Below, in pieces: positions 1 to 64,000 of a DNA stretch of 64,000 nt. The position numbers were made by a program, and so were the translations under genes. The notes under the pieces are model-generated. The model saw nothing but the letters and a program-made list of their open reading frames with translations. It searched no databases and was not told the origin of the DNA. The number at the start of each line of letters is the position of its first letter. Within the stretch, counting starts at the first letter, position 1. The stretch covers positions 75,591 through 139,590 of the IMG/VR virus record IMGVR_UViG_3300010885_072825; one strand, 5' to 3'. The stretch is from a virus.

Positions 1-595
1 TAGAATACAATCGACTTGTATAATAGGGATTATTAGTATAATTTTTAAAACGTTCATTTATACATTCAGGAATTGCTGGATGGTGAGTTACTACAATCGT
101 TTTTTGTTCAGGCTTGTTTGAAAATGATTCAATAAAGAATCGAGTTTGTTGATGCTCTGCTAGAATATGTTCAGGTGTTAATTTCTGACCACCAAAAGTA
201 ATTTGGTTATAGTCATTCATTTGTGCAGGTGCATCCAGCATTGCTAGTAGTTGATTTCCGAATAGATTGAAATCTGTCCAAAGAGTTCCGCCCACAAAAG
301 TATAGCCATTTATATCAACTGAGTTGTTTTGTAGAAAATGAATTCCTAGTTTTTGGCATTTGACGCGGAGTTCTTCTGTATGGTAAACAATATCTCGTCC
401 ATAAACCTCATGGTTTCCGGCCACATAGATAGCAGGTATATTCTTATCCAAGAAAGTTCGTTCAATCCAGGGCAGTGCCATGCATCCCACTCCCATGTCA
501 CCAGCTAGTACTGCTACATCACACTCAGGTGGTGTATGTCGGAACTTGCCGAACTCCAGGTGGCAATCATTCAATGAATGTATTTTTATAGACAT
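1..595 (-). CDS. Calcineurin-like metallophosphoesterase (runs off the window, 3' partial)
   Basis: Manual translation from ATG at 595: MSIKIHSLNDCHLE...LAGDMG...YVAGNHE, giving the DxH, GD and GNHE motifs. Confidence 0.85.
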   Translation of the reverse strand, partial: MSIKIHSLNDCHLEFGKFRHTPPECDVAVLAGDMGVGCMALPWIERTFLDKNIPAIYVAGNHEVYGRDIVYHTEELRVKCQKLGIHFLQNNSVDINGYTFVGGTLWTDFNLFGNQLLAMLDAPAQMNDYNQITFGGQKLTPEHILAEHQQTRFFIESFSNKPEQKTIVVTHHPAIPECINERFKNYTNNPYYTSRLYS

Positions 596-604
596 ATTAC
601 AGCC

Positions 605-886
605 CTAGATCCTTCCAAGGAATTGCCTAGCAAACGTTTCTGCCCAACTATCCAAATTTTTCTGAAGTTCATCAATTCCAGAAGCTGTATGTAGACTTGG
701 CGTTTTAGCAATTGCGTTTGTAACAACTGTTGGTAATTGATCTTCAATCATATTGATGATACGTGATTTTTCCACAGGATTCATATCCTGATCTTTTATA
801 CTCATGTAGAGTTTTTCACTCACCATTATACAGATTTGAACGGTCAATTCTTCTAGTTGTGATTTATAGTCGCCGGGCGTTGTCAT
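605..886 (-). CDS. Hypothetical protein
   Basis: 93-aa ORF with AAGGA RBS, co-oriented with neighbours. Confidence 0.65.
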   Translation of the reverse strand: MTTPGDYKSQLEELTVQICIMVSEKLYMSIKDQDMNPVEKSRIINMIEDQLPTVVTNAIAKTPSLHTASGIDELQKNLDSWAETFARQFLGRI

Positions 887-946
887 TGTTTTCCTTATAG
901 ATACGTCATCTTCAAGACTAACAGTTGTTATTCATCAATGTCAATA

Positions 947-2263
947 TCAATCAAAATCTGCTAGCAGATCAATGTAAGCATATGCCCCAAACGGCGGAAC
1001 AATACGAGATCCATGTCCTCCTGCGATGATCCAAAGAGTGTCACAATAATCGGACGATCCCCAGCCATAATTTGGATATCCATCTGTGAACCAAATTGCT
1101 TTCTTTGGCAAGATTTCATTTTGTTGCCAATATTCCCAAACAGCTTCAAAGCTAGTACCGCCGCCGCCTCGGCATTCATAACTTAGAAACTCTTCTTTGT
1201 TTTCATGTGTAAATTCCTGGTAGTTATGGATGCTAGTATCGAAGCACAAAACACCAATTTTAAACTGAGAATATACTTCCATGATTTCCCAGACTTCAGT
1301 CAAAAATTTCCTAGCAACTTGATCACTGATTGATGCACTCATATCAATTGCAACTTGTACATCAATTGTTTCATCCACATTAAGAACCGGCATGAAAATA
1401 CTAGTACCCGTAAACCTGCGATTGGGTTCCATAAAGGTATAATCGTCTGACATACAACTGTTGATAGTTGATTGCAGTAGTTCTCGCCAATTGATTTCTG
1501 GTGTTAGAAAATTGTTGAGCAGGCGTTGCATGCCAGCGGACATATTACCTGCCGCTGCGGCTGCTGAACTAATCAGCGCTGACTTGATATGTTCTCGAAT
1601 TTCTTCTAGATCAGCATCACTAATTTTAGGCATACTTTGCCCACCCGGATTTTTGCCATCTTCAGGGTCACTGGATCCTGCCATGGGAATATGAACATCC
1701 AGAGTCAGCTGTTTCTTGACCTTTCGTTTCATCAAGTCATCATAAACAGCTTCACTGGTCCATAGGTTGGGTTCACAATAGCGTTTGTCATAGAGTCCAA
1801 CGCGTTGTTGACCTTTGGTGGCAGAAGTTGTATCAACCACGATTTCTGTGGGCATCTTACCAATGCCTTCTTGTTCCAGAAATCCATTGACAATAAAATC
1901 CGTTGCCATGTTCCAATAGTCTGGATCGCGCAGTGAACGACGTCCAAAATGTTCAAATGCACAGTGAAGCAGCTCATGACAAAACACAAACATGAGTTCT
2001 GATGGTGCACCAGACTGTTCAACGGCTAGTCCTAAAACAAAGTCTGCATTGTAATAGATCTTTCGACCATCAACTGCCATCGTAGGACACCATCCTACAT
2101 CGGTGGCATCTACTAGACCAAAATGCATTGCCAGATTTCCCAAGAAGGGGTGTTTCATAAGTAGACTGATTCTGGCCTTAGTAATTTGACGCCGAGCTAG
2201 TTCTGACTTCTGACTTTTTTCAGCAAGTGTCAATTCTTTTGTTTTTGTTACTGCTTTTGCCAT
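947..2263 (-). CDS. DUF2201-type metallopeptidase-vWA protein, partner of a MoxR ATPase
   Basis: HELLH zincin motif, DMSAS MIDAS motif, GGGGTSF and FTDG. Confidence 0.85.
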   Translation of the reverse strand: MAKAVTKTKELTLAEKSQKSELARRQITKARISLLMKHPFLGNLAMHFGLVDATDVGWCPTMAVDGRKIYYNADFVLGLAVEQSGAPSELMFVFCHELLHCAFEHFGRRSLRDPDYWNMATDFIVNGFLEQEGIGKMPTEIVVDTTSATKGQQRVGLYDKRYCEPNLWTSEAVYDDLMKRKVKKQLTLDVHIPMAGSSDPEDGKNPGGQSMPKISDADLEEIREHIKSALISSAAAAAGNMSAGMQRLLNNFLTPEINWRELLQSTINSCMSDDYTFMEPNRRFTGTSIFMPVLNVDETIDVQVAIDMSASISDQVARKFLTEVWEIMEVYSQFKIGVLCFDTSIHNYQEFTHENKEEFLSYECRGGGGTSFEAVWEYWQQNEILPKKAIWFTDGYPNYGWGSSDYCDTLWIIAGGHGSRIVPPFGAYAYIDLLADFD

Positions 2264-3453
2264 TAGACGATCAATTCTGCAAATTCTTTGGTGTATTCTT
2301 TCCAGATAGGCAAATCACGCCCACGGTATTGTGTTGGTTGGTGTGGGTGCCCCAAAATACCTTTACATCCCATAACAGCCAGCTCACGTTCAAAATTCCT
2401 TAGGATGAATGTTAAATACGTGTTGGCCATTTCCTTCAGTTTTTTAACTGAATCCGGATTGGGGTTGGCTGCGGCTTTTTTATCCAGTTCAATAAGTCGA
2501 TAAATGCAGCTTGTGATCAAGCTATATACAATACCAATGTCTTTAATATCTAGTTTAGTGAGTTTACCAGTCAAAATTTCATCTGGGTTGGGAAGTTTGG
2601 CGGCCTGTTCTCGATACTTCATGAACTTCAAACCACGACTTGCTCCCACTGTGCCATTTACCAGTGACGTCAGTGTTGATTCAGTGTTCCAGACCTTTTC
2701 GTGAATATTGCCCGCATCATCCACAGTCTGGAGGAACTTGCTGACAAATTCCCAGGAACGTGGTGTAGCAAATGCTTCTGAATCCATGTTCTCACCAAAC
2801 GAGTTTAGGTCGTTGGGCTGGAAGCAAATATATCCCACAACATCTCGGTGGATTCGGTTTTGCATGGCCCACATCTTCCAGTCTTCAAAAGTCGTTTGAA
2901 GTGTGACATGGGTGAACCTGTTCCTGAGAGGAGTTGGCATTTTATAGCTAACGCCCTGGTCCTTCAGTCGATTGCCTGCTGCAATAATTGCACATTGTTC
3001 TGGCAGTTGGTAATTGCCAATACGTCGGTTTAGAATCATTTGATAGGTAGCTGCTTGTACACTGGGAGGAGCAGCTGAAATTTCATCATAAAATACCAGT
3101 GCTCGACTAGCTTGGTCAACTGGTAGGTCACTGGGATTACTCCAGCGGAATTCCTTTTCAACCAATGGCACCCCGGTATCATCACGCACTAGTTTACCAT
3201 CAGCATCAAATACTTTTACTTCTGCTAGATAGGGAATGCCTCGAACATCTGTAATATCCAACAGTGGCAATCGAATATCAATAAGTGGTCGATTTTGTTT
3301 TTTCGCTGCTTGCGCAACAATATCAGACTTACCAACACCTGGCCCAGCCCAAATCATAAGAGGACGTTTCATATCGATACAAACGTCGATCATTTCAGCA
3401 AGTGCTGCTGGTCCTACTGAATCACTGATATCAATCGTATTACCTTTAGACAT
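2263..3453 (-). CDS. MoxR-family AAA+ ATPase
   Basis: Walker A GPGVGKS, Walker B FYDE, AAGNR, PLRNRF, TPRSW. Confidence 0.9.
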   Translation of the reverse strand: MSKGNTIDISDSVGPAALAEMIDVCIDMKRPLMIWAGPGVGKSDIVAQAAKKQNRPLIDIRLPLLDITDVRGIPYLAEVKVFDADGKLVRDDTGVPLVEKEFRWSNPSDLPVDQASRALVFYDEISAAPPSVQAATYQMILNRRIGNYQLPEQCAIIAAGNRLKDQGVSYKMPTPLRNRFTHVTLQTTFEDWKMWAMQNRIHRDVVGYICFQPNDLNSFGENMDSEAFATPRSWEFVSKFLQTVDDAGNIHEKVWNTESTLTSLVNGTVGASRGLKFMKYREQAAKLPNPDEILTGKLTKLDIKDIGIVYSLITSCIYRLIELDKKAAANPNPDSVKKLKEMANTYLTFILRNFERELAVMGCKGILGHPHQPTQYRGRDLPIWKEYTKEFAELIV

Positions 3454-3523
3454 TCAAATACCTTTTTTCTCGGGTTGTATGTCAATTATATGGTAACTTT
3501 TTTGTTTGTCTACCTGACTAGTA

Positions 3524-3946
3524 TCAAAAAGTGCAAAAGGCTCGAACATTTCCACTGGATAATTGGAATTCAAAAGCTGCTTCTGGATTCCAGAGAAACA
3601 TAGTGCCTGATTTGAAAAACCAGGGTCCTGCTATGTAGCGATTCAAACCAATTATGACTTTGGGTGTCATTTCAGCTTGGAATTCTCGATAGGTTTTTGT
3701 TTGAAGTTCAACTGCAATAGGTGGCCAGTGTGGGGACAATAATTCAAATCCGAATTTGGTTAACTGCCAACTCCTGTTTACCCAAACTAGGTCAGCTAAT
3801 TCCTTGATTCGTTTTGCGTGTTCATCGGGACCCCGGTCAGTCAATTCCTGCAAAATAGGATTCAAGTCATTGATTATTTCAGTAACTTCCTGTCTAGATA
3901 TTGCCTGTGGAAAACGATCACTCACCTTCTTTGATTTCAACTCCAC
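3524..3946 (-). CDS. Hypothetical protein
   Basis: 140-aa ORF within the minus-strand gene run. Confidence 0.55.
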   Translation of the reverse strand: MELKSKKVSDRFPQAISRQEVTEIINDLNPILQELTDRGPDEHAKRIKELADLVWVNRSWQLTKFGFELLSPHWPPIAVELQTKTYREFQAEMTPKVIIGLNRYIAGPWFFKSGTMFLWNPEAAFEFQLSSGNVRAFCTF

Positions 3947-4214
3947 TGTTTAAAAGAAAAACTTGAAATTTAGTTGTTTTAAACATTCGATTTAATTTTT
4001 CCGCCAAATTAAAAGCATGACCCTGATTGGAAAAACTGCTTTTTTTATATTTCAGTGAATTTTCACTCAATAGACTATTTTTAATAGTTCTCAAATTAAT
4101 GGGTTTGCCGTCATAGAATACAGCATAAATGCCGGTTGCTGCTAATACCTGTTCACTTTTATAAGTTTTGGGATCCGTATAATTTAATACTACTCGAGGT
4201 TTGGGACGCGACAT
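3918..4214 (-). CDS. Conserved jumbo-phage hypothetical protein
   Basis: MSRPKP...YKKSSFSNQGHAFNLA; ATAAATA motif upstream at 4240-4246. Confidence 0.7.
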   Translation of the reverse strand: MSRPKPRVVLNYTDPKTYKSEQVLAATGIYAVFYDGKPINLRTIKNSLLSENSLKYKKSSFSNQGHAFNLAEKLNRMFKTTKFQVFLLNSGVEIKEGE

Positions 4215-4255
4215 AAAAACACCATAATGATTATATGGCTATTTATTCATTTTGT

Positions 4256-4492
4256 TCAAAAATTTCCACCTTCAAAACTTATATCAATTTGCTCAGATTT
4301 TTGAAGTTCAATGATTTGATTTTGTAGATCAAGAATTTTAGAACTCAACGATAATTCGCGCGCTAAAACTAGACTTATTGCAGTAGATAATCTTTCTGCT
4401 TCCTGTATGCTCAAACGAATTTCTTTGCTATTTTGATTTTTAGCTGTTTGAAATTTAAGAACAAATTCTTCTATTCCATGATAATTTGACAT
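4256..4492 (-). CDS. Hypothetical protein
   Basis: 78-aa ORF tightly packed in the operon. Confidence 0.65.
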   Translation of the reverse strand: MSNYHGIEEFVLKFQTAKNQNSKEIRLSIQEAERLSTAISLVLARELSLSSKILDLQNQIIELQKSEQIDISFEGGNF

Positions 4493-4493
4493 T

Positions 4494-4976
4494 TTATTGC
4501 AATTCCTCGGATTTGTTTTTTTCTTGATTTACCACATGCGTTGCTTCAAGTTTCGTTTTAAATGGTCCCAAGGTTTGATACTGTTCCAAGGTTGCTTTTT
4601 TGGGGGAAAATGCAGTTGTCCAGCCATTGGGAAATAAAATTACCCAATAACCAGCCGCATATAATACGTCTGAAGTAGCCGTTTTAGTATAAGTTGGTAT
4701 TTGCCCCTCAGTTATATTGAATGGCGCGTGTTTTACCGGGAACCCTGAAATATCACCCAGTTCTTCTGATTTGTTATTGTCAGTTACTTCTTCAATCTGT
4801 ATTTCTATTTTGAGCTGTTTTTCCATGTCAGCAAATGATTCAAACGTTTTGCCTTTGGCAATAGACACTCCAATCAGATGGTATGTTTCATTTATCAATG
4901 CACAAAGTCCCTGTTTATTTCCCCCTACTGAAACAATCCAGCTGGTTGTGGATATTGGTTTAAAATCATATCGCAT
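4494..4976 (-). CDS. Hypothetical protein
   Basis: 160-aa ORF overlapping the rnh stop. Confidence 0.7.
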   Translation of the reverse strand: MRYDFKPISTTSWIVSVGGNKQGLCALINETYHLIGVSIAKGKTFESFADMEKQLKIEIQIEEVTDNNKSEELGDISGFPVKHAPFNITEGQIPTYTKTATSDVLYAAGYWVILFPNGWTTAFSPKKATLEQYQTLGPFKTKLEATHVVNQEKNKSEELQ

Positions 4977-5973
4977 TGGCAGTATTCCTAATTGTCAATA
5001 AATGTCCGGTATAGGGTGTAGAGAAGCAAGCACTAAAATCACTTGCCGATTTTTCTATTCTAACCAATCCATGCGTGTGACAAAATTGCAACAACCCAAT
5101 ACCAACTTGTGATCTACCGGGCCTATCAATTGAATCCAATATTGAACTATCAAATTTTTCAATTAGATCTGCTGGCTGTTGAGTCAAGTCAATCAGTAGT
5201 CGATTCCTTTTATAATCATCTTGTACACGGTGTTCCGCGCCTTCGTGATCCAACCAAGTACTTAACATCAAATTATTCCAAGCATAGCCCTGTGTAGTTC
5301 GATCTTCAAACGCCAGCTGCATCTGCGTTTTTCTAACGCGTGGAAAAGCAGACATGATATTATCTGAAGAATCTCCGCGCAGACATTTTTCAAACAACAT
5401 CCATTCGGGATCGGGTTTGGCTATTTGGTTGCCTTTTTTATCAACAGCCGGGGCCCCATTTTTGTCCCAAACACCTTCAATAGTGTATAAGAGTGCTGAT
5501 ATACCATCATAAAGCATTACACGATCTGATATCAATTGTTTGAAATCACTGTCACTGGAAATAATAACGTGATTATCTTCAGGATGTAATTGTATCCAAC
5601 GCGCAATAAGATCGTCTGCTTCAGCTTCTGGGTTTTGAAGAACTGTGCAATTGGTTTTTGTTCGGAGAAATTTAACAAATTCATTCATTGTTTCAAAAAA
5701 AGCAGTGTCGTCATCTATTTCACGCTGAGTTCGCTGTGCAGCAGCCGCCTTTCGATTTGCCTTATAGGGAGCATAGATATTTTTTCTCCATGAACGTCCT
5801 TCTAGCATGAAAACCAGGTGTTTGGAATCTGCATCAAACTGATCCCAAACTTTTTTAATACTTTGGAATATTATGTGCAATGCCATTCCAGAAGCTGAAT
5901 CTTGATCCGGTGCTCGAATACCATGTCTTATTCGCATGAATAGATTTTGTTGATCTATTAGGATATATCTCAT
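4966..5973 (-). CDS. rnh: T4-type RNase H / 5'-3' flap exonuclease
   Basis: YILID, SWRK..Y.PYKANR, EADD, SSDSDF and GDSSDNI motifs. Confidence 0.9.
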   Translation of the reverse strand: MRYILIDQQNLFMRIRHGIRAPDQDSASGMALHIIFQSIKKVWDQFDADSKHLVFMLEGRSWRKNIYAPYKANRKAAAAQRTQREIDDDTAFFETMNEFVKFLRTKTNCTVLQNPEAEADDLIARWIQLHPEDNHVIISSDSDFKQLISDRVMLYDGISALLYTIEGVWDKNGAPAVDKKGNQIAKPDPEWMLFEKCLRGDSSDNIMSAFPRVRKTQMQLAFEDRTTQGYAWNNLMLSTWLDHEGAEHRVQDDYKRNRLLIDLTQQPADLIEKFDSSILDSIDRPGRSQVGIGLLQFCHTHGLVRIEKSASDFSACFSTPYTGHLLTIRNTANAI

Positions 5974-5984
5974 TCACATTACTT

Positions 5985-6686
5985 TCAAAAATATTCTGTT
6001 AAATCACCTGAGATTCTTTGACTTTGTCCATTTGCCACAAATGTATTTTCAGGAATGTTTAGCTCATTTGAAACCAGTCGACAAATATCATTCAACCAAT
6101 GATTTATTACTTCTTCTTCAGTTCCATTGTAGCCATTTGCTTTTAGGAATTCCAAGAAATAATCATTGTAGTCTAGCTCAAAAAAGTTCTTTTTATCATC
6201 AACTGGATCCCAATTTATTTTGGGCATAGAAACCCAGGGTTCATGCCGGAGCTCAGCTGCTTGTTTTTCCATTTCATAATCTGTAATCAACTTGAATTCC
6301 AAATCCAACTCAAGTTTAGCTAGTTGCCATTCCACACTGTCAGTTTCACCTGGCAGTTTAGCTAGTCGATAATCATATTCAGAAATGTTATTATGCTTGA
6401 ATTCAGTTTCAGCATTTAGTCGGGCCAGTTCAGTTTTATTATCAGCAATAAGTTCATTTTTTTGTAGTTCATAATCATACTGGCTAATGTGATCATATTG
6501 ACGCTGTATATCAAGTTTCTTTAATTGATATTCAATATCATTTTCAGATTCTAGAGCAGCGATTCTGAGATCAAGGTCATAACCAGTATATTCATATTCT
6601 GCTTGTGCTCTGAGTCTGGTTTTGCCTTTGAGTCCCCAGCTTGCCGGGTGTAGAAAAAATGGTATTATTGTGTTCTTTTTTGTCAT
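5985..6686 (-). CDS. Conserved phage hypothetical protein with short internal repeats
   Basis: Probable start MTKK after GGAG; ISQYDY/ISEYDY/ITDYEM repeats. Confidence 0.65.
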   Translation of the reverse strand: MTKKNTIIPFFLHPASWGLKGKTRLRAQAEYEYTGYDLDLRIAALESENDIEYQLKKLDIQRQYDHISQYDYELQKNELIADNKTELARLNAETEFKHNNISEYDYRLAKLPGETDSVEWQLAKLELDLEFKLITDYEMEKQAAELRHEPWVSMPKINWDPVDDKKNFFELDYNDYFLEFLKANGYNGTEEEVINHWLNDICRLVSNELNIPENTFVANGQSQRISGDLTEYF

Positions 6687-6687
6687 T

Positions 6688-7620
6688 TTAAACTCCCCAA
6701 GCATTCCCTTTGACATTGACATGATATCTAGGACTCATTCTGTAACCATATTTAAGGCACAAATCATATACTATTTCTTGATAGTGAATATATTCTTCAT
6801 AACAACCACCAACTGGCATTAGAAATACTTGTTCTACTCCCAGTTCTTTTACAGCTTGTTCAACTTCGGGAATGTGTTCTTCACCAGCAACCACAAATTT
6901 CAAATACATGATCCGAGCTTTGACCTGTTCAAAGCTGCGAATGACTTCGGGGCGAATGGCCTGACTCCACAATTCTCCACTAGCAGACAGTTTGGGACTA
7001 ACTGAAAAAGTTACTGTAATTGGTCTGGGTGGTTCTGGAGTTGTGTATATCTCTCGGTATCCACCCAGACCATCGTCTTCTAATTCACCCTCTTCCCAAG
7101 CCCATATTTCATGTGTTTTATTACGATCGTTAAAATAGTCAACCAATGCTTTGCTGAGTGGTTGCGTGCCATTAGTTTCAAAAGTGAGATTCGTTAATTC
7201 CGGCAATAGATCCAAAAGTTTGGGATATGCACGTTGCCAGCCCAACAGTGGTTCGCCGCCTGTAATCACTAGATGAAACTCTTTGCCATTTTCTGTGTGA
7301 AATTTGCCATCTGGCAACAAAGCTCGCATTTCATTTACCAAGTCTTCTTCTGTTTTCATTGGTGATAGATGTTTGAATTCAGTGTAGATAGCCGCATAGC
7401 TATCACACCCTGTTCTTACCAGTGGTAAATCGTCAAATTTTTCATAATTATCGATGTTTTTGATTATTTCACCAACTTCAGTTGTCTGTTCTCCCTTAGG
7501 TAACCCAAATGATTTACATCGAAAATTACACCCGAATGTACGTAGAAAAATACTGGGTTGTCCAAGCCAATAGCCTTCTCCTTGATGAGCTGGTCCAAAA
7601 AGTTCTGATACTTTAATCAT
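6688..7620 (-). CDS. queE: 7-carboxy-7-deazaguanine synthase-like radical SAM protein
   Basis: QGEG, FLRTFGCNFRC...CDS, ITGGEP, ETNGT, SPKL and R.H motifs; start refined using a GAGG RBS. Confidence 0.85.
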   Translation of the reverse strand: MIKVSELFGPAHQGEGYWLGQPSIFLRTFGCNFRCKSFGLPKGEQTTEVGEIIKNIDNYEKFDDLPLVRTGCDSYAAIYTEFKHLSPMKTEEDLVNEMRALLPDGKFHTENGKEFHLVITGGEPLLGWQRAYPKLLDLLPELTNLTFETNGTQPLSKALVDYFNDRNKTHEIWAWEEGELEDDGLGGYREIYTTPEPPRPITVTFSVSPKLSASGELWSQAIRPEVIRSFEQVKARIMYLKFVVAGEEHIPEVEQAVKELGVEQVFLMPVGGCYEEYIHYQEIVYDLCLKYGYRMSPRYHVNVKGNAWGV

Positions 7621-7677
7621 AATTACCTCTGATTCTATCTTCAATTATTCTATATTCACTGGCTGCCAGTCAATAAA

Positions 7678-7710
7678 AAACTCCGGACTTTGATATCCGG
7701 AGTTTCTTTT
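7678..7710. terminator. Intrinsic terminator, possibly bidirectional
   Basis: AAACTCCGGA...TCCGGAGTTT hairpin flanked by A/T runs, after the 7714 ORF. Confidence 0.7.
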
Positions 7711-7713
7711 GAG

Positions 7714-8487
7714 TTATCGTACCCAGCTGGGAGGCGGTTGACATCCAGATGAACTACCATTTCCTGGGAATGGATTGGGAATCGTGGGAGAATTTTTTGT
7801 CCTAAGCTGTATACCCATCTTCCGTAAATTTTCTGCTGTGTCATAATAAATGATCATTAGACTGTCTGCTGTTGTGGTATTGTATCTGACAAAGTTCACT
7901 TCTTGTGTTATGTGATCAACAGCATTACCAAAAGCTGTTCCCACTTTTAATTGTGAGCAATTGTTGGTGGTAACAGTTGAAACTGTACTACGTAGATAAG
8001 AGTCGTGATGTGATGCAGCACTAATTAATATTGGTGTAGCAATATTAGAATGAAGATTTGCTGAATAACCGGCATAATTTGATAATGGTGTTGCATTTGA
8101 GTTCTCACCAAATACCATACACCCAATTACTCCTGTGTTAGCAACCGTACCGCCAATCTGATTTACATAGGAATTTGATTTTTTAGAGAAATAAAATTCT
8201 GCTGCTTCTCGGTTATTAAGTCTCCAGCCCGGTATTTCCATGCTTTGATTGGGTGATAACACATAACCTCTGCTGTGGATACCTGCCGGTAACCCATCAA
8301 GTATATCTAGTCCATCCACGCTTACGATGAACTGGGCACGTCGCCAATCATTGTTTTTTAGATAGATAGTGTACTTACTGCCTTCTCGTCCTTCAATCCA
8401 AATATTACCATTGTGGAGGTATTCATCAGCAGCAGCACGACCATTTGGACGTATTTGCATTTCATATAGTGCGCCAGTATTAAACAT
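7714..8487 (-). CDS. Hypothetical beta-rich protein coupled to the vWA gene
   Basis: SVDG..I.DG, GYVL and IPGWR motifs; probable start MFNTG after GAGG. Confidence 0.65.
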   Translation of the reverse strand: MFNTGALYEMQIRPNGRAAADEYLHNGNIWIEGREGSKYTIYLKNNDWRRAQFIVSVDGLDILDGLPAGIHSRGYVLSPNQSMEIPGWRLNNREAAEFYFSKKSNSYVNQIGGTVANTGVIGCMVFGENSNATPLSNYAGYSANLHSNIATPILISAASHHDSYLRSTVSTVTTNNCSQLKVGTAFGNAVDHITQEVNFVRYNTTTADSLMIIYYDTAENLRKMGIQLRTKNSPTIPNPFPGNGSSSGCQPPPSWVR

Positions 8488-9277
8488 GATTTGTGCCTCG
8501 CTTTTTAGAACCACGAACTTTGACAGATGTAGTTGTTACCACATCTGCAACTGAATCAGACCATCCTGATGTTGCAGCACCTGAAGCATATATGGTTTGG
8601 GTATTCATACCAGCAAATTTTGCACCACGCATTGCCGTAGTACTGGAACTCACTGAATTCATAGTCTTAATCATGTCAGAAGTACTATAAGATACGGTGT
8701 TGTGAGATCCCATGCCATAAGCAGATCCCACGCTGAATGCATCAATATTAGCTCCCAAGAAGATGAATGAATAATCAGCAGCTTCGCCTGCTGCCACCAT
8801 TTCTTTGATTTGAGCATTGGTATATTTTTGACTAGCGTTTTCTTCACCATCTGTCATGATCACCACAATCACACCTGGACGTTCCAATTCAGGTACTGAT
8901 CGAAGTACTTCATCTATATTTTGAATAGCAGACCCAATGGCATCATTCAAATTGGTCCCACCACCTGGTTGATAGTCACGAGTAGTTAATGGCTCTACCA
9001 ATTCAATTGGTTTATTTTTATAAAGTGTGTGAATATGAGGTGCATTCAGCTTAGTGACTGTAAGATACGCTCGTCCGGCGCCTTCGGTGCGTTTTTGTCC
9101 ATCAACAAATTCATTGAATCCTGCGATAGTGCTGGCTTGAGCATGAGCCATGCTGCCGCTTTCATCTAAAATAATGCTGATTAATGTTCCGTTATTGGAT
9201 GCTTTGGCAAATTCCCATTTTTTATCTGCGGGGAACGCATTTGGTAGATCATTCAGAGCTGTAGTGTATGTTTTCAT
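8480..9277 (-). CDS. vWA domain protein
   Basis: ILDESGSM MIDAS motif, GGTNLNDAI, MTDGEENAS, FLGAN. Confidence 0.85.
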   Translation of the reverse strand: MKTYTTALNDLPNAFPADKKWEFAKASNNGTLISIILDESGSMAHAQASTIAGFNEFVDGQKRTEGAGRAYLTVTKLNAPHIHTLYKNKPIELVEPLTTRDYQPGGGTNLNDAIGSAIQNIDEVLRSVPELERPGVIVVIMTDGEENASQKYTNAQIKEMVAAGEAADYSFIFLGANIDAFSVGSAYGMGSHNTVSYSTSDMIKTMNSVSSSTTAMRGAKFAGMNTQTIYASGAATSGWSDSVADVVTTTSVKVRGSKKRGTNHV

Positions 9278-9290
9278 TTATTTTCCTTCT

Positions 9291-9362
9291 GAGGTCTTCG
9301 CTGCTCAGCATCACCGCTGAGACTTCACCGCCTCGTGTGAATCGACCCTATGTCAACTCACA
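9291..9362 (-). promoter_or_regulatory. Structured 5' leader with two hairpins downstream of a TATAAATA late promoter
   Basis: TGTGAGTTGAC/GTCGATTCACA stem with G-U pairs; GAGG..CTCAGC/GCTGAG..CCTC stem. Confidence 0.55.
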
Positions 9363-9416
9363 TTCTATTTATAATTTATTGAACTGAATAAAATCAAATT
9401 TCAGTAAATAAAATAA

Positions 9417-9602
9417 TCATTTGATTGCTTGAAATTCAATTTGTCTAATTCCATCACGCATTGGCAAAAAGACCGGCATATTATTGCCTGCTTTGAAGTA
9501 TTCTTGTTCCTTGAGTTCTTTTGCAATTTTATCAATATAAAGTTTGGCTTTGTCATCACTAAGATTCCCAACTTCAACATATGCTATCAAAATAGTTTCC
9601 AT
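9417..9602 (-). CDS. Hypothetical protein
   Basis: 61 aa with AAGGA RBS. Confidence 0.6.
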   Translation of the reverse strand: METILIAYVEVGNLSDDKAKLYIDKIAKELKEQEYFKAGNNMPVFLPMRDGIRQIEFQAIK

Positions 9603-9653
9603 TTAATTCCTTTTTTAAATTAAATCAAATTATATGCAGCAAATAATTAGAAA

Positions 9654-10277
9654 TCAAATCTGAGGAAATAATATTTGAGTCATGAAAGTTTTAGCAGACT
9701 GTTCACCAATAATATTTTTCAATGCTCGGAATGTATGTTCATTCTGACGTTGTTTTTCACAATATCTATTTTGACCAATAGTAATTTCAGCAACATCACC
9801 TAATTCAGTTTGTAAAGTAGTCAAATAAGCGGTCAACACTCGCTTAGCTTCGTCTGCTATTAACCGCATTTCTGCTTCATCTGGGCGTGCTGCTATCCAG
9901 TGATCACTGAATATATCGCCCCATGCTGGTCGTTCACGTTGTTTGACAATTGCAATGTCACTGAATGGTTTGAGTGGTTTGCTATTTGTTGGACTCAAAT
10001 CTAAGAACACACCAGTGACTTTATTCTCACCCGCAATTACATCAAAGCCAAAGATGGGTGCTGTGTCATTAGCACGTGGAAAAACACAACAGTGAACTAC
10101 CATAAATCTGTCTTGGTTGAAAATTTCAATATGTGCTAGACGAAATCGATCACTTGAATATCTATAATTTTCCCAACCCCAGTCTTCAGTTGGTATTTCG
10201 GTCAAATTAGACTGACTTAATATTATTGCGTGTAATTCTCGAGCCAGGTTATCTAGAAAATGAATATAGTTCATCAT
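9654..10277 (-). CDS. Ferredoxin-dependent bilin reductase (PcyA/PcyX/pre-PcyA-like)
   Basis: FRLAHIE, VVHCCVFP, PIFGFDVIAG, DLSP, PAWGDIFS and QNRYCEKQRQNEHT all align with PcyA motifs. Confidence 0.9.
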   Translation of the reverse strand: MMNYIHFLDNLARELHAIILSQSNLTEIPTEDWGWENYRYSSDRFRLAHIEIFNQDRFMVVHCCVFPRANDTAPIFGFDVIAGENKVTGVFLDLSPTNSKPLKPFSDIAIVKQRERPAWGDIFSDHWIAARPDEAEMRLIADEAKRVLTAYLTTLQTELGDVAEITIGQNRYCEKQRQNEHTFRALKNIIGEQSAKTFMTQILFPQI

Positions 10278-10761
10278 AAATCTTTATTATCCATTCGAAT
10301 GATTTGATTGCTAGATCGGGATCTATATGTTTGGTATTGTTTCTAATAAAATCAATGGTTCCTGCTCTATCAATATAAGTCAAATAATTCAATTTGATTG
10401 GTTGTCGATCAGCAATAATAGAACCTCCGTAGAGATCTCCCAAATAATGCACATAAATAGGCGCCCAAATATCTTGGTCAGATAAAGTATTCAACCAAGA
10501 AATATATGCTTGAGCGGTTTTTGTTATTTTGCCTGGTGACTTTAGTGTTAATAAATCTTGTGAAATTAAATTCGATCTCATGAGTTCTGTATCGGCAAAT
10601 AAATCACGTGCTTCAAAATGACTGTAGATCAAAATTAAATTGTAGAGATGATTGGACCATTCTGTTTTTGTAAGTTCGCCAGCAATCATTAGTTGACTCC
10701 AAGCAGTTTTTTCTGCTTGATGGTGAATATCAGATATAACGTCTTTTATTGATAGTGTCAT
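10249..10761 (-). CDS. Heme oxygenase (compact phage HemO type)
   Basis: Proximal H..AE motif (HHQAE) and distal YVHYLGDLYGG; adjacent to the bilin reductase. Confidence 0.85.
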   Translation of the reverse strand: MTLSIKDVISDIHHQAEKTAWSQLMIAGELTKTEWSNHLYNLILIYSHFEARDLFADTELMRSNLISQDLLTLKSPGKITKTAQAYISWLNTLSDQDIWAPIYVHYLGDLYGGSIIADRQPIKLNYLTYIDRAGTIDFIRNNTKHIDPDLAIKSFEWIIKIYDELYSFSR

Positions 10762-11333
10762 TTTTCAGCAATTCGAAGACCCAAGTTATTTAGGGTTTCA
10801 AAAAGCGATAGGATCAACTCGAATTCCTGCTTTTGGTATTTTTCACTTAAATTTTCCCAAGGCATGATCATGGGATGCAGTTTATTCTTTTGATCCAATC
10901 GTATACCAAAATTCCAACCCGCTTTTACTTTGGATTTCATCCAAGCCGTATGATGTTGTTTTGCAGCAGTTTCAACAATTTCTTTTAGCTTGTTATCATA
11001 CTTTTCTTTGACCTGATGCTTCATTCGAGTCAATTGACTAAAATTGATGATGAAGTTTTTATTCGTGGTCCAAGTTTTAGACCAAGCAGCCGCAATAGAA
11101 CCAGCTTCATGTTCTTGTAGATCTCTGCATAATACAACAACATAATGGGTTTTTCCATTATGTGTTCTATGCACATGAGTTAACATGCGTGGTTTGGAAT
11201 CAATGAATATTTCGGTTGAACTCACTATAGAAGGTGGTCCAACCGTTTCAACCAAGTCATACCAAAGTTGTTTTTCGGCTGGTGAAAGTTTTTCTTTGAC
11301 AATTAACTCAATAAATGGGAATTGATATTTCAT
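10758..11333 (-). CDS. RyR (ryanodine-receptor repeat) domain protein
   Basis: H..WMKSK...GW.FG...D.KNKLHPMIMPWENL. Confidence 0.75.
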   Translation of the reverse strand: MKYQFPFIELIVKEKLSPAEKQLWYDLVETVGPPSIVSSTEIFIDSKPRMLTHVHRTHNGKTHYVVVLCRDLQEHEAGSIAAAWSKTWTTNKNFIINFSQLTRMKHQVKEKYDNKLKEIVETAAKQHHTAWMKSKVKAGWNFGIRLDQKNKLHPMIMPWENLSEKYQKQEFELILSLFETLNNLGLRIAEK

Positions 11334-11356
11334 CCCTTATTTATCATTAAGTGTCG

Positions 11357-11800
11357 TTAGTCTTCTTCAACGTCGTCGTCATCAAACTCTTCGTCTGACA
11401 TTTCACTGGAAAGCACAAAGCTGATATTGTCTACGTTACTTAGATCAGTTACAAAATTGTTGATTCTGCATACTGACAGTTCAACATCTCCAGACAATTT
11501 AAATGCCATGAATTGTTCTAGTACAAGATTGCCTTGTTCTTCCACATCTTCCACGGTCATTCCAGTAGTATCATTTGCATTGCAAATATGTTCAATATGT
11601 TCAGCACCCGATTTATAATTGATGATGAATGTCAAACATGGAGGAATTTCTGCCAAGCCATCTCGTGACTTGCCAGATGTCCAACCAGCTTCTACCGCTG
11701 CTTGTGCTTCTTCAAACGTTGAATCAAATTGTTCTCGGTGTTCTTTTACCAGTTTCATTGCTGCAATTGATGAAACCTTATTCGTGTCTTTCATTACCAT
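11357..11800 (-). CDS. Hypothetical acidic protein
   Basis: 147-aa ORF. Confidence 0.6.
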   Translation of the reverse strand: MVMKDTNKVSSIAAMKLVKEHREQFDSTFEEAQAAVEAGWTSGKSRDGLAEIPPCLTFIINYKSGAEHIEHICNANDTTGMTVEDVEEQGNLVLEQFMAFKLSGDVELSVCRINNFVTDLSNVDNISFVLSSEMSDEEFDDDDVEED

Positions 11801-12018
11801 ACCTTTTTGTCTCCAGATGCTTCACAGTCATCATACCCTAAATTATATTCTGCAATTTCTTTGTCAGTTAGATCAATAATTTTTTCACCATGATAAGTGC
11901 CTTCGGGATACCAATGCGGATCTCTTGGACGACCATAGTAACTGTCTGCTGACCCCCGATCATAGAGTGCACCATTTCGGTCTCGGTCAAATTGTGGTAG
12001 CATTTGTTTTCTCTTCAT
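11794..12018 (-). CDS. Conserved phage hypothetical protein
   Basis: YDRGSADSYYGR...PH motif. Confidence 0.65.
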   Translation of the reverse strand: MKRKQMLPQFDRDRNGALYDRGSADSYYGRPRDPHWYPEGTYHGEKIIDLTDKEIAEYNLGYDDCEASGDKKVW

Positions 12019-12029
12019 TTTAAAATTGC

Positions 12030-12533
12030 CTACAGTTTGTCAAATTGCCAATCTTCAGCACGAACCACCAAATCAAACCCTTCTTCGACAGTAGGCGGTT
12101 GATAGGTCGTTGCCATGTTTTTCAGGATATGGCCGGGAATGGTTTTACCAAGCCGGGAATCCAGTACTTGTTGCCAAACAGTGTCTTCCAATGCTGGAAA
12201 CACTAACGCGATCTTAAAATAAGTCGCAGGAATTTTCGACAACTTGGATCGTCTAGCTTTGGCAGATAAATTGGTTTGGTCCCAAAGGATTAGACTTTGA
12301 TTCTTAACCGCGTTTTGTAATTTTTCTTCTGCTAGCTGAGTCGCGGTTTTGATATATTCTTCAAACACTGCATCATAAGTCGTGTTTTGTTTGCGAGCAT
12401 AGATATCAATGAACTTGTCAGTTGAAATGAGTGCAATGTCAGAGAATCGATTAGCTAGAGACTGTTCCAACTTCTTGAAAAACGTAGACTTGCCCGTTCC
12501 TGGAAGTCCCACTGCCATAATCATCAAGTTCAT
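12030..12533 (-). CDS. P-loop kinase (AAA_33, polynucleotide-kinase-like)
   Basis: GLPGTGKST, ISTD, WDQTNL, EEGFD. Confidence 0.85.
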   Translation of the reverse strand: MNLMIMAVGLPGTGKSTFFKKLEQSLANRFSDIALISTDKFIDIYARKQNTTYDAVFEEYIKTATQLAEEKLQNAVKNQSLILWDQTNLSAKARRSKLSKIPATYFKIALVFPALEDTVWQQVLDSRLGKTIPGHILKNMATTYQPPTVEEGFDLVVRAEDWQFDKL

Positions 12534-12579
12534 TGTTTAACCCTTTTGTCTTTTGATTATAACATGATGTTATCAAAAA

Positions 12580-13149
12580 TCAACGCATCTTATAAAAAAC
12601 ATGCAAGCCAATTTGACGTGTTTTTTTCAATGAACCATTATGAGACCATTGGGGTTTCACATAGTTAGCATGATAATAGGTTGCGCCTCGAGTCACGTCT
12701 GAAACATTGCCTAGATAAACATTTTCAGCCAATTTGATTGTACGCCGAAACGTTCGTCGATCTCGTATGGGACGATGTGGTTCACACTGCCATGAAAATT
12801 GACATACCGTTTGAGTACGTTGTCGAATCACACTACAAGGTGTACGTCCAAACTTACCATTGTGTATTCGATTGATTACAACGTTATTAACTGCAATAAT
12901 TCCAAGATCACCCTGATCAGCAGCTTCATAATAGGCATTCTCTGCCATACAATATATTTGTTCTCGATCTTTGACGGTTAGGTTTACCGGAACTCGGACC
13001 ACCACTCGACGTTCTACGATCTTTGGTACTTGAACTATTTGTATTCTGGGAGCAGGTTGTGAATGTATCATGCACAACAAAATTATTACTGCACCAACCA
13101 GTTTAAAATTTATGGCCCATAATACATTGTTCAATGTGATAGTTGGCAT
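12580..13149 (-). CDS. SleB-like cell wall hydrolase (Hydrolase_2)
   Basis: N-terminal TM segment; CMAENAYYEA, VINR, CQFSW, GATYYHANYVKPQW, IGLHVFY. Confidence 0.9.
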   Translation of the reverse strand: MPTITLNNVLWAINFKLVGAVIILLCMIHSQPAPRIQIVQVPKIVERRVVVRVPVNLTVKDREQIYCMAENAYYEAADQGDLGIIAVNNVVINRIHNGKFGRTPCSVIRQRTQTVCQFSWQCEPHRPIRDRRTFRRTIKLAENVYLGNVSDVTRGATYYHANYVKPQWSHNGSLKKTRQIGLHVFYKMR

Positions 13150-13204
13150 AAGCTTGTGACCACGTTGATTACTGCTTCATAGTTAACGGATTAGCAATCA
13201 AATG

Positions 13205-13765
13205 TCAACTGTTTTTCACATACCCTCTGAAAGTCAAAGAGATTCTAGCTCCGCAAATGAAACTGGCCTTGGGAATGCGATGCAAATGGGTATCTTGCAT
13301 TCCAGCATGCATCAAACACAAACTGCCATGTGGCAACTTGACTTTGGTGATATTTTCAGGACTATTGTCTGCACCAATTTCCTTGAACCAAATTTCTCGT
13401 TCTACTCCCAAACTAATGATGCCAATTGGTCGAGCATCATCCATCTCAGGACTGTTGTCCGAGTGCCATCCCAATTGATCCTTTTGATCCAAATAGCGAT
13501 TCAAGAAACAAACTTCGAACACTGCTCCAGTGTGTGCTTCCAATGATTGACGAATCGTCAAAATTTCTGGGTGCCAGGGTTGAACTTGATAGGCACGTCC
13601 ATGTTCAGGAGTACCATAGAAATAAGGCTCAGGAAAATCATTGCAGTAGTATTCGCTACGCGGCGTGTTAGAGATCCTTACCCAATCCAATTCCTGATTC
13701 AACACAGCAAAAGAATCCGATGGGTTGGTAATAAAGTCGGGGATCAATGTGATAGGTACGGTCAT
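13205..13765 (-). CDS. AlkB-family 2OG-Fe(II) dioxygenase
   Basis: LNRY, GWHSD, ISLG, HRIPK and RISLTFR. Confidence 0.9.
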   Translation of the reverse strand: MTVPITLIPDFITNPSDSFAVLNQELDWVRISNTPRSEYYCNDFPEPYFYGTPEHGRAYQVQPWHPEILTIRQSLEAHTGAVFEVCFLNRYLDQKDQLGWHSDNSPEMDDARPIGIISLGVEREIWFKEIGADNSPENITKVKLPHGSLCLMHAGMQDTHLHRIPKASFICGARISLTFRGYVKNS

Positions 13766-13788
13766 CGGATTTTTCTCATCGTTCGTTG

Positions 13789-14163
13789 TTAAATGAATCT
13801 ATTTCTTGCGTCTTTCAAATGAGCAGGCAATGCTTCAGCTTCAGTATCATCAAGTTCCCAAAGATTGCAGGTGAACTGTCGTTCAATGATCACAAATTGT
13901 TGACCATCCCATTCTGCCATAGCCCATTCACGATAGTTATTTACCGGCTTGTCCGTAGGGCAACATTTACGTCTTTGTGATTGAAAGTTCCAATGATCAC
14001 TAATTCGGATACACCCAATTGGCGTCTTTCCCCAATCTTTTTCACTGTCTTCACAGCTATAGTAGCTTTTTGAATAGGGACTCTTGTGTACCTTATCCCA
14101 ACTGCGAATGATACGCTTAAAGTCTCGAGGAACTTGCCAAGCGATTTGCATGATCAAATGCAT
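13789..14163 (-). CDS. Hypothetical protein
   Basis: KSPYS.SYY and RISDHWNF motifs. Confidence 0.6.
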   Translation of the reverse strand: MHLIMQIAWQVPRDFKRIIRSWDKVHKSPYSKSYYSCEDSEKDWGKTPIGCIRISDHWNFQSQRRKCCPTDKPVNNYREWAMAEWDGQQFVIIERQFTCNLWELDDTEAEALPAHLKDARNRFI

Positions 14164-14354
14164 TCTGAAGTGGGTACAGCCTTAAACCAATAGCGTCCCT
14201 TCTTAGCACCCACGATATGACCACCAGCAACGGCTTGGTAACGTGCCTTTTTGATTGCATCAGACTTGGACGTCGCCGTTACGTAGAATGGGATACCACC
14301 CTTTTCATCCCATGCAGGATATTGAAAGGTCATTGTAACTTCATATTCGGTCAT
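14154..14354 (-). CDS. Hypothetical protein
   Basis: 66 aa; GGAG RBS and TTGACA promoter upstream. Confidence 0.65.
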   Translation of the reverse strand: MTEYEVTMTFQYPAWDEKGGIPFYVTATSKSDAIKKARYQAVAGGHIVGAKKGRYWFKAVPTSECI

Positions 14355-14416
14355 GCTGCGCTCTCCCGTTGCATGCGTGTATACTAGCAGAATCTAATTC
14401 ATTGTCAATACCTAGT

Positions 14417-14671
14417 TCAATTCCAATTCACGGTTTTCGAAGTGGTGCAATTGTAAATAAACACCGCTGCGGATTTGCTTGAACACCAAATTTTATCAGT
14501 ACAGTTTGGATCTTCAACTTTTGTGATTCGAACAAAATACTCTGCATTCTTAAAGTCATAACTCAGTTGCTTTTGAGTTTCGCCATCTTCGGTGAACGAT
14601 TCAGCAAGAAGAATAGGTTCCATTTCATCCAGGTCATTCTCTGAAATATGAAATTGATCCAAAGTAGTCAT
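14417..14671 (-). CDS. Hypothetical protein
   Basis: ATG 7 nt after GGAGA. Confidence 0.6.
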   Translation of the reverse strand: MTTLDQFHISENDLDEMEPILLAESFTEDGETQKQLSYDFKNAEYFVRITKVEDPNCTDKIWCSSKSAAVFIYNCTTSKTVNWN

Positions 14672-14756
14672 TTTGTTGTCTCCCAACAAGTATTCTTCAA
14701 CAATTTGATAATAACAACTTTTGATTTTTTGTCAAATGAAAAACATAAATAGTTTT

Positions 14757-15200
14757 ATGAGAATTAGTGACTTGCTTGATACACCCTTGAATGAATCCGA
14801 TAAAAAAGCTGATCAAAAAGACCGAGAACAATATAAAAAATGGCGACAACTAGTGAACATGTCGTCAGCAACCTTGTCTAAATTTCTTGAAACTCGAACT
14901 GGTGATGAAGCTGGACTTAAAAAGAAGCAAGCAGCCAAATTGGGAATTGGTACTGGTCATGAAAGTGCGCGCGCAATTTTGCGAATGAGAAAAAAGCCAT
15001 TTTCTGAATGGAATGAAACTGATCGCAAATGGATGAATCGACAAATATCATTCATATCTCGGATGTCTGGCAACCCTGGCCCACTGGTGAAAAAAGATGC
15101 TGACGGCAAAAATATACCTACAAGAAAATTAACATCACTTTGGATCTGGGGTCATATTCCAACCGGATATCCGCCCGGCAAGTTTGGTGTTTTTAAATAA
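14757..15200 (+). CDS. DUF3140-like protein with capsid-targeting-like N-terminus
   Basis: LVNMS...GHESAR.I...M...ISFI.R...SLWIWGH; MRISDLL..LNE|S; ATAAATA 5 nt upstream of the ATG. Confidence 0.7.
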   Translation: MRISDLLDTPLNESDKKADQKDREQYKKWRQLVNMSSATLSKFLETRTGDEAGLKKKQAAKLGIGTGHESARAILRMRKKPFSEWNETDRKWMNRQISFISRMSGNPGPLVKKDADGKNIPTRKLTSLWIWGHIPTGYPPGKFGVFK

Positions 15201-15582
15201 ATTCATCTAGATCAATATATTGAATTTGTTCAATATGTAATGACTCCATAGCACCTGAACCATAATAATTACTAACTGGATAAAGAAAGAGTTGAATAAC
15301 TCGTCCCGAATCTAAAGTCATCTCAAATGTAGGATTTTTGATCTTAATTCTTTCTTGCCATGGCAATAGTTCATAATGTTTGTGTGACGCTGCAATATAA
15401 GGACTTTCATCACCTTCACATCTTCCAAAATATCCATTCGAAGTGCCTTCAATTTTGTCTTTGATTTCTTCCAGTGTCTGTTTATTTTTGCTCATTGCCA
15501 AAATTCTTAGATCACGAAGCGACTCATGATCAGTGCCATTGAAGCTGTAGATATATGTTGTCAATTGATATGCAGTAGCCAT
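15193..15582 (-). CDS. Hypothetical protein
   Basis: 129 aa with AGGA RBS. Confidence 0.6.
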   Translation of the reverse strand: MATAYQLTTYIYSFNGTDHESLRDLRILAMSKNKQTLEEIKDKIEGTSNGYFGRCEGDESPYIAASHKHYELLPWQERIKIKNPTFEMTLDSGRVIQLFLYPVSNYYGSGAMESLHIEQIQYIDLDEFI

Positions 15583-15608
15583 TTAAAAATTCCTAAAAAA
15601 GTTAAATT

Positions 15609-15866
15609 TTACGCTCTGTTGAAGCTTGCACAGATTACACCAGCTGGTAGATGAGTTTCACCAATATATTCTACAATTACGTTTTCTGGATTGGTCCATG
15701 AATGATCATCACCTCCAATCCAATCAGAACCATCCCATTTAAGAAATATACCATCCGGATGAATCAGTTTCGCAGAATCTGATGTTTCAGCAGCCACAAC
15801 CGCACAGTCATAGCTGTCCCACCATTGGTTTTTCAAAACAGTACGTGAAATAAGAAATAATTTCAT
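15609..15866 (-). CDS. Conserved phage hypothetical protein
   Basis: YDCAVVAAE...HP...VICASF. Confidence 0.65.
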   Translation of the reverse strand: MKLFLISRTVLKNQWWDSYDCAVVAAETSDSAKLIHPDGIFLKWDGSDWIGGDDHSWTNPENVIVEYIGETHLPAGVICASFNRA

Positions 15867-16048
15867 GTCAAATCCTCAATTAGTTTTGTCTGAGTCTTGA
15901 GTTTCATTCAATGCGTCTCGGCGGCCATCCAAAAACCCAGCTACATAACCAATAATTGCTGCACTTAATGCCGTGATTACAAGTTCCAAAAACAATGCAT
16001 TTGAATGTCTCCTGTTGTGCCGTCATCATAACAGGATTATTGTTTATG

Positions 16049-17281
16049 TCAATCAATTTCTCGAACATCCCATGCTTGCGGACCCCAGCTGGTATATTTT
16101 ACTTGAACTTGATTTTGATGTCGAAGACGACCAACAAAATCTTTAGATCTAGCTTCCACAACTTCATTTGATCCAGGATGGATATATGAAATATTATCAA
16201 ACTGATCCAAACATGTGACGGCCAATTGAGGAGTGTTCAGTTTGATTTTGAACACTGTGGCCATTGCCTGAGATCGTTCCCAATCTGATTGAATGTTCTT
16301 ATAGAGCTCGTTAAGATCCAGAGGCGCGAATCGCAAAGTATCTTGCCATGGATTGGGTTTGTTGGTTTGATCAACTACTTGAGAAAAATCCATTTTCAAA
16401 TTTTCCCATTTTAGTGGACCTGCTCCATGGCGAGTGGCATAGCAGCGGGTCACATATACAGGGGTGATTTCTTTTACTCCCAGTTCAGCCGCAGTATGAA
16501 TTGCACTGAGCAGTCCCGTAATCGACCTAGTCACATGGGGAAATTCACCCATAAGTTCATCCAACCCCAGACCCTGTGCACCTTCAAAAATCACAGGTGT
16601 ATCTTCCCAAATGTTGAAAGGGTTGAAATTGGGTTGAATCACTTTGAGAGTTTCTAGCATACGTTTGATCATGGCCCATTCTGAATCAACATTCATCAAT
16701 GGTACAAATTTTTGATATTCGGGGAGATGTTCAAATGGTTCTAGTAGTGGTTTGTAATATTCCTGTACTCGCAAAAGACTGAGAGAACTAGTACCATAAC
16801 AACAATCATTGAGAACCAACTGCGCTGATGGATCTTGATTTCTAGTTACCGTAGCATTCACACCCAAACCACAGGACCCATGCTTGCTAGTACCTCGACT
16901 AATTTCTTGCAATTGATTATATGCAATATCCCAAATTGTGGTGATGATTGCGCTGGGATGAGCCCAAAAATTATAATGATAGGGACCATCAACATGTTGG
17001 ATTCCCAATGCTTGTAATTGATCCCATTCTTTTAGAAATGCAAATGGATTGACGATAAAATTACTAGATAGATAAGTTCTAGATCCAGCAAGTGTTCCAG
17101 ATCCAAAGTGACCAAACACATGACGATGTTGATCTGTTACCACAGTGTGTCCAGCTTGAGCTCCGCCATTAACACGAGCAACTAGTGTATTTTTTGGACC
17201 TAACTTTCTAGCTAGATAATCAGTAATCAAGCCTTTGCCTTCATCACCATATCCAGCACCAATAACAGCATAGTTCGTCAT
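16049..17281 (-). CDS. Adenylosuccinate synthetase-like (divergent PurA family)
   Basis: GAGYGDEGKG, RVNGGAQAGHT, HGSCGLG, FEGAQG, TR.Y.TRHGAGP. Confidence 0.85.
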   Translation of the reverse strand: MTNYAVIGAGYGDEGKGLITDYLARKLGPKNTLVARVNGGAQAGHTVVTDQHRHVFGHFGSGTLAGSRTYLSSNFIVNPFAFLKEWDQLQALGIQHVDGPYHYNFWAHPSAIITTIWDIAYNQLQEISRGTSKHGSCGLGVNATVTRNQDPSAQLVLNDCCYGTSSLSLLRVQEYYKPLLEPFEHLPEYQKFVPLMNVDSEWAMIKRMLETLKVIQPNFNPFNIWEDTPVIFEGAQGLGLDELMGEFPHVTRSITGLLSAIHTAAELGVKEITPVYVTRCYATRHGAGPLKWENLKMDFSQVVDQTNKPNPWQDTLRFAPLDLNELYKNIQSDWERSQAMATVFKIKLNTPQLAVTCLDQFDNISYIHPGSNEVVEARSKDFVGRLRHQNQVQVKYTSWGPQAWDVREID

Positions 17282-17304
17282 GACGTCACCTTGAAGTTTC
17301 ATAG

Positions 17305-17332
17305 ATTATAACATGCCATTGAAATCTGTCAA
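17305..17332 (-). promoter_or_regulatory. Sigma70-type early promoter
   Basis: TTGACA-N16-TATAAT upstream of the PurA-like gene. Confidence 0.6.
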
Positions 17333-17389
17333 CCTCTCTGTCAGAATGATACAAAAACAATAAATAAAAGCAGCAATCCGGAGAACAAC

Positions 17390-17971
17390 GTGTCTATTGA
17401 AGAAATTAGAAAACTTATTGATTTATTAGAATCTGTTGATCAACATCAAGTACTTGGTGAGTCTATTTGGCCAAGTGCGGAAAAACGTACTGCTAAAGAA
17501 CTTAAAAGGGATGAAGCCAAGCGAAGAAAGCTAACTCCAACAGTAGATGAACAAGCACAGGATTTGTTACCAGCTGTAAAAAAAGCATTTAATTATGTGG
17601 TAAATGGTGGAAATAGGCCAGACGGGGTTTATATTCGTATAGAAGAAAATAAAAAAATATCATTTAAACTCAGTGGTGATTATATTACATCTTATGCAAC
17701 GCCATTTAATATATTATTATGCACCAAACGAAATAATATGTTGGGGTGGGATGCAGATAATAATAAGTTATACTTGTTTGAATACAAAAATATCGGTACG
17801 TCTAAGACCCCAATATTCATACCACACACCAGATATGTGGATTTTAAATTTCCCGGAGAATATAATCCGCAGTTACCAGGGGATGTCAAAAAGGCATCCG
17901 CTATTTTGAAGACATTATGTGATTCTCCTGAATACAAGGATTTCACAAAATATTATACATATTTCAGCTAG
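17390..17971 (+). CDS. Hypothetical protein, candidate internal head protein
   Basis: ATAAATA promoter and GGAG RBS; MSIEEIRKLIDLLE|S N-terminus. Confidence 0.65.
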   Translation: MSIEEIRKLIDLLESVDQHQVLGESIWPSAEKRTAKELKRDEAKRRKLTPTVDEQAQDLLPAVKKAFNYVVNGGNRPDGVYIRIEENKKISFKLSGDYITSYATPFNILLCTKRNNMLGWDADNNKLYLFEYKNIGTSKTPIFIPHTRYVDFKFPGEYNPQLPGDVKKASAILKTLCDSPEYKDFTKYYTYFS

Positions 17972-18795
17972 CGAAACAACCAAGCAACTTTTTCATCAAT
18001 CGACCAGGTTCTAAATTCAGGGCAGGGAGCACTTTTGATCACATGTCGATCAAACAAAGTATCTGGTGAGGGTCGATGTGCGGCCGGGATGCCATCAAGT
18101 TCTTTGTTAGTCAGAGGGTGTTGAACCAAGTATCGACGTACCCAAGTGCCGTGGACAAATGCAGCCGGAAACGAATCAATCAGATGGTCAAGCTCAGCCA
18201 ACCGTTGTCGCATTTCTTGACTGTTTTGCCCTTGCAAACTCTTATGGGAAAAATAATGATGGGCTGCCATACTGGTGGAATTTTTCTCACAATCCAATAC
18301 CCTCCAAAGCATGGCATTGGCTGCTTCAGTTTGTGAGGGCAGAGAAAAAACCCTGGCATCAAAATGCGGAATATATTCTTGCAGTGCCTGAACTCGACCG
18401 TGATAATCGTCACTAGCATCTATTGAATGCATGAATTTAGAACTGGCCATACCAGACAGTACACTAGACATCTTAGTGACTTTGCCTGAAAACCAATCAG
18501 GTTTAGCCCAAACTAAACTGATTTCATCGCTTTGAGTGAATCCTGCCAGTGCATGGGTTTGCTCCACAAGGTACTCGGTGGTCTTGACCATGCATGCATG
18601 AAAATTGACATCAAATGGTCGTTCTAAATTTTTGGTTAGTTTGGAAAAACTGCGCCCATCTATCCTAGCATACACGGGTAGATCTTCAGGCAATCGAATC
18701 TCAGTGTACACTGATTCTAATTCCTTCATTCGATCACCCAGCTCGTCTTTGGATACAGAAACCAAAGGTTTACGATCTTCGTCTAAGAATGTCAT
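17968..18795 (-). CDS. Thg1-like tRNA(His) guanylyltransferase / 3'-5' polymerase
   Basis: RIDGRSFSKLT, PFD, QSDEISL, FDAR, WR..D...NS. Confidence 0.9.
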   Translation of the reverse strand: MTFLDEDRKPLVSVSKDELGDRMKELESVYTEIRLPEDLPVYARIDGRSFSKLTKNLERPFDVNFHACMVKTTEYLVEQTHALAGFTQSDEISLVWAKPDWFSGKVTKMSSVLSGMASSKFMHSIDASDDYHGRVQALQEYIPHFDARVFSLPSQTEAANAMLWRVLDCEKNSTSMAAHHYFSHKSLQGQNSQEMRQRLAELDHLIDSFPAAFVHGTWVRRYLVQHPLTNKELDGIPAAHRPSPDTLFDRHVIKSAPCPEFRTWSIDEKVAWLFR

Positions 18796-18797
18796 TA

Positions 18798-19118
18798 TTA
18801 ATCTTCTTTGTTTTCATTGTAGAAACTCAATGCTTTACGAAGCCTGGCAATTTCCTCTTCTGCTGCTGCCGCTCTGGCCAAAGCGTTATTGACGGTTTCC
18901 ATCATGCCACGTCCAGTTCGAGCAAGACTAGAGATTTGGGTTTGCAAACTGTCTACTGTTTCTTGAGAATACAGAGGTTCGATTGGTCCAAAAATCTCAA
19001 CCAAATTCTTTTCCCAATACTCAACGGTGGTATCGTATTCGGTATACGTATAGTCGCAGACACCAATACCGGGATTGCGGGCTCCAATACGCCAAGCAAT
19101 GGGATTAACTTCTGACAT
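18798..19118 (-). CDS. Hypothetical protein
   Basis: 106 aa with GGAG RBS. Confidence 0.6.
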   Translation of the reverse strand: MSEVNPIAWRIGARNPGIGVCDYTYTEYDTTVEYWEKNLVEIFGPIEPLYSQETVDSLQTQISSLARTGRGMMETVNNALARAAAAEEEIARLRKALSFYNENKED

Positions 19119-19164
19119 TTTGCTCTCCAGCAGTTCGTTATACTATTACATAGCAGATTATATT

Positions 19165-19362
19165 TTATTTGTCAATGCATCGATTGATATATTTTACAAT
19201 TCCCAAAGGTACCATAATTGGCCAACCAAAAACACAAAGCACGATGGTTTCTGAGTTTACCTTTGTGAACAGTGCTTTTGCTAACATTGCAGTATAAGGT
19301 ATGAACATGATACTAGCAAAAACACCACAAACCCAATATGCAACAAACTGTTGAATTTCCAT
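19165..19362 (-). CDS. Small membrane protein
   Basis: Two hydrophobic segments; AAGGAG RBS. Confidence 0.6.
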   Translation of the reverse strand: MEIQQFVAYWVCGVFASIMFIPYTAMLAKALFTKVNSETIVLCVFGWPIMVPLGIVKYINRCIDK

Positions 19363-19501
19363 TATCGGTCTCCTTCGATGCGATTCAAAATTTCAGTACC
19401 GATCCAATACACGCAGACTACCATTACAAATGCTACCTCTCCGGTTGCAAGTGCATCAAATAAAGACTCTGTTGTCATTTGAAATATTTCCTGTGAGTTA
19501 A

Positions 19502-19530
19502 AATGATGCAGAGGTTATCTCTGCATCATT
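19502..19530. terminator. Hairpin, probable terminator
   Basis: AATGATGCAGAG...CTCTGCATCATT inverted repeat after the vWA gene. Confidence 0.6.
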
Positions 19531-19540
19531 CATAATCAAA

Positions 19541-20434
19541 TTATGCCGTTTGCAATGCGTTAGTAAACGCATATTCCAATTTACTAGCTATTTCAGATTC
19601 TGTCAAGACCTGTCGAATGCTAGTGCCTTCAGCAATCTTAATAGTAGCTGTGATAATAGCAGGCAGGTCTTTATGATCCTTCATCCTAATCACATTTGGC
19701 CCCAACAGTTCAGTCCAGTTTGCAACCACTAGCCCTGGGTTAGAACGAGCATAGCTACCTTGTTCAGCAACAATATGGAACACATTGTATTTTTGTTGAA
19801 CCAATTCCAACAGTTCGGCATTTGAATAAACTAGATGTTGTCCTTCTGTACCAAACACCGATTTCAATTGACTGGCCGTAAGAGGTTTAGGTGCCATTTC
19901 GTCACCGATAGTAAAGATGTAACCTTTTTTGCCACGTTTTTCGAGACAATCAATTGCAGTCTTAGTAAGAGCAAAATACCACGGTAGGTTATAAGATTCA
20001 GTGTTGTTTCCACCACCACCGCTTTCAATCCACATGGTGCGCAATTGTCCAATCAATGGGATTGCTCCTGCTTCAAACTGTGAAACTTGCAAAGGTGCTG
20101 AGTCTGAATACACATCACCGATGCCCATAAACATTAGGTGAGGGTCAGTAACAGGACGTTGATCATAGATAGAATTCATGATCTCAGGTAGTTGTGTTTT
20201 GGCAATTTCATGTGCCACAAATCCCATGCTACCAGTTACATCCAATCCAATGATAATGGATGTGGACATCGGATTAGCGTCTGAGTCTCTGGATTCACGA
20301 ATTGTGATCTTGCGTGGATCCAATGCTTGTGGCATGTTGCGACTAGTAAACACTTCATGCTGAGATTTAGTTCCCAGCCCATGCGTGCTTGAATAAGTTC
20401 TATAAGTAGTATCGTCAAATCTTGCGTTTCCCAT
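19541..20434 (-). CDS. vWA-like domain protein
   Basis: LDVTGSM, GIGD, LQVSQFE, GGGGNNTESY, FTIGDE. Confidence 0.8.
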   Translation of the reverse strand: MGNARFDDTTYRTYSSTHGLGTKSQHEVFTSRNMPQALDPRKITIRESRDSDANPMSTSIIIGLDVTGSMGFVAHEIAKTQLPEIMNSIYDQRPVTDPHLMFMGIGDVYSDSAPLQVSQFEAGAIPLIGQLRTMWIESGGGGNNTESYNLPWYFALTKTAIDCLEKRGKKGYIFTIGDEMAPKPLTASQLKSVFGTEGQHLVYSNAELLELVQQKYNVFHIVAEQGSYARSNPGLVVANWTELLGPNVIRMKDHKDLPAIITATIKIAEGTSIRQVLTESEIASKLEYAFTNALQTA

Positions 20435-20445
20435 TGTTCTTCTCC

Positions 20446-21111
20446 TTAGGTTCTAAATGGTGTTTTAGTATTGCTGGATCCAAAAAGGCTATTTCCAGAT
20501 CCCATCATTTTCTGCATCATCATCATCTGCATCATGCCGGCCATTGGGTTAGCTGTGGTTGCACCATTCATTTGACTCATCAACATTAGTGGCATGATCT
20601 TTTCCAAATCCATGTCTCCGCCACCCATCATCATCATGGGCAGCAACATGCCTTGCAGAGATCCCAAGCCATCTGCGCCACTGGGCAGCATGGTAAGCAG
20701 ACTGCGCACTACCAGCACGCCTGAATCAAACCCAAACATTTGTACTTTGGGCGGAGTCCAGCGACTGGTGGTCCCACTTGGACGAAGCAGCATAAAAGTG
20801 GTCTTGCCTTCTGCTGTGGTTTTGATTTCCGTAATCCACCCAGCACCATCTGCGCTGGTATAAATCAGATCACCAACTTTGACAGTTTCCACTGGTGTTG
20901 ATTGTGCGAATGCCGGAACAGCAAACCCAAAATCATCGAATGGATTGATCACCACAGTGGTGTCTTCGCCTGTGCCTTCAATGGTAGCAATTTCACCATC
21001 TCGAGTACGAACACCCAGCTTGCCTGTCATTAGATCCCAAACCACGGAATCTACTTGTCTAAACATGCGTCCCATCAATTTGTCGACGCTCATATTCATC
21101 ATCTTTGTCAT
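20446..21111 (-). CDS. Hypothetical protein with Met-rich C-terminus
   Basis: 221 aa, directly upstream of the vWA gene. Confidence 0.7.
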   Translation of the reverse strand: MTKMMNMSVDKLMGRMFRQVDSVVWDLMTGKLGVRTRDGEIATIEGTGEDTTVVINPFDDFGFAVPAFAQSTPVETVKVGDLIYTSADGAGWITEIKTTAEGKTTFMLLRPSGTTSRWTPPKVQMFGFDSGVLVVRSLLTMLPSGADGLGSLQGMLLPMMMMGGGDMDLEKIMPLMLMSQMNGATTANPMAGMMQMMMMQKMMGSGNSLFGSSNTKTPFRT

Positions 21112-21144
21112 TTTATTTTCCTCTTTGTTTTGAAAGTTAATTTA

Positions 21145-21414
21145 TTATAGTTCTAGTCCTAGTGCAACTCGTTCTTCTCTTGTGAGTTTTGTAAGTGCTG
21201 CATTTCGAAGATCATTTGCCAAATGGTTTTTGTGCCATTTGATAAATTCTTCCTTGTCAACACCAGCTTCTTTATAGTCCAATAGTTCATATGCTTTTTC
21301 ATAGCTACCATACACAATTTTTAGTAGATTCATAGTTGCGCAAAGCACGCGTTGAGTCATCTTGAAGCATTCTTCATCATCGTTATAAAAATTGTTTTTA
21401 ATATCACATACCAT
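21145..21414 (-). CDS. Hypothetical protein
   Basis: C-terminal ALTKLTREERVALGL motif common in small phage proteins. Confidence 0.6.
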   Translation of the reverse strand: MVCDIKNNFYNDDEECFKMTQRVLCATMNLLKIVYGSYEKAYELLDYKEAGVDKEEFIKWHKNHLANDLRNAALTKLTREERVALGLEL

Positions 21415-21433
21415 TTTCAAATCCTCTCTATCA

Positions 21434-22435
21434 CTACTTCTGCAAAAATGGCCGGATAGTGGTCATTTGTGGTCGATCCTGTCCATTAACAGGTTCTATT
21501 GTTTGGAAATAATTACCCCACCAGGGTCCTCCAGCCCAGTAGGTCCATCCCATCCAAACGTCATTATTGGTGGAATAATAAGTTAGCATTGCAGTCAACC
21601 CCGACAAACAGTTGGGATCCGCACTGGCGCCAAACTCACCCACAAATGCTCGGTAATGATTAGCACGTAACCAAGCTGTTGCTGCGGTGAGATTATTGAC
21701 CACGTCATTTGGGCTCATACAGGTTGTGCCAGTACCTGAGAAATTACCATCCAAATATTCATGCATTTCAATTGCAAAATTATTTGCAGGATCTTGAATG
21801 CCAGTAAATCCCGCTGCATTAGTTGCGGTCCAATCATGTGCCCCATCCCATCCGGCTCCGGGAATGAGAATCAAATTATTAGCATTAGCTGCTCTAATAG
21901 CTGGGATCACTGCATTAACAGTTGCTCTCCATCCGGATACATTTTGAGAAGCAGGTTCATTCATTAACCCAAACACAACCTGTTTATCTGATGGCCATTG
22001 ATTGGCCAATTGGGTCCAAAGATTTACAAAAGCTGTGATGGGTACTGCGGCGGATCCAATAGGCTGACCTCGATAGTTTCCAAAATCATGTACGTCAAGA
22101 ACCACAGTGGCTCCTGAATACTTGATCATAGCCACTGTGGCTTGCAAACGTGCTAGCTCACCTGGATCCAGTGGACCATTAAGTGTGGGTTGAATGCGTT
22201 CCCAAAGAAACGGAACTCGAAATACATTGACGCCTTTGCCAACATAATAGGTGACTTCCGCTTGGTTAGGATATGTGTAGTCAAAGAATGGTCTACCAGG
22301 TAGTGCTCCACCATTAAATTCCGCACCGGACAAATTAACTCCGGTTAGTGGTACAGGGTTAAATGCAGCTGAGCTTGCAGGTGTTGCAAGTGCAAGACTG
22401 GTAGCGGATAAAAGCAGTGCAATAGTGTGTTTCAT
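21434..22435 (-). CDS. Secreted GH5 endoglucanase (cellulase)
   Basis: Signal peptide; GVNLSGAEF, FRVPFLWERIQP, MNEP (acid/base), GEFG (nucleophile), WAGGPWW. Confidence 0.9.
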   Translation of the reverse strand: MKHTIALLLSATSLALATPASSAAFNPVPLTGVNLSGAEFNGGALPGRPFFDYTYPNQAEVTYYVGKGVNVFRVPFLWERIQPTLNGPLDPGELARLQATVAMIKYSGATVVLDVHDFGNYRGQPIGSAAVPITAFVNLWTQLANQWPSDKQVVFGLMNEPASQNVSGWRATVNAVIPAIRAANANNLILIPGAGWDGAHDWTATNAAGFTGIQDPANNFAIEMHEYLDGNFSGTGTTCMSPNDVVNNLTAATAWLRANHYRAFVGEFGASADPNCLSGLTAMLTYYSTNNDVWMGWTYWAGGPWWGNYFQTIEPVNGQDRPQMTTIRPFLQK

Positions 22436-22551
22436 GGGCGTTTCCTCGTGTGTGTTAATAATGCAATATATTTTTTATCTTGTCACGACATATTATCAAA
22501 ATTTTTAAACAGCATGACTAAATAATCATGTAATTTAAAAAAGGCTTCTTA

Positions 22552-23478
22552 ATGCATAATTTATGTCCGGTATGTCAATTTCCTAAAAAACATTCTATAG
22601 AAAAACCAACAATGCCATCTTTATGGAGTAGAACATGTGGGCAAAAATCATGCATAAAAATTTTAACCCAACAAACTAATTTAGAACAGTTTGGTCATAT
22701 TTCTAATTTACATCGTAAATTAGAAAATGGAAACACTGTACTTCAAGAAACAATGTTAAATAAATATCAAGTTTTTAATGTTTCTCAAATAGATAGTGTT
22801 AAACAGAAAAAACAAGAAACCTGTTTAGAAAATTTTGGAGTACCATGGCCGATGCAATCTGCATTAGTAAAACAAAAATCTGTTGAAACTGTTCTTGAAA
22901 AATATGGAGTCACTAATGTTTCTAAATCTCCATCTGTTATTGCAAAAATTAAACAAACTCAAATTGATAAGTATGGTTGTTATTTTATGCAAACCTCTGA
23001 AGGAAAAGAGTTGTTAAAAAATATTTGCCGAGAAAAATACGGAGTAGATTGGTATTTTAATTCGGAACATTTCAAAACTCAATTAGAAGCTAGAAACCTT
23101 GAACTATTTGGTGTAACTAATCCTTTCTATTCATCTGTGGTACAATCTCAAATAGCTAAAAGAAATGGTAAGGGTAAATCAAAAGAAGAAACTAAATGGT
23201 TAGATTCTTTATGCATTGATGAAACCTTTCGACAATATCCGATCACAGGAAAAAGTGGGAAAACATATATGGTTGATGGGTTTGATCCGATTACTAATAC
23301 TGTTTATGAATGGAATGGTTCTTTTTGGCATGGTAACCCAGATTATTATGATTCGCATATATCACATCCTGTCAAAAAGAACAAAACGTTTGGTGAATTA
23401 TATGAACAAACTGTTGCTAGAGAACAAGACATGTTAGACGCTGGATACGAACTCATAGCTAAATGGTCAGTATTGTAG
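22552..23478 (+). CDS. Putative free-standing homing endonuclease (T.LEKYG repeats plus C-terminal PD-(D/E)xK-like domain)
   Basis: Repeated T.L.KYGV units; VDGFD...YEWNGSFWHG; opposite strand to neighbours and AT-rich. Confidence 0.7.
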   Translation: MHNLCPVCQFPKKHSIEKPTMPSLWSRTCGQKSCIKILTQQTNLEQFGHISNLHRKLENGNTVLQETMLNKYQVFNVSQIDSVKQKKQETCLENFGVPWPMQSALVKQKSVETVLEKYGVTNVSKSPSVIAKIKQTQIDKYGCYFMQTSEGKELLKNICREKYGVDWYFNSEHFKTQLEARNLELFGVTNPFYSSVVQSQIAKRNGKGKSKEETKWLDSLCIDETFRQYPITGKSGKTYMVDGFDPITNTVYEWNGSFWHGNPDYYDSHISHPVKKNKTFGELYEQTVAREQDMLDAGYELIAKWSVL

Positions 23479-24796
23479 AATTTGCGCGACTACGGATTGT
23501 ATCTAATGTGTCATTTACTAAGAGTTTTCCTTCTTTATAATAATCAATCAACAATTTATGATCCAATCTTCCACCTTTGCTACGTTTCCCATTATCAGTG
23601 ATCGGACTTTTTACGGTGTCTCTCCATTCATTCCTAACTCGAATAGCAGATGTTTTTTGCGCAAATGAGAAATCATCTCGATTTACATTTTGAAGTAATC
23701 CTCCGCCACTACCATAAATTACACATTCTGGAGCATACCCCAATTGCTCAACCATTATGGTAAGCTCTTCAAATGTACGTCGATTGATACCATCTCCTTG
23801 AATAATACCAACATTTTTGAGCACTTTATATCCTTTACTATTAATAGTAACGCCAAAGCCTGCTTCCAGCATATTTAAAATACGCGGAATAACTTCGGTG
23901 GGTTCACCAGAATCCGGGCGCACTACCCATTTAACGCCGGATTCAACAATGCGGTCTCGATATTCATCGCATAGTAGTTGAACTTCTCGATAAATGTCAT
24001 ACCCGTCCATTACTGCGGAAATAATAGCACCGGGCTTTGCAAACTTTTCAAGCAATCTATCGAAATATTCTCTGGCGCCATCGATTCCATAACTAGTTTC
24101 TACAGAATGCTCAGTGGCAACAACTGAATATCCTGCCATATCACAATTATAATATTCTCGGGCTGCTACAAGTGCAACTAAATCATCAGTGCCTCGGAAA
24201 TATAACAGGTGTGCTAGACCACCAATTTCTGCGGTTTCCCTAGAACTAACACCTCGGCTTGCAAAAGAATGCAAGGAAAATTCCAACATTGTTGGATTAT
24301 CACTACTCAAATCATAAATCTTTTTTAAGTGTTCATAACTAATTCGATCTAAACTTGCAATAGTTGTTGGATACCAAATACCGCGTTGAAGACTAGTTTC
24401 AACAAATGATGCTAACCAAAATAGTCGGGAATCATCACATTCAACAGTAACAATTGGCGTTAAACTGTTAACCAATGTTCCTTCCGGAACACCTCGAATT
24501 GTAAATGGAATATATCCATTGTATTTTGATACTAGATATTCCCAATCAGATGTATCAAAAGGCATACCATGCTTGACAGCAATATCTTGTGCAAGTTGAA
24601 TATTTTCAAACGTAATAGGATTCATTAGATTTTTCTTGATCCACATTTGCAGACCAAAAGGCACAATAATCTGATTGGGTTTTCTTGCTTCGATATACGA
24701 AAACATAGCATTAGTGCCTTCTGGATAGGCATATTTATGAGATAGTTTATAGGAATCTGCATCAAGCAGGAAGGAAATAGTATTCAAAATCGTCAT
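23459..24796 (-). CDS. nadV: Nicotinamide phosphoribosyltransferase
   Basis: DSYKLSH, WYPTT, RGVSS, ATEHS, RPDSG, IIQGDG, GSGGGLLQ; start refined to the ATG 7 nt after GGAGA. Confidence 0.92.
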   Translation of the reverse strand: MTILNTISFLLDADSYKLSHKYAYPEGTNAMFSYIEARKPNQIIVPFGLQMWIKKNLMNPITFENIQLAQDIAVKHGMPFDTSDWEYLVSKYNGYIPFTIRGVPEGTLVNSLTPIVTVECDDSRLFWLASFVETSLQRGIWYPTTIASLDRISYEHLKKIYDLSSDNPTMLEFSLHSFASRGVSSRETAEIGGLAHLLYFRGTDDLVALVAAREYYNCDMAGYSVVATEHSVETSYGIDGAREYFDRLLEKFAKPGAIISAVMDGYDIYREVQLLCDEYRDRIVESGVKWVVRPDSGEPTEVIPRILNMLEAGFGVTINSKGYKVLKNVGIIQGDGINRRTFEELTIMVEQLGYAPECVIYGSGGGLLQNVNRDDFSFAQKTSAIRVRNEWRDTVKSPITDNGKRSKGGRLDHKLLIDYYKEGKLLVNDTLDTIRSRANSTILTI

Positions 24797-24831
24797 GTTC
24801 AAGTCTCCCTTGAGGTTTAAGTTTAAAATGT

Positions 24832-26013
24832 TTATAGTCCAAGAATTTTAGAAATCACATCAAAATGGTCTTCAAAAAAGGGTTCGCTTGTGATTTCACT
24901 AAATGGCAACCAAAAAGCAGCATCAGCATCATCAGCGCCTTCAACTTCCGGAAAATTATTAGCAAGCGGACCACGCACATCCGGAAGGTATGTTTGGTCA
25001 TTGAGTTTAAAGTGAAACACCTTGCTGTATACTCGACCACGATCAGATCTGTGTGGATGGTCTGCGTCAAATGTGGTTGCAATAGATCCTCGCAATACCG
25101 GTTCAGGTACCTTGAGTCGAGTTTCTTCACGTAATTCTCGAAGAGCAGCCGACAGCAGAGTTTCATCTGGGTTCACATGCCCACCCGGCATTGCCAACAG
25201 ACTGTTACCAATTTCACCAGCACGACGAATTACCAACACATGTCCTGATTGAGTTACCAGCGCGTCTGCACAGATTTCCTGAACAGGATATTCTGCGTGT
25301 CTCTGTCTGCGTTGTTTGTATTCAACGCTGGATGTAATGTATCTTTGAATCTGATCATATTCATTGTGATCTTCAAATTCCTGCAAAGATTTTAGCACAG
25401 CAGGATCCACTCGGTTCTTCAAATAAGACCATTTGCTGTCATTAAGCAACACATTGGTGTCTACACCAAAGTAAGCATTTCGAATATCAGTTGCATTCAG
25501 AGGATTGAGAAAACGCACATTCACGTTGCCACATTGTGGGAACAGTTTGAGATAATAGCTGGAGCTGTCTTTGCTGCAACCAATCAAACCGATCTTTCGA
25601 TTGCGACTGACATTACCAAACTTGGTTTCCATAACTTCCTTGACAATGTTTTGTACTTGTGCAAGCCAAAGCTCGTCTCGATAAGTAAAATCTTCGAGTG
25701 GTTGAATCAGCAACTTGCTGTTCGGAACATGTGTAAAGCTATTGCGAATCATGTCTCGACGTTCTGTCCAAGACCAAGGATTGCGTGGATGTCTGGGTCT
25801 GTATGCTGAACCAATCAAAACCAAAACTTTTTTGGATTTTTTCAGTGCAATATCAATTACTCGCTTGTGTCCAAGATGGAATGGTTGCATACGACCAATA
25901 AACACAAGAAGATCATATTCTTCGTCGTGTAGATTGCCTTCGTAAAGGTCTTCAATTTCAATTATGGGGTTATAGATATCGTCCGAATAGGACGGGGTGT
26001 TTTGTGTTTTCAT
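24832..26013 (-). CDS. Bifunctional NMN adenylyltransferase / Nudix ADP-ribose pyrophosphatase (NadM-Nudix, NatV-like)
   Basis: [20 protein letters not shown], Nudix box GG...E...[14 protein letters not shown]. Confidence 0.92.
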
Positions 26014-26073
26014 CGTCGAGACTCCCTCGTTACCTTCTATTTATGCTCAATTGCCGATTGTTTGTCAACTAAT

Positions 26074-26439
26074 CTAAAGATTATTTTGATTTTCTTTTTG
26101 CATCCAAAGCGTCTCAAATATTTTCAATGATCTAACTTCCAAAGAATTCATTGCAATTCGCCGCCCCTGTTCAATACCAACTTGAATAGCCGCTGCAATA
26201 ATTACTTCAAGTGCGTCCCGCCCCTGTTCTTCTAAATCATATGCTAGTGATGTTTGAGTGAATTTTGTTTTAATACCATGTGACACATGTAGACTACCGT
26301 GTTCATATCCATCATATATGATGTCTTTATCTATATTCTTTCGTTTGAGATCATATGCAAATCTAATAGATTTGATAAAAGGTTTTACCAATTCTTCAAA
26401 ATCAACCGGTTGATTATCGGCAGGCCAAGTTTTTGTCAT
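26074..26439 (-). CDS. Hypothetical protein
   Basis: 121 aa. Confidence 0.6.
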   Translation of the reverse strand: MTKTWPADNQPVDFEELVKPFIKSIRFAYDLKRKNIDKDIIYDGYEHGSLHVSHGIKTKFTQTSLAYDLEEQGRDALEVIIAAAIQVGIEQGRRIAMNSLEVRSLKIFETLWMQKENQNNL

Positions 26440-26463
26440 TTGTATAACTCGTGTGTTTGAAAT

Positions 26464-27885
26464 TCAATTTTCATCATAAACTTTTGCAAGTTCTTTCATT
26501 TTAGTGGGATTACGAAGCTTTGTCAATGCCTTGCTTTCAATCTGTCGAACTCGTTCTCGAGTCACATTAAACTCACGACCAATTTCTTCTAATGTGTATT
26601 CATTCTTTGCACCAATTCCGAACCGCATTCGAATCACACGTTCTTCCTTGCTATTCAAACTGTTGAGTACTCTGCCAACCGCTCGGCTTTTGTCAACTGC
26701 ATTCAGATTCTCAATTACGTTTACGCTGGATTCATCTGAAATCAGTTCACCAATTGTATTTTCAGAATCTTGACTTGCGGGACGATCCAAACTGGTTGGT
26801 TCAATAGCTGCTCGCTGTGCTTGTATAATTTTCTCCACTGATAGATTGATTAGTGGTGACAGCTCTTCCGCAGATGGTTCTCGACCAGTCTTATAAACCC
26901 AGTCACGAGTTGCCAATTTAATTTTTTTAATATTATCTAGAATGTGTCCAGGAATTCTGATGGTCTTGGTTTGTTCACCCAGTGCTTTCATAATGCCCTG
27001 TCGGATCCACCAGGTTGCGTATGTGGAAAAACGATAACCCAATTGCCACTTATATCTTTCAACAGCTTTGATGAGTCCAATATTACCTTCTTGAATTAGA
27101 TCAAGCAGAATCTGTTGATTATTGTGACTGTATTTCTTAGCAACACTGACCACTAGACGCAAGTTACTGACCACCATCTTTTGAATGGCCGCATCCTTCA
27201 AACTGTTCTGCGTCTTAAGTGTTCTGACAATTGACCGAAGTTCTTCACTGGTTAAACCGGTTTGATTGACCAGGGTTTCAATTTCAGCAACTATACCAGC
27301 AATTGATTCAGACTGTTCTGTTTGGAATTTTTGCCAGGACAGTGGCAATTGCTTGCTACCAATTTGAGTTTCTGAACCAATGTATTCTTGAATAAAATCA
27401 GTTCTAGTGATTCCGGATTTTTGAGCCAGTCGAAGCATCGCACCATCACAGGCCGTGATTTTTTGATTCAATCGAGTAATTTGATCAATTAGAGTTGCAA
27501 TACTAGCTGAATTAATTGGCAGATCATTAAATTTCTGTACCAGTTCAGCCTTCTTAATCGTATCTAAAAGATATTCTTTTGCCAGAGATTTTACAATTGC
27601 TAGATTTTCCGGAGTGATATTTGCATCTTCCAGTTCTAGATCAAACACATCAGTTGGTAAAACAGTTTGTTTTTCAATACCATCAATCCAACCAATTATG
27701 GTATTAACTGTGAGTGGGATTGCAAAAAGGGTATCGATAATGATACGCTTACTGTTTTCAATTTGTTGGCTGATTTCAATCTCTTGCTTGTGATTGATCA
27801 GCGGCGCCTTCTTCACATCATTAAGATAAAGTTTAATCGGGTCTTGATACCCCGTTGGGTCTTTTTCTTTGGTCACTGTCTTCAC
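26464..27885 (-). CDS. rpoD: RpoD-like sigma70 factor lacking region 1.1
   Basis: DPIKLYL (region 1.2), non-conserved region, NLRLVVSVAKKY, DLIQEGNIGLIKAV, FSTYATWWIRQ, TLEEIG...VTRERVRQIE. Confidence 0.92.
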   Translation of the reverse strand: MKTVTKEKDPTGYQDPIKLYLNDVKKAPLINHKQEIEISQQIENSKRIIIDTLFAIPLTVNTIIGWIDGIEKQTVLPTDVFDLELEDANITPENLAIVKSLAKEYLLDTIKKAELVQKFNDLPINSASIATLIDQITRLNQKITACDGAMLRLAQKSGITRTDFIQEYIGSETQIGSKQLPLSWQKFQTEQSESIAGIVAEIETLVNQTGLTSEELRSIVRTLKTQNSLKDAAIQKMVVSNLRLVVSVAKKYSHNNQQILLDLIQEGNIGLIKAVERYKWQLGYRFSTYATWWIRQGIMKALGEQTKTIRIPGHILDNIKKIKLATRDWVYKTGREPSAEELSPLINLSVEKIIQAQRAAIEPTSLDRPASQDSENTIGELISDESSVNVIENLNAVDKSRAVGRVLNSLNSKEERVIRMRFGIGAKNEYTLEEIGREFNVTRERVRQIESKALTKLRNPTKMKELAKVYDEN

Positions 27886-28321
27886 TGAACTGAACTCCTA
27901 CTCTGGCTAGCTCAGATAGATAAGTGAAGTAAAGTCGTTTGTCAACACCTCCCGCGGGAGGTGTTTTTGGCAATGTCAAAATCTTATAAAGCTTGTCACC
28001 GGTGATACCATCATAATAAGCGATGATAGATTTCTGTTGCTGAATATAACGTTTGATATCGGCCATGTTGACCATCAAAGTTTTAAAATCATCAACTGAC
28101 AAAACCACAAAAGTTGGATTATCAGTGCTTTGGACAGTTTTAGCTTGATCTATAAAAGTAGTCATGTTAGCTGCTGTCACAACTTGCCAGTTCACGTCTG
28201 TCAATTGAATTGGTTCAGGAGGCGGTGGATGATTAATTACCACAGGTACAGGTTCAGTTGTTACCTTCAATGGGGTGGCACAAGAACTTAATAACAAGCA
28301 TAATAGGATAATTTTTTTCAT
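27833..28321 (-). CDS. Outer-membrane spanin (lipoprotein)
   Basis: Lipobox LSSC, Pro-rich; follows a TM plus coiled-coil gene. Confidence 0.7.
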   Translation of the reverse strand: MKKIILLCLLLSSCATPLKVTTEPVPVVINHPPPPEPIQLTDVNWQVVTAANMTTFIDQAKTVQSTDNPTFVVLSVDDFKTLMVNMADIKRYIQQQKSIIAYYDGITGDKLYKILTLPKTPPAGGVDKRLYFTYLSELARVGVQFSEDSDQRKRPNGVSRPD

Positions 28322-28725
28322 TGTTTGGCCGACACGGTTCTTAAATCATTAAAAGCGGAAATTGAAGCCGCGTTTGCTAGATCACTTGCTGCTTTATTGT
28401 CTGTTTTAGAAACAGAATTAATAGGCAGTTTGTTGATTTTGGTAGTTGTGGTTTTTACTTCAGCTTCAGCCAATTGCTGTTGGTTTTGTAAATCAGTTAA
28501 CATGCTAGCTTGTTGAGCTGCTTGCTGTTGTAATGCTGTTATGGTCTTAGTTTGCAAATCGAAACCGGTTTGTAGTTTGGTCTGGTTTTGATTTAGAACT
28601 GCTAGGTTATGATCTGTTATTTTATAGTAAATGAAACCAGCAACACCCATTCCCAACAATAAGGTAGATAATACCACAATTATTGTATTTTGCGCATTAC
28701 TAAAAAAAGAAGTTAAAAATGCCAT
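28318..28725 (-). CDS. Inner-membrane spanin
   Basis: N-terminal TM segment followed by a coiled coil. Confidence 0.65.
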   Translation of the reverse strand: MAFLTSFFSNAQNTIIVVLSTLLLGMGVAGFIYYKITDHNLAVLNQNQTKLQTGFDLQTKTITALQQQAAQQASMLTDLQNQQQLAEAEVKTTTTKINKLPINSVSKTDNKAASDLANAASISAFNDLRTVSAKQ

Positions 28726-28765
28726 GTGAGCCTGTTTTTGAATCAATTATATTTATGATCAAAAA

Positions 28766-29011
28766 TCAATTCAATTTTTTTATTTCACGATCATAGATAT
28801 GATTATAAAGTTCATTGACTTCCAACATTCTAAAATAAGTCTCGGTTGGTAACCCTATTTTCATTTCCAAAAATGATTCCCGGGAAATTTCAGTCACAAG
28901 AAATTCACTCCCACAACTACCATCAACTTCAACAATTGCACCATGGCTTATTCCATTATCGGTAAGATGATCTGAAATCAATTCTTCATCGACATAGATT
29001 ACTCGAACCAT
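28766..29011 (-). CDS. Hypothetical protein
   Basis: 81 aa. Confidence 0.55.
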   Translation of the reverse strand: MVRVIYVDEELISDHLTDNGISHGAIVEVDGSCGSEFLVTEISRESFLEMKIGLPTETYFRMLEVNELYNHIYDREIKKLN

Positions 29012-29290
29012 TTAAATAGTGTCTTTTTTCAAGGAATCTTTAATAGTCGCGCTTTTTATATGCGCCGTGTTATCTTCATCAATTGTCAAAACTGCTTTTT
29101 TAAATTTAATAGACCCTTTGGTATGTGAATTATTTGGTGATTCTTTGGTAGACCAACTCATATTTGATTCTATGTGATTGACATAAAATGTTCGTCCAGC
29201 CGTTTTTGCTACCCAGGGCGGAACTGTTTGATCTTCCAAATGTTTCTTATTGAAATGAATCACTAGATCTCGGCAATATATCTTTTCCAT
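29012..29290 (-). CDS. Conserved hypothetical protein
   Basis: AAGGAG RBS; TATAAATA upstream. Confidence 0.7.
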   Translation of the reverse strand: MEKIYCRDLVIHFNKKHLEDQTVPPWVAKTAGRTFYVNHIESNMSWSTKESPNNSHTKGSIKFKKAVLTIDEDNTAHIKSATIKDSLKKDTI

Positions 29291-29518
29291 ATTTCTCTCC
29301 TTAATTGGTTGATTGGTCAGACAGAAGGAATCTCAGTCTGAAAACAAACTGAGATTCCAAATTTCTATTTTTTTGAAAGATTATCTAACGCATGTTTATA
29401 TTTATAGTTGATTTTTTATTCGAAATCAAATCAATCTGCTCGACTATGTGATTCTGCTCGGATACCATGCTGAATAAGAACTGCCACATAAGCGTAGGTA
29501 GCAAGTTCCTTGAGTGTC

Positions 29519-30890
29519 ATAGTACCTCAAATCATATAATATCTTAAACTAGTTTAAGATATCACTACTATTATGATTGAGTCTTTGTTTTTTTCCAAGA
29601 GAACTATTTGTGCCCTTGTGTGTTTTCTTAGCTAGAGCGCCCAGACCTCTAGCCAAGATATTACGTGCGGCATTAGTATCTGCGTCGCTGTCGTAACCAC
29701 AATGTACACACACGAAATATTCGCCCCTGCGACTATCTGCATGTACATGCCCACATTCGCTACACATCTGAGATGTATAGGCAGGATTTATCCGAAATAC
29801 ATGAACGTCATGTTCAGCAGCTAACTCCTCAATCCGGTTGTTGATATAACTTAAACACCATGCATGGTTTTTATATCCCCAACTTTTACCTGTTTTCATA
29901 CCAGTTAAATTTTCGGTAATCAAATAGTCTATTGCATCAAAATTAATGTCGCGTTTCAATGAATAATTAATTTCATTACGTAAAAAATTTCTAGCTCGTT
30001 TTTGTGCTTTACTACCATGTTTCTTTGAAGCAACAATATCCATGATTTGATCAATTGGCAATCCCCTTTTGTGTGTGGTTTCCATATGCCCATCATCTCT
30101 AGCAATTAACTTTTTACGACCAATATCAATTGCTTGAATCTTAGTTATGTCATTGCTCAAATTGACTGTTTTGTGAAAATAAAATCCCAATGACCCGTCA
30201 TTATTCACTCGTAACGAATTGGTCTTTAAAACAAATCCCCTGTCAATTAATTTTTTCATATGACGCGTTAACACAAGCGGAATATAAAAATTACCCCGCA
30301 TGAAGGAAGATATTTTAATCCAATACTCACAAATCTTAGTATCTTTTGATTTTTCTATTGAAATAAATCTTGAATCCAGTTCAATATTAACTGAGTTAAT
30401 ATCAACTTGCAATAGACCCGAATTATATTTTGTCAATATCTCTCGTTGATATTTTTTTAAATTCTCAGAATTCCTAGCTAATTTGACTTTAACTGTAATA
30501 GATCTAGCTATTGCTACTGCTTGTTTGGCTAAAACTTGACTCATCCGAGCAGGAAATGGCAATGCTGCAACTATTTCTTTGGGAAGAAAGTTTGGTATTT
30601 GATCAAAATCATATATCAACTTGTTGACTAATTTATGTAATTCAAATTTATATAAGTCGAAAGGAGTATTCAAACGTGTTTGTTTCCCTGTATTCGCCAA
30701 TACGGGATTATAATTACTAATGCGGATATTGTTTTTATTGGGTTTCTTCGCCATTAGTCAATTCCAAAATTAGTTTTTCTTATACAACCAATTACAAAAA
30801 GATGTTTATAATTCATCAAAAACTTTATGTTTCCTACTTGTATTTATACTAGAAATATAGTATTGTTTGCAATATGAATGAAAATAAATA
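29519..30890 (-). mobile_element. Non-autonomous TnpB-only element (IS200/IS605/IS607-derived), about 1.37 kb
   Basis: Boundaries defined by the split gene with a 3-nt TAT ambiguity; right-end palindrome; no tnpA. Confidence 0.75.
29549..30754 (-). CDS. tnpB: TnpB RNA-guided endonuclease
   Basis: RuvC-I IDIG, RuvC-II ENL, YTSQMCSECG...CVHCG zinc finger, RuvC-III DADTNAARNI. Confidence 0.9.
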   Translation of the reverse strand: MAKKPNKNNIRISNYNPVLANTGKQTRLNTPFDLYKFELHKLVNKLIYDFDQIPNFLPKEIVAALPFPARMSQVLAKQAVAIARSITVKVKLARNSENLKKYQREILTKYNSGLLQVDINSVNIELDSRFISIEKSKDTKICEYWIKISSFMRGNFYIPLVLTRHMKKLIDRGFVLKTNSLRVNNDGSLGFYFHKTVNLSNDITKIQAIDIGRKKLIARDDGHMETTHKRGLPIDQIMDIVASKKHGSKAQKRARNFLRNEINYSLKRDINFDAIDYLITENLTGMKTGKSWGYKNHAWCLSYINNRIEELAAEHDVHVFRINPAYTSQMCSECGHVHADSRRGEYFVCVHCGYDSDADTNAARNILARGLGALAKKTHKGTNSSLGKKQRLNHNSSDILN

Positions 30891-31230
30891 ATACTTTGTG
30901 TCATTGATCCACCTGGATTCCAAACTCGGACGCCGCCTTGATAACTGTCTTTGCGAGCAATTCCAGCTGCCACCAATTCCTTGGCAAACTTGGAATTCGC
31001 CGGGCGAATAATTGCCCAGGCAAAACCACAATAAAATGGTTCAGGATTCTTGGCGAGATAGTCGGCTTATGCCTTTTGTGCAGCAGTCCAAGCCATATTG
31101 TGAATTTCAATTGCAGTAGGCATCTTGTTGCTCCAACAAATTATTCCTTATCATATAATTCAAAAACCTGTTTGTCAACAGTTGATTTATTTCTCAATCC
31201 AATAAATAATTGGGAAAATAGAGATCACCC

Positions 31231-31794
31231 ATGTCAACCACACTTCTTATGAACGCTGACTTTTCTCCACTCAGCATAATTCCACTCAGCACAGTATCTT
31301 GGAGAGAAGGCATCAAAATAAGCTTTCTTGATCATGCCAAGACACTTGAGTACTATGACGATTGGTTCGTGCATAGCCCAAGTCGAACCATGCAAGTTCC
31401 CAGTGTGATGATCAGCCGGACTTTCATCAAGAAGAAGAATTTCATCAGATTCACTCGCCAAAATCTTTTGATACGAGATAATTTCTCTTGCCAGTATTGT
31501 GGCACGATTTTGAACAACAATACACTAACTGTAGATCACGTTATTCCTCGTGTCCGAGGAGGTAAAACTCGCTGGGATAATATTGTCTGTGCATGTAAAA
31601 AATGTAACTCTGAAAAGGGACACAAATCAGTGATGAAACCCATGCAGGCTCCATTCAAACCCAGCTATTATGATTTAGTGGGGAATGCACAGAAGTTACC
31701 AATCGTGGTTCCTGATGCCAAATGGATCCCCTATTTGAATTGGGATCCTGAAATAATCACGGTTAGACCACCAAACAAAAATAATTTCAATTAA
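31231..31794 (+). CDS. HNH endonuclease (McrA-like)
   Basis: RD...CQYCG, TVDHVIP..RGG, NIVCACKKCN.EKG. Confidence 0.9.
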   Translation: MSTTLLMNADFSPLSIIPLSTVSWREGIKISFLDHAKTLEYYDDWFVHSPSRTMQVPSVMISRTFIKKKNFIRFTRQNLLIRDNFSCQYCGTILNNNTLTVDHVIPRVRGGKTRWDNIVCACKKCNSEKGHKSVMKPMQAPFKPSYYDLVGNAQKLPIVVPDAKWIPYLNWDPEIITVRPPNKNNFN

Positions 31795-31850
31795 ATTATT
31801 GACTTGGTCTAGATCAGTCATAAATAATTTGACTTATTTAAGGAGACTTT

Positions 31851-32051
31851 ATGACTGAACAAAACAATACTGATCACTTGATTACACTTGTTGATCTAAA
31901 GAATATCATGACTATAATTGATCTCGCTAGTACTCGAGGTGCATTCAAAGCTCTTGAACTTCAGCCCGTTGGTGAATTGTATAATAAAATAGACCGTTTT
32001 ATACAAATCGCTAATTCTGCCAGTGAATCAAAATCTGAAACCACAACCTAA
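31851..32051 (+). CDS. Conserved jumbo-phage hypothetical protein
   Basis: IIDLASTRGAF; late promoter and AAGGAG RBS. Confidence 0.7.
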   Translation: MTEQNNTDHLITLVDLKNIMTIIDLASTRGAFKALELQPVGELYNKIDRFIQIANSASESKSETTT

Positions 32052-32060
32052 AAGGAACTC

Positions 32061-32822
32061 ATGACAATTACCACTTTACATGGAATGACCAAACACGTTG
32101 GGGTCATTAATAATACTGGAAAAAACGTGGCCGTAATTTATATGCAACTCCCTGATGATCCAGGGCATGCACTGGTTCTTGATACGGATGCACTACCCGA
32201 TGAATTCAACGATGTACTTCGTCGAATTATTGATAGCCAAGATGGTCAGGATTCAAAAAATCTTGGAGATGTGTTGGGACGTAAAATGTCGCCTGATGGC
32301 AGCAATCTAACACTGCTACAAAAATTTCATGCAGCTGGTCGACTGGAACGCAAACCAATTGAACAAATTACTATGACTCCGCGCCGTGGTGTTAATTGGC
32401 CACTAAAAGATATTTTAGATGCCATGGCTCAACCTGAAGCAGAAATCATTCCTGGATTTAATGATTTGGATCCAGAAACCCGAGCTGAAATTGCCGCTAA
32501 TCTTGGTAAGTTCAACATGCATGAAGTAAATCATGAAGCTGAATCAACAAGCTTAAATGCAAGTCAAGCCGCTGAACTTTTGGAAATGGCAAAGATGTTG
32601 GAAGCTGATGCTCATAACAAAAGAATTCAAGCATACCGCATGGATCCTTCACTGAAGCCTGCTGAAAAGAAAGCTATTGCTGAAAAGAAGGCAATCGAAG
32701 CAGAAGCACCAGCACCACAAAAAATGGTACGTATTGCCAAGACAACTAAAACCAAATCAACTGAACTTCATGCCTCAGCTGATCCCAAGCCACGTGCTAA
32801 CACGGTTCGCAAAACCAAATAA
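32061..32822 (+). CDS. Conserved hypothetical protein with basic C-terminal tail
   Basis: 253 aa with AAGGA RBS. Confidence 0.75.
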   Translation: MTITTLHGMTKHVGVINNTGKNVAVIYMQLPDDPGHALVLDTDALPDEFNDVLRRIIDSQDGQDSKNLGDVLGRKMSPDGSNLTLLQKFHAAGRLERKPIEQITMTPRRGVNWPLKDILDAMAQPEAEIIPGFNDLDPETRAEIAANLGKFNMHEVNHEAESTSLNASQAAELLEMAKMLEADAHNKRIQAYRMDPSLKPAEKKAIAEKKAIEAEAPAPQKMVRIAKTTKTKSTELHASADPKPRANTVRKTK

Positions 32823-32835
32823 ACTTCATTTAATT

Positions 32836-32867
32836 AAATGACCAATGATTCTTCATTGGTCATTTTT
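32836..32867. terminator. Terminator between convergent genes
   Basis: AAATGACCAATGA..TCATTGGTCATTTTT. Confidence 0.75.
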
Positions 32868-32871
32868 ATGA

Positions 32872-33345
32872 TTAATTGTCAAACTCGGATTCATCAGGTA
32901 ATTCAATTGGTTGAATATAGAATCGACCAAAATGTTCATCTGCAATGTCACCAATTATTTCATAATTTATTTTTTTCAATTTAGGAGCAAGATATTGTGC
33001 TAGTGAATCATAGATGCCAATATGATTACCATCAGCATTAATTTGTATTTGCTTGGGTTTGACTTTGATGATAAAAGAATAAATTCCAGAAACAATTTTT
33101 GAAAAAACAGTGAATGCTTTTCTTCCGGCTAATGAATTGATACTGGTATCTCGAATCGATCTACCCTGATACATTCTATCTGCCCAAAATGCAAAAAACC
33201 AAATCGATTGACTTGGCCTTGCTCTGTCTTTTTGAAATGCTGCTTGATAAGTGATATTGTCTAATTCGAAAGAAAAGTGATAACGATCTTCAGAATGTTT
33301 CACCAATTCAATGGCATTGATTTCAAATAATTCATATAGTTTCAT
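32872..33345 (-). CDS. Hypothetical protein, candidate internal head protein
   Basis: MKLYELFE| N-terminus; ATAAATA 4 nt before the ATG. Confidence 0.7.
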   Translation of the reverse strand: MKLYELFEINAIELVKHSEDRYHFSFELDNITYQAAFQKDRARPSQSIWFFAFWADRMYQGRSIRDTSINSLAGRKAFTVFSKIVSGIYSFIIKVKPKQIQINADGNHIGIYDSLAQYLAPKLKKINYEIIGDIADEHFGRFYIQPIELPDESEFDN

Positions 33346-33355
33346 CTGATATTTA

Positions 33356-34210
33356 TCAGACGGCCATGGGCGCTGATATGGCTGGGTGATGTTGATAATT
33401 TAAAATTTTGATATCACACATTTTAAAATCATCTATGTCTTTTATGTCGGGATTGAGCCAAAGTTGTGGTAATGGATAGGGTTCTCTAGTCAGTTGTTCT
33501 CGAACTTGTTCAATATGATTCTGATATATATGTTCATCTCCCACAGACACTATTAATTCACCCACAGATAAATTACATACTTGAGCAATCATATGGGTAA
33601 GCAAAGCATATGATGCATAATTATAGCTTGCGCCTAAAAAGCCATCTTGACTTCTCTGCGTCATCATGCAGCTCAATTTACCATTAGCAACCCACATTTG
33701 GAACATGGCATGGCACGGAGGGAGTGCCATTTCTTCTATCTCACCGGGATTATAAGCCACTACCATATGACGACGACTTGCGGGATCTTTTTTAATACCA
33801 TCAATCAAATTTTTAATTTGATCGATTCGTTCTTGACGATAATTAAACCATTGTCTCCACTGAACCGGATATATACGCCCAGTATCACCATCAAATCTGG
33901 CGTTGGGTTTCCAATAATCGGCTTGTGCGTTTGCTGTCCAAATAGTGGTTTTATTGGTTAGTTCTTGTCTAGGCTTTTCATAACGGATTTCTGCCAATCG
34001 TCGTTCGTCTGAACTACCTTCTAAAAACCAAAGTAGCTCACTTACAATACTACCCCACAACATTTTCTTTGTAGTAACTAGTGGGAAACCCTCTGATAAA
34101 TCAAATCGAATTTGTCTACCAAATACCGATAGTGTACCAACCCCAGTTCTATCCATACGATAGACACCATTATCCAATATATATTTGAGCTCATCGTGAT
34201 ATTGTTTCAT
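33356..34210 (-). CDS. thyA: Thymidylate synthase
   Basis: DRTGVGT, ELLWFL, ALPPCH, QRSQD..LG...N. Confidence 0.95.
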   Translation of the reverse strand: MKQYHDELKYILDNGVYRMDRTGVGTLSVFGRQIRFDLSEGFPLVTTKKMLWGSIVSELLWFLEGSSDERRLAEIRYEKPRQELTNKTTIWTANAQADYWKPNARFDGDTGRIYPVQWRQWFNYRQERIDQIKNLIDGIKKDPASRRHMVVAYNPGEIEEMALPPCHAMFQMWVANGKLSCMMTQRSQDGFLGASYNYASYALLTHMIAQVCNLSVGELIVSVGDEHIYQNHIEQVREQLTREPYPLPQLWLNPDIKDIDDFKMCDIKILNYQHHPAISAPMAV

Positions 34211-34733
34211 TCTTTCTTGTCCAGACTTGGTATTGCTTATTTTCCAGTAATTGAGTGTCAGTTTGTTTGAAATGTTTTAGATAGGCCATCATATCTAAAC
34301 TAACATCACAATCATACATATTATTGAACACTGTAAGTTGAATGTCATTAATTATTGGATGCGCTAGTTCTAATACCTGTTTACCTCCAATGAAGTAAAT
34401 TTCTTTGTCAGGATGCTCATCATGCAGAGTAACAATTGATTCAAAAAAATCACTGGGAGTAATGATAGCATCTGGTTTTACATTATCCATTGTTTCCCAA
34501 CATGGACATCTACTTACAACAATGTTCATTCGGTTTGGAAGAGGTTTTCTAGAACCCAATGAATCCCAAGTCTTGCGTCCCATAACGATAATATTGTCTG
34601 TTGTGATCTGTTTGAATCTCCGTAAATCTTCTGAATCATTTGGCCAAGGCAATGCGCCATTGTTTCCCAGTCCTCCTCGAACATCAACTGCAAATATGGC
34701 ATGATGCTTTTTAGAAAAGTATATGTTTGGCAT
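34191..34733 (-). CDS. folA: Dihydrofolate reductase
   Basis: LPWP..EDL..FK, VMGRKTWDSL, PLPNR, IGG. Confidence 0.92.
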   Translation of the reverse strand: MPNIYFSKKHHAIFAVDVRGGLGNNGALPWPNDSEDLRRFKQITTDNIIVMGRKTWDSLGSRKPLPNRMNIVVSRCPCWETMDNVKPDAIITPSDFFESIVTLHDEHPDKEIYFIGGKQVLELAHPIINDIQLTVFNNMYDCDVSLDMMAYLKHFKQTDTQLLENKQYQVWTRKNETISR

Positions 34734-34738
34734 TGGAT

Positions 34739-35074
34739 TTATTTTGAAGCAGTCTTTTTTGTTTTTTTAGAAGGCGCGGTTTCTATTTGCATGGTATCCA
34801 TTTCTTCCAACAATTTTTTGCTCCAACGATTCACATCTCGTTTGATTCTATTAAAATCAATTCTAAGCCTGCAACTTACAATAGAGTTTGGTGGTATTTC
34901 ATGATTTTTTTCAGATTCCAACAAATCAGTGAATTCTTCTGGACTTATTGTATATTTGTCTCCAGTATTAGTAATTACTTGTACTTCTCGAATATATTTT
35001 GCGGGAGGATTATTTTCAATTACCAAGGAGTCAAATATGTCTTTCCAAACTGGATCATTTATATATCGTGACAT
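34739..35074 (-). CDS. Hypothetical protein
   Basis: Late promoter and AGGAG RBS. Confidence 0.7.
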   Translation of the reverse strand: MSRYINDPVWKDIFDSLVIENNPPAKYIREVQVITNTGDKYTISPEEFTDLLESEKNHEIPPNSIVSCRLRIDFNRIKRDVNRWSKKLLEEMDTMQIETAPSKKTKKTASK

Positions 35075-35117
35075 GGTTGTTCTCCTATTTTACACTAACT
35101 ATTTATCTATTTTTCTT

Positions 35118-35504
35118 TTATTCAACTGAAGATCCCGGCGCAATTGGCCAAACAATTTTCGTGGGATCTGGATAAGTAACTAATATATTTCTAATAGATT
35201 GTCGATATGTAGCCCATGCTGTTTTGTTTATTGTGTTAGGCACATCAGGCAATTGTGTCCAGTCTGATTGAGACAAAATGTTATTTCTCATGTTTCGTGC
35301 TTGTTCTACTGTCAATGCTGGTTGAACTGGTTTTTGAGTTATTGGTTGACCATTGGTACCCATGACAATGACATTACCGGTTGATTGATCATCTATCAAG
35401 TGTTGATAATAATCATCTGCCAGTTCAATTACATCATCGGGCATTGAATCATGAATATCATCAGTATAAAATCCTTTGGTAGTTGGTGAATAAAAATATG
35501 TCAT
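35118..35504 (-). CDS. Tail fibre assembly chaperone
   Basis: YSPTTKGFY...P.D; RN.IL..SDWTQLPD...W.TYRQ.IR. Confidence 0.85.
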   Translation of the reverse strand: MTYFYSPTTKGFYTDDIHDSMPDDVIELADDYYQHLIDDQSTGNVIVMGTNGQPITQKPVQPALTVEQARNMRNNILSQSDWTQLPDVPNTINKTAWATYRQSIRNILVTYPDPTKIVWPIAPGSSVE

Positions 35505-35518
35505 AAATTCTCCGATAA

Positions 35519-36172
35519 TTATCTAAAATCACTATAATCACTTGCTGACTCAACTTGCAATATTACATTGTTAGTTGACACTACTGCTGAATCTGATATA
35601 CGTCGTATATTGATTCTCAAATTAACTTCGCGATAACGATCCACATTTCTACCAGCTGCCACAAACAAACTGTATGATATGGCACTAGCTGATCCCAAAT
35701 TATACCAAGTATCAGGCTGGTAAGTACCATATAAAGAATTTATAGTGGCACCTGTTTCAGTAGTACTGGTCACAATTTGTGCTTGTATTTGGTAATTCGC
35801 AGCATTATCCCCAGTGGGATTCCATTCATTAGTATATACCGTTTCTGAACCAGTGTCACCAGAATCTCTCACTATCACTGATCCAGCGGGATAACTGGAA
35901 TATCCTGAATTTACGTATATAATACTGGATTGCGCATTGCCAGGCCAAGTTACAAATGAATAAACCAAGTGTGGTGCTAGAACCACGGGCATTGGGCCGT
36001 CACTTCCACCGCCCCCGCCACCACCGCCGCCGCCTGATGACACTGAATTCCAAGCTGACCCATCCCATGCACCCATGTCACTAGCAACCCATGATGTACC
36101 ATTCCAAACATAAAGCTGTGCAGTATGCCATGAACCAGTGCCAGAATTAGTAGAGTAATTAATTTGTGCCAT
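35519..36172 (-). CDS. Tail-fibre-associated (adhesin-like) protein
   Basis: Start MAQINY coupled to the upstream TAA; WNG..W repeats; poly-Gly linker. Confidence 0.65.
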   Translation of the reverse strand: MAQINYSTNSGTGSWHTAQLYVWNGTSWVASDMGAWDGSAWNSVSSGGGGGGGGGGSDGPMPVVLAPHLVYSFVTWPGNAQSSIIYVNSGYSSYPAGSVIVRDSGDTGSETVYTNEWNPTGDNAANYQIQAQIVTSTTETGATINSLYGTYQPDTWYNLGSASAISYSLFVAAGRNVDRYREVNLRINIRRISDSAVVSTNNVILQVESASDYSDFR

Positions 36173-39100
36173 TAGTATCCAACTGCAATATATGTATATG
36201 GACGCAATCCATAAGATGACGTCTGAGCATAGTGTGTTTGTACTCCACATCCTGAATTACTTAATCCAAAATACTGTATCACAACCATAGCGCCACTAGT
36301 GTTACAAGTTGCTGTTACAGAAAACACAGTATTTGGGAATGTGATTGGAAAAGTGATAGTACCATTACCACCACCATCCGTAGTCCCTTGACCCCATTGA
36401 ATGATGCAGCCACCAGGTAATGTAACATAACCATTACCGGTCAATGATTGAGCACCGCCTCCGCTGCCTGATGTATTGATCCAAATGTCACCAGCAGCAC
36501 TGGCAGTGGGAGTAGATCCCGTAATGAATACTTGCCCTCCGGAAGTATAGCCAGCAGTAACATTTCTCAATACCGGACTATTAGCTGTGGTTACGATACT
36601 AGTAGTATCTGAACTACTAATACTAGCTGAACCAGATACTGCACCTGCCAACGCAATGGTTTTTCCAGTTATATATCCTTTGACAGCATATTGGGTGGGT
36701 GCAGTTGTGTGATCATAGCTAGCATTGACATGTGTTAGTGAAGGATCGTCGCTGACTTCCTGCAATTGAACTCCAGCTACGACGCCATTCCTAGAAAATG
36801 GACCAATTTCACTAATACCACTCAAATTAATATTATTGGCGTTTAGTGTGATTGTACCAGTAGCAAAATCCACCCCAAAATAAGGACCAACTGAAAAATT
36901 ACCAGTATTGTCAATTGTCACATAGTAGACTTTACCAGGATAATCTGAAATAGTCTTTTGCGTTAAATCTGGCACACCACCATAGGCTGGCAATGCATTA
37001 AATGTGACTCCAGATCCAGGATATTCTAACGCCAAACTACCAGTACTGATGTAACTCACATTATAAAATGCAACGGTTGTTCCAGAGCTGACACTTACGA
37101 TTGCTGGTTGAATTTGCACATCATAAGTTGTACCACTTACCAGTGTGGCTGCAATCACATTATAAAACACGCTATTGATTAATGCACTGGTACCATTTTG
37201 CGGTTTGTTAGAAAGTCCACTAATTCTCAACACGTTTGGAGATTGTAAGATAACCGTTCCTGTTGCGCTTGTACCAGATCCAGCAGCAAAACTTACTGAA
37301 GGAACTGATGTATAATTCGATCCACTGGTGTTCATTTGAACAGTGCTGACGCCACCCAGATTTACTATTGCGTTGCCTGATGCTCCAGAACCGCCGCCGC
37401 CACTGAATGAAACCGGGAAATTAGCAGAATATCCTGATCCAGCAACATCAATCCTGACACCAGCCACCGTGGAATTGTATGTATTTGCTACTGTACCGGA
37501 AGCATATGCCACGGGGTAATATCCACTTGCTCTAATTCCCTGTGTTCCAAAATCCACCACACTATTGGAAATATTGGCTACACCTCCAGATCTAGCCCAA
37601 AATCCCACGCTGGAGAAAGTAGTAAAGCAACTGACGAACTGTGCATAACCTTTATTGATAATCAAATGCCCAATACCACCTTGGTTAATTTGGGTATAAC
37701 TATCACATACCATACTGGTTATAACAGACGCATTACTTAATACTTGTCCATCAATTCTAGTACCGGATCCTGCCCCATTGGGATTGACCGCAGTAAATCC
37801 AGAACCAGGCGCTGAAATATTATATGGTGGTAGAGTAGTAATCAATTTACCTGTAGTATCATATGGGCCAGTAATACTAGAACAATTCTGTATATATGGA
37901 GATACCGTAATAGTTAATGGAGTTGGTGGAGGAACACTAACCGTTGGTACGAAGGAATATTTACTACCACTATTAGTTATTGTAAAACTACCGATTATAT
38001 TTGCTACGACGGTGGCTATTGCTGTTGCTCCTACACCCGTAACATCACTTATTGTAACAAATGCTCCAGTACCAGTGGTATATCCAGACCCAGGAGTTAC
38101 TACATTGATTGCAGTAATAACACCACCTACGGTACGTACCGTCAACACTGCATCATCTGATGTTATACTTCCACTAGCAGTAGCAGTTGGACTAGTGTAT
38201 CCAGATCCTCCGGAGGTCACTGTGACTACTTGAATACCAGTTACCAAGTTAGCAGTTGCAGTAGCTTGTACTCCGGTTAAATCTACCGGAGGTTCAATGA
38301 ATACCGCGGGAGCAACTGAATAGCTGCCCGGTGACCAAGCCGCAGATATTGAACTTACGATACCTGATCCCGTTACCAAGTTACCACTCATTGTTGGCAA
38401 ACCAATTGCACAACGGAATGCCACAGCAGCAGCAGGCGCTTGATGATCCCTAACAGTAAACCCATAAAAGTAGGTTGCCGAATCAGTATGGAACACATCT
38501 AATTGCGGATATAGTGGACGAACCGTAACTCGGCGCAGGTTATCTCCCACTATACTGACTCTAGCTGGAACATAAAGCGGATTAGCTTCGGTGTAATCAC
38601 CACTGGCCAATATGATTGTGTCGCCAGCTGCCACAGCGGCTAATGCTGCTTTTATTGTTCGATAGGGTTTGTTGACTGTGCCATTATTAGCATCATTACC
38701 GGCGGTGGAAACATAAAGTCTATTAGATACCGTGGCATCTGCACTGTACAGTGGTACTTGTCGTATTGGAGTTCCGCCAGAACTGTTTGTAAAATAAAAA
38801 TCTACTCCATCAAATTCCACAGCTCCCAATTGAGGTGTGGCAGTTAATGTGCCAATTTGATAAGTCATTGGTGCTGTATTTGCAGTACCACCACCTATTG
38901 TTACTGGACCAGAAAACAGAGATTTTCCTGAAACAGCCAATTGGTTACTGGTTGGGGCAGTATTGATCCCCAACTGATTAAATTGTGCTCTATTACTGTA
39001 TATGTTTGCAAAACGTTGTGAAGTAGATCCCAAATTTCTAGTATTATCAGAATCTGGCAAGTTATTTTGATTACTCTTAAATAAAGTGGAATCACCAATA

Positions 39101-39744
39101 ATTGTTGTACCAGAAACAGTGCTTTTGAAATTAATACCAGGATAAATTTTATTGTCATTGGCAATGCCCGTAAACCCAGCTACAACCGGGTTTGGTAAAA
39201 ATGCGGCATCCTTGCTTATAATAGCAAACAATGTTCCACCAATCACTACTCGCCATACCTGATGACTTGTTCCTCCAGCATCAATTAACAAAACTGCATC
39301 AATTACACTGTGAGTTGGAACAGAAGTCGCAATAGGATCTGTGTTAACTGCTGATCCTTCGGGACCAACGAGTAACCAACTAGAGCCATTCCAAATATTC
39401 AGCTGTTGGTTTATAGTATCATACCAAAGAGACCCTGGACTGTTACCTGATGTTGGAGCAGTGGCTTGACTTATGACGCCACCAGTAGTTGCCCAAGCAG
39501 AACCATTCCAAACTTTTAGAAGCAATATGTTAGTATCATACCAAAGTTGTCCAACTAGTGGATTTTCAGGAGCTGTCAATCCTCCAAAATTTTCAAGTAT
39601 CCAAATCAAACCTTCCATTACGGTTTCACCATAGGGTTGATAGGATTTACCAGGTATTTTTATTGAAGCATGACTTGCATCTACCGTTCCATCTGCTACT
39701 TGTGTTAATAGTGTACCATCGAATTTAAATATATTGGTTGCCAT
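36172..39744 (-). CDS. Long tail fibre / tailspike with beta-helix region and gp53-like C-terminus
   Basis: LENF..P..GQLWYD N-terminus; YVSTAGND..PYRTIKAAL; GSGY..P repeats; GYVTLPGG.IIQWG. Confidence 0.85.
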   Translation of the reverse strand: MATNIFKFDGTLLTQVADGTVDASHASIKIPGKSYQPYGETVMEGLIWILENFGGLTAPENPLVGQLWYDTNILLLKVWNGSAWATTGGVISQATAPTSGNSPGSLWYDTINQQLNIWNGSSWLLVGPEGSAVNTDPIATSVPTHSVIDAVLLIDAGGTSHQVWRVVIGGTLFAIISKDAAFLPNPVVAGFTGIANDNKIYPGINFKSTVSGTTIIGDSTLFKSNQNNLPDSDNTRNLGSTSQRFANIYSNRAQFNQLGINTAPTSNQLAVSGKSLFSGPVTIGGGTANTAPMTYQIGTLTATPQLGAVEFDGVDFYFTNSSGGTPIRQVPLYSADATVSNRLYVSTAGNDANNGTVNKPYRTIKAALAAVAAGDTIILASGDYTEANPLYVPARVSIVGDNLRRVTVRPLYPQLDVFHTDSATYFYGFTVRDHQAPAAAVAFRCAIGLPTMSGNLVTGSGIVSSISAAWSPGSYSVAPAVFIEPPVDLTGVQATATANLVTGIQVVTVTSGGSGYTSPTATASGSITSDDAVLTVRTVGGVITAINVVTPGSGYTTGTGAFVTISDVTGVGATAIATVVANIIGSFTITNSGSKYSFVPTVSVPPPTPLTITVSPYIQNCSSITGPYDTTGKLITTLPPYNISAPGSGFTAVNPNGAGSGTRIDGQVLSNASVITSMVCDSYTQINQGGIGHLIINKGYAQFVSCFTTFSSVGFWARSGGVANISNSVVDFGTQGIRASGYYPVAYASGTVANTYNSTVAGVRIDVAGSGYSANFPVSFSGGGGSGASGNAIVNLGGVSTVQMNTSGSNYTSVPSVSFAAGSGTSATGTVILQSPNVLRISGLSNKPQNGTSALINSVFYNVIAATLVSGTTYDVQIQPAIVSVSSGTTVAFYNVSYISTGSLALEYPGSGVTFNALPAYGGVPDLTQKTISDYPGKVYYVTIDNTGNFSVGPYFGVDFATGTITLNANNINLSGISEIGPFSRNGVVAGVQLQEVSDDPSLTHVNASYDHTTAPTQYAVKGYITGKTIALAGAVSGSASISSSDTTSIVTTANSPVLRNVTAGYTSGGQVFITGSTPTASAAGDIWINTSGSGGGAQSLTGNGYVTLPGGCIIQWGQGTTDGGGNGTITFPITFPNTVFSVTATCNTSGAMVVIQYFGLSNSGCGVQTHYAQTSSYGLRPYTYIAVGY

Positions 39745-39822
39745 TCAGTCTACCATTTTTGAGTTGTCAATTATTTATCAATCGGTGATCTATTGGATAA
39801 ATAGTTGAAAGAGAGCAAAGAC

Positions 39823-40032
39823 ATGAGTGAATTCCAAGGCGAATATTATACCCAATCAGACGATAATTATGAAATGGCAAATATAAAAGATACTAGAAAG
39901 CCACGACTTACGTTAAAACATTTGAATAAACTTAAAAAAATGCGTGAAGCACAGGATTTAGAAAATCTAATTCGCGCAGATTTTTTGGAAATTATATATG
40001 GTACCCCACCTGAAAATACAGGAGGATTTTAA
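39823..40032 (+). CDS. Conserved jumbo-phage hypothetical protein
   Basis: DTRKPRLTLKHLNKLKK; late promoter. Confidence 0.7.
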   Translation: MSEFQGEYYTQSDDNYEMANIKDTRKPRLTLKHLNKLKKMREAQDLENLIRADFLEIIYGTPPENTGGF

Positions 40033-41024
40033 TGTCTTATAATTTAACCAAATCGAATGGTACACCATTTCTAGTTATTGCTGATTCAACGACCGACAAT
40101 ACTTCCACCAGTTTGACACTTGTTGGAAAAAATTCAGTTAATTTCGGACTAGCAGTCAACCAAAATTTTATCAACATGATGCAAAATTTTGCAAACAATA
40201 CAAGTCCCGTCAAACCATTAGTAGGGCAGCTTTGGTATGACATGGTGTCCCAACAATTAAAAATTTATTCTGGTACCAATTGGCAAGCTTTAGTACCAAG
40301 TTGGGATGGTATTGCAGGCACGATTGTTACTATAGCAAATAATGTTGAAATAACTTGTATTTTGAGTCAAGGTATTATTGTTGCAGTTGTGAGCCACCAA
40401 TCAATTGATCGGGCTGATTTACAAACATCCATCGTGTTAAATGGTATTACTTATGACTTTGGTGCTAGATTCCCTAATGGTATTAAACCTGGGTTCACAT
40501 TAGCAACTGACACAAATGGTTATCAACTAGTTGGATCAGCAAGTTCAGCAACCCAATGGACCAAACCTGTTACTGCTACATTCAATGGTGCAATAACTGG
40601 TACAATGACCATACAAGGTGGATCAAATATCACAGTCGCAACCAGTCTACCCAACCACTGGACTCCAAATACTTATACCAAAGTTATAGTATCAGGCAAT
40701 GGATTGGTAACTGGAGGCAATGTAACTTTAAATAGTTCTGATATTACAACTGCATTGACATATGTTCCTGTAAGCAATGTTGCAATAACCGGCTCTATTA
40801 CAGGAAATGCAGTTGTTGATTCAAATGGTCTAGCCACTATTATAACACAAAGCACTGGTATGGTCAATGTGGGGGATATTATACTCACAACAAATAGTTC
40901 AATCCCAGCTGGATGGGCAGTATGTAATGGACAAACAGTATCAACGCCAACTGGTTCTGTTGTCACACCAAATCTTGCCAACGTTGTAGTTGGTTCTACT
41001 CGGTATATAATGCGAACATATTGA
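40032..41024 (+). CDS. Baseplate or short tail-fibre structural protein
   Basis: TSLTLVGKN...NF...P..GQLWYD; collar-like C-terminus IPAGWAVCNG. Confidence 0.75.
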   Translation: MSYNLTKSNGTPFLVIADSTTDNTSTSLTLVGKNSVNFGLAVNQNFINMMQNFANNTSPVKPLVGQLWYDMVSQQLKIYSGTNWQALVPSWDGIAGTIVTIANNVEITCILSQGIIVAVVSHQSIDRADLQTSIVLNGITYDFGARFPNGIKPGFTLATDTNGYQLVGSASSATQWTKPVTATFNGAITGTMTIQGGSNITVATSLPNHWTPNTYTKVIVSGNGLVTGGNVTLNSSDITTALTYVPVSNVAITGSITGNAVVDSNGLATIITQSTGMVNVGDIILTTNSSIPAGWAVCNGQTVSTPTGSVVTPNLANVVVGSTRYIMRTY

Positions 41025-41114
41025 AAAAGCGCATTTTTAAAGCGTTTTTTACAATGTTTTCAATATAGTCATAAATAGTGTTTGAGTCTGTAACACTATT
41101 TAAAGGAGACGCAA

Positions 41115-42080
41115 ATGAGTAAAGGTAAACTAGAACAAGTTCTAGAATATTTGATGAATGACCAAGAAGATCAAGCCAAAGCTTTGATACATGAAATATT
41201 TCTAGAAAAAGCTCGTGCAATTCATGAATCCATGATGGAAGATGAAGACGAAATGGGCGGCGATGAAGAAGATGATTTCAAAAAGGACATCAAAGCTGGT
41301 GGTCATTCAGATGCTACTGAAGAGTTTGAAGAATTTGACGACGAAATTGAAAATGAAGAAATCAATATGGAATCCGAAGAAGATGATGAATTCTATTCAG
41401 ATGATGAATCAGCTGATATGGATGATGGCATGGAAATGGATTCTGATGACATGGAGATGTCAGATGAAGACGGAGACATGGATGGTGAATATGGCGAAAT
41501 CAACGACAAGATCGAGGATTTGGAACTTGCGCTTGATGCACTAAAGGCAGCATTCTCAGACATCAATGATGCCGACGAGGATGACATGACAGATGTCGAC
41601 ATGGCTGATAATGATGAAGACGAAGAAGTTGAGCATTCAGAAATGGATGACGATGAATTTGAAGACATGCTGGAAAGCTTAAACCTAGAAGTCTATGACG
41701 CTGACATCTACAAAAGCGGTAAAGCTGTTGGTGAAATCGGCGCTGGTAAATATGCCAAAGTCAAAGGCACAAGCGAAAGTCCTGTTCCAAAATCACAAAC
41801 CAGCCGCAATGGTGCTGGTCCAGTGAAATTTGATCGTGGTTCCAAAGTAACAGGATATCCTGAATGGGAAGACAAGGTTGGTTACGACAAAGCTGTTGCC
41901 AAAGAACTGAAGCACGGTGGTGATAACCGTCGTAAACGTGCAGAATCTGGTATGGAAGACCTCGAAGGCGCAAAGTATGGCCAAACAAAGAAAATGGGTT
42001 CTAAGATTGAATCCACCAAGTCTGAATTTGGTATTAAAGACCATTCAGCTTCACCATTTACAAAAACCCGTAAAATGTAA
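41115..42080 (+). CDS. Highly acidic prohead core / scaffold-like protein
   Basis: D/E-rich; late promoter; several L/M/I-x-E|S sites. Confidence 0.6.
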   Translation: MSKGKLEQVLEYLMNDQEDQAKALIHEIFLEKARAIHESMMEDEDEMGGDEEDDFKKDIKAGGHSDATEEFEEFDDEIENEEINMESEEDDEFYSDDESADMDDGMEMDSDDMEMSDEDGDMDGEYGEINDKIEDLELALDALKAAFSDINDADEDDMTDVDMADNDEDEEVEHSEMDDDEFEDMLESLNLEVYDADIYKSGKAVGEIGAGKYAKVKGTSESPVPKSQTSRNGAGPVKFDRGSKVTGYPEWEDKVGYDKAVAKELKHGGDNRRKRAESGMEDLEGAKYGQTKKMGSKIESTKSEFGIKDHSASPFTKTRKM

Positions 42081-42105
42081 TTATTGAAGAAGATTAATTA
42101 AATTA

Positions 42106-42135
42106 ATGAGCAGGAGTTTTCCTGCTCATTTTTTT
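42106..42135. terminator. Terminator between convergent genes
   Basis: AATGAGCAGGA..TCCTGCTCATTTTTT. Confidence 0.75.
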
Positions 42136-43769
42136 CATAATTCTACACGCCATAAACCAGCGGCAACAGTCTTGGGAACCACATTTGCCCAATAATCATC
42201 AAACTCTAAAATATTACTGTTGAATAAATTTTTCACATAATGTTTGCCGGTCGCAGCTGATGAATTAAAACTGATCACCCAAGATGTACCATTATATTCA
42301 ATTATATCATTTTCTGAAGCAGCGATTTGCCAATTTTGATTATTTACTTGTATTGATTCCAACAACAAGTATCTCTGCCCTAATGAAGCAATTGCCAATC
42401 CAGTACCTGGTATTACTTTATTGGGATCAATCACTGACAATACCGGATTCAAATTAGTGGCGGGAAGACTCGTGGGATTAATATTCCATGTCAATTTATT
42501 TTGATCAACAGCATCAATATCTATCCAACCTTCAATTTGGTAATCAGATTGAACTACATCAACCGCATCTAATATTTTAACTTTGCTGGCGGCCGCAGAG
42601 TATTGTTGATAAGTTTTCATATTACCATATGCCAACAATGTTCTATACCAAGAAATGGTTCCTCCGGGATAAACACCTGTAGATAATCCTAGGCTACTCA
42701 AAGGCGCTCCTAATCCATCTACAAATTGATTGTCTCCGCCAGTTGAATTAATGAAACATATTTTATTACCAACTTGATTTACTGAAAACAACGTGTTAAC
42801 CAAACTAGCATTGAATGATTTAATTACAGCTTCAATGTCAGTCGATGAAACTGTAAGTGTGATACCATTAAATTCAAAACTAGTTCCTATCACTAATAGT
42901 GGATTCAATTTGGAAAATGTCCAGGTTGGTAATTGGCCAGGATCAGTTGGATCTCCATTTGATGTAATTGATAATGAATATACCAGTGATGAAATTTGAC
43001 TAATAACCAGTGAATAATCACCAGGTGTGACCACGGTTTGATGCAGAAATTCAGTGGTATCCCATTCCATGTTATTTGGATCAAAGGTGCCTTCTGATAT
43101 GTTGACAATTATTTCTTCAATCAATTTTTGTGTTTTTATTTTGGCTGGAGGATTCAACCAAATTGGCACCTTAAATTTCAACGTTGATATGTCAATTGGC
43201 GTTTCTGTTCCCTGCGGAATAGTAACACTTGTCCAAGATATGGAATCAGTTAGTTCAATACTAGACAACATGGTCCAATCCAGTGGATTCATGCTGGTTT
43301 GAAAATCAATACGTGGGTTATACAATACTAATATTTGTTCCAGAAGTTGTTCTTTGATGTCAATATTATTAGTCCATATGCTGACATCAAAAGTCAAGTC
43401 ATAAGGGACCGGCATATATTTTTCAATAGTATATCGATTGCCTATTTGACTGGTATATCTCTGTTGTTCTTCATCATAGTATCGTTCATTTACTTGAGTA
43501 GTTTCCACAAATGTTGGGTTTTGCCGACGTTCACCACTCATTGAAAAATTTTCAATATAACAAGTTATGAATGGACAAGTAAGCATTGTATTTTCACTAT
43601 TGCCTTTTATAATAGATGCTGCAATACGAGTTTGTTCTCCATATCGACAAGGGACACGTCGCAATTCTGGGTTCGGTCCATTAGCACCAAACTGAACACT
43701 GAAATTACTGAATGCTCTAACAAACTGTAGCCTATATTGTCTTATTTGTGAATTATACCAAAAATCCAT
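42135..43769 (-). CDS. Tail sheath stabilizer/completion protein (T4 gp15-like) with C-terminal extension
   Basis: FWY..QIR.Y..QF...FS, VP..YG, PVPYDL, QLLEQILVLYNP. Confidence 0.8.
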   Translation of the reverse strand: MDFWYNSQIRQYRLQFVRAFSNFSVQFGANGPNPELRRVPCRYGEQTRIAASIIKGNSENTMLTCPFITCYIENFSMSGERRQNPTFVETTQVNERYYDEEQQRYTSQIGNRYTIEKYMPVPYDLTFDVSIWTNNIDIKEQLLEQILVLYNPRIDFQTSMNPLDWTMLSSIELTDSISWTSVTIPQGTETPIDISTLKFKVPIWLNPPAKIKTQKLIEEIIVNISEGTFDPNNMEWDTTEFLHQTVVTPGDYSLVISQISSLVYSLSITSNGDPTDPGQLPTWTFSKLNPLLVIGTSFEFNGITLTVSSTDIEAVIKSFNASLVNTLFSVNQVGNKICFINSTGGDNQFVDGLGAPLSSLGLSTGVYPGGTISWYRTLLAYGNMKTYQQYSAAASKVKILDAVDVVQSDYQIEGWIDIDAVDQNKLTWNINPTSLPATNLNPVLSVIDPNKVIPGTGLAIASLGQRYLLLESIQVNNQNWQIAASENDIIEYNGTSWVISFNSSAATGKHYVKNLFNSNILEFDDYWANVVPKTVAAGLWRVEL

Positions 43770-43770
43770 T

Positions 43771-44403
43771 TCACGCTTTCAATATGGTTAGAAATTCTTT
43801 ATAATTGGCTTCTCGTTCATCTTCTCCCAGATAACCACCATTAATTCTGCGAGTTACTTCCCGGAAGTTTGCATGATCTACCAAATCATTTAAATGGCGT
43901 GTCGTCCAAAACCAGCATGCTATTTCAACTGCCGTAACTTTATCAAGAGCTAGATCTGGATTATCAACCAATCGGTTATCATGAAATAAAAATTGACTTG
44001 CAGATTGATAATTTGCCTTGCCTGTAATTTGAATAATGCCTCGACCTCTATATCGCCATCCATCGCCAGATTCTGGAGCTCCATTTCCCAGTCGACTAGC
44101 ATATATACTGTTTGCAATCTTTTCTGGCTGTCGGGCTATTGATAGAGCAGAAGTTACTGTGGGAAAACGATTTGGAAAAGTTTTAGCCAGTCCGGCGGCA
44201 CTATAATTCAAATTTTCTAACAGAACCGTATAGTTTGAGCTTTCATGCGCAGTTTGTGCAAAAAATTCAGCAACTTGTTCAACCGTAACAATGTTATATT
44301 TTGGCAATACAGTTGACAATGCATCAAACCAAGCTGGTATTTCATGATTGTTATGTAAAATTTTTGCTAATTTATCTTGAGTAAAATTAAATGTAAATGT
44401 CAT
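43771..44403 (-). CDS. GH19 chitinase-class lysin
   Basis: AQTAHES, ENLNYS, GDGWRYRGRG.IQITG..NY, TRRINGG. Confidence 0.92.
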   Translation of the reverse strand: MTFTFNFTQDKLAKILHNNHEIPAWFDALSTVLPKYNIVTVEQVAEFFAQTAHESSNYTVLLENLNYSAAGLAKTFPNRFPTVTSALSIARQPEKIANSIYASRLGNGAPESGDGWRYRGRGIIQITGKANYQSASQFLFHDNRLVDNPDLALDKVTAVEIACWFWTTRHLNDLVDHANFREVTRRINGGYLGEDEREANYKEFLTILKA

Positions 44404-44412
44404 GTGATTCCC

Positions 44413-45516
44413 TTATATAATGTCTGGATCCAGTTTTGGCTTAACCGCAGTTCGAATGTTTTGTTTTTCTGGGTGCGTTGTGTCATCTGTGTAAGTAGTT
44501 ATCGAATCATTATTAATGAAAGTAATTAAAGTTTCATTTGTTGGTACCCAAGGCTGGCGATAGTCAATCTTGATTCTTTTCCACCGTTTGTCAGTCTTCT
44601 TATATAATATCGGGGGTTGATAATCCGTTCTTAGGAAGTAACTGCCAATTGCAGCATCCGGAAATGATTCACCTGAATCAACAGGTTTACTGCCATTTGG
44701 CGGAATACCATCTCCGGCCCAGATGGATTCTGGTTTGTCTAAATCTGCCGGCAATACATATAAATGTGCTGGTTGAAACGTTCTGAATTGCACTTGGTTT
44801 TCTGCTTCGGCAACAATTGCATCAGAAATTGCCAGTTCTTTATTATAGGTTGATAAAATGTCTGCCAACGTAGAAGGACCATTACCAGTTTTAATTGGGT
44901 CTCCATTTGTGTCAGTGGGGGGTAAATTCAAAATGTTTCTATATTCTTGCGTATCTGAGATGGGTTGACACCTAACTCGCCAAATATGACTTAGCCAATT
45001 GGGATCCCATCCTTCTGCTGGACGAGTTCCTTCATCAACCACGTAAAATTTGGATACTGCAATATCAGATCCCAACACCAAATCATCACGTAAATGAATT
45101 ACTTCAATCACATCACCCATCATCAATTTTCTACCAATCTGATTGACCATGTCATTTAAGTGAAATGTAATAGATAGAGTATCATTCGTAATTGTCATAC
45201 CAGCTAAGGTAAGTCCAAAATCATTGTCTGTAATTTGATAGTGTCCCATTAGTGAATAAATGTCAGGATCATATGTTCTGTCACGTATTTCCATGTTAAG
45301 AACATCTTGTATATCCAACTCTGGAATAATCGATTGACTAGTTGCTGTATTTGTTAATGTCGCATCACCATTTGCAGTCTGTGTTTCTGGACCCAAATAT
45401 TTGTGAATCCAAAATTCTACTCCACCGCGACGGTATTGTTCAGACACAATTCGATCCACAAATTTATAGTCCTTGGATTTTTTACCAAGTCCCTTCCAAA
45501 GGGTAAATTTAGACAT
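44413..45516 (-). CDS. Neck / head-completion protein (gp14-like)
   Basis: HKYLGP, IQD...EIRDR.YD, GRKLM.GDVIE; lies in the structural cluster. Confidence 0.65.
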   Translation of the reverse strand: MSKFTLWKGLGKKSKDYKFVDRIVSEQYRRGGVEFWIHKYLGPETQTANGDATLTNTATSQSIIPELDIQDVLNMEIRDRTYDPDIYSLMGHYQITDNDFGLTLAGMTITNDTLSITFHLNDMVNQIGRKLMMGDVIEVIHLRDDLVLGSDIAVSKFYVVDEGTRPAEGWDPNWLSHIWRVRCQPISDTQEYRNILNLPPTDTNGDPIKTGNGPSTLADILSTYNKELAISDAIVAEAENQVQFRTFQPAHLYVLPADLDKPESIWAGDGIPPNGSKPVDSGESFPDAAIGSYFLRTDYQPPILYKKTDKRWKRIKIDYRQPWVPTNETLITFINNDSITTYTDDTTHPEKQNIRTAVKPKLDPDII

Positions 45517-45574
45517 TGACTTTTCTTTCAAACATGCATATGATATTTATGCAGAAATTTGAAAGGTATATCTC

Positions 45575-45691
45575 GTGTTCCCATTTAAAAAGCCCCGACA
45601 TCTAGATGATGTGATTCTAGTGATTGGACTTGCGCCACAGGTTGGGGCAATTGTGTTTTTCGCTTATCTTTATTTGACAGGAAAAATCTAA
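45575..45691 (+). CDS. Small membrane peptide (38 aa)
   Basis: GTG start after AAGG; MFPFKKPRHLDDVILVIGLAPQVGAIVFFAYLYLTGKI. Confidence 0.4.
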   Translation: MFPFKKPRHLDDVILVIGLAPQVGAIVFFAYLYLTGKI

Positions 45692-45744
45692 TTTGATATA
45701 AATAAAATATGCTGGGTTCCAGCATATTTTTAGGAGATATAATT

Positions 45745-45876
45745 ATGTCATTATCAGATATTTTCCGTGCTTATAATCATGCTTGTGTCACTCACAACAA
45801 GGAAGATGAAAAGAAATGGTACTTGGAAATTTTGAAACTCAGCCTTCGTCGAGAACCAACTCAACGTGCTCGTTGA
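45745..45876 (+). CDS. Small late protein (43 aa)
   Basis: TATAAATA, hairpin and TAGGAG RBS; MSLSDIFRAYNHAC... Confidence 0.65.
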   Translation: MSLSDIFRAYNHACVTHNKEDEKKWYLEILKLSLRREPTQRAR

Positions 45877-45957
45877 TTTTTTGACTTGACAAACTGACTT
45901 TAGACGTTTATCCTTGTTGAAATCCTAGATAGGGATTTCCGATAGAGAGAGAAAACA

Positions 45958-46194
45958 ATGAACAACCAAGATCTAAAACGTGATTTTGAAAACATTCTAA
46001 CTGAAGTTCGGCTTGGAGAAATTGATAGCACGATTGGGCGAGTAATTATCGAAGCTGAAAAATATATTAGATATCTAGAAGATTTTGAAACTCGCGCTCG
46101 CAAGTTTGAAGCTGTTCTAGAAAAGATGGCAGCAACCAATGATCCAGAAATCAACAAGGTTCTGGAGACATATTTCAAGGAATTTGAAGCATGA
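45958..46194 (+). CDS. Hypothetical protein
   Basis: TTGACA-N17-TATCCT promoter upstream. Confidence 0.65.
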   Translation: MNNQDLKRDFENILTEVRLGEIDSTIGRVIIEAEKYIRYLEDFETRARKFEAVLEKMAATNDPEINKVLETYFKEFEA

Positions 46195-46754
46195 CCAAAT
46201 CTCACACCAAGTTTTTCCTAGTACTTGCAGGAGCAATTGCTATCGCGAGTACATCGATGACGCCTGCTTGGGCTCGTTTTTCTAGCAGCACTTATCACAG
46301 TAGCTCTAATTCATACCACAGTAATTCTAGTTCTAGTTCAACAAGTCGATATTCCAGTCCACGCTATTCTAGTTCAAATTACAAGTCTTCACCAGTAACC
46401 ACCACAAAGTATACCAGTTCTGGATATGTTTCCAGCGGATCAATTACCGCTAGTCGACCAATCCAGACCGCTCCAAATTATGCGAATCGATCCACATATA
46501 ATGCACCAACAACTACGTATGTGCATCATGACTCTGGGATTCTAGGCAACCCATTCTTTTGGATGTGGGCCATGGATCGTCATCAACAGCCTGTTTATGT
46601 GAATGGGGCGCAGCCTGCGGTTCAACAGGGCGCTACAGCAGACTATAGTTCACCGAATCCAATTGGTGCATTTTTTGGATGGTTGATCCAGCTAGCTATC
46701 CTTGTGGGAATTGGTTGGGCAATTTGGTATTTCTTTTTCCGAAAGAAATTTTAA
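46191..46754 (+). CDS. Exported Ser-rich membrane protein
   Basis: Signal peptide, Ser/Tyr-rich region, C-terminal TM segment. Confidence 0.7.
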   Translation: MTKSHTKFFLVLAGAIAIASTSMTPAWARFSSSTYHSSSNSYHSNSSSSSTSRYSSPRYSSSNYKSSPVTTTKYTSSGYVSSGSITASRPIQTAPNYANRSTYNAPTTTYVHHDSGILGNPFFWMWAMDRHQQPVYVNGAQPAVQQGATADYSSPNPIGAFFGWLIQLAILVGIGWAIWYFFFRKKF

Positions 46755-46769
46755 AAATATATAATCTCG

Positions 46770-47069
46770 ATGATCTATTCCAAAAAAGAATTTATTGGTC
46801 ACTTGATCAAACAATACCCCGGACAGGTCCGGACATTGGGACAAAAATTTCTCAATAAGTGGCCTGTCTGGGAATTTGTTTTGGTTCATCATTTAACCCA
46901 TTTGAAATGGCGTGTAGATCAAGAAAATTGGATAGAAAATCTCTGTGATCGAGTATCCAATGACGTTGAATTCAATATCAGTACTGGATACAAGGATAAT
47001 TGGCGAATTATCTATTTGACCTTTCATTCCAGGGAAGAGGCTTTTGAATTTCAAATGACTTATCTATGA
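46770..47069 (+). CDS. Hypothetical protein
   Basis: Ends F..REEAFEFQMTY, similar to the next ORF. Confidence 0.6.
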   Translation: MIYSKKEFIGHLIKQYPGQVRTLGQKFLNKWPVWEFVLVHHLTHLKWRVDQENWIENLCDRVSNDVEFNISTGYKDNWRIIYLTFHSREEAFEFQMTYL

Positions 47070-47356
47070 AAGTCAGATTAGTTGCTGACAAAATAAATCG
47101 CGATCATTCAACCAAATGGATGTATTCAATTTGGTGGCAAAATTTTTCAAAACATGATAAATTTCAAAAACAGTCAGAAACAAGACTCAATTCATATCCA
47201 CATATAGATGTTGATTCATATAGACAAGACTACAAAAATACTGCTAATGACTTGTTAAAATCATTCAATGGGGCATATAATTATACAGACAGTGAATTTA
47301 TTTTGGAATTTGAATCCGAAGAAGATTTCCTTGAATTTAAAATGACATGGAGTTGA
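47066..47356 (+). CDS. Hypothetical protein
   Basis: Ends FESEEDFLEFKMTWS. Confidence 0.6.
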   Translation: MKVRLVADKINRDHSTKWMYSIWWQNFSKHDKFQKQSETRLNSYPHIDVDSYRQDYKNTANDLLKSFNGAYNYTDSEFILEFESEEDFLEFKMTWS

Positions 47357-47856
47357 AATTGGAAATTATTGGTCCATTTGATTTTCAAGAATATGATGCA
47401 CATCAAATTGATTGCATCATCAGCAAATACCATCCATCCAATGATCGTTCAATCAAGCTACTAAATTTATTAAAATCGGCAACTGAAACTTCAACTGAAA
47501 CCGCAACTGAACAAATTGAGAAACGACAACAAAGTCGACGTCAACTGCTTTTTGATGAACAAATGCATATATGGACAAACGTTGAACGACCTCATATAAT
47601 TTTGGGAATAGAAAAATTATTTGAAACACGGATACGACAGCCATTCCATTTTATGCATATTGAAAGGCAACACAGCTATTCAACTCGAGATCACTCAAGC
47701 GTCATTGGGGTTGTTAATGGATTGGCTGATTTTGAGAAAACCAGTTATGTTTATCCCAAAGTTCAAAGAGTTACCTGGGGCATATTCTTAGCAGATAAAC
47801 CTGAATTAGAAGAGTTGAAGCAAGAAATCATACTTGAATGGAAATTCAATCAATAA
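47347..47856 (+). CDS. Hypothetical protein
   Basis: 169 aa, overlapping operon arrangement. Confidence 0.55.
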   Translation: MELKLEIIGPFDFQEYDAHQIDCIISKYHPSNDRSIKLLNLLKSATETSTETATEQIEKRQQSRRQLLFDEQMHIWTNVERPHIILGIEKLFETRIRQPFHFMHIERQHSYSTRDHSSVIGVVNGLADFEKTSYVYPKVQRVTWGIFLADKPELEELKQEIILEWKFNQ

Positions 47857-47906
47857 TTTTTCAATAGACTCTTGACAATACAATTGCTTATAAACATATG
47901 AAGCGC

Positions 47907-47962
47907 TGAACGGCATTAGGTGCGTTCAAAAATCAAATCTTGCTTTTAAAGGAGAACATATG
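47907..47962 (+). promoter_or_regulatory. ROSE-like RNA thermometer
   Basis: TCTTGCT-TTTAA-AGGAGA pairs the U(U/C)GCU motif with the SD; upstream TGAACG/CGTTCA hairpin. Confidence 0.65.
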
Positions 47963-49804
47963 ACTACAATTGGTATTGACTTGGGCACAGGGAATTCCTG
48001 TGTTGCTGTGATTGAAGACGGTAAAGCACGAGTAATTGAAAATTCAGAGGGTGCTAGAACAACTCCTTCAGTTGTCGCGTTTACAGATTCTGAAATACTC
48101 ATCGGACAGCCCGCTAAACGACAAGCAGCAACGAATCCTGCTAGAACAATTCACGCTGCTAAAAGACTTATTGGCCGCAGTTTTGCAGACAAAACATTAA
48201 AAAATACTGTCAACATCCTACCCTATAAAGTAGTAAAGAACAAAAATGGCGATGCTGCCATTTCAGTAGATGACAAAGTTTTGAGTCCCGAAGAAATTTC
48301 TGCAAAAGTACTCATTAAAATGAAGGAAACTGCTGAAGAATATTTGGGCAAAAAAGTAACTGATGCTGTTATTACATGCCCAGCTTATTTCAATGATGCA
48401 CAGCGACAAGCTACTAAGGCCGCTGGGCAAATTGCCGGTCTAAATGTGCTCCGAGTAATTAATGAACCAACCGCTGCCAGCTTAGCATTTGGTTTAGATG
48501 GCAAAAAGTCAGGAAAATATGTTGTCTGGGACGCTGGTTCTGGAACATTTGACGTAAGCGTCATGGATATTTCAGATGGTGTTTTTGAAGTTCTCAGTAC
48601 CAACGGTGATGTTACACTTGGCGGTGAAGATATCGACCATCTAATTGTGGAATGGGCTATCAAAGAATTTGCAAAAGATAATTCTATTGATCTCAAAAAG
48701 GATGCCATGGCCCTGCAACGAGTTCGTGATGCTGCTGAAAAAGCCAAAATTGAACTCAGTTCAACTCTTCAAACTGAAATCAACCTACCCTATATTTCAG
48801 CTGATGCTACTGGACCCAAGCATATGGTACTTAAACTGAATCGAGCTACTCTGGAAAACATGATTCAGCCACTTGTCGCTCGCATGATTGAACCCGCTAA
48901 AAAAGCACTCAAAGATTCTGGACTTGATGTTGGACAAATTGATGAAATCATCATGGTCGGTGGTACTACTCGTATCCCGGCAGTGCGTGAAGCTGTTAAA
49001 ACATTGTTTGGTAAGGAACCCAACTATTCAGTCAATCCCGACGAAGCTGTTGCTATTGGTGCTGCCATCCAGGGATCAATTCTAAAGGGTGATATTAAAG
49101 ACGTTCTACTCCTGGATGTTACACCACTTACACTGGGAATTGAAACTCAGGGAGGGGTGTTTACGCCTCTGATTGAACGCAACACCACTATCCCAATCAA
49201 GAAGCAACAAACCTTCTCAACTGCAACTGACAATCAACCAGCTGTTACTATACGAGTATTCCAAGGAGAACGTCAGTTTGCAAACGACAACAAACTGCTG
49301 GGACAGTTTGATCTAACTGATATTCCTCCAGCTCCGCGTGGAGTTCCACAAATTGAAGTAGCATTTGACATTGATGCTTCTGGCATTGTCAGTGTTTCTG
49401 CAAAGGATCTGGCAACCAATAAAAGTCATGCCATTAAGATACAGGACAATGGCGGCCTGTCAGAAGATGATATTAAGCGTATGATTGCAGAAGCTGAAGC
49501 TCATGCTGCTGAAGATGCTGCTAGAAAAGAACTAGTAAATGCAAAAAATACAGCAGAAATGATCATCAACTCCACTGAAAAATCACTAAAAGAAGTGGGT
49601 GACAAACTAGCTGAAACTGATCGCCTGGACATTGAAGCTGCTATTGCGGCTTTAAAAACAGAACTTGAATCGGATAATCTAGTAGCGATTCAGGAAGCAC
49701 AACAAACAGTCTTGGCTCGATCACAAAAGATTGGTGAAGTAATGTATGCTGAAACCAAGTCTGCTGATTCAGTACAAGATGCTGAATTCACCGAAGTTAA
49801 CTGA
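47960..49804 (+). CDS. dnaK: Hsp70 chaperone DnaK
   Basis: [52 protein letters not shown]. Confidence 0.97.
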
Positions 49805-49856
49805 TTGACTTTCCCAGTCGATCCAAATATTATTCAGTCCACAAAAGAAAGATAAT

Positions 49857-50873
49857 ATGATGGGTCGACTGGGAACTCCCTGTAAATGGATCAGCAGTGC
49901 TGAGGATATTAATGGCATCGCCAAAGATTCTCCCACTAAAAAATTCAATACACAGACCACAACAATCACATGGCTGAACAACAATCCCGACAAAGCTGAA
50001 CAGAGATTGTTAGACATTGCACTAGCAAATATCACAGCCCTCAAATTACTAGCTGCAGAAGTTGCTGCTCAACCTGCCATTATGCATATGCTGCGAATGG
50101 GATCTGATATACTGCCTGCATACACAGAAAATTCCTGGAGTTGGTTTTGGCAACAAGCAGATATTAAAAAATTGCTAGAGCAACAATTTGCTGAATTAGG
50201 TGAAATACTTCAAAAAAACTCAATCAAATCAAGCTTTCATCCCGGACAATTTTGTTGTATAGTGTCCGACAAGCCAGACGTGGTAGATCGCAGTTTGGCT
50301 GAATTAGAATATCACGCAGATATGGCACGCATGATGAATTTCGGCAAATCAAAACTGGATTTTAAAATCAATGTGCATTTGAGTGGCAAACTGGGAGCAG
50401 CTGGTTTTGATGCTGCTTGGCAACGAATGTCGCCTGAATTGAGAAACTGTTTGACTATTGAAAATGATGAATACCAAGCTGGTATTGATGCAATTTTACC
50501 ACTATCCAAATATGTGGGTATTGTACTTGACGTGCATCATCATTTTATCAATTCTGGTGAATATTTCTCAGCAACTGATCCACGTATTTCACAAATTTGT
50601 GATAGCTGGTGTAGTGTTAGACCTACTATGCATTATAGCCAAAGCAATTGGGAATATTTGGAACCATTTACAGACTGTTTGCCCAGCTTGGAACAACTAG
50701 TTGCTAACGTACCACGTGGTCGACTCCGAAGCCACAGTGATTTCTACAATCATCGACTACTTAATGCTTGGGCACTAGAGCATTTGAATTGGGCTGACAT
50801 TATGTGTGAGTCAAAGTCTAAGAACTTGGGTGTACAACAGCTGATTCAGCAGTTGAAATCAACGACGGTTTGA
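49857..50873 (+). CDS. uvsE: UV damage endonuclease
   Basis: R.GSD.LP, SFHPGQF, ELEYH, IENDE, LDVHHH, HYSQS, HSD, MCESK.K. Confidence 0.9.
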   Translation: MMGRLGTPCKWISSAEDINGIAKDSPTKKFNTQTTTITWLNNNPDKAEQRLLDIALANITALKLLAAEVAAQPAIMHMLRMGSDILPAYTENSWSWFWQQADIKKLLEQQFAELGEILQKNSIKSSFHPGQFCCIVSDKPDVVDRSLAELEYHADMARMMNFGKSKLDFKINVHLSGKLGAAGFDAAWQRMSPELRNCLTIENDEYQAGIDAILPLSKYVGIVLDVHHHFINSGEYFSATDPRISQICDSWCSVRPTMHYSQSNWEYLEPFTDCLPSLEQLVANVPRGRLRSHSDFYNHRLLNAWALEHLNWADIMCESKSKNLGVQQLIQQLKSTTV

Positions 50874-50877
50874 TAAC

Positions 50878-51906
50878 TTAAAATACCTTAATCAAAATAC
50901 AATCTGAATTCAAACGTCCTGTTGGTTGATGTGCTTTGCCTTTGACATAGTCAGCAAACACAATCTTAGCGCGCTTGGCACTGCTCAAGTTAGTTTCAGT
51001 TAGCATTTCACGCGGCTTTCGAATAGTTTTTCCCCAGCTTAGCGCCGGATCAAATCCCGAAATATTGCTGGTTGACAAATCCAATCCCGTTTCTGATTCA
51101 TAGTACCAAAGAATTCGATTCTTGGTATTGAATACTAGTGCCGTCTTTGCGCCCACAATCTGTCCTGGATCAACTCCAACCAGTCCCCATTCCACATCCA
51201 GCTGTTTGGATTTGACTTGGCTGGCTTTCTTCTGTGTTTTTAAACTCTGCGTCTTTCGACCAGCAACGGTAGCATTTCCAGTCCTAGCTGCCAGCACATT
51301 GTTGACAATCATAAGTGGCATCACTGTTTCACTTACAGCAGGATTGGCTAGTGATTTTACTACCAGCATATAATCTTCATGATAATGCTTGTAGAGCTTT
51401 TTCAATAGATTGGTTGATGGCTGAGTTTGTCGAATTAGTTGATCCAATTTGGTTTGAATCAGATCTGGGGTTTGTCGATTATGCCACCAAATTTGATCAA
51501 TACGGCTAAACATGTTGACATATTGAATTGTCTGTCTTTGACGAGCTGAGAGTTCAATATCAGGTTCTTCAGTTTGATGCGACACGTTTTGACGAATCTT
51601 TCGCATTTCTTTATCAAACCAGTCTTGTGTCTGCTCAGTCAATTCACCACCATTGTTTGAAACCCAAGCAATCTTGCCAACTGACAAGAATCGCCAATCT
51701 GGTGCAGCCTCATACCAATCCCAGTCGTGATCATTCAATTCACACCAAGTTTTTGTATGTTGTTTTAGTTCAGCATTGTTAAATTCATGTCGAGCATAAC
51801 CTATTGCAGCATGATACAACATGGCATAATCGGTATTTGAAACAGTCAAATCATTAAAGTCTGGTAAATCACCACGTTGTCCAAAAGATGTATCATGTTT
51901 CGACAT
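50878..51906 (-). CDS. Conserved T4-like hypothetical protein
   Basis: VFNTKNR...KTIRKP...GRLN. Confidence 0.7.
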   Translation of the reverse strand: MSKHDTSFGQRGDLPDFNDLTVSNTDYAMLYHAAIGYARHEFNNAELKQHTKTWCELNDHDWDWYEAAPDWRFLSVGKIAWVSNNGGELTEQTQDWFDKEMRKIRQNVSHQTEEPDIELSARQRQTIQYVNMFSRIDQIWWHNRQTPDLIQTKLDQLIRQTQPSTNLLKKLYKHYHEDYMLVVKSLANPAVSETVMPLMIVNNVLAARTGNATVAGRKTQSLKTQKKASQVKSKQLDVEWGLVGVDPGQIVGAKTALVFNTKNRILWYYESETGLDLSTSNISGFDPALSWGKTIRKPREMLTETNLSSAKRAKIVFADYVKGKAHQPTGRLNSDCILIKVF

Positions 51907-51974
51907 TGAAATCTCCTATGCCAAATGATACATTTTTTGTTGTTAAAAGTCAACAGTTTATTTTTGATAAAAAT

Positions 51975-54900
51975 TTATATGGTTGTCAGTAGTTCTTGTA
52001 ATTTTTTCTTATCAGATAGGTTCAACATGTTGAATTTTTTTGATAGTCGTTTATTGTTAGCTTGATATTCAATCTGTATTTCTTGAAAATCAATTTCACG
52101 GACGAGATTCTGTAGAGCTCGGCAGGCTTGTTTGGAGGGTTGATGCATTTCAATTTGAAGTTGGTTTGTGATGTTTCCTCCGAATATTAGTCGTATTGCT
52201 CCGTCAGCTAGGAAATCATAATTTCGGTTATATCCCATTTCACTGGCAATTTTTTCGTGTCCAAACATTCTATCAACTTTTAAAAATGTACCAGTTGGCG
52301 AAATCCAACCACCATAAGTGCCTTTGGGTAATTGATATATTTCAGTAGCAACAGATTCAGTTAATGTATCTTTGATTTGGTCAAAATATTCTAGACAGTC
52401 AGCCTTCAAATAGGCATAGTATTTGTTCATCAACCCCAAATCAACAGATTCAATAGGGTGAATGTGATTGATTGCGCGCGGATGTTTGCTGCATGCAGCG
52501 GCTTGAATCATAGGAAAAGGGTTGAAAATATAATGAATTCCATACTCTGATTGCTGAACAACATATAATTGAACCTCTAAGCTTGGCTGCTTGATACATT
52601 CAATAGCACGCCAATTGGACTGAAGTGCCGCCAGTTGAACTTTGGCACTGGGATCCGATATTTCTTCTATATTCCAGGGACTTCTTTTCACCAATTCAAC
52701 CTGTCGTTCTTCTGGCCAAGTATTGGGATCAGCTACATCATAAGCAGCTTCTGTTAAATCTTGAAGACTATCAAAACGTCGAATAATTTTTCCAAGCCAA
52801 TTTGCAAATTTTTCACTATCCATGATTCGAATTTCTGGTTGTACTATGGTTGCAACTTCTGATCGAGACTTATACCTAGTTAAAACAATATCTGATAGTT
52901 GTGAACGGCGTGGTTCAAGTACTTGATTATAGAATACTGTCAAAGCCGGTTGTGTTGGTTTCGCCCATTCCAGTTGTAATCGGCCAGGAAGAAAAACAAC
53001 CCTAATACAACCTTTGATTAAAGCAGCGGTAGTTGCATTAAGAGTGTGAGAATATTTTTTTTTATCCAATGCTTTATCATGTCCCCAGCGATCTGTTACT
53101 GGTATGAATGTTCCATCTTCCAGGATCCAAGCACCATATAGATTGTTGGCATGTTCTTGTAAATTTTCTTTTTCAAGTTTTTCTAAATATTCATTTTGTT
53201 CAATATCCAAAATATCTCGATGTTTTTTCAATAAACTAATATCAATTGATTCTATTGGTACTATCCAGTTGATTAGTGATGGGAGTTTTTTAATAACAAC
53301 AAATTGAATCATTGGTGGAGGACGATATATATAACAAATTGCTCGAGGATTTTCGTTACATGCTGTCAATTGAACTTTAATACTCGGATGTTTGATCGCG
53401 TTTATATATTTATAATATGTTTGAACATATTTTATTTGTTTTTCTTCTGACCAAGTATTAGGATCACTTTCCCAATCATCAACTATTTCTGTTTCTTGCA
53501 AGTTTTCTTTTTCAATCTTTGCTAGATATTGAAGTTGATCTGGACACAAAATATCTCGATATTGCTGCAAGAGACTTATATCAGCTGATTCCAATGGACG
53601 GATAAAGTTGATCGCCCATGCATCTTTTTGACATGCTGCAAATTGAACTAATGGAGCCGGATTATTAATTCGAAAAATCATATGTGCATGCTGAGTTACT
53701 GCCGCCAATTGAACTGATATACTGGGGTTGTGAATTTTTTTTATATTATTGCTGTTCATCTTAACATAACAAATTTGTTTCTCTTCTGACCAAGTATTGG
53801 GATCACCTGACCAATCATCAAAAGTTTCTGCTTCTTGCAAATTTTCTTTTTCAAATTTTTCTAGATATTCTAGGCGGGCGGGATTCAAAATATCTCGATA
53901 TTGTTGTAAAAGACTTATATGGGTCGCTTCAATGGGATCTATAAAATTAATAATTTCAGGGTTTCGTTTGATTGCTGCATGCTGCACTGATACTGGTGGA
54001 TTATGTATTACTTCTATAGACGTTGCATTTTGTTTGACAGCAGCTAATTGAACTTCAACAACCGGATCTTTGATAAATTGAATCGCATAACCATTTTTTT
54101 CTACAGCAGCTAATTGAACCGCAACAACAGGGTCTTTGATACTTTTAATAGATACCCAATCGTTTTTAACTGATGCCAATTGCATCTTGACATCAATACT
54201 TACCAATTCTTCAGATTCAGCTGTTGATATATTTGGATTTACCGATTGTTCAATCAACTGATTTATAAAACGCAAAAACTTGGTAGCTGATTCAAATACT
54301 TCACCATCATAACCATCTGCTGTATCTAGAGCGGCATCACCTGATTCAAAAAATATTTTCAAAGTTGGGTTAACACGCCTAATTTCGTTTCTAAGAGCAC
54401 GTAACGCTTTTCTAGGGGGCGTCTGCATTCCCCAAGCTACTTCAGTTTCAACTATTTTTTCCCATTCTTTACTCCAGTGCTCATTCACAACTCGAATTGC
54501 ACCTTGATCAAACATTTCTGCATAGTTGCGGCAACCAAATCGTTCACGAGCTATCTTTTGATGTTGTTCATAACCAACTTCTATTTTTGAACCATCTGAC
54601 AAAATCCAACTTCCATAAGCAACAGTCGTTTGATTTTCTTGAAGCGTTTGGTTGGATAGATAAGCATTGATACGTTTTGTCACTTGCTGCCAATCACCTT
54701 GAATTACTGAATCTCCCCAATCAGCCACAATCTTTTCTGGTTTTTCTGCCATTATCAATCTGACCAGTGAACGCAATGCTGGGCGACTTTCTTTTGTAAT
54801 TTCAAATTCCATGCTTCCGCGTTCATAATTAGAGACAACTCGGATAGCGCCTTGTCGTAATAATCGTGGCAAACAAGCTGGTCCTGCCATGTCAGTAACA

Positions 54901-56621
54901 TCAAGTATTTCCATTGCAACCTGTTCATGGTTGGTATAATCAACTGCAACATACTTGCCATCTGGCATGATCCAATATCCATATCGAGTTGGTGGAATGA
55001 CAGCTTCGGTCAAGTTAGACAATCCATGTATTTCTTCATATTGTTTTACCAGTGCAGGAAGTCGGCACTCTCTTGGCTCAACCCAGGTAATAGATTCTGG
55101 ATTTTGTTTGTAAGCAGCAAACTGGATAAGTGGTGCAGGATTGTAAATTTGCAGAATTGCAAGCCCACTTCGTTGAACTGCGGTCAATTGCATTGCCAAA
55201 CTGGGATTAGTGAAATTTCCCAAATCTTCAGGATAGTGTTTTAAGTATTCGATTTTCTCTGCTTCAGGCCAGTTGTCAGCGTCTAGCCAAGTCGATGGCC
55301 AAGCACCAGGATCAATTTGCGTAGGAAAGATGTCATCTGATTCTACTATTGTAGTGTTTTTAATTTTTTGTTTATACAAGGCAGTTGCTTCTGCAGTGGG
55401 ATTTTGAATGTAGGGAAACAAAACTGGCATTTCTTTGACAATTTTCATTTGTAGACTGGTTTCCAAATTCTTGATATTTTCTAACGTAAATGACTGCTCT
55501 GTATTCCTATATGTTGCATTCGGATACAAAAATCCATTTAGACTACATAGATCAGATACAACAATATATTGTATCAATGCACTGGGATTATCAATTACAG
55601 TAATTGCTCTGGAATCATTTTTTACTGCTGCAATTTGAACTGGTAATGAAGGATTAATCAAAGATTCAATATTCCGCCAATCTTCTTTTACATAATCTAT
55701 TTGCTGTTCCAAACTCCAGCCGCGCGGATAATCAGAATCATCATAATCATCAGACTCGAAAGATTCTTTTAATGACATCTTTTGTTTATACAACGCAATT
55801 GCTTCCGGAGTGGGGTTTTGAATACAGGGAAATAATTCCGGTCGTTTTTCAATAATCATTAGTTGAATACTGGGATCTAAATTTGATATTAGCTTAATAG
55901 TTTTTCCAATGCCTGGATCTCCATGTTTATTAAGTAATTCAGAAAATGCCAAAAATTGTATTAAAGGTGGTGGATCGGTAATTGAATCTATTGCCCAAGG
56001 TTCATGTTTCACAGCCGCAATTTGTAGATTTATAGTAGGGTTGTTAAAAAAATAAATAGTATGTGGACTCCATTCAATTAATCGAAAATGTTTTGCGGTA
56101 TCATCAGATCTGGCTATAGCACGAAAATTACGTATACCTACAAATTCTCTGTCAAGTTCTTGTCTTCGACTATCATCTTCATCTGATTCATTTAAAACAG
56201 CAGCCTTTTTCAACTGTTGTTTGATCTCATTTAGTTTTAACAAAGCTTTTGAAAATGGCAACGTCCAACCAGCAACCGCATTCCAAAAATCCTTGGTCAC
56301 CGTATCAGGCCGTTCAGTACGACAAATTTGAATTAATGATGCAATTGCTGAAGCACTGGTTTTAGTTAGATCACATTGAAAACCAACATTTAACTCTCCA
56401 GTATAGACCGCATTTGACATCGTAACTCGGATTGATCCTGACTTGAACATGAGTTCATATCGCTCCATGTCATGACCAGTTATAACACCAAGTGACTCCA
56501 AATAATCAGCAGCAACTACCGCATGCTTCATATCAGCTACAGGCAGACATTCTCCAGATTCTAGAATCCAATATCCATATGAAGAGGGTGGGATTTCATG
56601 TTCCCATAAAACAATTGTCAT
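51975..56621 (-). CDS. Modular 1548-aa protein with 5 YG.WI..G/H/G.IRV domains and 7 helical QLAAV-repeat (DUF4116-like) modules; predicted cleaved polyprotein
   Basis: Internal repeats with module junctions at L/I-x-E; late promoter. Confidence 0.8.
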   Translation of the reverse strand: MTIVLWEHEIPPSSYGYWILESGECLPVADMKHAVVAADYLESLGVITGHDMERYELMFKSGSIRVTMSNAVYTGELNVGFQCDLTKTSASAIASLIQICRTERPDTVTKDFWNAVAGWTLPFSKALLKLNEIKQQLKKAAVLNESDEDDSRRQELDREFVGIRNFRAIARSDDTAKHFRLIEWSPHTIYFFNNPTINLQIAAVKHEPWAIDSITDPPPLIQFLAFSELLNKHGDPGIGKTIKLISNLDPSIQLMIIEKRPELFPCIQNPTPEAIALYKQKMSLKESFESDDYDDSDYPRGWSLEQQIDYVKEDWRNIESLINPSLPVQIAAVKNDSRAITVIDNPSALIQYIVVSDLCSLNGFLYPNATYRNTEQSFTLENIKNLETSLQMKIVKEMPVLFPYIQNPTAEATALYKQKIKNTTIVESDDIFPTQIDPGAWPSTWLDADNWPEAEKIEYLKHYPEDLGNFTNPSLAMQLTAVQRSGLAILQIYNPAPLIQFAAYKQNPESITWVEPRECRLPALVKQYEEIHGLSNLTEAVIPPTRYGYWIMPDGKYVAVDYTNHEQVAMEILDVTDMAGPACLPRLLRQGAIRVVSNYERGSMEFEITKESRPALRSLVRLIMAEKPEKIVADWGDSVIQGDWQQVTKRINAYLSNQTLQENQTTVAYGSWILSDGSKIEVGYEQHQKIARERFGCRNYAEMFDQGAIRVVNEHWSKEWEKIVETEVAWGMQTPPRKALRALRNEIRRVNPTLKIFFESGDAALDTADGYDGEVFESATKFLRFINQLIEQSVNPNISTAESEELVSIDVKMQLASVKNDWVSIKSIKDPVVAVQLAAVEKNGYAIQFIKDPVVEVQLAAVKQNATSIEVIHNPPVSVQHAAIKRNPEIINFIDPIEATHISLLQQYRDILNPARLEYLEKFEKENLQEAETFDDWSGDPNTWSEEKQICYVKMNSNNIKKIHNPSISVQLAAVTQHAHMIFRINNPAPLVQFAACQKDAWAINFIRPLESADISLLQQYRDILCPDQLQYLAKIEKENLQETEIVDDWESDPNTWSEEKQIKYVQTYYKYINAIKHPSIKVQLTACNENPRAICYIYRPPPMIQFVVIKKLPSLINWIVPIESIDISLLKKHRDILDIEQNEYLEKLEKENLQEHANNLYGAWILEDGTFIPVTDRWGHDKALDKKKYSHTLNATTAALIKGCIRVVFLPGRLQLEWAKPTQPALTVFYNQVLEPRRSQLSDIVLTRYKSRSEVATIVQPEIRIMDSEKFANWLGKIIRRFDSLQDLTEAAYDVADPNTWPEERQVELVKRSPWNIEEISDPSAKVQLAALQSNWRAIECIKQPSLEVQLYVVQQSEYGIHYIFNPFPMIQAAACSKHPRAINHIHPIESVDLGLMNKYYAYLKADCLEYFDQIKDTLTESVATEIYQLPKGTYGGWISPTGTFLKVDRMFGHEKIASEMGYNRNYDFLADGAIRLIFGGNITNQLQIEMHQPSKQACRALQNLVREIDFQEIQIEYQANNKRLSKKFNMLNLSDKKKLQELLTTI

Positions 56622-56651
56622 CCCTTATTTATTGGAAAACAAATATATAAG

Positions 56652-57908
56652 TTATGAATCAAAATCCCCAATTGCTTCACGCAACATGCGAGCTAGTCGG
56701 CCAGGATTTTGCTGATAAACATGACGAATTAATCGAGTTAGCTTTTGATCGGATTCTGAAATTTTGGATGGAGTGTTGGGTAAATTTTCGGAATCCGGTG
56801 AGCCAGGCAATTCCACACCAGCTCTACCAAACCATCCTGAACGAGGAGTTGTACTAATCCAATATACTCTGCCTTTAAATTCTTGTTGAGAAGTATATAT
56901 CGCACCAGGTGGCAAATCTTTTTTCAAACAATCATTATCAAGATAGCCATTTAAAAAAAGATTACGATGACGCAATAAAAGTGTATGTATTAATGGCTGT
57001 CGCAAATCAAGTGGTACATACCAAGCAGCTTTTTTATTTTGTAGAACAGCAACTAAACATTCGCGAATCGTAGGATCAGTAATTTCACGAAGTCGCATGC
57101 CGTCTCGTTTCAACATAGCTTCGCGATCCGCAGGCGTCATTTGATCGGATTCCGACAATGTATCATAATTACCTAATGCACCAGCTGGCATTTTATTTTT
57201 AGATGTTTCTTTATATAACATTTTGCCAATTTTAGAATTATAATCTTTTACTGCATTAATAAATTGATAACGCATGTCAACCGGAACATACCACTGAGCT
57301 AATGGGGTTTGTCGAAAAGCAACTAAACATTCACGTAGTGTTGGATCCGAAATTTCACGAAGTCGCATGCCGTCTCGTTTCAACATAGCTTCGCGATCCG
57401 CAGGCGTCATTTGATCGGATTCTGATAAATCTGTTTTCCAAAATTTTGAATCTTCACCAATTTGAATTATTAAATTTTTGACTGTTCCTGATGCTTCAAA
57501 AGTAACATTCAACAAAGCCGGATGCTTATTAAGCATATCTAGAACACTTTTATAACCAACCAATTTAACAATTTTGTTTAATGCTTCTTCGTCATTATCA
57601 CAATGTTCAATCATTTCTTCAAATTTTTCTTGAGAAACACCATTTCTATATTTGGTAGTTTCATACATTTGTTCAAACAATAATTCCACAGCACTATCAT
57701 TCAAAACTAAACTAACACATGATTGATGTTGATTAAGAAAATCTAACACGCTGGAATACCCAACGTATTTCACCAATTTATTTAATGTTGCATTATCATA
57801 GTTTGGATTTTTATTAAAAAACGCGTCCATCTTGTCTTCATTGGCGGTTTCCATAATATGCCGTCCTTCAAACAAATTTAAATGTTTTCTAATTTCACTA
57901 GCTGACAT
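56652..57908 (-). CDS. Modular repeat protein, candidate internal head polyprotein
   Basis: MSASEIRKHLNLFE|; three (L/I)SE|SDQ junctions; duplicated LNK.VK.VGY.SVLD.LN.H. Confidence 0.75.
   Translation of the reverse strand: MSASEIRKHLNLFEGRHIMETANEDKMDAFFNKNPNYDNATLNKLVKYVGYSSVLDFLNQHQSCVSLVLNDSAVELLFEQMYETTKYRNGVSQEKFEEMIEHCDNDEEALNKIVKLVGYKSVLDMLNKHPALLNVTFEASGTVKNLIIQIGEDSKFWKTDLSESDQMTPADREAMLKRDGMRLREISDPTLRECLVAFRQTPLAQWYVPVDMRYQFINAVKDYNSKIGKMLYKETSKNKMPAGALGNYDTLSESDQMTPADREAMLKRDGMRLREITDPTIRECLVAVLQNKKAAWYVPLDLRQPLIHTLLLRHRNLFLNGYLDNDCLKKDLPPGAIYTSQQEFKGRVYWISTTPRSGWFGRAGVELPGSPDSENLPNTPSKISESDQKLTRLIRHVYQQNPGRLARMLREAIGDFDS
57081..57422. repeat. 72-bp exact direct repeat (57081-57152 and 57351-57422)
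   Basis: Identical aatttcacga...ttgatcggattc copies 270 bp apart, in frame. Confidence 0.95.
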
Positions 57909-58000
57909 AACATATCCTATTTTTATTGTCTAAAACTATTTATCAAATTTGTTTTTTTTTGAATTTGGGGCGAATTTTTAGAACTTTTGATCGAAAAACA

Positions 58001-58756
58001 TCAATTATCACCAGCAATGGGATCAGTTATAACAATAGTACCATCCGCGCGCTTCATAAAATTACCACGATGCAAATCCCAGTCAAAACCCGAAGGCACA
58101 AATAAGGTTAGAGTAGGATAAATCTGATCCAAGAATTCCAATGATGATTTTAATTGAGTTTCTTTACCAATCAACTTTAGGCCAGGGTCCTGTTGAATAT
58201 CGTTCAATTTCACGTCTCTTTGAATATAATCAGCTATTTCTGACTTGTCAGGTAGTTTGAAAGTTTCTTGATCTGATAGTCTATGATACAAAAATCGAAT
58301 CTTTTGATTGAATTCCGTCTGGCTAATTTCTGTCAGTGGTTCCATAACCAAACAACACAACTTCTCACCCGAAGGCGTAGTAAACAGCACACGCGGTGGG
58401 AATCGAAGTTTGGGAAGCAGTATTACTGGTTTATTTTGATTGGTCGCAATTACACGAGCAGTGAAATCATAAGCCGGGTCAGCTATCCAAATTTTAACTG
58501 CATAGGAACGACCATTTGGTTGAAATGCTAATCCATAAGAACCCATTCCCAATACATTGAATTGGTCAGACTGCTGTATTAACCACCGCAATTTAACCAT
58601 CAAGTTAGATCTTGCCAAACTCACTGAATTACTTGTTGTTAGCGATTCTTGAAAAGTAGCTAACAAATCTTTCAACTCTGAAAAACTACTGGGACTGATC
58701 AATCCCTTCAATCTCTGTTCTTCAATTCGATTGATATAATACTGGAGATGTTTCAT
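58001..58756 (-). CDS. Ser/Thr protein kinase (T7 gp0.7-like)
   Basis: LGMGSYG, AVKI, DLHRGNFM, ITDP. Confidence 0.8.
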   Translation of the reverse strand: MKHLQYYINRIEEQRLKGLISPSSFSELKDLLATFQESLTTSNSVSLARSNLMVKLRWLIQQSDQFNVLGMGSYGLAFQPNGRSYAVKIWIADPAYDFTARVIATNQNKPVILLPKLRFPPRVLFTTPSGEKLCCLVMEPLTEISQTEFNQKIRFLYHRLSDQETFKLPDKSEIADYIQRDVKLNDIQQDPGLKLIGKETQLKSSLEFLDQIYPTLTLFVPSGFDWDLHRGNFMKRADGTIVITDPIAGDN

Positions 58757-58784
58757 CACTTATTTATTTTAAAGTTGACAACTG

Positions 58785-58812
58785 TTGACATGTGACAAAT
58801 GATTGGTATAAT
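58785..58812 (+). promoter_or_regulatory. Sigma70-type promoter
   Basis: TTGACA-N16-TATAAT. Confidence 0.65.
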
Positions 58813-58837
58813 TATAACAACTAGAGAAAGATTCCAA

Positions 58838-60712
58838 ATGAATCCCGAATTAAAACAACAAATAATTGATATCATAAAATCCAACAAACCAGACGGTGTT
58901 GTGACCAGACTTAAACATATTCCCGAGTTGTGGAATGAAATTATCACAAACATTCCCAACCTGTCTTATGATAATCAAGCACACAAAATATACCATTATG
59001 TGAACGAGTTAGCAGAAATCAAGAAATGCCCATGCGGCAAACCGGTGTCATTTCAAAGTCTAGTATTTGGATACCGGGAATTTTGTTCAGCCAATTGTAG
59101 TTTTGCAAAAGAAGCTGCAACAAATCGACGTATTGCAAAAATGCAGGCCAATGGCGGAGTGGGACTGGCCAATCCCAAAACTCGAGCCAAACAGCAAAAT
59201 AAGGTGTCGAACACTATCAATGCCAATCAATTATCACCTTCTGAAAACCACACAGATGAAACTATACGTGAAAAGATTTTAGAAATATTCACTAAAACCC
59301 CCAAACAATATAGCAGTGTAATAAAAAATGATCCTGTTATCTGGCCTTGGGTATTGAAAAATAACAAATTACAAGGAAATTCTGACTCAATTGCGGCAAA
59401 AATTTACAGTGCATATTATAATGAATCTGATGTTTGTCCAACAGGAAATCTAAAGAAATTCGATCGTTGGTCATCTGGGTTTACTGGATGCGGGGCGGCA
59501 AATATTTGTGCCTGTACTCAAGAATCAATATCAAAAAATGTAACATTGACTAAGTCAAAATATGACGACAATAAACGCAAGAAAATAAAAACTTTGAAAG
59601 ATCAAACAATGATCTCGAAATATGGAGTCGCACATAATCTACAACGGGAAGATGTTAAAGAAAAATTAAGAGCGCCGAAAGTGCCAATTGAAATACATGA
59701 TAAATTATCAGATTATAGTTGGATGAAAACAGAATATGTCGATAATCAAAGATCAGCTGCTGATATTTCAAATGATTTAAAAGTACATTACACAACAGTA
59801 ATTGACTATTGTAGAAAACATGAATTTCGCATCAGGAAACACAGCAAGTATTCTGTTGAAGAAAGACAAATATCACAATATCTAAATGAGTTAGGAATTG
59901 ATCATGAAACCAATGACCGATCTGTTTTAAAGAATTTAGAATTTGATATACTAATCAGAGATAAACATATAGCAATTGAAATGAATGGAGTACGCTGGCA
60001 TGCATATGATCCCAATTTTAAAAATCCTGAAGGTTTAAAATTAGAAGATCCAAATCGGCATCTACAAAAATCTAAATTGGCGGCAGACCTTGGCATTTTC
60101 TTGATTCACGTAACTGATCTCGAATGGAATAATAAACGAGAAATTATTAAATCATTGTTGAAAGATAATTTGGGGTTGTCTAAAAAAATCAATGCTGTAA
60201 ATTATAACATCAAAAATATTTCTAAAGAAATAGCACAGCAATTTTTAGAAACAAATCATATACAAGGATCGAGTAATAGTTCAATTCAATTAGGGTTATA
60301 TCTTAATAATGAATTATACATGGTATTGACAGCATATAAATCGAATATAGGTGATAATTCCATAATAGTTGATCGAATATGTGCAAAGCTAGATATAGAC
60401 ATCATGAACGGGCCAGAACACCTAATAAATTATTTGACACAAAACATAAATTATAAAATTTTTATACACTGTGATATTCAAAAATCAAATGGTAGTGAAT
60501 TCAATCAGATTGGTCTCAATTTAACAGCTATATCTAATCCAAATTATTTTTGGACAGACATGAAACGTATTATTTCAAAAGAAGAAGCTACATCAACAGA
60601 ATTTATAAAAAAGTTAAAATACTTCGATCCCATGCTCAATGAAGAACAGAATATGTGGAATAACAAATATGCAAGGTACCATGATTGTGGAAATTTTATT
60701 TTCACAATCTGA
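58838..60712 (+). CDS. Hef-like putative homing endonuclease
   Basis: Zn-ribbon CPCG..FCS..C, TMISKYGV, EFDILI...IAIEMNG..WH, FLETNHIQG, HDCG; antisense to the capsid operon. Confidence 0.75.
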   Translation: MNPELKQQIIDIIKSNKPDGVVTRLKHIPELWNEIITNIPNLSYDNQAHKIYHYVNELAEIKKCPCGKPVSFQSLVFGYREFCSANCSFAKEAATNRRIAKMQANGGVGLANPKTRAKQQNKVSNTINANQLSPSENHTDETIREKILEIFTKTPKQYSSVIKNDPVIWPWVLKNNKLQGNSDSIAAKIYSAYYNESDVCPTGNLKKFDRWSSGFTGCGAANICACTQESISKNVTLTKSKYDDNKRKKIKTLKDQTMISKYGVAHNLQREDVKEKLRAPKVPIEIHDKLSDYSWMKTEYVDNQRSAADISNDLKVHYTTVIDYCRKHEFRIRKHSKYSVEERQISQYLNELGIDHETNDRSVLKNLEFDILIRDKHIAIEMNGVRWHAYDPNFKNPEGLKLEDPNRHLQKSKLAADLGIFLIHVTDLEWNNKREIIKSLLKDNLGLSKKINAVNYNIKNISKEIAQQFLETNHIQGSSNSSIQLGLYLNNELYMVLTAYKSNIGDNSIIVDRICAKLDIDIMNGPEHLINYLTQNINYKIFIHCDIQKSNGSEFNQIGLNLTAISNPNYFWTDMKRIISKEEATSTEFIKKLKYFDPMLNEEQNMWNNKYARYHDCGNFIFTI

Positions 60713-60803
60713 TTTTTTTAGAAAAATAGTTGACTTCGTATGGCATATGTTGCATAATCAGTACAATAAAAGGGGTTTGCAGATGAACTAATTGATATGA
60801 AGA

Positions 60804-60829
60804 AAATCCCAGGATTTCTCCTGGGATTT
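60804..60829 (-). terminator. Terminator after the major capsid gene
   Basis: AAATCCCAGGA..TCCTGGGATTT. Confidence 0.75.
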
Positions 60830-60858
60830 AGTTGAAAAAATATTATGTCTTTGAAATT

Positions 60859-62061
60859 TTATAAGAATTTCAAATTGGTTGTGTTCAGAGCAATACCGGC
60901 AAGGTAGTCGGCTGCATTGCCTAGTGAACTTGCAGTGTTGCTTAGTTCAATATAACCATATCTAGACATAAAGGAAACGACTGGTTCGAACGTGTTCGGA
61001 TCAATCACAACCCCTGAGCTGGTTAAGGGGATGAAGGGCGCGTAATAGGCGGCCGCGTCAATTTCTCCGGCGCCCTTATAACCAACCAATACAGGTGTGT
61101 TATCAGCAGCATATTGGTCAACATAAACGCGCATACTGTTGTTCAAAACGCCAACAAACTTTGTGTTAGTTGGTGCTTCAAAAGTACCTTCAGTTGTACG
61201 AGCAAAAGCTGAAGTTGTCGCTGATTGCAGTACGGTTAGAGCAGTTGGGCTAACAACTACCCAGTTACCTGCGCCACGACGGGTACGTGCAGCAATCAAG
61301 TTAGCACCACGATTGATTAGAACCGCTAGAGCAGCGTGTTCGTCACCAACGTAGGTAGCTGTACCACTAACTGAACCTTGGTCATATGTTAGTGTAGTAC
61401 CAGCTAGGGTACGTAGGCTAACCAGGATTTCTTGGTCGATTTCAGCAGTAATTTCTTGTGCAAGTGCTGCCATGATTTCAGCTTCGATGTCAATCCCTTG
61501 TTGAGCTTGTGCATCTTGCACAGCTTCAAAGGTCCAACGAGCTGATAGACGGCGTGTCTTAGCTTCAACGGTTTCACGTAGAACTTGGATGTTCAAGCGC
61601 TTACCAGCAGTACCTTCTAGAACGCTAACAGGAGCAGCTTTTGGAGTTGTGCTGTTACCGTTACCAGAATAGTAACGTGCGATTTCGAATGGGCTAAGTG
61701 CTTCAGCGCCAGCTACTGTAGCAGTAGGTGAACCAAAAGCGTCAGCATAACGAACGCGCAGTGTGTGGATTTGACCAACTGGACCGGTCATTGGTTGAAC
61801 GCCGATGATTTCGTTGGCAATAACAGTTGGCATAACTCGACGAATAACAGGCAGGATCACTTTGTTAAGTGTTGCGATGTTACCAGCGCCAGTTGCACCA
61901 GCTGTGGCAGATTCCATTAGCATACCAGCATTGCGAGTAGCCATGTCTTGTTTTGTATTTTCTAGGATTACTTCCATTACTCGCTTACGATTGCCGCTTA
62001 GGCCGTCGCAGAGAGCAGTTTTATAAGCACCCCATCGTGATTCGAAAAGATTTTGTTTCAT
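60859..62061 (-). CDS. Major capsid protein (T4 gp23-like)
   Basis: RRVMP..IA.EIIGVQPMTGP.G, EAKTRRLSARWT.E..QD, YAPFIPL, RYG. Confidence 0.95.
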   Translation of the reverse strand: MKQNLFESRWGAYKTALCDGLSGNRKRVMEVILENTKQDMATRNAGMLMESATAGATGAGNIATLNKVILPVIRRVMPTVIANEIIGVQPMTGPVGQIHTLRVRYADAFGSPTATVAGAEALSPFEIARYYSGNGNSTTPKAAPVSVLEGTAGKRLNIQVLRETVEAKTRRLSARWTFEAVQDAQAQQGIDIEAEIMAALAQEITAEIDQEILVSLRTLAGTTLTYDQGSVSGTATYVGDEHAALAVLINRGANLIAARTRRGAGNWVVVSPTALTVLQSATTSAFARTTEGTFEAPTNTKFVGVLNNSMRVYVDQYAADNTPVLVGYKGAGEIDAAAYYAPFIPLTSSGVVIDPNTFEPVVSFMSRYGYIELSNTASSLGNAADYLAGIALNTTNLKFL

Positions 62062-62064
62062 CTT

Positions 62065-63288
62065 TTAATTCTCCCTAACTTGGTTGTTGAGTCCGGCCAA
62101 ATGTAAAATTTCAGCAACTTCCTTTTGGATGTTCTGATCTTCGGTATTTGATTCTACCAGACGTTGTGAACGATTGCCTGTTGCAACTGTTCGAGTTTGA
62201 ACATTTTCGATCAACTCACGAGGACCGGTGTTCGTTGCTGGACCGTTTACCACAGCCGGCAAATATCGATTGAATGCTTCTTTAAGTTCACCGGTTCTGG
62301 TGTTCTTTAACATTTCAACCATAATAGTTTTCTTTTCACGACTCAGCGGAGCAGTAAGTTCAGTCAGTGTTTCAAGACGACGTGCTCGGTCTTTGGCTTG
62401 AAGTTCTGCGTGTTTTGCTGATTCCACTAGTTGTGTTTTTTCAAGAACCTGTTGTTTGGCTTTGTTGGTTTGCTGTTTTGATTCTTGTAGTTGCTTTTGC
62501 AGTTTCTTAATTTCACTGCCTTCGCTCAAATAGCTGGCCATATATTCGGCTGCTACTGCTTCGAATATTCTGCGTCCAAAGTTATTTTCTCTGGCTGCTC
62601 GAATATCTGATCTCCACTGGGTCAGTTCTCGGCGAATTACTTCGTTCAAAGTCTTGTCCAGGGTTTGTGTCGCGCGTTGAATAAAGCTCTTTTGGCTTTC
62701 TTGTATCTTTTCACGACCTTCAGCCAACATTTTTACACGTTGTTCAACCAGAGCAGTTTTTTCTGCTTCGAATGCGGTCAATTCTTCACTTAGTTGTTGC
62801 AACACAAAAGTTTCCAACTTGTTGATTTTTTCAGACATCAGGTTCTTTTGTTTTGACTCCATGATTGCCAGTTTCTTGGACATGTTTTTACGTTCAAGAA
62901 CCAATTGATTTCTGTCTTTGACAAAACTGCCAATTTCTGATTTCAATTGACGAACAACGAATTCGTTTAGAATTGCTGTTTGTTGTTTGATTTTATTTTC
63001 ATAGAGTCTTTTATTTTTCAGTGTTTCTTTGGTAAATTTTACTCTTTGTTCACTTAGTGATCGCTTGTCTTTATGGAAATCTTCGACTTCCTTTTTAACA
63101 GCTTCACTCAGCATAGTATTCATTGCTTCTACCAATACTGCTTTGTCATGTTGATAACGTGCAGCATAGGTTTCTTGCAATTCAGTTTCTGCTTGTTTTA
63201 CTTTTGAATCAAAAGCTTCTTGTAGTGCTGACTTGACGTCTTCGCCAAGTATTTCACTTTCAAGAAGTTCTGTTAATGCATCTTTCAT
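62065..63288 (-). CDS. Prohead core scaffold protein (gp22-like)
   Basis: Coiled-coil protein between protease and capsid genes; many LxE sites. Confidence 0.8.
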   Translation of the reverse strand: MKDALTELLESEILGEDVKSALQEAFDSKVKQAETELQETYAARYQHDKAVLVEAMNTMLSEAVKKEVEDFHKDKRSLSEQRVKFTKETLKNKRLYENKIKQQTAILNEFVVRQLKSEIGSFVKDRNQLVLERKNMSKKLAIMESKQKNLMSEKINKLETFVLQQLSEELTAFEAEKTALVEQRVKMLAEGREKIQESQKSFIQRATQTLDKTLNEVIRRELTQWRSDIRAARENNFGRRIFEAVAAEYMASYLSEGSEIKKLQKQLQESKQQTNKAKQQVLEKTQLVESAKHAELQAKDRARRLETLTELTAPLSREKKTIMVEMLKNTRTGELKEAFNRYLPAVVNGPATNTGPRELIENVQTRTVATGNRSQRLVESNTEDQNIQKEVAEILHLAGLNNQVREN

Positions 63289-63947
63289 CGGACATTACTC
63301 CTTTTTGTAAAGTTCAAATCTGTCACATAGTTCAGCAAAATCCGTTTCAGGTGTTTTTGAGCGGCGTCATCGTACCTTGCGCATTCTGCTAAATTCAGTG
63401 CTTGTGTACCGTATTTACGACCCATCAGTGCTTCATATACCGGTACTGGATATGCGTTTGGTGCAGATGGGTTAGCCACTATATCAACTGTCAGCATGTC
63501 AAAATCACTGACATCACCTTGTGAATCAACATTGCCTGAGCCACGAGAACTAACTCCCAGCTTGACACCACTTTCCAGCAATGTTTTGATAATATTTCCT
63601 TTGGGAGTTGGCAAAATCTGCAACTTGCCCATACCATTTGAACCATCCATCCACATTTTGGTTATTTTGTGACTGACTCGATCCAAATGAATTTGTAGTT
63701 CCTGTGGATGATCACATTCACCCAAAACGCCATTGTTTTTTTCAATAGCTTCGTTAATTGTGTTAACGGCTTGTTTTATTTCACTGATGGGATATACACG
63801 TCCGTTGTGGTTTCTTTGACCACCTTGAATGAATATACCCTGCATATACATCTTTTTTTCTGATGTATCCTTGTCTGATTCAGTCAGAACTTCAGCCTGA
63901 GCATTGTCAAATGTCAGATGTTCAACTAGAACAGTCGGGTGTTTCAT
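63285..63947 (-). CDS. Prohead protease (T4 gp21-like)
   Basis: N.NGRVYP, GE.DHP, VSHKI, PTPKG, GVSSRGSG, DIVANPSAP. Confidence 0.93.
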   Translation of the reverse strand: MKHPTVLVEHLTFDNAQAEVLTESDKDTSEKKMYMQGIFIQGGQRNHNGRVYPISEIKQAVNTINEAIEKNNGVLGECDHPQELQIHLDRVSHKITKMWMDGSNGMGKLQILPTPKGNIIKTLLESGVKLGVSSRGSGNVDSQGDVSDFDMLTVDIVANPSAPNAYPVPVYEALMGRKYGTQALNLAECARYDDAAQKHLKRILLNYVTDLNFTKRSNVR

Positions 63948-63976
63948 TAGTTTCCTTTGATAATTTCTATCATTGA

Positions 63977-63983
63977 TATTTAT
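63977..63983 (-). promoter_or_regulatory. T4-type late promoter (ATAAATA) for the head operon
   Basis: Same motif found upstream of about 20 genes in the window. Confidence 0.75.
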
Positions 63984-64000
63984 GACAAAAATTAAAAAAG

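Follow-up and report, generated by a model that had tools for sequence, protein, structure and literature searches.

A 1372-bp mobile element that encodes a TnpB protein and no transposase was found as a discrete unit inserted beside the sequence AGTAT in a small conserved gene of a T4-like freshwater (lake) phage, and the interrupted gene later gained a nonsense codon. The phage is represented by IMGVR_UViG_3300010885_072825, a record of 139.6 kb and about 35% completeness, from which a stretch of 64,000 nucleotides (the window, whose coordinates are used throughout) was analysed. We consider it probable that the element is a non-autonomous derivative of the IS607 family that has lost tnpA, and the steps that we propose for it include RNA-guided homing. 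The element and the two parts of the interrupted gene lie as follows:

29519..30890, minus strand: mobile element (left end, tnpB, right end), 1372 bp, delimited by a natural empty-site contig and by other copies in X1 and X3
30891..31123 (ORF piece 30893-31123), minus strand: interrupted gene, 5' part, residues 1-77, containing a TAA nonsense codon
29431..29518 (ORF piece 29431-29520), minus strand: interrupted gene, 3' part, residues 78-106 and stop codon, from alignment with homologues

The initial annotation of this DNA had described a reconstructable split gene and an excision of 29519-30890 with TAT microhomology, and had proposed that relatives be searched for the empty site and for an intact fused reading frame. 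Both were found, and the borders proved exact. Each of the five protein homologues found has 106 aa and no interruption, and in the alignment with them the two gene pieces abut perfectly, with no missing or extra residue (...GGSMTQS∧MTLKELAT..., where ∧ marks the junction). A 5017-bp contig from a different freshwater metagenome (X3) joins position 29518 to position 30891, skipping exactly 1372 bases, with three letters (TAT) that fit both sides; because TAT is common to both sides, the borders of the element can be slid by up to 3 nt. The empty site differs from the occupied one by exactly the element, 3 nt (TAT) being shared, and there is no target duplication. Since the junction was seen independently in proteins and in natural DNA, the split-gene observation is far beyond chance. 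The junction was also covered in 34 of the 36 metagenome loci that code for the split gene, none of which carries an insertion; the other two loci end at contig ends. The in-frame TAA at 31067-31069, likewise noted at the outset, is present, and the two closest homologues have Q at that position.

The 106-aa gene belongs to PHROG 22149 (unknown function), and its Atlas matches were viral hypothetical clusters only. A blastn search with the region against 50,697 phage records gave no match. A gene for an HNH endonuclease adjoins the locus (31231-31794). The idea that a group I intron (an IStron) might rescue the host gene was rejected: an Rfam search at E ≤ 10 gave seven chance-level hits far under the gathering scores, and the host gene also has the TAA codon.

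Contigs from X1 and X3 that contain the ends of the element run into different flanks exactly at 29519/29518 and 30896/30895. In two metagenomes members of the element family occupy further sites, and an empty site is present in a related phage. The filled allele was found in X1 and X2 only and the empty allele in X3 only, the empty-site contig having 11 differences from the window across 29248-29518. For the copy in X1, and also for that in X3, the 30-letter flanks would give one plus-strand open frame when abutted, as judged by eye; the two ends are possibly separate insertions.

The only gene of the element that we describe is that of the nuclease:

29549..30754, minus strand: tnpB, 401 aa, with the RuvC triad D210/E281/D359 and the zinc finger C331/C334/C349/C352 (Pfam, alignment, AlphaFold, Foldseek)

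The protein matched Pfam PF07282 with 68.5 bits (cut-off 26.3) and scored below every NCBIfam TnpB cut-off (guided_TnpB 62.9 against 100, IS200_TnpB 30.8 against 425, IS607_TnpB 27.4 against 350). The three RuvC acidic motifs that had been reported as intact are, by alignment, kept: among 35 TnpBs (alignment A4) D210 and E281 never vary, D359 is conserved in at least 90% and the CxxC...CxxC zinc finger is retained, and among 27 TnpBs of 45-98% identity D210 and E281 occur in all and D359 in at least 90%. A copy with 98% identity (P0007) occurs elsewhere, and further relatives are P0008 (80%) and 25 proteins of 46-52% identity. The AlphaFold model has a pLDDT of 81.9, with a tail (379-401) below 50, and in Foldseek it matched AsCas12f (5.4e-17), the ISFba1 IS607 TnpB (8.3e-13) and the ISDra2 TnpB (7.7e-11), the matches spanning 410-454 columns. 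The protein appears to represent a divergent TnpB lineage, which the predicted fold and the motifs would still place in the TnpB superfamily. No full-length match of more than 32% identity to the clade was present among the best 80 genome loci listed, and no close bacterial or archaeal genome relative was found among the matches listed. Scans of IMG/VR with single proteins (P0003 and the TnpB) gave no match; the IMG/VR relatives came from profile scans, and their counts refer to the matches listed.

No transposase lies within the element, as had been stated initially, and the same holds for the whole 139.6-kb record (about 35% complete), from which Y1_Tnp and Resolvase are both absent. The family was assigned through a related locus, L200, whose TnpB is 51% identical to that of the window and which has, immediately upstream and overlapping the tnpB start, a serine recombinase with an N-terminal HTH. 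This L200 TnpA matched Pfam Resolvase (4e-19; residues 60-182) and HTH_17 (HTH at residues 3-49), and scored 179.5 bits against NCBIfam transpos_IS607 (cut-off 110). Of the five related loci examined, L200 alone carries a tnpA, and the IS607 assignment of the window copy leans on it. The left end was compared between the loci:

30891..30895, minus strand: AGTAT target motif, predicted TAM, directly 5' of the left end (TAM role by analogy with TGGG/TCGG of CboIStron; PMC10690162)
30865..30890, minus strand: conserved left-end block TA...TTCATTCAT.T.G.AA, from the invariant columns of the window, L200 and L201 left ends (A6)

AGTAT is found at all five defined left borders (the window, the other X1 site, the other X3 site, L200 and L201). 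Two TAM options had been offered initially; this recurrence speaks for AGTAT and against CAAAG, of which the final AG alone recurs. All three left ends (window, L200 and L201) have the sequence AGTAT∧TA..TTCATTCAT, and the block is missing in L199. The left end is unstructured (RNA fold z = 0.12), and no terminal inverted repeats were present among the 25 longest repeat pairs listed. The right end of the window element reads ACTAT (29519-29523), one base off the AGTAT at 30891-30895, and L200 likewise ends in ...ACTAT; the right ends of L199 and L202 were placed tentatively, by eye, at ...ACTAT / ...AATAT. We also observed in the left end of the window element about 20 A/T-rich letters that can be aligned as a possible remnant of a tnpA start.

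The element probably belongs to the IS607 family, because of the TnpA of L200, the common left end, the lack of inverted repeats and of target duplication, and the AGTAT/ACTAT pair, which resembles that of CboIStron. The initial annotation had implied an IS200/IS605 scheme, in which a TnpB-only element would depend on a Y1 transposase and on single-strand 'peel and paste' transposition. A/T-rich pentanucleotide targets are indeed described as usual in IS605 and not in IS607 (PMC10690162), and the main texts on characterised IS607 elements give a GG core and the G-rich TAMs TGGG, AGGAG and GAGGG (PMC10690162, PMC11061315); the junctions in the window, AGTAT∧TA... and ...ACTAT∧G with their shared TAT, have neither a GG core nor a G-rich TAM. 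The perfect palindromic hairpin near the right end also points towards IS200/IS605, and NCBIfam does not separate the two families, with 30.8 for IS200_TnpB and 27.4 for IS607_TnpB. Against this, the sole tnpA found beside a close relative encodes a serine recombinase of the IS607 type, and that relative has a matching left end; moreover, the left end has no hairpin and Y1_Tnp was not found in the record. An IS200/IS605 origin is accordingly very improbable, and the scheme implied at the outset was abandoned in favour of IS607.

The right end would supply the RNA component. Its features are:

29519..29700, minus strand: predicted omegaRNA scaffold, overlapping the tnpB 3' end and ending 30 nt past the stop codon
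29539..29562, minus strand: perfect palindrome (12+12) whose loop contains the tnpB stop codon, with a longer stem around it (inverted repeat I13, 100% complementary; folds)
29596..29618, minus strand: conserved hairpin (6-bp stem) in the tnpB 3' end, pairing across the window, L200, L199 and L202 (weak, four sequences)
29499..29518, minus strand: 20 nt beside the right end, predicted guide source (by position, following the IS605/IS607 TnpB/omegaRNA rule; PMC10690162)

The 182-nt region at the 3' end of tnpB folds with -54.2 kcal/mol (z = -6.26), and none of 200 shuffles was equally stable; the palindrome sits 20 nt inside the right end. The disordered protein tail (379-401, pLDDT below 50) encoded here also speaks for an omegaRNA. 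In the hairpin at 29596..29618 all 24 cells are paired and two pairs changed on both sides, with slid controls reaching at most 73.9%, while 35 of 500 shuffles matched the observed value for these four sequences. No Rfam match, RAGATH-18 included, was obtained for the element. The 20-nt flank is unique in the 139.6-kb record, in which we found no further copies of the element, mini-elements or guide targets (end 40-mers with up to 8 substitutions, 20-nt flank with up to 4). In L003 and L004, the two closest DNA relatives that could be read, the motif is AGCAT and the first 6 nt contain several mismatches, so that the predicted guide would not target them. Self-protection of the occupied site would depend on a single base, G versus C at position -4.

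Three features could bear on transcription:

30841..30848, minus strand: TATAAATA box in the left end, possible late promoter, present in the sequence 86 nt from the tnpB start
31150..31178, minus strand: sigma70-like promoter TTGACA-17-TATGAT (11/12), upstream of the interrupted gene in the orientation of tnpB (consensus scan only)
29327..29358, minus strand: 14-bp hairpin resembling a terminator, downstream of the interrupted gene (consensus scan only)

The initial annotation had read a perfect TATAAATA at 30841-30848 as the element's own late promoter. The box is there, and the phage does use NATAAATA boxes: over the whole record ATAAATA stands upstream of 44 of 160 crude genes in sense, compared with 14 in antisense. 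The promoter role is less secure, given that 36 of 65 boxes lie less than 30 nt from a start as against 86 nt for this one, that the T before its core is rare (2 of 42 near-gene boxes), and that in a further copy of the element one nucleotide is missing from the box. In the alignment of left ends its counterpart in L200 is a TATAAATA ending 5 nt upstream of tnpA; L201 has no box. As an enriched motif TATAAATA was rejected, with 5 occurrences in the window for 4.59 expected and 48 of 100 shuffles reaching 5. The sigma70-like promoter of the host gene, as predicted from its consensus, could also drive tnpB. No RNA run was found to contain the stretch.

In the mechanism that we propose, an IS607-type serine transposase like that of L200 would have moved the element in trans, with the crossover within the shared TAT. 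Transcripts containing tnpB and the 3' RNA would come from the early promoter of the host gene, from the left-end TATAAATA box or from both, and TnpB would make the omegaRNA from such a transcript, the scaffold ending in ...ACUAU and the guide being the ~16-20 nt of split-gene sequence that follow. TnpB with this RNA would cut where AGTAT precedes the guide-matching sequence; because the occupied site has ACTAT there, the cut site would exist in element-free alleles only. If a close relative without the element infected the same cell, repair of its broken DNA from the element-bearing genome would copy the element in ('non-restorative homing'). Homing between co-infecting phages would fit the anatomy of the locus, and modification of the phage DNA could block cutting. 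Spread of insertion sequences that is independent of TnpA and driven by TnpB has been reported in plasmids (PMC11870625), and a review names TnpB homing for co-infecting phages (PMC13565253); a published experiment on such homing was not found in the literature searched. We hold more tentatively, and rather doubt as a whole, a wider reading: a TnpB lineage without a close cellular relative among those examined would ride on IS607-type elements that exchanged the canonical GG core and G-rich TAM for an A/T core and an AGTAT TAM, with a guide RNA that is almost wholly intragenic, and would work in lakes as a natural gene drive, guided by RNA, between T4-like phages that infect the same cell and whose filled and empty alleles of one gene both occur there.

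The same anatomy could belong to a stranded passenger, transposed in trans, whose TnpB either does no more than restore the element once TnpA has excised it or is ineffective on phage DNA, so that no homing occurs. The absence of tnpA from the record agrees with such a history, as does the TAA in the host gene, which is the decay to be expected if the insertion was neutral and the gene dispensable; spread by transposition, for which TnpB is unnecessary, shows in the numerous further insertion sites, and with the filled allele seen in X1 and X2 only and the empty one in X3 only, the two may not mix in one population. Against a passenger speak the full length and the catalytic residues that tnpB keeps over 45-98% identity, the 98%-identical copy (P0007) and the retained structured 3' end, and in plasmids the activity of TnpB alone drove the spread of insertion sequences (PMC11870625). 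We judge this explanation unlikely, though well within consideration. It is far less probable that the phage has co-opted the nuclease, for instance to exclude competitors without self-copying or as an RNA-guided regulator. There is precedent in phage-borne TnpB relatives that became regulators (TldR), and the clade lacks a full-length match above 32% identity among the best 80 genome loci listed; yet the intact RuvC triad argues against a nuclease-dead regulator, the guide-matching flank was found in the record at its own locus only, and the element evidently moves, given its further insertion sites and the empty one, and has destroyed its host gene. RNA-guided homing by an IS607 derivative is the reading that we prefer.

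Though well documented, the element is an ordinary representative of a known family, and the concept of homing is already in print. If its TnpB cuts the empty allele, the locus would be a natural setting, specified in full, in which to test RNA-guided homing between co-infecting phages: both alleles, filled and empty, occur in nature, and TAM and guide are predicted. In the literature cited, this process has been proposed for phages and demonstrated only in plasmids. On the same condition, a divergent clade would contribute a nuclease of 401 aa whose TAM is five letters long and A/T-rich.

Among known systems, close counterparts are the IS607-family elements with TnpB and omegaRNA, above all CboIStron of Clostridium botulinum with its tnpA-less siblings, as described in PMC10690162. 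A serine TnpA with an N-terminal HTH lies by tnpB in CboIStron and, on the side of the window element, in its relative L200. Neither CboIStron nor the window element has inverted repeats or target duplication, and in both the target motif is the predicted TAM, which the right end mimics except at one base (TGGG/TCGG in CboIStron, AGTAT/ACTAT in the window element). Copies without tnpA occur in both, and for CboIStron, too, TnpB was proposed to cut the empty site. The window element differs in its A/T-rich core and TAM, its lack of a group I intron (no Rfam match), its T4-like phage host, its very divergent TnpB (under the NCBIfam cut-offs) and in extending only 30 nt past the stop codon. The ISFba1-type IS607 TnpB, with its RAGATH-18-derived reRNA (PMC11061315; PDB 8IAZ), is of similar length (387 aa compared with 401 aa), also has a five-letter TAM, and gave a full-length match to the predicted fold of the window TnpB (8iaz_A, E = 8.3e-13, TM 0.47/0.48). 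Its TAMs, however, are AGGAG or GAGGG, the window has no RAGATH-18-like RNA, and the sequence similarity is limited to the C-terminal RuvC/zinc-finger part.

Two further comparisons concern phages. ISCaje1-3 of the T4-like Campylobacter phages CP220 and CPt10 are likewise TnpB-only insertion sequences that occupy differing places in related phages; in contrast to our element they were assigned to IS200/IS605, and their 2010 description (PMC2853527), from which alone they were compared, is one without empty-site, guide or TAM analysis. The free-standing homing endonucleases of T-even phages, Seg and Mob (PMC13565253), resemble the proposed system in that the allele of a co-infecting relative would be cut and the element copied in by repair. 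The window element would differ from them in using a guide RNA and a TAM, with self and non-self set by the presence or absence of the element.

The tnpB gene lies between two fragments of a small phage gene, all on the same strand, and the features of this locus are as follows.

Features of the element and of the interrupted gene
31178-31150 (-): near-consensus sigma70-like promoter, TTGACA-17-TATGAT, upstream of the interrupted gene (consensus scan)
31123 down to 30893 (-): upstream fragment of the split gene, MPTAIEIH...GGSMTQS, with an in-frame TAA at 31067-31069
86 nt before the tnpB start (-): exact TATAAATA box in the element's left end, with a rare T before the core
29549-30754 (-): tnpB ORF, 401 aa, between the two fragments
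29520 down to 29431 (-): downstream fragment of the split gene, MTLKELAT...HSRAD, then stop
29358-29327 (-): strong terminator-like hairpin (consensus scan)

With its stop codon read as X, the upstream fragment matched five among 5.8 billion proteins, all exactly 106 aa long (95, 88, 84, 83 and 47% identity). In the alignment the two fragments tile these homologues without gap or overlap (...SMTQS followed by MTLKE...), and the two closest homologues have Q at the position of the TAA codon. The gene is encoded by 36 metagenome loci, two of which are cut by contig ends; the junction is covered in the other 34 and is interrupted in none. Contigs of four metagenome runs were compared over window positions 28900-31500. 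A 5017-bp contig of run X3 (depth 26), about 95-96% identical to the window on either side of the junction, joins 29518 directly to 30891 and lacks the intervening 1372 bases; three letters fit both sides, as expected for excision of 29519-30890 with TAT microhomology. Contigs of runs X1 and X2 span the filled junctions without differences, and one of these runs may be the source sample. The initial annotation had described a split but reconstructable gene with a nonsense codon in its 5' half and an excision of about 1372 bp at TAT, and had pointed to relatives as the place to find the empty site; this observation is confirmed by the intact homologues, the uninterrupted metagenome loci and the natural join in X3, whereas its interpretation is supported in part, as described below. 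The element is bounded and has a natural empty site, and the host gene, carrying a nonsense codon, has decayed.

The 139,590-bp viral record, about 35% complete according to CheckV, of which the window is the final 64 kb, belongs to a T4-like phage. Its major capsid protein is of the Gp23 type (Pfam, 2.2e-94), and it also encodes a gp15-type tail-sheath stabiliser and has auxiliary genes including thymidylate synthase and DHFR. Parts of the stretch were found in eight sequencing runs, all metagenomes and seven of them labelled freshwater. The phage also encodes a full-length, 473-aa RpoD-like sigma factor (26464-27885, -) with regions 1.2, 2, 3 and 4 and the non-essential region. A gene for a free-standing HNH endonuclease (31231-31794, +; Pfam HNH_5, 7.7e-17) adjoins the interrupted gene divergently and has a CAATAAATA box 22 nt upstream of its start, so that two kinds of selfish nuclease gene stand side by side. 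A second, unrelated tnpB lies about 65 kb before the window start (L002:1348-2586; record G000:C1, ~9347-10585). It encodes a canonical 412-aa IS605-type OrfB with HTH_OrfB_IS605, OrfB_IS605 and TNB domains, scoring 322.9 bits for NCBIfam IS200_TnpB (below the cut-off of 425) and 284.6 bits for guided_TnpB (above the cut-off of 100).

The scheme implied initially was that of IS200/IS605, but the evidence favours the IS607 family instead. At L200, a viral locus with a related tnpB, the ORF overlapping the tnpB start encodes a serine recombinase with an N-terminal HTH (Pfam HTH_17, residues 3-49; Resolvase, 60-182). It scores 179.5 bits against the NCBIfam IS607-transposase equivalog, above the cut-off of 110. 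The DNA upstream of this tnpA aligns with the window's left end, and AGTAT, then TA, then TTCATTCAT.T.G.AA are invariant in the left ends of the window, L200 and the tnpA-less locus L201. The left end of the window element is unstructured (fold z = 0.12), no terminal inverted repeats were seen among the 25 longest pairs listed, and comparison with the empty site revealed no target duplication. As had been noted, the element has no transposase: neither Y1_Tnp nor Resolvase was found in the entire 139.6-kb record. Given this and its IS607 kinship, the window copy is a tnpA-less IS607 derivative, and we infer that it needs mobilisation in trans. The tnpA/tnpB overlap in L200 is 17 nt. In the window, the TAATG that closes a 20-codon ORF (30755-30810, -; start at 30810) overlaps the start of tnpB, a sign that translation of the two may be coupled.

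TnpB itself is divergent, as judged from sequence comparison. It falls under every NCBIfam TnpB cut-off, although the Pfam Cas12f1-like TNB domain is recognised (68.5 bits, cut-off 26.3), and its sequence matches to solved structures are confined to the C-terminal third (Cas12f, 1e-16; Mimivirus Fanzor2, 2e-05; ISDra2 TnpB, 0.002). The 87 homologues with E up to 1e-5 comprise one at 98%, one at 80% and 25 at 46-52% identity, and the remaining near full-length ones are at most 34% identical; IMG/VR viral contigs carry four relatives (L199, L200 and L201 at 50-51%, L202 at 37%). Of the 80 loci retained from a scan of 185,579 species genomes, the best with near full-length coverage is 27-32% identical. 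The AlphaFold model (27 sequences) has a mean pLDDT of 81.9, with values below 50 only at residues 1-3 and 379-401, and its full-length Foldseek matches include AsCas12f (5.4e-17, TM 0.50), the IS607 TnpB ISFba1 (8.3e-13) and ISDra2 TnpB (7.7e-11). Across 35 aligned relatives D210 and E281 do not vary, conservation of D359 is at least 90%, and the four zinc-finger cysteines are retained. All three RuvC acidic motifs are kept, as first reported, and the protein is predicted to be an intact nuclease.

The claim that tnpB has its own late promoter held in part. The core ATAAATA occurs 65 times in the record and lies within 120 nt upstream of 44 of 160 crude genes in sense orientation versus 14 in antisense; it is clearly a genuine signal of this phage. 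The late-promoter-like box is (C/G/A)ATAAATA phage-wide; 36 of the 65 cores are less than 30 nt before a crude ORF start, where they form two clusters, at 0-9 nt and 20-29 nt. Boxes of the 0-9 nt class, such as ATAAATAAGGGATG, may not be promoters. The base preceding the core in near-gene boxes is C in 19 cases, G in 11, A in 10 and T in only 2. The element's box, however, carries this rare T and is 86 nt away from tnpB, and in another element copy, in X3, the box has lost 1 nt. The exact form TATAAATA shows no enrichment in the window (5 observed, 4.59 expected). Since the box aligns with a TATAAATA ending 5 nt before the tnpA start in L200 (it is absent from L201), it is an inherited left-end feature and a candidate late promoter. 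The sigma70-like promoter and the terminator-like hairpin are oriented as tnpB, so read-through from the interrupted gene is predicted to be an equally good source of the tnpB transcript.

Further insertion sites are present in the metagenomes. In some other contigs of X1 and X3, similarity to the element's right end stops at 29519 or 29518, where unrelated sequence takes over; in others, similarity to its left end stops at 30896 or 30895. At these sites the match includes 5-6 letters of the left flank, so that this flank has the (A)AGTAT of the window. AGTAT also stands where left-end similarity begins in L200 and L201, and thus at all five defined left borders; in L199, where the left border is not a defined one, it occurs 50 nt before tnpB. 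In X3, summed contig depth over the element (29500-30900) reaches about 114 versus about 26-30 on the flanks; depth is not copy number, but with the locus empty there the element family is more abundant than this phage locus. One X1 contig has 15 other letters in place of 53 nt immediately upstream of the tnpB start (30767-30821), a variant left-end interior in another element copy. Because TAT is common to both sides, the border can slide by 3 nt, and a guide starting with TAT next to a TAM ending in AG would also be possible. We prefer AGTAT as the predicted TAM, one of those put forward initially, because all five letters are conserved and the same ambiguity was so resolved for CboIStron.

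The element continues only 30 nt past the tnpB stop codon, so any omegaRNA scaffold would be mostly inside the ORF. The 3' end of tnpB is indeed structured: the computed fold of the element's last 182 nt has -54.2 kcal/mol, where shuffled sequences give -33.2 +/- 3.4 (z = -6.26) and 0 of 200 are as stable, and this stretch includes a perfect 12+12 palindrome with the stop codon in its loop. The TnpB tail encoded by this stretch is predicted by AlphaFold to be disordered. The window, L200, L199 and L202 share a 6-bp hairpin (29596-29618), with 24 of 24 cells paired and two pairs changed on both sides; slid controls reach at most 73.9% paired, but 35 of 500 shuffles attain the observed value, and conservation among four sequences in a coding region is suggestive only. 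An Rfam search of the element gave no match.

In the proposed mechanism, the element would be mobilised in trans by an IS607 TnpA-S. The omegaRNA would have ...ACUAU at its end and, after that, a guide corresponding to the bases from 29518 downward; TnpB would cleave AGTAT plus guide-matching sequence in element-free genomes, and the element would be copied in by recombination during co-infection. Within the record, the guide-matching flank occurs at its own locus only. In the nearest relatives with readable DNA (L003 and L004, about 80% identical) the motif is AGCAT and several bases beside the junction differ, which would restrict targets to close relatives like the X3 phage. Neighbouring genes of two related elements were judged by eye. 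At L202 (3760-3790), the relative with 37% identity, the stop of tnpB and the start of the next gene overlap as ATGA, and the N-terminus encoded by that gene resembles a clamp-loader subunit; if it is such a subunit, the guide at this locus would consist of an essential gene's opening codons. Beside the tnpA-less relative at L201 (2-1597, -) lies a gene that resembles one for a helicase-type protein with an intein, separated from the element's left end by about 660 nt without a long ORF.

TnpB is described as an established homing nuclease for IS605 and IS607 (PMC10690162; 10.1101/2023.03.14.532601), and IS607 copies without tnpA are known (PMC10690162). TnpB-only IS elements were reported in T4-like phages in 2010 (PMC2853527), and on plasmids IS spread depended on TnpB and not on TnpA (PMC11870625; restated in PMC13565253). 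Our literature search found no published experiment on phage-to-phage TnpB homing; 'transposon non-restorative homing', with co-infected phages or plasmids as the recipients, is among the categories set out in a review (PMC13565253). At the right, the window element ends ...GGTACTAT and the L200 element ends ...AATAACTAT. In CboIStron, an IS607-family element, one motif is read by TnpA-S and TnpB, and a one-base difference is proposed to spare the occupied site (PMC10690162); the same logic applies to TGGG/TCGG there and to AGTAT (flank)/ACTAT (element end) here. The main departure from the family is the A/T-rich motif: the characterised IS607 members are described as needing a GG core, with TAMs TGGG, AGGAG or GAGGG (PMC10690162, PMC11061315). 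The element is thus an addition to the IS607 family whose target and predicted TAM are unusual in being A/T-rich.

Follow-up and report, generated by a model that had tools for sequence, protein, structure and literature searches.

The window analysed here is a 64,000-nucleotide stretch of a 139.6-kb record (estimated completeness 35%) from a T4-related jumbo phage. A single open frame on its minus strand (51975-56621) encodes a protein of 1548 aa, ~177 kDa when intact, called P0001 in our comparisons. P0001 contains a leader of 7 residues and 12 modules, of which five are of a type we call A and seven are DUF4116-type B modules. When P0001 was cut at the module boundaries and the pieces were aligned, the first-pass annotation's parse into 12 modules of 112-141 aa in the order A-B-B-B-A-A-B-B-B-A-B-A was reproduced. 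Pairwise identity inside one module family is 26-52%. The predicted pieces have masses of 12.8-16.2 kDa, mostly with a pI of 4.5-5.8. The B modules consist of helical repeats of the DUF4116 type, while the A domain has no match to any known family. Searching the protein for domains found no embedded peptidase, and domain and family searches matched none of the modules to a known anti-defence or effector family.

All coordinates below lie on the minus strand of the window. The leader (56601..56621), MTIVLWE-7 then H, is a candidate capsid-targeting propeptide; the orthologue P0003 starts with MAIVLTE then R. Module 1 (A, aa 8-145, 56187..56600) ends in LNE-145 before S and shares 60% identity with the opening module of P0003. 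It is followed by module 2 (B, with DUF4116-type repeats, aa 146-286, 55764..56186), ending in LKE-286 before S, and module 3 (B, aa 287-427, 55341..55763), ending in IVE-427 before S. The next three modules have counterparts in P0002: module 4 (B, aa 428-539, 55005..55340, LTE-539 before A, 69% identity), module 5 (A, aa 540-662, 54636..55004, LQE-662 before N, 67%), and module 6 (A, aa 663-802, 54216..54635, TAE-802 before S, 74%). Module 7 (B, aa 803-930, 53832..54215, LQE-930 before A) contains a weak Pfam DUF4116 match at aa 837-872. Modules 8 (B, aa 931-1043, 53493..53831), 9 (B, aa 1044-1156, 53154..53492), 10 (A, aa 1157-1291, 52749..53153), and 11 (B, aa 1292-1422, 52356..52748) end in LQE-1043 before T, LQE-1156 before H, LTE-1291 before A, and LTE-1422 before S, respectively. 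Module 10 is basic, with a pI of 9.3. Module 12 (A, aa 1423-1548, pI 9.0, 51975..52355 with the stop codon) shares 63% identity with the final module of P0003, and a further motif, LQE-1543, sits 5 residues before the C-terminus.

The boundary tripeptides and Glu codon positions are all 12 as the first-pass annotation had listed them, and 11 of the 12 conform to [LI]xE. At these junctions P2 is variable and P1' is chiefly S or A, and three of them share EKENLQE. The spacing from the Glu to the YGxW motif in P0001 is 5-13 residues. At the non-canonical boundary, TAE-802, a LIE-791 stands 11 residues upstream, and the counterpart junction in P0002 reads LIE then E...ISE then S. The total of [LI]xE in P0001 is 20, against ~21.6 expected from composition, so that only the placement of the sites is non-random and the case rests on placement. 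Eleven of the 20 fall exactly on the 12 boundaries, and the other nine lie inside modules. When windows were set by module-start motifs, not by [LI]xE itself, nine of the 20 sites were found within 13% of the protein length.

The head genes lie 4.2 kb from P0001. The first-pass annotation had placed gp21-gp22-gp23 genes carrying the same motif nearby, and every motif quoted is present. The prohead protease (63285..63947, minus strand), the presumed processing enzyme, belongs to the T4 gp21 family (Peptidase_S77, 89.9 bits; phrog_207). Over 146 aa it shares 32% identity with T4 gp21, its His and Ser align with T4 H85 and S140, and it contains LTE-23 then S. The cleavage motif of T4 gp21 is described as L/I-X-E (PMC9026906). 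The scaffold-like protein (62065..63288, minus strand; phrog_10922) contains LLE-10 then S and LVE then S, and is rich in [LI]xE, with 24 observed versus 7.8 expected, similar to T4 gp22 with 16 versus 5.7. In the major capsid protein (60859..62061, minus strand; Pfam Gp23, 317 bits), LME-50 then S aligns with the LTE-65/A maturation site of T4 gp23 and with LRE-10/S of gp24. The density of [LI]xE is 1 per 17 aa in the scaffold-like protein and 1 per 77 aa in P0001. This sparseness, together with the size of the pieces, is more in keeping with the freeing of folded domains than with degradation.

Upstream of P0001, ATAAATA is found at 56626..56632 (minus strand), a candidate late-promoter -10 element. 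Counting both strands, the 139.6-kb record has 65 copies. Among 165 crude gene calls, 38 are preceded by the motif at a distance of at most 60 nt, 9 of them exactly at -11, and this recurrence marks it as a genuine upstream signal in this phage. The complete T4 octamer TATAAATA has 5 matches in the window, no enrichment over the 4.6 expected. The late-promoter label given by the first-pass annotation is plausible because ATAAATA also precedes the protease gene, but the position, -11 to -5 from the ATG, is too tight for a normal leader. The upstream neighbour (56652..57908, minus strand) is also modular: its 418 aa contain repeats after LSE/SDQ (twice) and ISE/SDQ, its leader region has LFE-14 and IME-20, and ATAAATA stands at -35. 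It has no Pfam or PHROG family.

Loss of the junction motif in homologues had been named by the first-pass annotation as an observation that would count against its reading, but the motif proved to be conserved. We detected 43 module starts by motif in P0001-P0005 and three paralogues, and [LI]xE is kept within 24 residues upstream of 42 of them, compared with 25% of random windows; we note that the homologous sequences in these counts are not independent of one another. For the control motifs [LI]xD, [LI]xQ, [LI]xK, [VA]xE, [FM]xE, and E.[LI], the number of windows with a match, out of 43, ranges from 1 to 22; [LI]xD, [LI]xK, and E.[LI] are moderately over background, and the other three are under it. 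The motif is seen at all four junction types, A-to-A, A-to-B, B-to-A, and B-to-B. Over the whole set of 154 proteins, only about half of the internal A domains (81/162) have it, and the junctions of distant ART-PolyVal proteins read differently from [LI]xE. Whole modules are orthologous (41-74% identity) yet present or absent among P0001, P0003, and P0002.

Similar motifs are found near the N-termini of single-domain relatives. In 40 of 46 standalone A-domain proteins, [LI]xE lies 3-14 residues ahead of YGxW. The Glu occupies position 8-10 in 22 of these leaders, and the P1' residue is A in 18 leaders and S in 5. T[YF][KQR][EQ][FY] occurs in five of them, for example MMTFKQFLVE then S. [LI]xE starts the chain at position 6-14 in 38 of 59 shorter Met-starting DUF4116 homologues, as in MRAYEFITE then A, about 17 of these 38 forming one MRYTEFLLE-type group; the genome-wide background is 23 of 165 ORFs, counted at the slightly narrower positions 6-12. 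These leaders resemble the capsid-targeting sequence MKTYQEFIAE with which T4 ipII and ipIII start, followed by A. Salicola phage SCTP-2 gp45, gp46, and gp48 have the leader MK.KHITQYLFE then S in common. The leader of P0001 itself has only 7 residues and is unlike the T4 capsid-targeting sequence; T4 Alt is described as losing 6 residues at ITE-6, its other trim being at LTE-619 (PMC5694885). In a 347-kb phage that encodes an S77 protease (G001) there are 11 A domains. Adjacent ORFs at 5.5-12.9 kb account for ten of these, and three of those ORFs, with one to three A domains each, carry the leader motif MRLL..L.E. These comparisons suggest that single-domain proteins and multi-module arrays form a continuum.

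In other proteins, the A domain is joined to GH19 lysozyme (37.7 bits), ART-PolyVal (191.9 and 38 bits), and 2H phosphoesterase, which PMC5512222 describes as domains of virion-delivered polyvalent proteins. Going by these fusion partners, cargo directed at the host is a better fit than scaffold. They are also the best hint, and an indirect one, of a possible anti-defence role, which the first-pass annotation had thought probable. Viral contigs yielded the A domain, and three of them (G001, G003, and G005) combine an A-domain match with an S77 protease, the match in G003 being a truncated 69-aa ORF; in cellular genomes, 0 of 101 pattern matches proved to be real A domains. DUF4116 repeats are widespread outside arrays of the P0001 kind. 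Atu_ph07 has a DUF4116 homologue.

The motif could be a structural element instead of a cleavage site. In the A family the Glu is mostly 7-8 residues ahead of YGxW, and such a preferred distance is what a conserved structural part could produce. P0001 would then be an unprocessed and unpackaged repeat protein, or a structural, decoration, or fibre-associated protein, in which [LI]xE plus a small residue is a duplicated helix-end or linker element. The conserved (E)xLxE stretch that closes the B modules, the chance-level motif total, and the wide occurrence of DUF4116 repeats in other contexts are consistent with this. However, the ends of two unrelated module types share the motif, the linkers in P0001 vary in length, single-domain relatives have the motif 8-10 residues from Met-1 as in the T4 capsid-targeting sequence, and the A domain has the viral distribution given above, including three contigs with S77 protease (the G003 match truncated). 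We consider this explanation unlikely.

P0001 may also be packaged but stay essentially intact (~175 kDa), with only the leader, and perhaps the tail after LQE-1543, trimmed and the junctions uncut or partly cut. T4 Alt offers a precedent, as the two trims named above are the only ones described for it (PMC5694885), and P0001 likewise carries LWE-7 and LQE-1543 at its two ends. Moreover, some [LI]xE in T4 gp23 escape cutting: if the published maturation site is used, four are left in the mature protein. This explanation, which seems to us rather improbable, leaves unexplained both the motif at 42 of 43 module starts of diverged relatives and the likeness of internal junctions to the N-terminal leaders of single-domain relatives. 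Least probable in our view, and quite doubtful, is that P0001 is a head-assembly component, core- or inner-body-like, that is cut in the manner of T4 gp22, gp67, and gp68 or of phiKZ inner-body proteins but has no role in the host cell and builds or sizes the large prohead or organises DNA: the phage is jumbo, helical repeats could be architectural, most modules are acidic as scaffold proteins are, and phiKZ-type heads are described as holding abundant processed paralogue families (PMC9026906, PMC10052503), but the site density is far under that of the scaffold, the module content varies between relatives, which is unexpected in an assembly component, and the A domain is elsewhere fused to lysozyme and ADP-ribosyltransferase.

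Known systems share parts of this organisation. T4 IPI, IPII, IPIII, and Alt, like P0001, begin with a short leader whose last residues are L/I-x-E, and T4 shares with this phage a protease of the gp21 family. The T4 internal-protein precursors, of 95, 100, and 193 aa, are close in size to the predicted P0001 products and form a diverse, fast-evolving family, as here. However, they are separate genes with one leader each, whereas in P0001 twelve units make up one ORF and each joint carries a cleavage motif, and no sequence homology was detected between P0001 and T4 internal-protein families. [quoted passage not shown]

Polyvalent proteins, as presented by Iyer et al. 2017 (PMC5512222), resemble P0001 in having many domains per polypeptide, in occurring in portal-terminase phages, and in being predicted to be packaged and delivered with DNA; in that model, functional units arise by processing of the polypeptide. 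Their hallmark ART-PolyVal, 2H, and lysozyme domains co-occur with the A domain. Classical polyvalent proteins are described there as combining unrelated enzymatic domains with their own MPTase peptidase, whereas in P0001 two domains recur as paralogues, and the prohead protease would cut the protein in trans at a T4-type motif. In the jumbo phages phiKZ, 201phi2-1, and SPN3US, paralogous head families are reported to undergo multi-site cleavage after Glu by a gp21-related protease (PMC9026906, PMC5694885, PMC10052503). As described, those proteases belong to family S80 with S/A-x-E or A-x-E motifs, unlike S77 and [LI]xE here, and the multiple cuts mainly clear long propeptides to leave one mature fragment, whereas the segments between sites in P0001 are whole modules.

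We favour the reading that P0001 is a capsid-targeted polyprotein cut into pieces sized like T4 internal proteins, which we regard as fairly likely. The proposal of many head-internal proteins freed from one gene product by the prohead protease, made by the first-pass annotation, gains substantial independent support from motif conservation, T4-like leaders, a gp21-family enzyme, and module gain and loss, all of them drawn from sequence comparison. P0001 would be made late in infection and would enter the prohead core through short leader-like elements, namely the N-terminal MTIVLWE and the hydrophobic-x-E element kept at each junction. Once there, P0001 would be cleaved at its 12 junctions, after the Glu of [LI]xE, by the gp21-type S77 prohead protease, to give about twelve folded pieces (12.8-16.2 kDa), namely five A-domain and seven DUF4116-repeat proteins. 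The pieces would remain in the head with the DNA like T4 internal proteins and exit with it at infection, and any activity would presumably be directed at the host. The array probably arose from fused tandem single-domain internal-protein genes, whose old leader cleavage sites may persist as the junctions. Since the module joints match head-maturation protease sites, the product of this one gene probably brings a dozen small proteins into the capsid.

The 1548-aa protein (P0001) is encoded by a single ORF at window positions 51975-56621 on the minus strand. The first-pass annotation had parsed it into modules of two kinds in the order A-B-B-B-A-A-B-B-B-A-B-A, and this parse was borne out when the protein was cut at the proposed boundaries and the pieces were aligned, with a 7-residue leader, MTIVLWE|H (the vertical bar marks the proposed cut after Glu), ahead of the 12 modules. 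The five A modules contain a common YGxWI..G....V....H, then a variable stretch and then G(A/S/C)IR(V/L), and the seven B modules are made of NPSxxVQLAAV-type repeats. Module masses are 12.8-16.2 kDa; acidic modules predominate, and two of the A modules are basic. Pairwise identity within a module family is just 26-52%. The only Pfam match of P0001 was to PF13475 (DUF4116), at 20.8 bits and thus below the Pfam cut-off of 24.9, while its homologues P0002, P0003 and P0005 score 93, 70 and 137 bits, respectively, and PF13475 is present in nearly all shorter DUF4116 homologues. Searches of P0001 gave nothing meaningful in NCBIfam, and its PHROG matches were to families of 'unknown function' throughout.

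The boundary tripeptides and the coordinates of their Glu codons, as first annotated, were every one correct on re-reading P0001. The total of T4 gp21-type motifs ([LI]xE, cut after Glu) provides no evidence, because the 20 observed equal what composition predicts (about 21.6). Eleven of the 20 fall exactly on the 12 module boundaries and nine are interior, and it is this non-random placement, rather than the count, that is the evidence. The junctions conserve L or I at P3 and E at P1, P2 is variable, and P1' is mostly S or A. The exceptional boundary, TAE-802 between modules 6 and 7, has LIE-791 nearby, and the same junction in P0002 reads LIE|E...ISE|S.

Four long homologues of P0001 were found (P0002-P0005, 33-46% identity), and conservation of the junction motif was checked with module starts placed by the YGxW-type or WSEExQI-type motif, without reference to [LI]xE. 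In P0001-P0005 and three DUF4116 paralogues from the same phage, the motif lies within 24 residues upstream of 42 of 43 module starts, compared with 25% of random windows from the same proteins, a count in which the homologues are related sequences and not independent observations. The single remaining start reads VLE|S. The counts of six control motifs over the 43 upstream windows ranged from 1 to 22; three of them ([LI]xD, [LI]xK and E.[LI]) moderately exceed background, and the other three ([LI]xQ, [VA]xE and [FM]xE) are below it. All four kinds of junction between A and B modules contain [LI]xE. Of the P0001 modules, 1, 2, 10, 11 and 12 have orthologues in P0003 (41-63% identity), which is missing the middle block, and P0002 contains the 4-5-6 block (67-74% identity) and ends in a DUF3140 domain after a SLTE|S joint. 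These alignments suggest that the modules act as cassettes. A purely structural element would equally be expected to show the preferred spacing of 7-8 residues between Glu and YGxW. In the ART-PolyVal-containing relatives P0103, P0012 and P0015, the stretches before the A domain read, for example, ..TAAT/TAA.. or ..EAS.., not [LI]xE, and the joint motif may differ by lineage, perhaps by protease.

Processing at these joints would involve the prohead protease of the phage. The window is the final 64 kb of a 139,590-bp IMG/VR record with a CheckV completeness of 35%, which therefore belongs to a jumbo phage. The genome contains T4-type head genes, and their proximity to P0001, part of the original proposal, was upheld at a distance of 4.2 kb. 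The protease (63285-63947, minus strand) matches Peptidase_S77 at 89.9 bits and is 32% identical to T4 gp21, and in the alignment its His-80 and Ser-133 correspond to H85 and S140 of the T4 enzyme, which we take to be the catalytic residues. The scaffold-like protein (62065-63288, minus strand) contains 24 [LI]xE motifs in 407 aa (7.8 expected), similar to T4 gp22 with 16 in 269 aa (5.7 expected); P0001 differs from such gp22-type scaffold or core proteins in that its sites are sparse, 20 in 1548 aa. In the Gp23-family capsid protein (60859-62061, minus strand), LME-50|S is aligned with LTE-65|A of T4 gp23 and LRE-10|S of gp24, the T4 cleavage positions being those given in the literature. The cleavage motif of T4 gp21 is given as L/I-X-E in a passage of PMC9026906. 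The S77 family membership, the excess of sites in the scaffold and the alignment of the capsid site therefore make it likely that the protease of this phage has a T4-like specificity. On the opposite strand, a 637-aa homing/HNH endonuclease-like ORF (58799-60712, plus strand; phrog_3339 and phrog_559) separates the head-gene block from the genes for modular proteins.

Single-domain relatives of both module kinds carry comparable motifs in their leaders. A profile built from the five A modules matched 235 proteins at E ≤0.001 among 1.84 billion representatives, and tandem arrays are numerous among the matches listed (150 of the 235). Leaders and joints were counted in a set of 154 proteins, 49 of them shorter than 200 aa. 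In this set, [LI]xE stands 3-14 residues before YGxW in 40 of the 46 short proteins with an early YGxW. Of the 40, 22 place Glu at position 8-10; the P1' residue is Ala in 18 and Ser in 5. Five of the short A proteins have leaders resembling the T4 capsid-targeting sequence (CTS), such as MMTFKQFLVE|S and MLTFKQYLIE|T, the N-termini of T4 ipII and ipIII being MKTYQEFIAE|A (NC_000866). Some short A proteins have two or three consecutive sites. Across the 154 proteins, the motif precedes 54 of 80 N-terminal A domains and 81 of 162 internal ones, compared with a background of 10%.

Among 59 shorter DUF4116 homologues that begin with Met, [LI]xE falls at position 6-14 in 38, examples being MRAYEFITE|A, MRYTEFLLE|Y and MKILDLFE|N; many of the 38 are closely related to each other. 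The leader of P0003, MAIVLTE|R, is the counterpart of that of P0001. The background for these DUF4116 leaders, taken over positions 6-12, is 23 of the 165 ORFs of this genome. As this is close to chance, N-terminal [LI]xE was rejected as a genome-wide marker and is useful within families only. We also observed four adjacent genes with near-identical leaders in Salicola phage SCTP-2 (genes 45-48), three with MK[IV]KHITQYLFE|S (gp45, gp46 and gp48) and one with MKVKQITE|A; an N-terminal domain is common to three of them, and their C-terminal parts differ, one being a DUF4116 array. In locus L026, close to the end of a 177-kb contig that encodes S77 (G003), an ORF at 1269-1478 (plus strand) starts with MKTYRQFLFE|ARIEIPETGYGYWI, very close to the T4 CTS. 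This ORF stops at 69 aa, where the base composition apparently turns GC-rich, and the break may reflect joining during assembly or truncation of the gene. In Agrobacterium phage Atu_ph07, the gene for a DUF4116-repeat protein (AUZ95001.1) and that for the major capsid protein are ~1.1 kb apart.

Forms of the A domain range continuously from genes with a single copy to arrays. In G001, a 347.5-kb viral contig that is rated 90% complete and encodes an S77 protease, there are 11 A domains, and ten of these form a cluster at 5.5-12.9 kb. Within this cluster, a MRLL..L.E leader motif is found in three adjacent ORFs with one to three A domains each, and their internal joints are LME, ITE or VAE. This arrangement is consistent with the 12-module gene having arisen when tandem internal-protein genes fused. 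Three contigs (G001, G003 and G005) encode an S77 protease and also contain an A-domain match, in G003 the truncated 69-aa ORF; searches for S77 in G002, G004 and G006, small fragments rated 2-10% complete, found none. Real A domains are contained in 5 of 18 viral loci retrieved with a relaxed pattern, and the remaining loci, including L036 in the S77-negative record G007, were rejected as chance matches. A scan of 185,579 cellular species genomes with a back-translated pattern, which covers only part of the family, yielded 101 loci, none of them a real A domain, as their agreement with the A profile was limited to a 16-20-residue motif.

Other searches with these sequences gave little. With P0001 alone as query, no relative was retrieved from the viral contigs. 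Against GenBank phages, megablast of the P0001 gene gave no match, tblastn of P0001 found only 4 records, all through B repeats, and tblastn of two standalone A proteins gave no match. The A domain matched no consistent family in Pfam, PHROGs or NCBIfam, the best E value against PDB sequences was 0.65, and ten standalone A proteins had zero PHROG matches. The sole family hint is a DUF4859 match overlapping the A domains in P0012 and P0015. We regard the A domain as a new domain family. No standalone single B modules of 62-198 aa were found in a search restricted by its word index.

In other metagenomic proteins, the A domain is fused to a GH19 lysozyme-type domain (an ORF in locus L021, 37.7 bits), to an ART-PolyVal ADP-ribosyltransferase (P0103, 191.9 bits; P0012, 38 bits) and to a 2H phosphoesterase (P0130), and it co-occurs with DUF3140 in P0002. 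The proteins at L021 3431-6547 (plus strand) and L027 8281-10848 (minus strand) have an N-terminal pair of A domains in common, starting with MTRELFE, and then diverge: in one, a GH19 domain follows and the C-terminal part is long and hydrophobic, and in the other Toprim and nucleotidyltransferase motifs were recognized by eye, with no Pfam match at E ≤0.001. Passages of Iyer et al. (PMC5512222) predict that polyvalent proteins are packaged with the DNA and delivered along with it, and list such kinds of domain among their constituents. The partners of the A domain are of these kinds and therefore provide indirect support for host-directed cargo, and they are no evidence of anti-defence activity in any P0001 module.

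The same phage encodes three DUF4116-repeat paralogues, located in the record upstream of the window: 757 aa (2842-5115, plus strand), 292 aa (51535-52413, minus strand) and 661 aa (66042-68027, minus strand). In all three, [LI]xE|S/A/T joints precede DPNTWSEEQQ-type module starts, and their leaders include MKILDLIE|D (LIE-8) and MRALDYLSE|L (LSE-9). Directly upstream of P0001 is another modular gene, of 418 aa (window 56652-57908, minus strand), which has an N-terminal repeat, NK[LI]VK[YL]VGY[SK]SVLD[FM]LN[QK]H, in two copies and two DUF4116-like units, each preceded by LSE|SDQMTPADREAMLKRDG, with a third site at ISE|SDQ; no Pfam or PHROG family matched it.

The ATAAATA motif that had been taken for a late promoter of P0001 is a real upstream signal, with 65 copies and 38 of 165 genes having it within 60 nt, but the copy at P0001 (window 56626-56632) is at -11 to -5 from the ATG and leaves a near-leaderless spacing. 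Over the whole record, the motif falls into two position classes before start codons. The near class comprises nine genes at exactly -11 (P0001 and 8 others, including two of the three DUF4116 paralogues) and two at -12, and typically reads ATAAATA, 4 nt and ATG, as in ATAAATAGTTGATG and ATAAATAAGGGATG; in-window examples of the motif are 56626-56632 and those upstream of 58756, 11333 and 33345. Most of the rest form a far class at about -26 to -38, with a Shine-Dalgarno-like GGAG after the motif, and the protease gene has its copy at -36. The -11 class would imply leaderless or near-leaderless late mRNAs, provided that the motif serves as a T4-type -10 element.

P0001 resembles the T4 internal proteins in its short putative N-terminal propeptide ending in L/I-x-E and in the presence of a gp21-family (S77) prohead protease in the same phage, but PHROG family searches revealed no homology of its mature part to IPI, IPII, IPIII or Alt. 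It resembles polyvalent proteins in being phage-encoded, in having twelve modules, within the two-to-15-domain range, and in an A domain that recurs in other polyvalent architectures (ART-PolyVal, 2H, GH19 and DUF3140), and it differs from them in that Pfam and NCBIfam searches found neither an embedded MPTase peptidase nor a recognised effector domain. A literature search, with most subscription journals outside its reach, found no paper on such a polyprotein.

Taken together, processing and packaging of P0001 is the best-supported explanation of these sequence features, and one that we consider somewhat more likely than not. More tentatively, and with slightly greater doubt than belief, we propose that T4-related jumbo phages may use the prohead protease more generally, to unpack modular cargo polyproteins derived from fused internal-protein genes, with an undescribed A-domain cargo family and DUF4116 among the head cargo. 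Tandem internal-protein genes would fuse, the cleavage site of each leader being kept as a joint; the head would receive a dozen diversified proteins from a single late gene; and phages would exchange whole modules.

Head-carried proteins ejected with the phage DNA act ahead of any phage gene expression, and those known include anti-restriction proteins and host-modifying enzymes. A polyprotein processed by the prohead protease would be a compact and expandable way of loading many cargo proteins from one gene, which suggests a possible design for multi-cargo loading in T4-type protein-delivery vectors. If the proposal is true, the A domain (YGYWI..G..H..GWIRV) is a previously undescribed family of capsid-delivered proteins that is encoded singly, in short arrays, in 12-module arrays or fused to lysozyme, ADP-ribosyltransferase or 2H domains, and DUF4116 repeats are placed for the first time in a biological context, that of phage head cargo. 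Both families would thereby gain a testable cellular context. The combination of a leader or junction [LI]xE with an S77 protease would yield a simple rule for recognizing packaged cargo in uncultivated jumbo phages, and the capsid-targeting system of T4 would be connected with the concept of polyvalent proteins.
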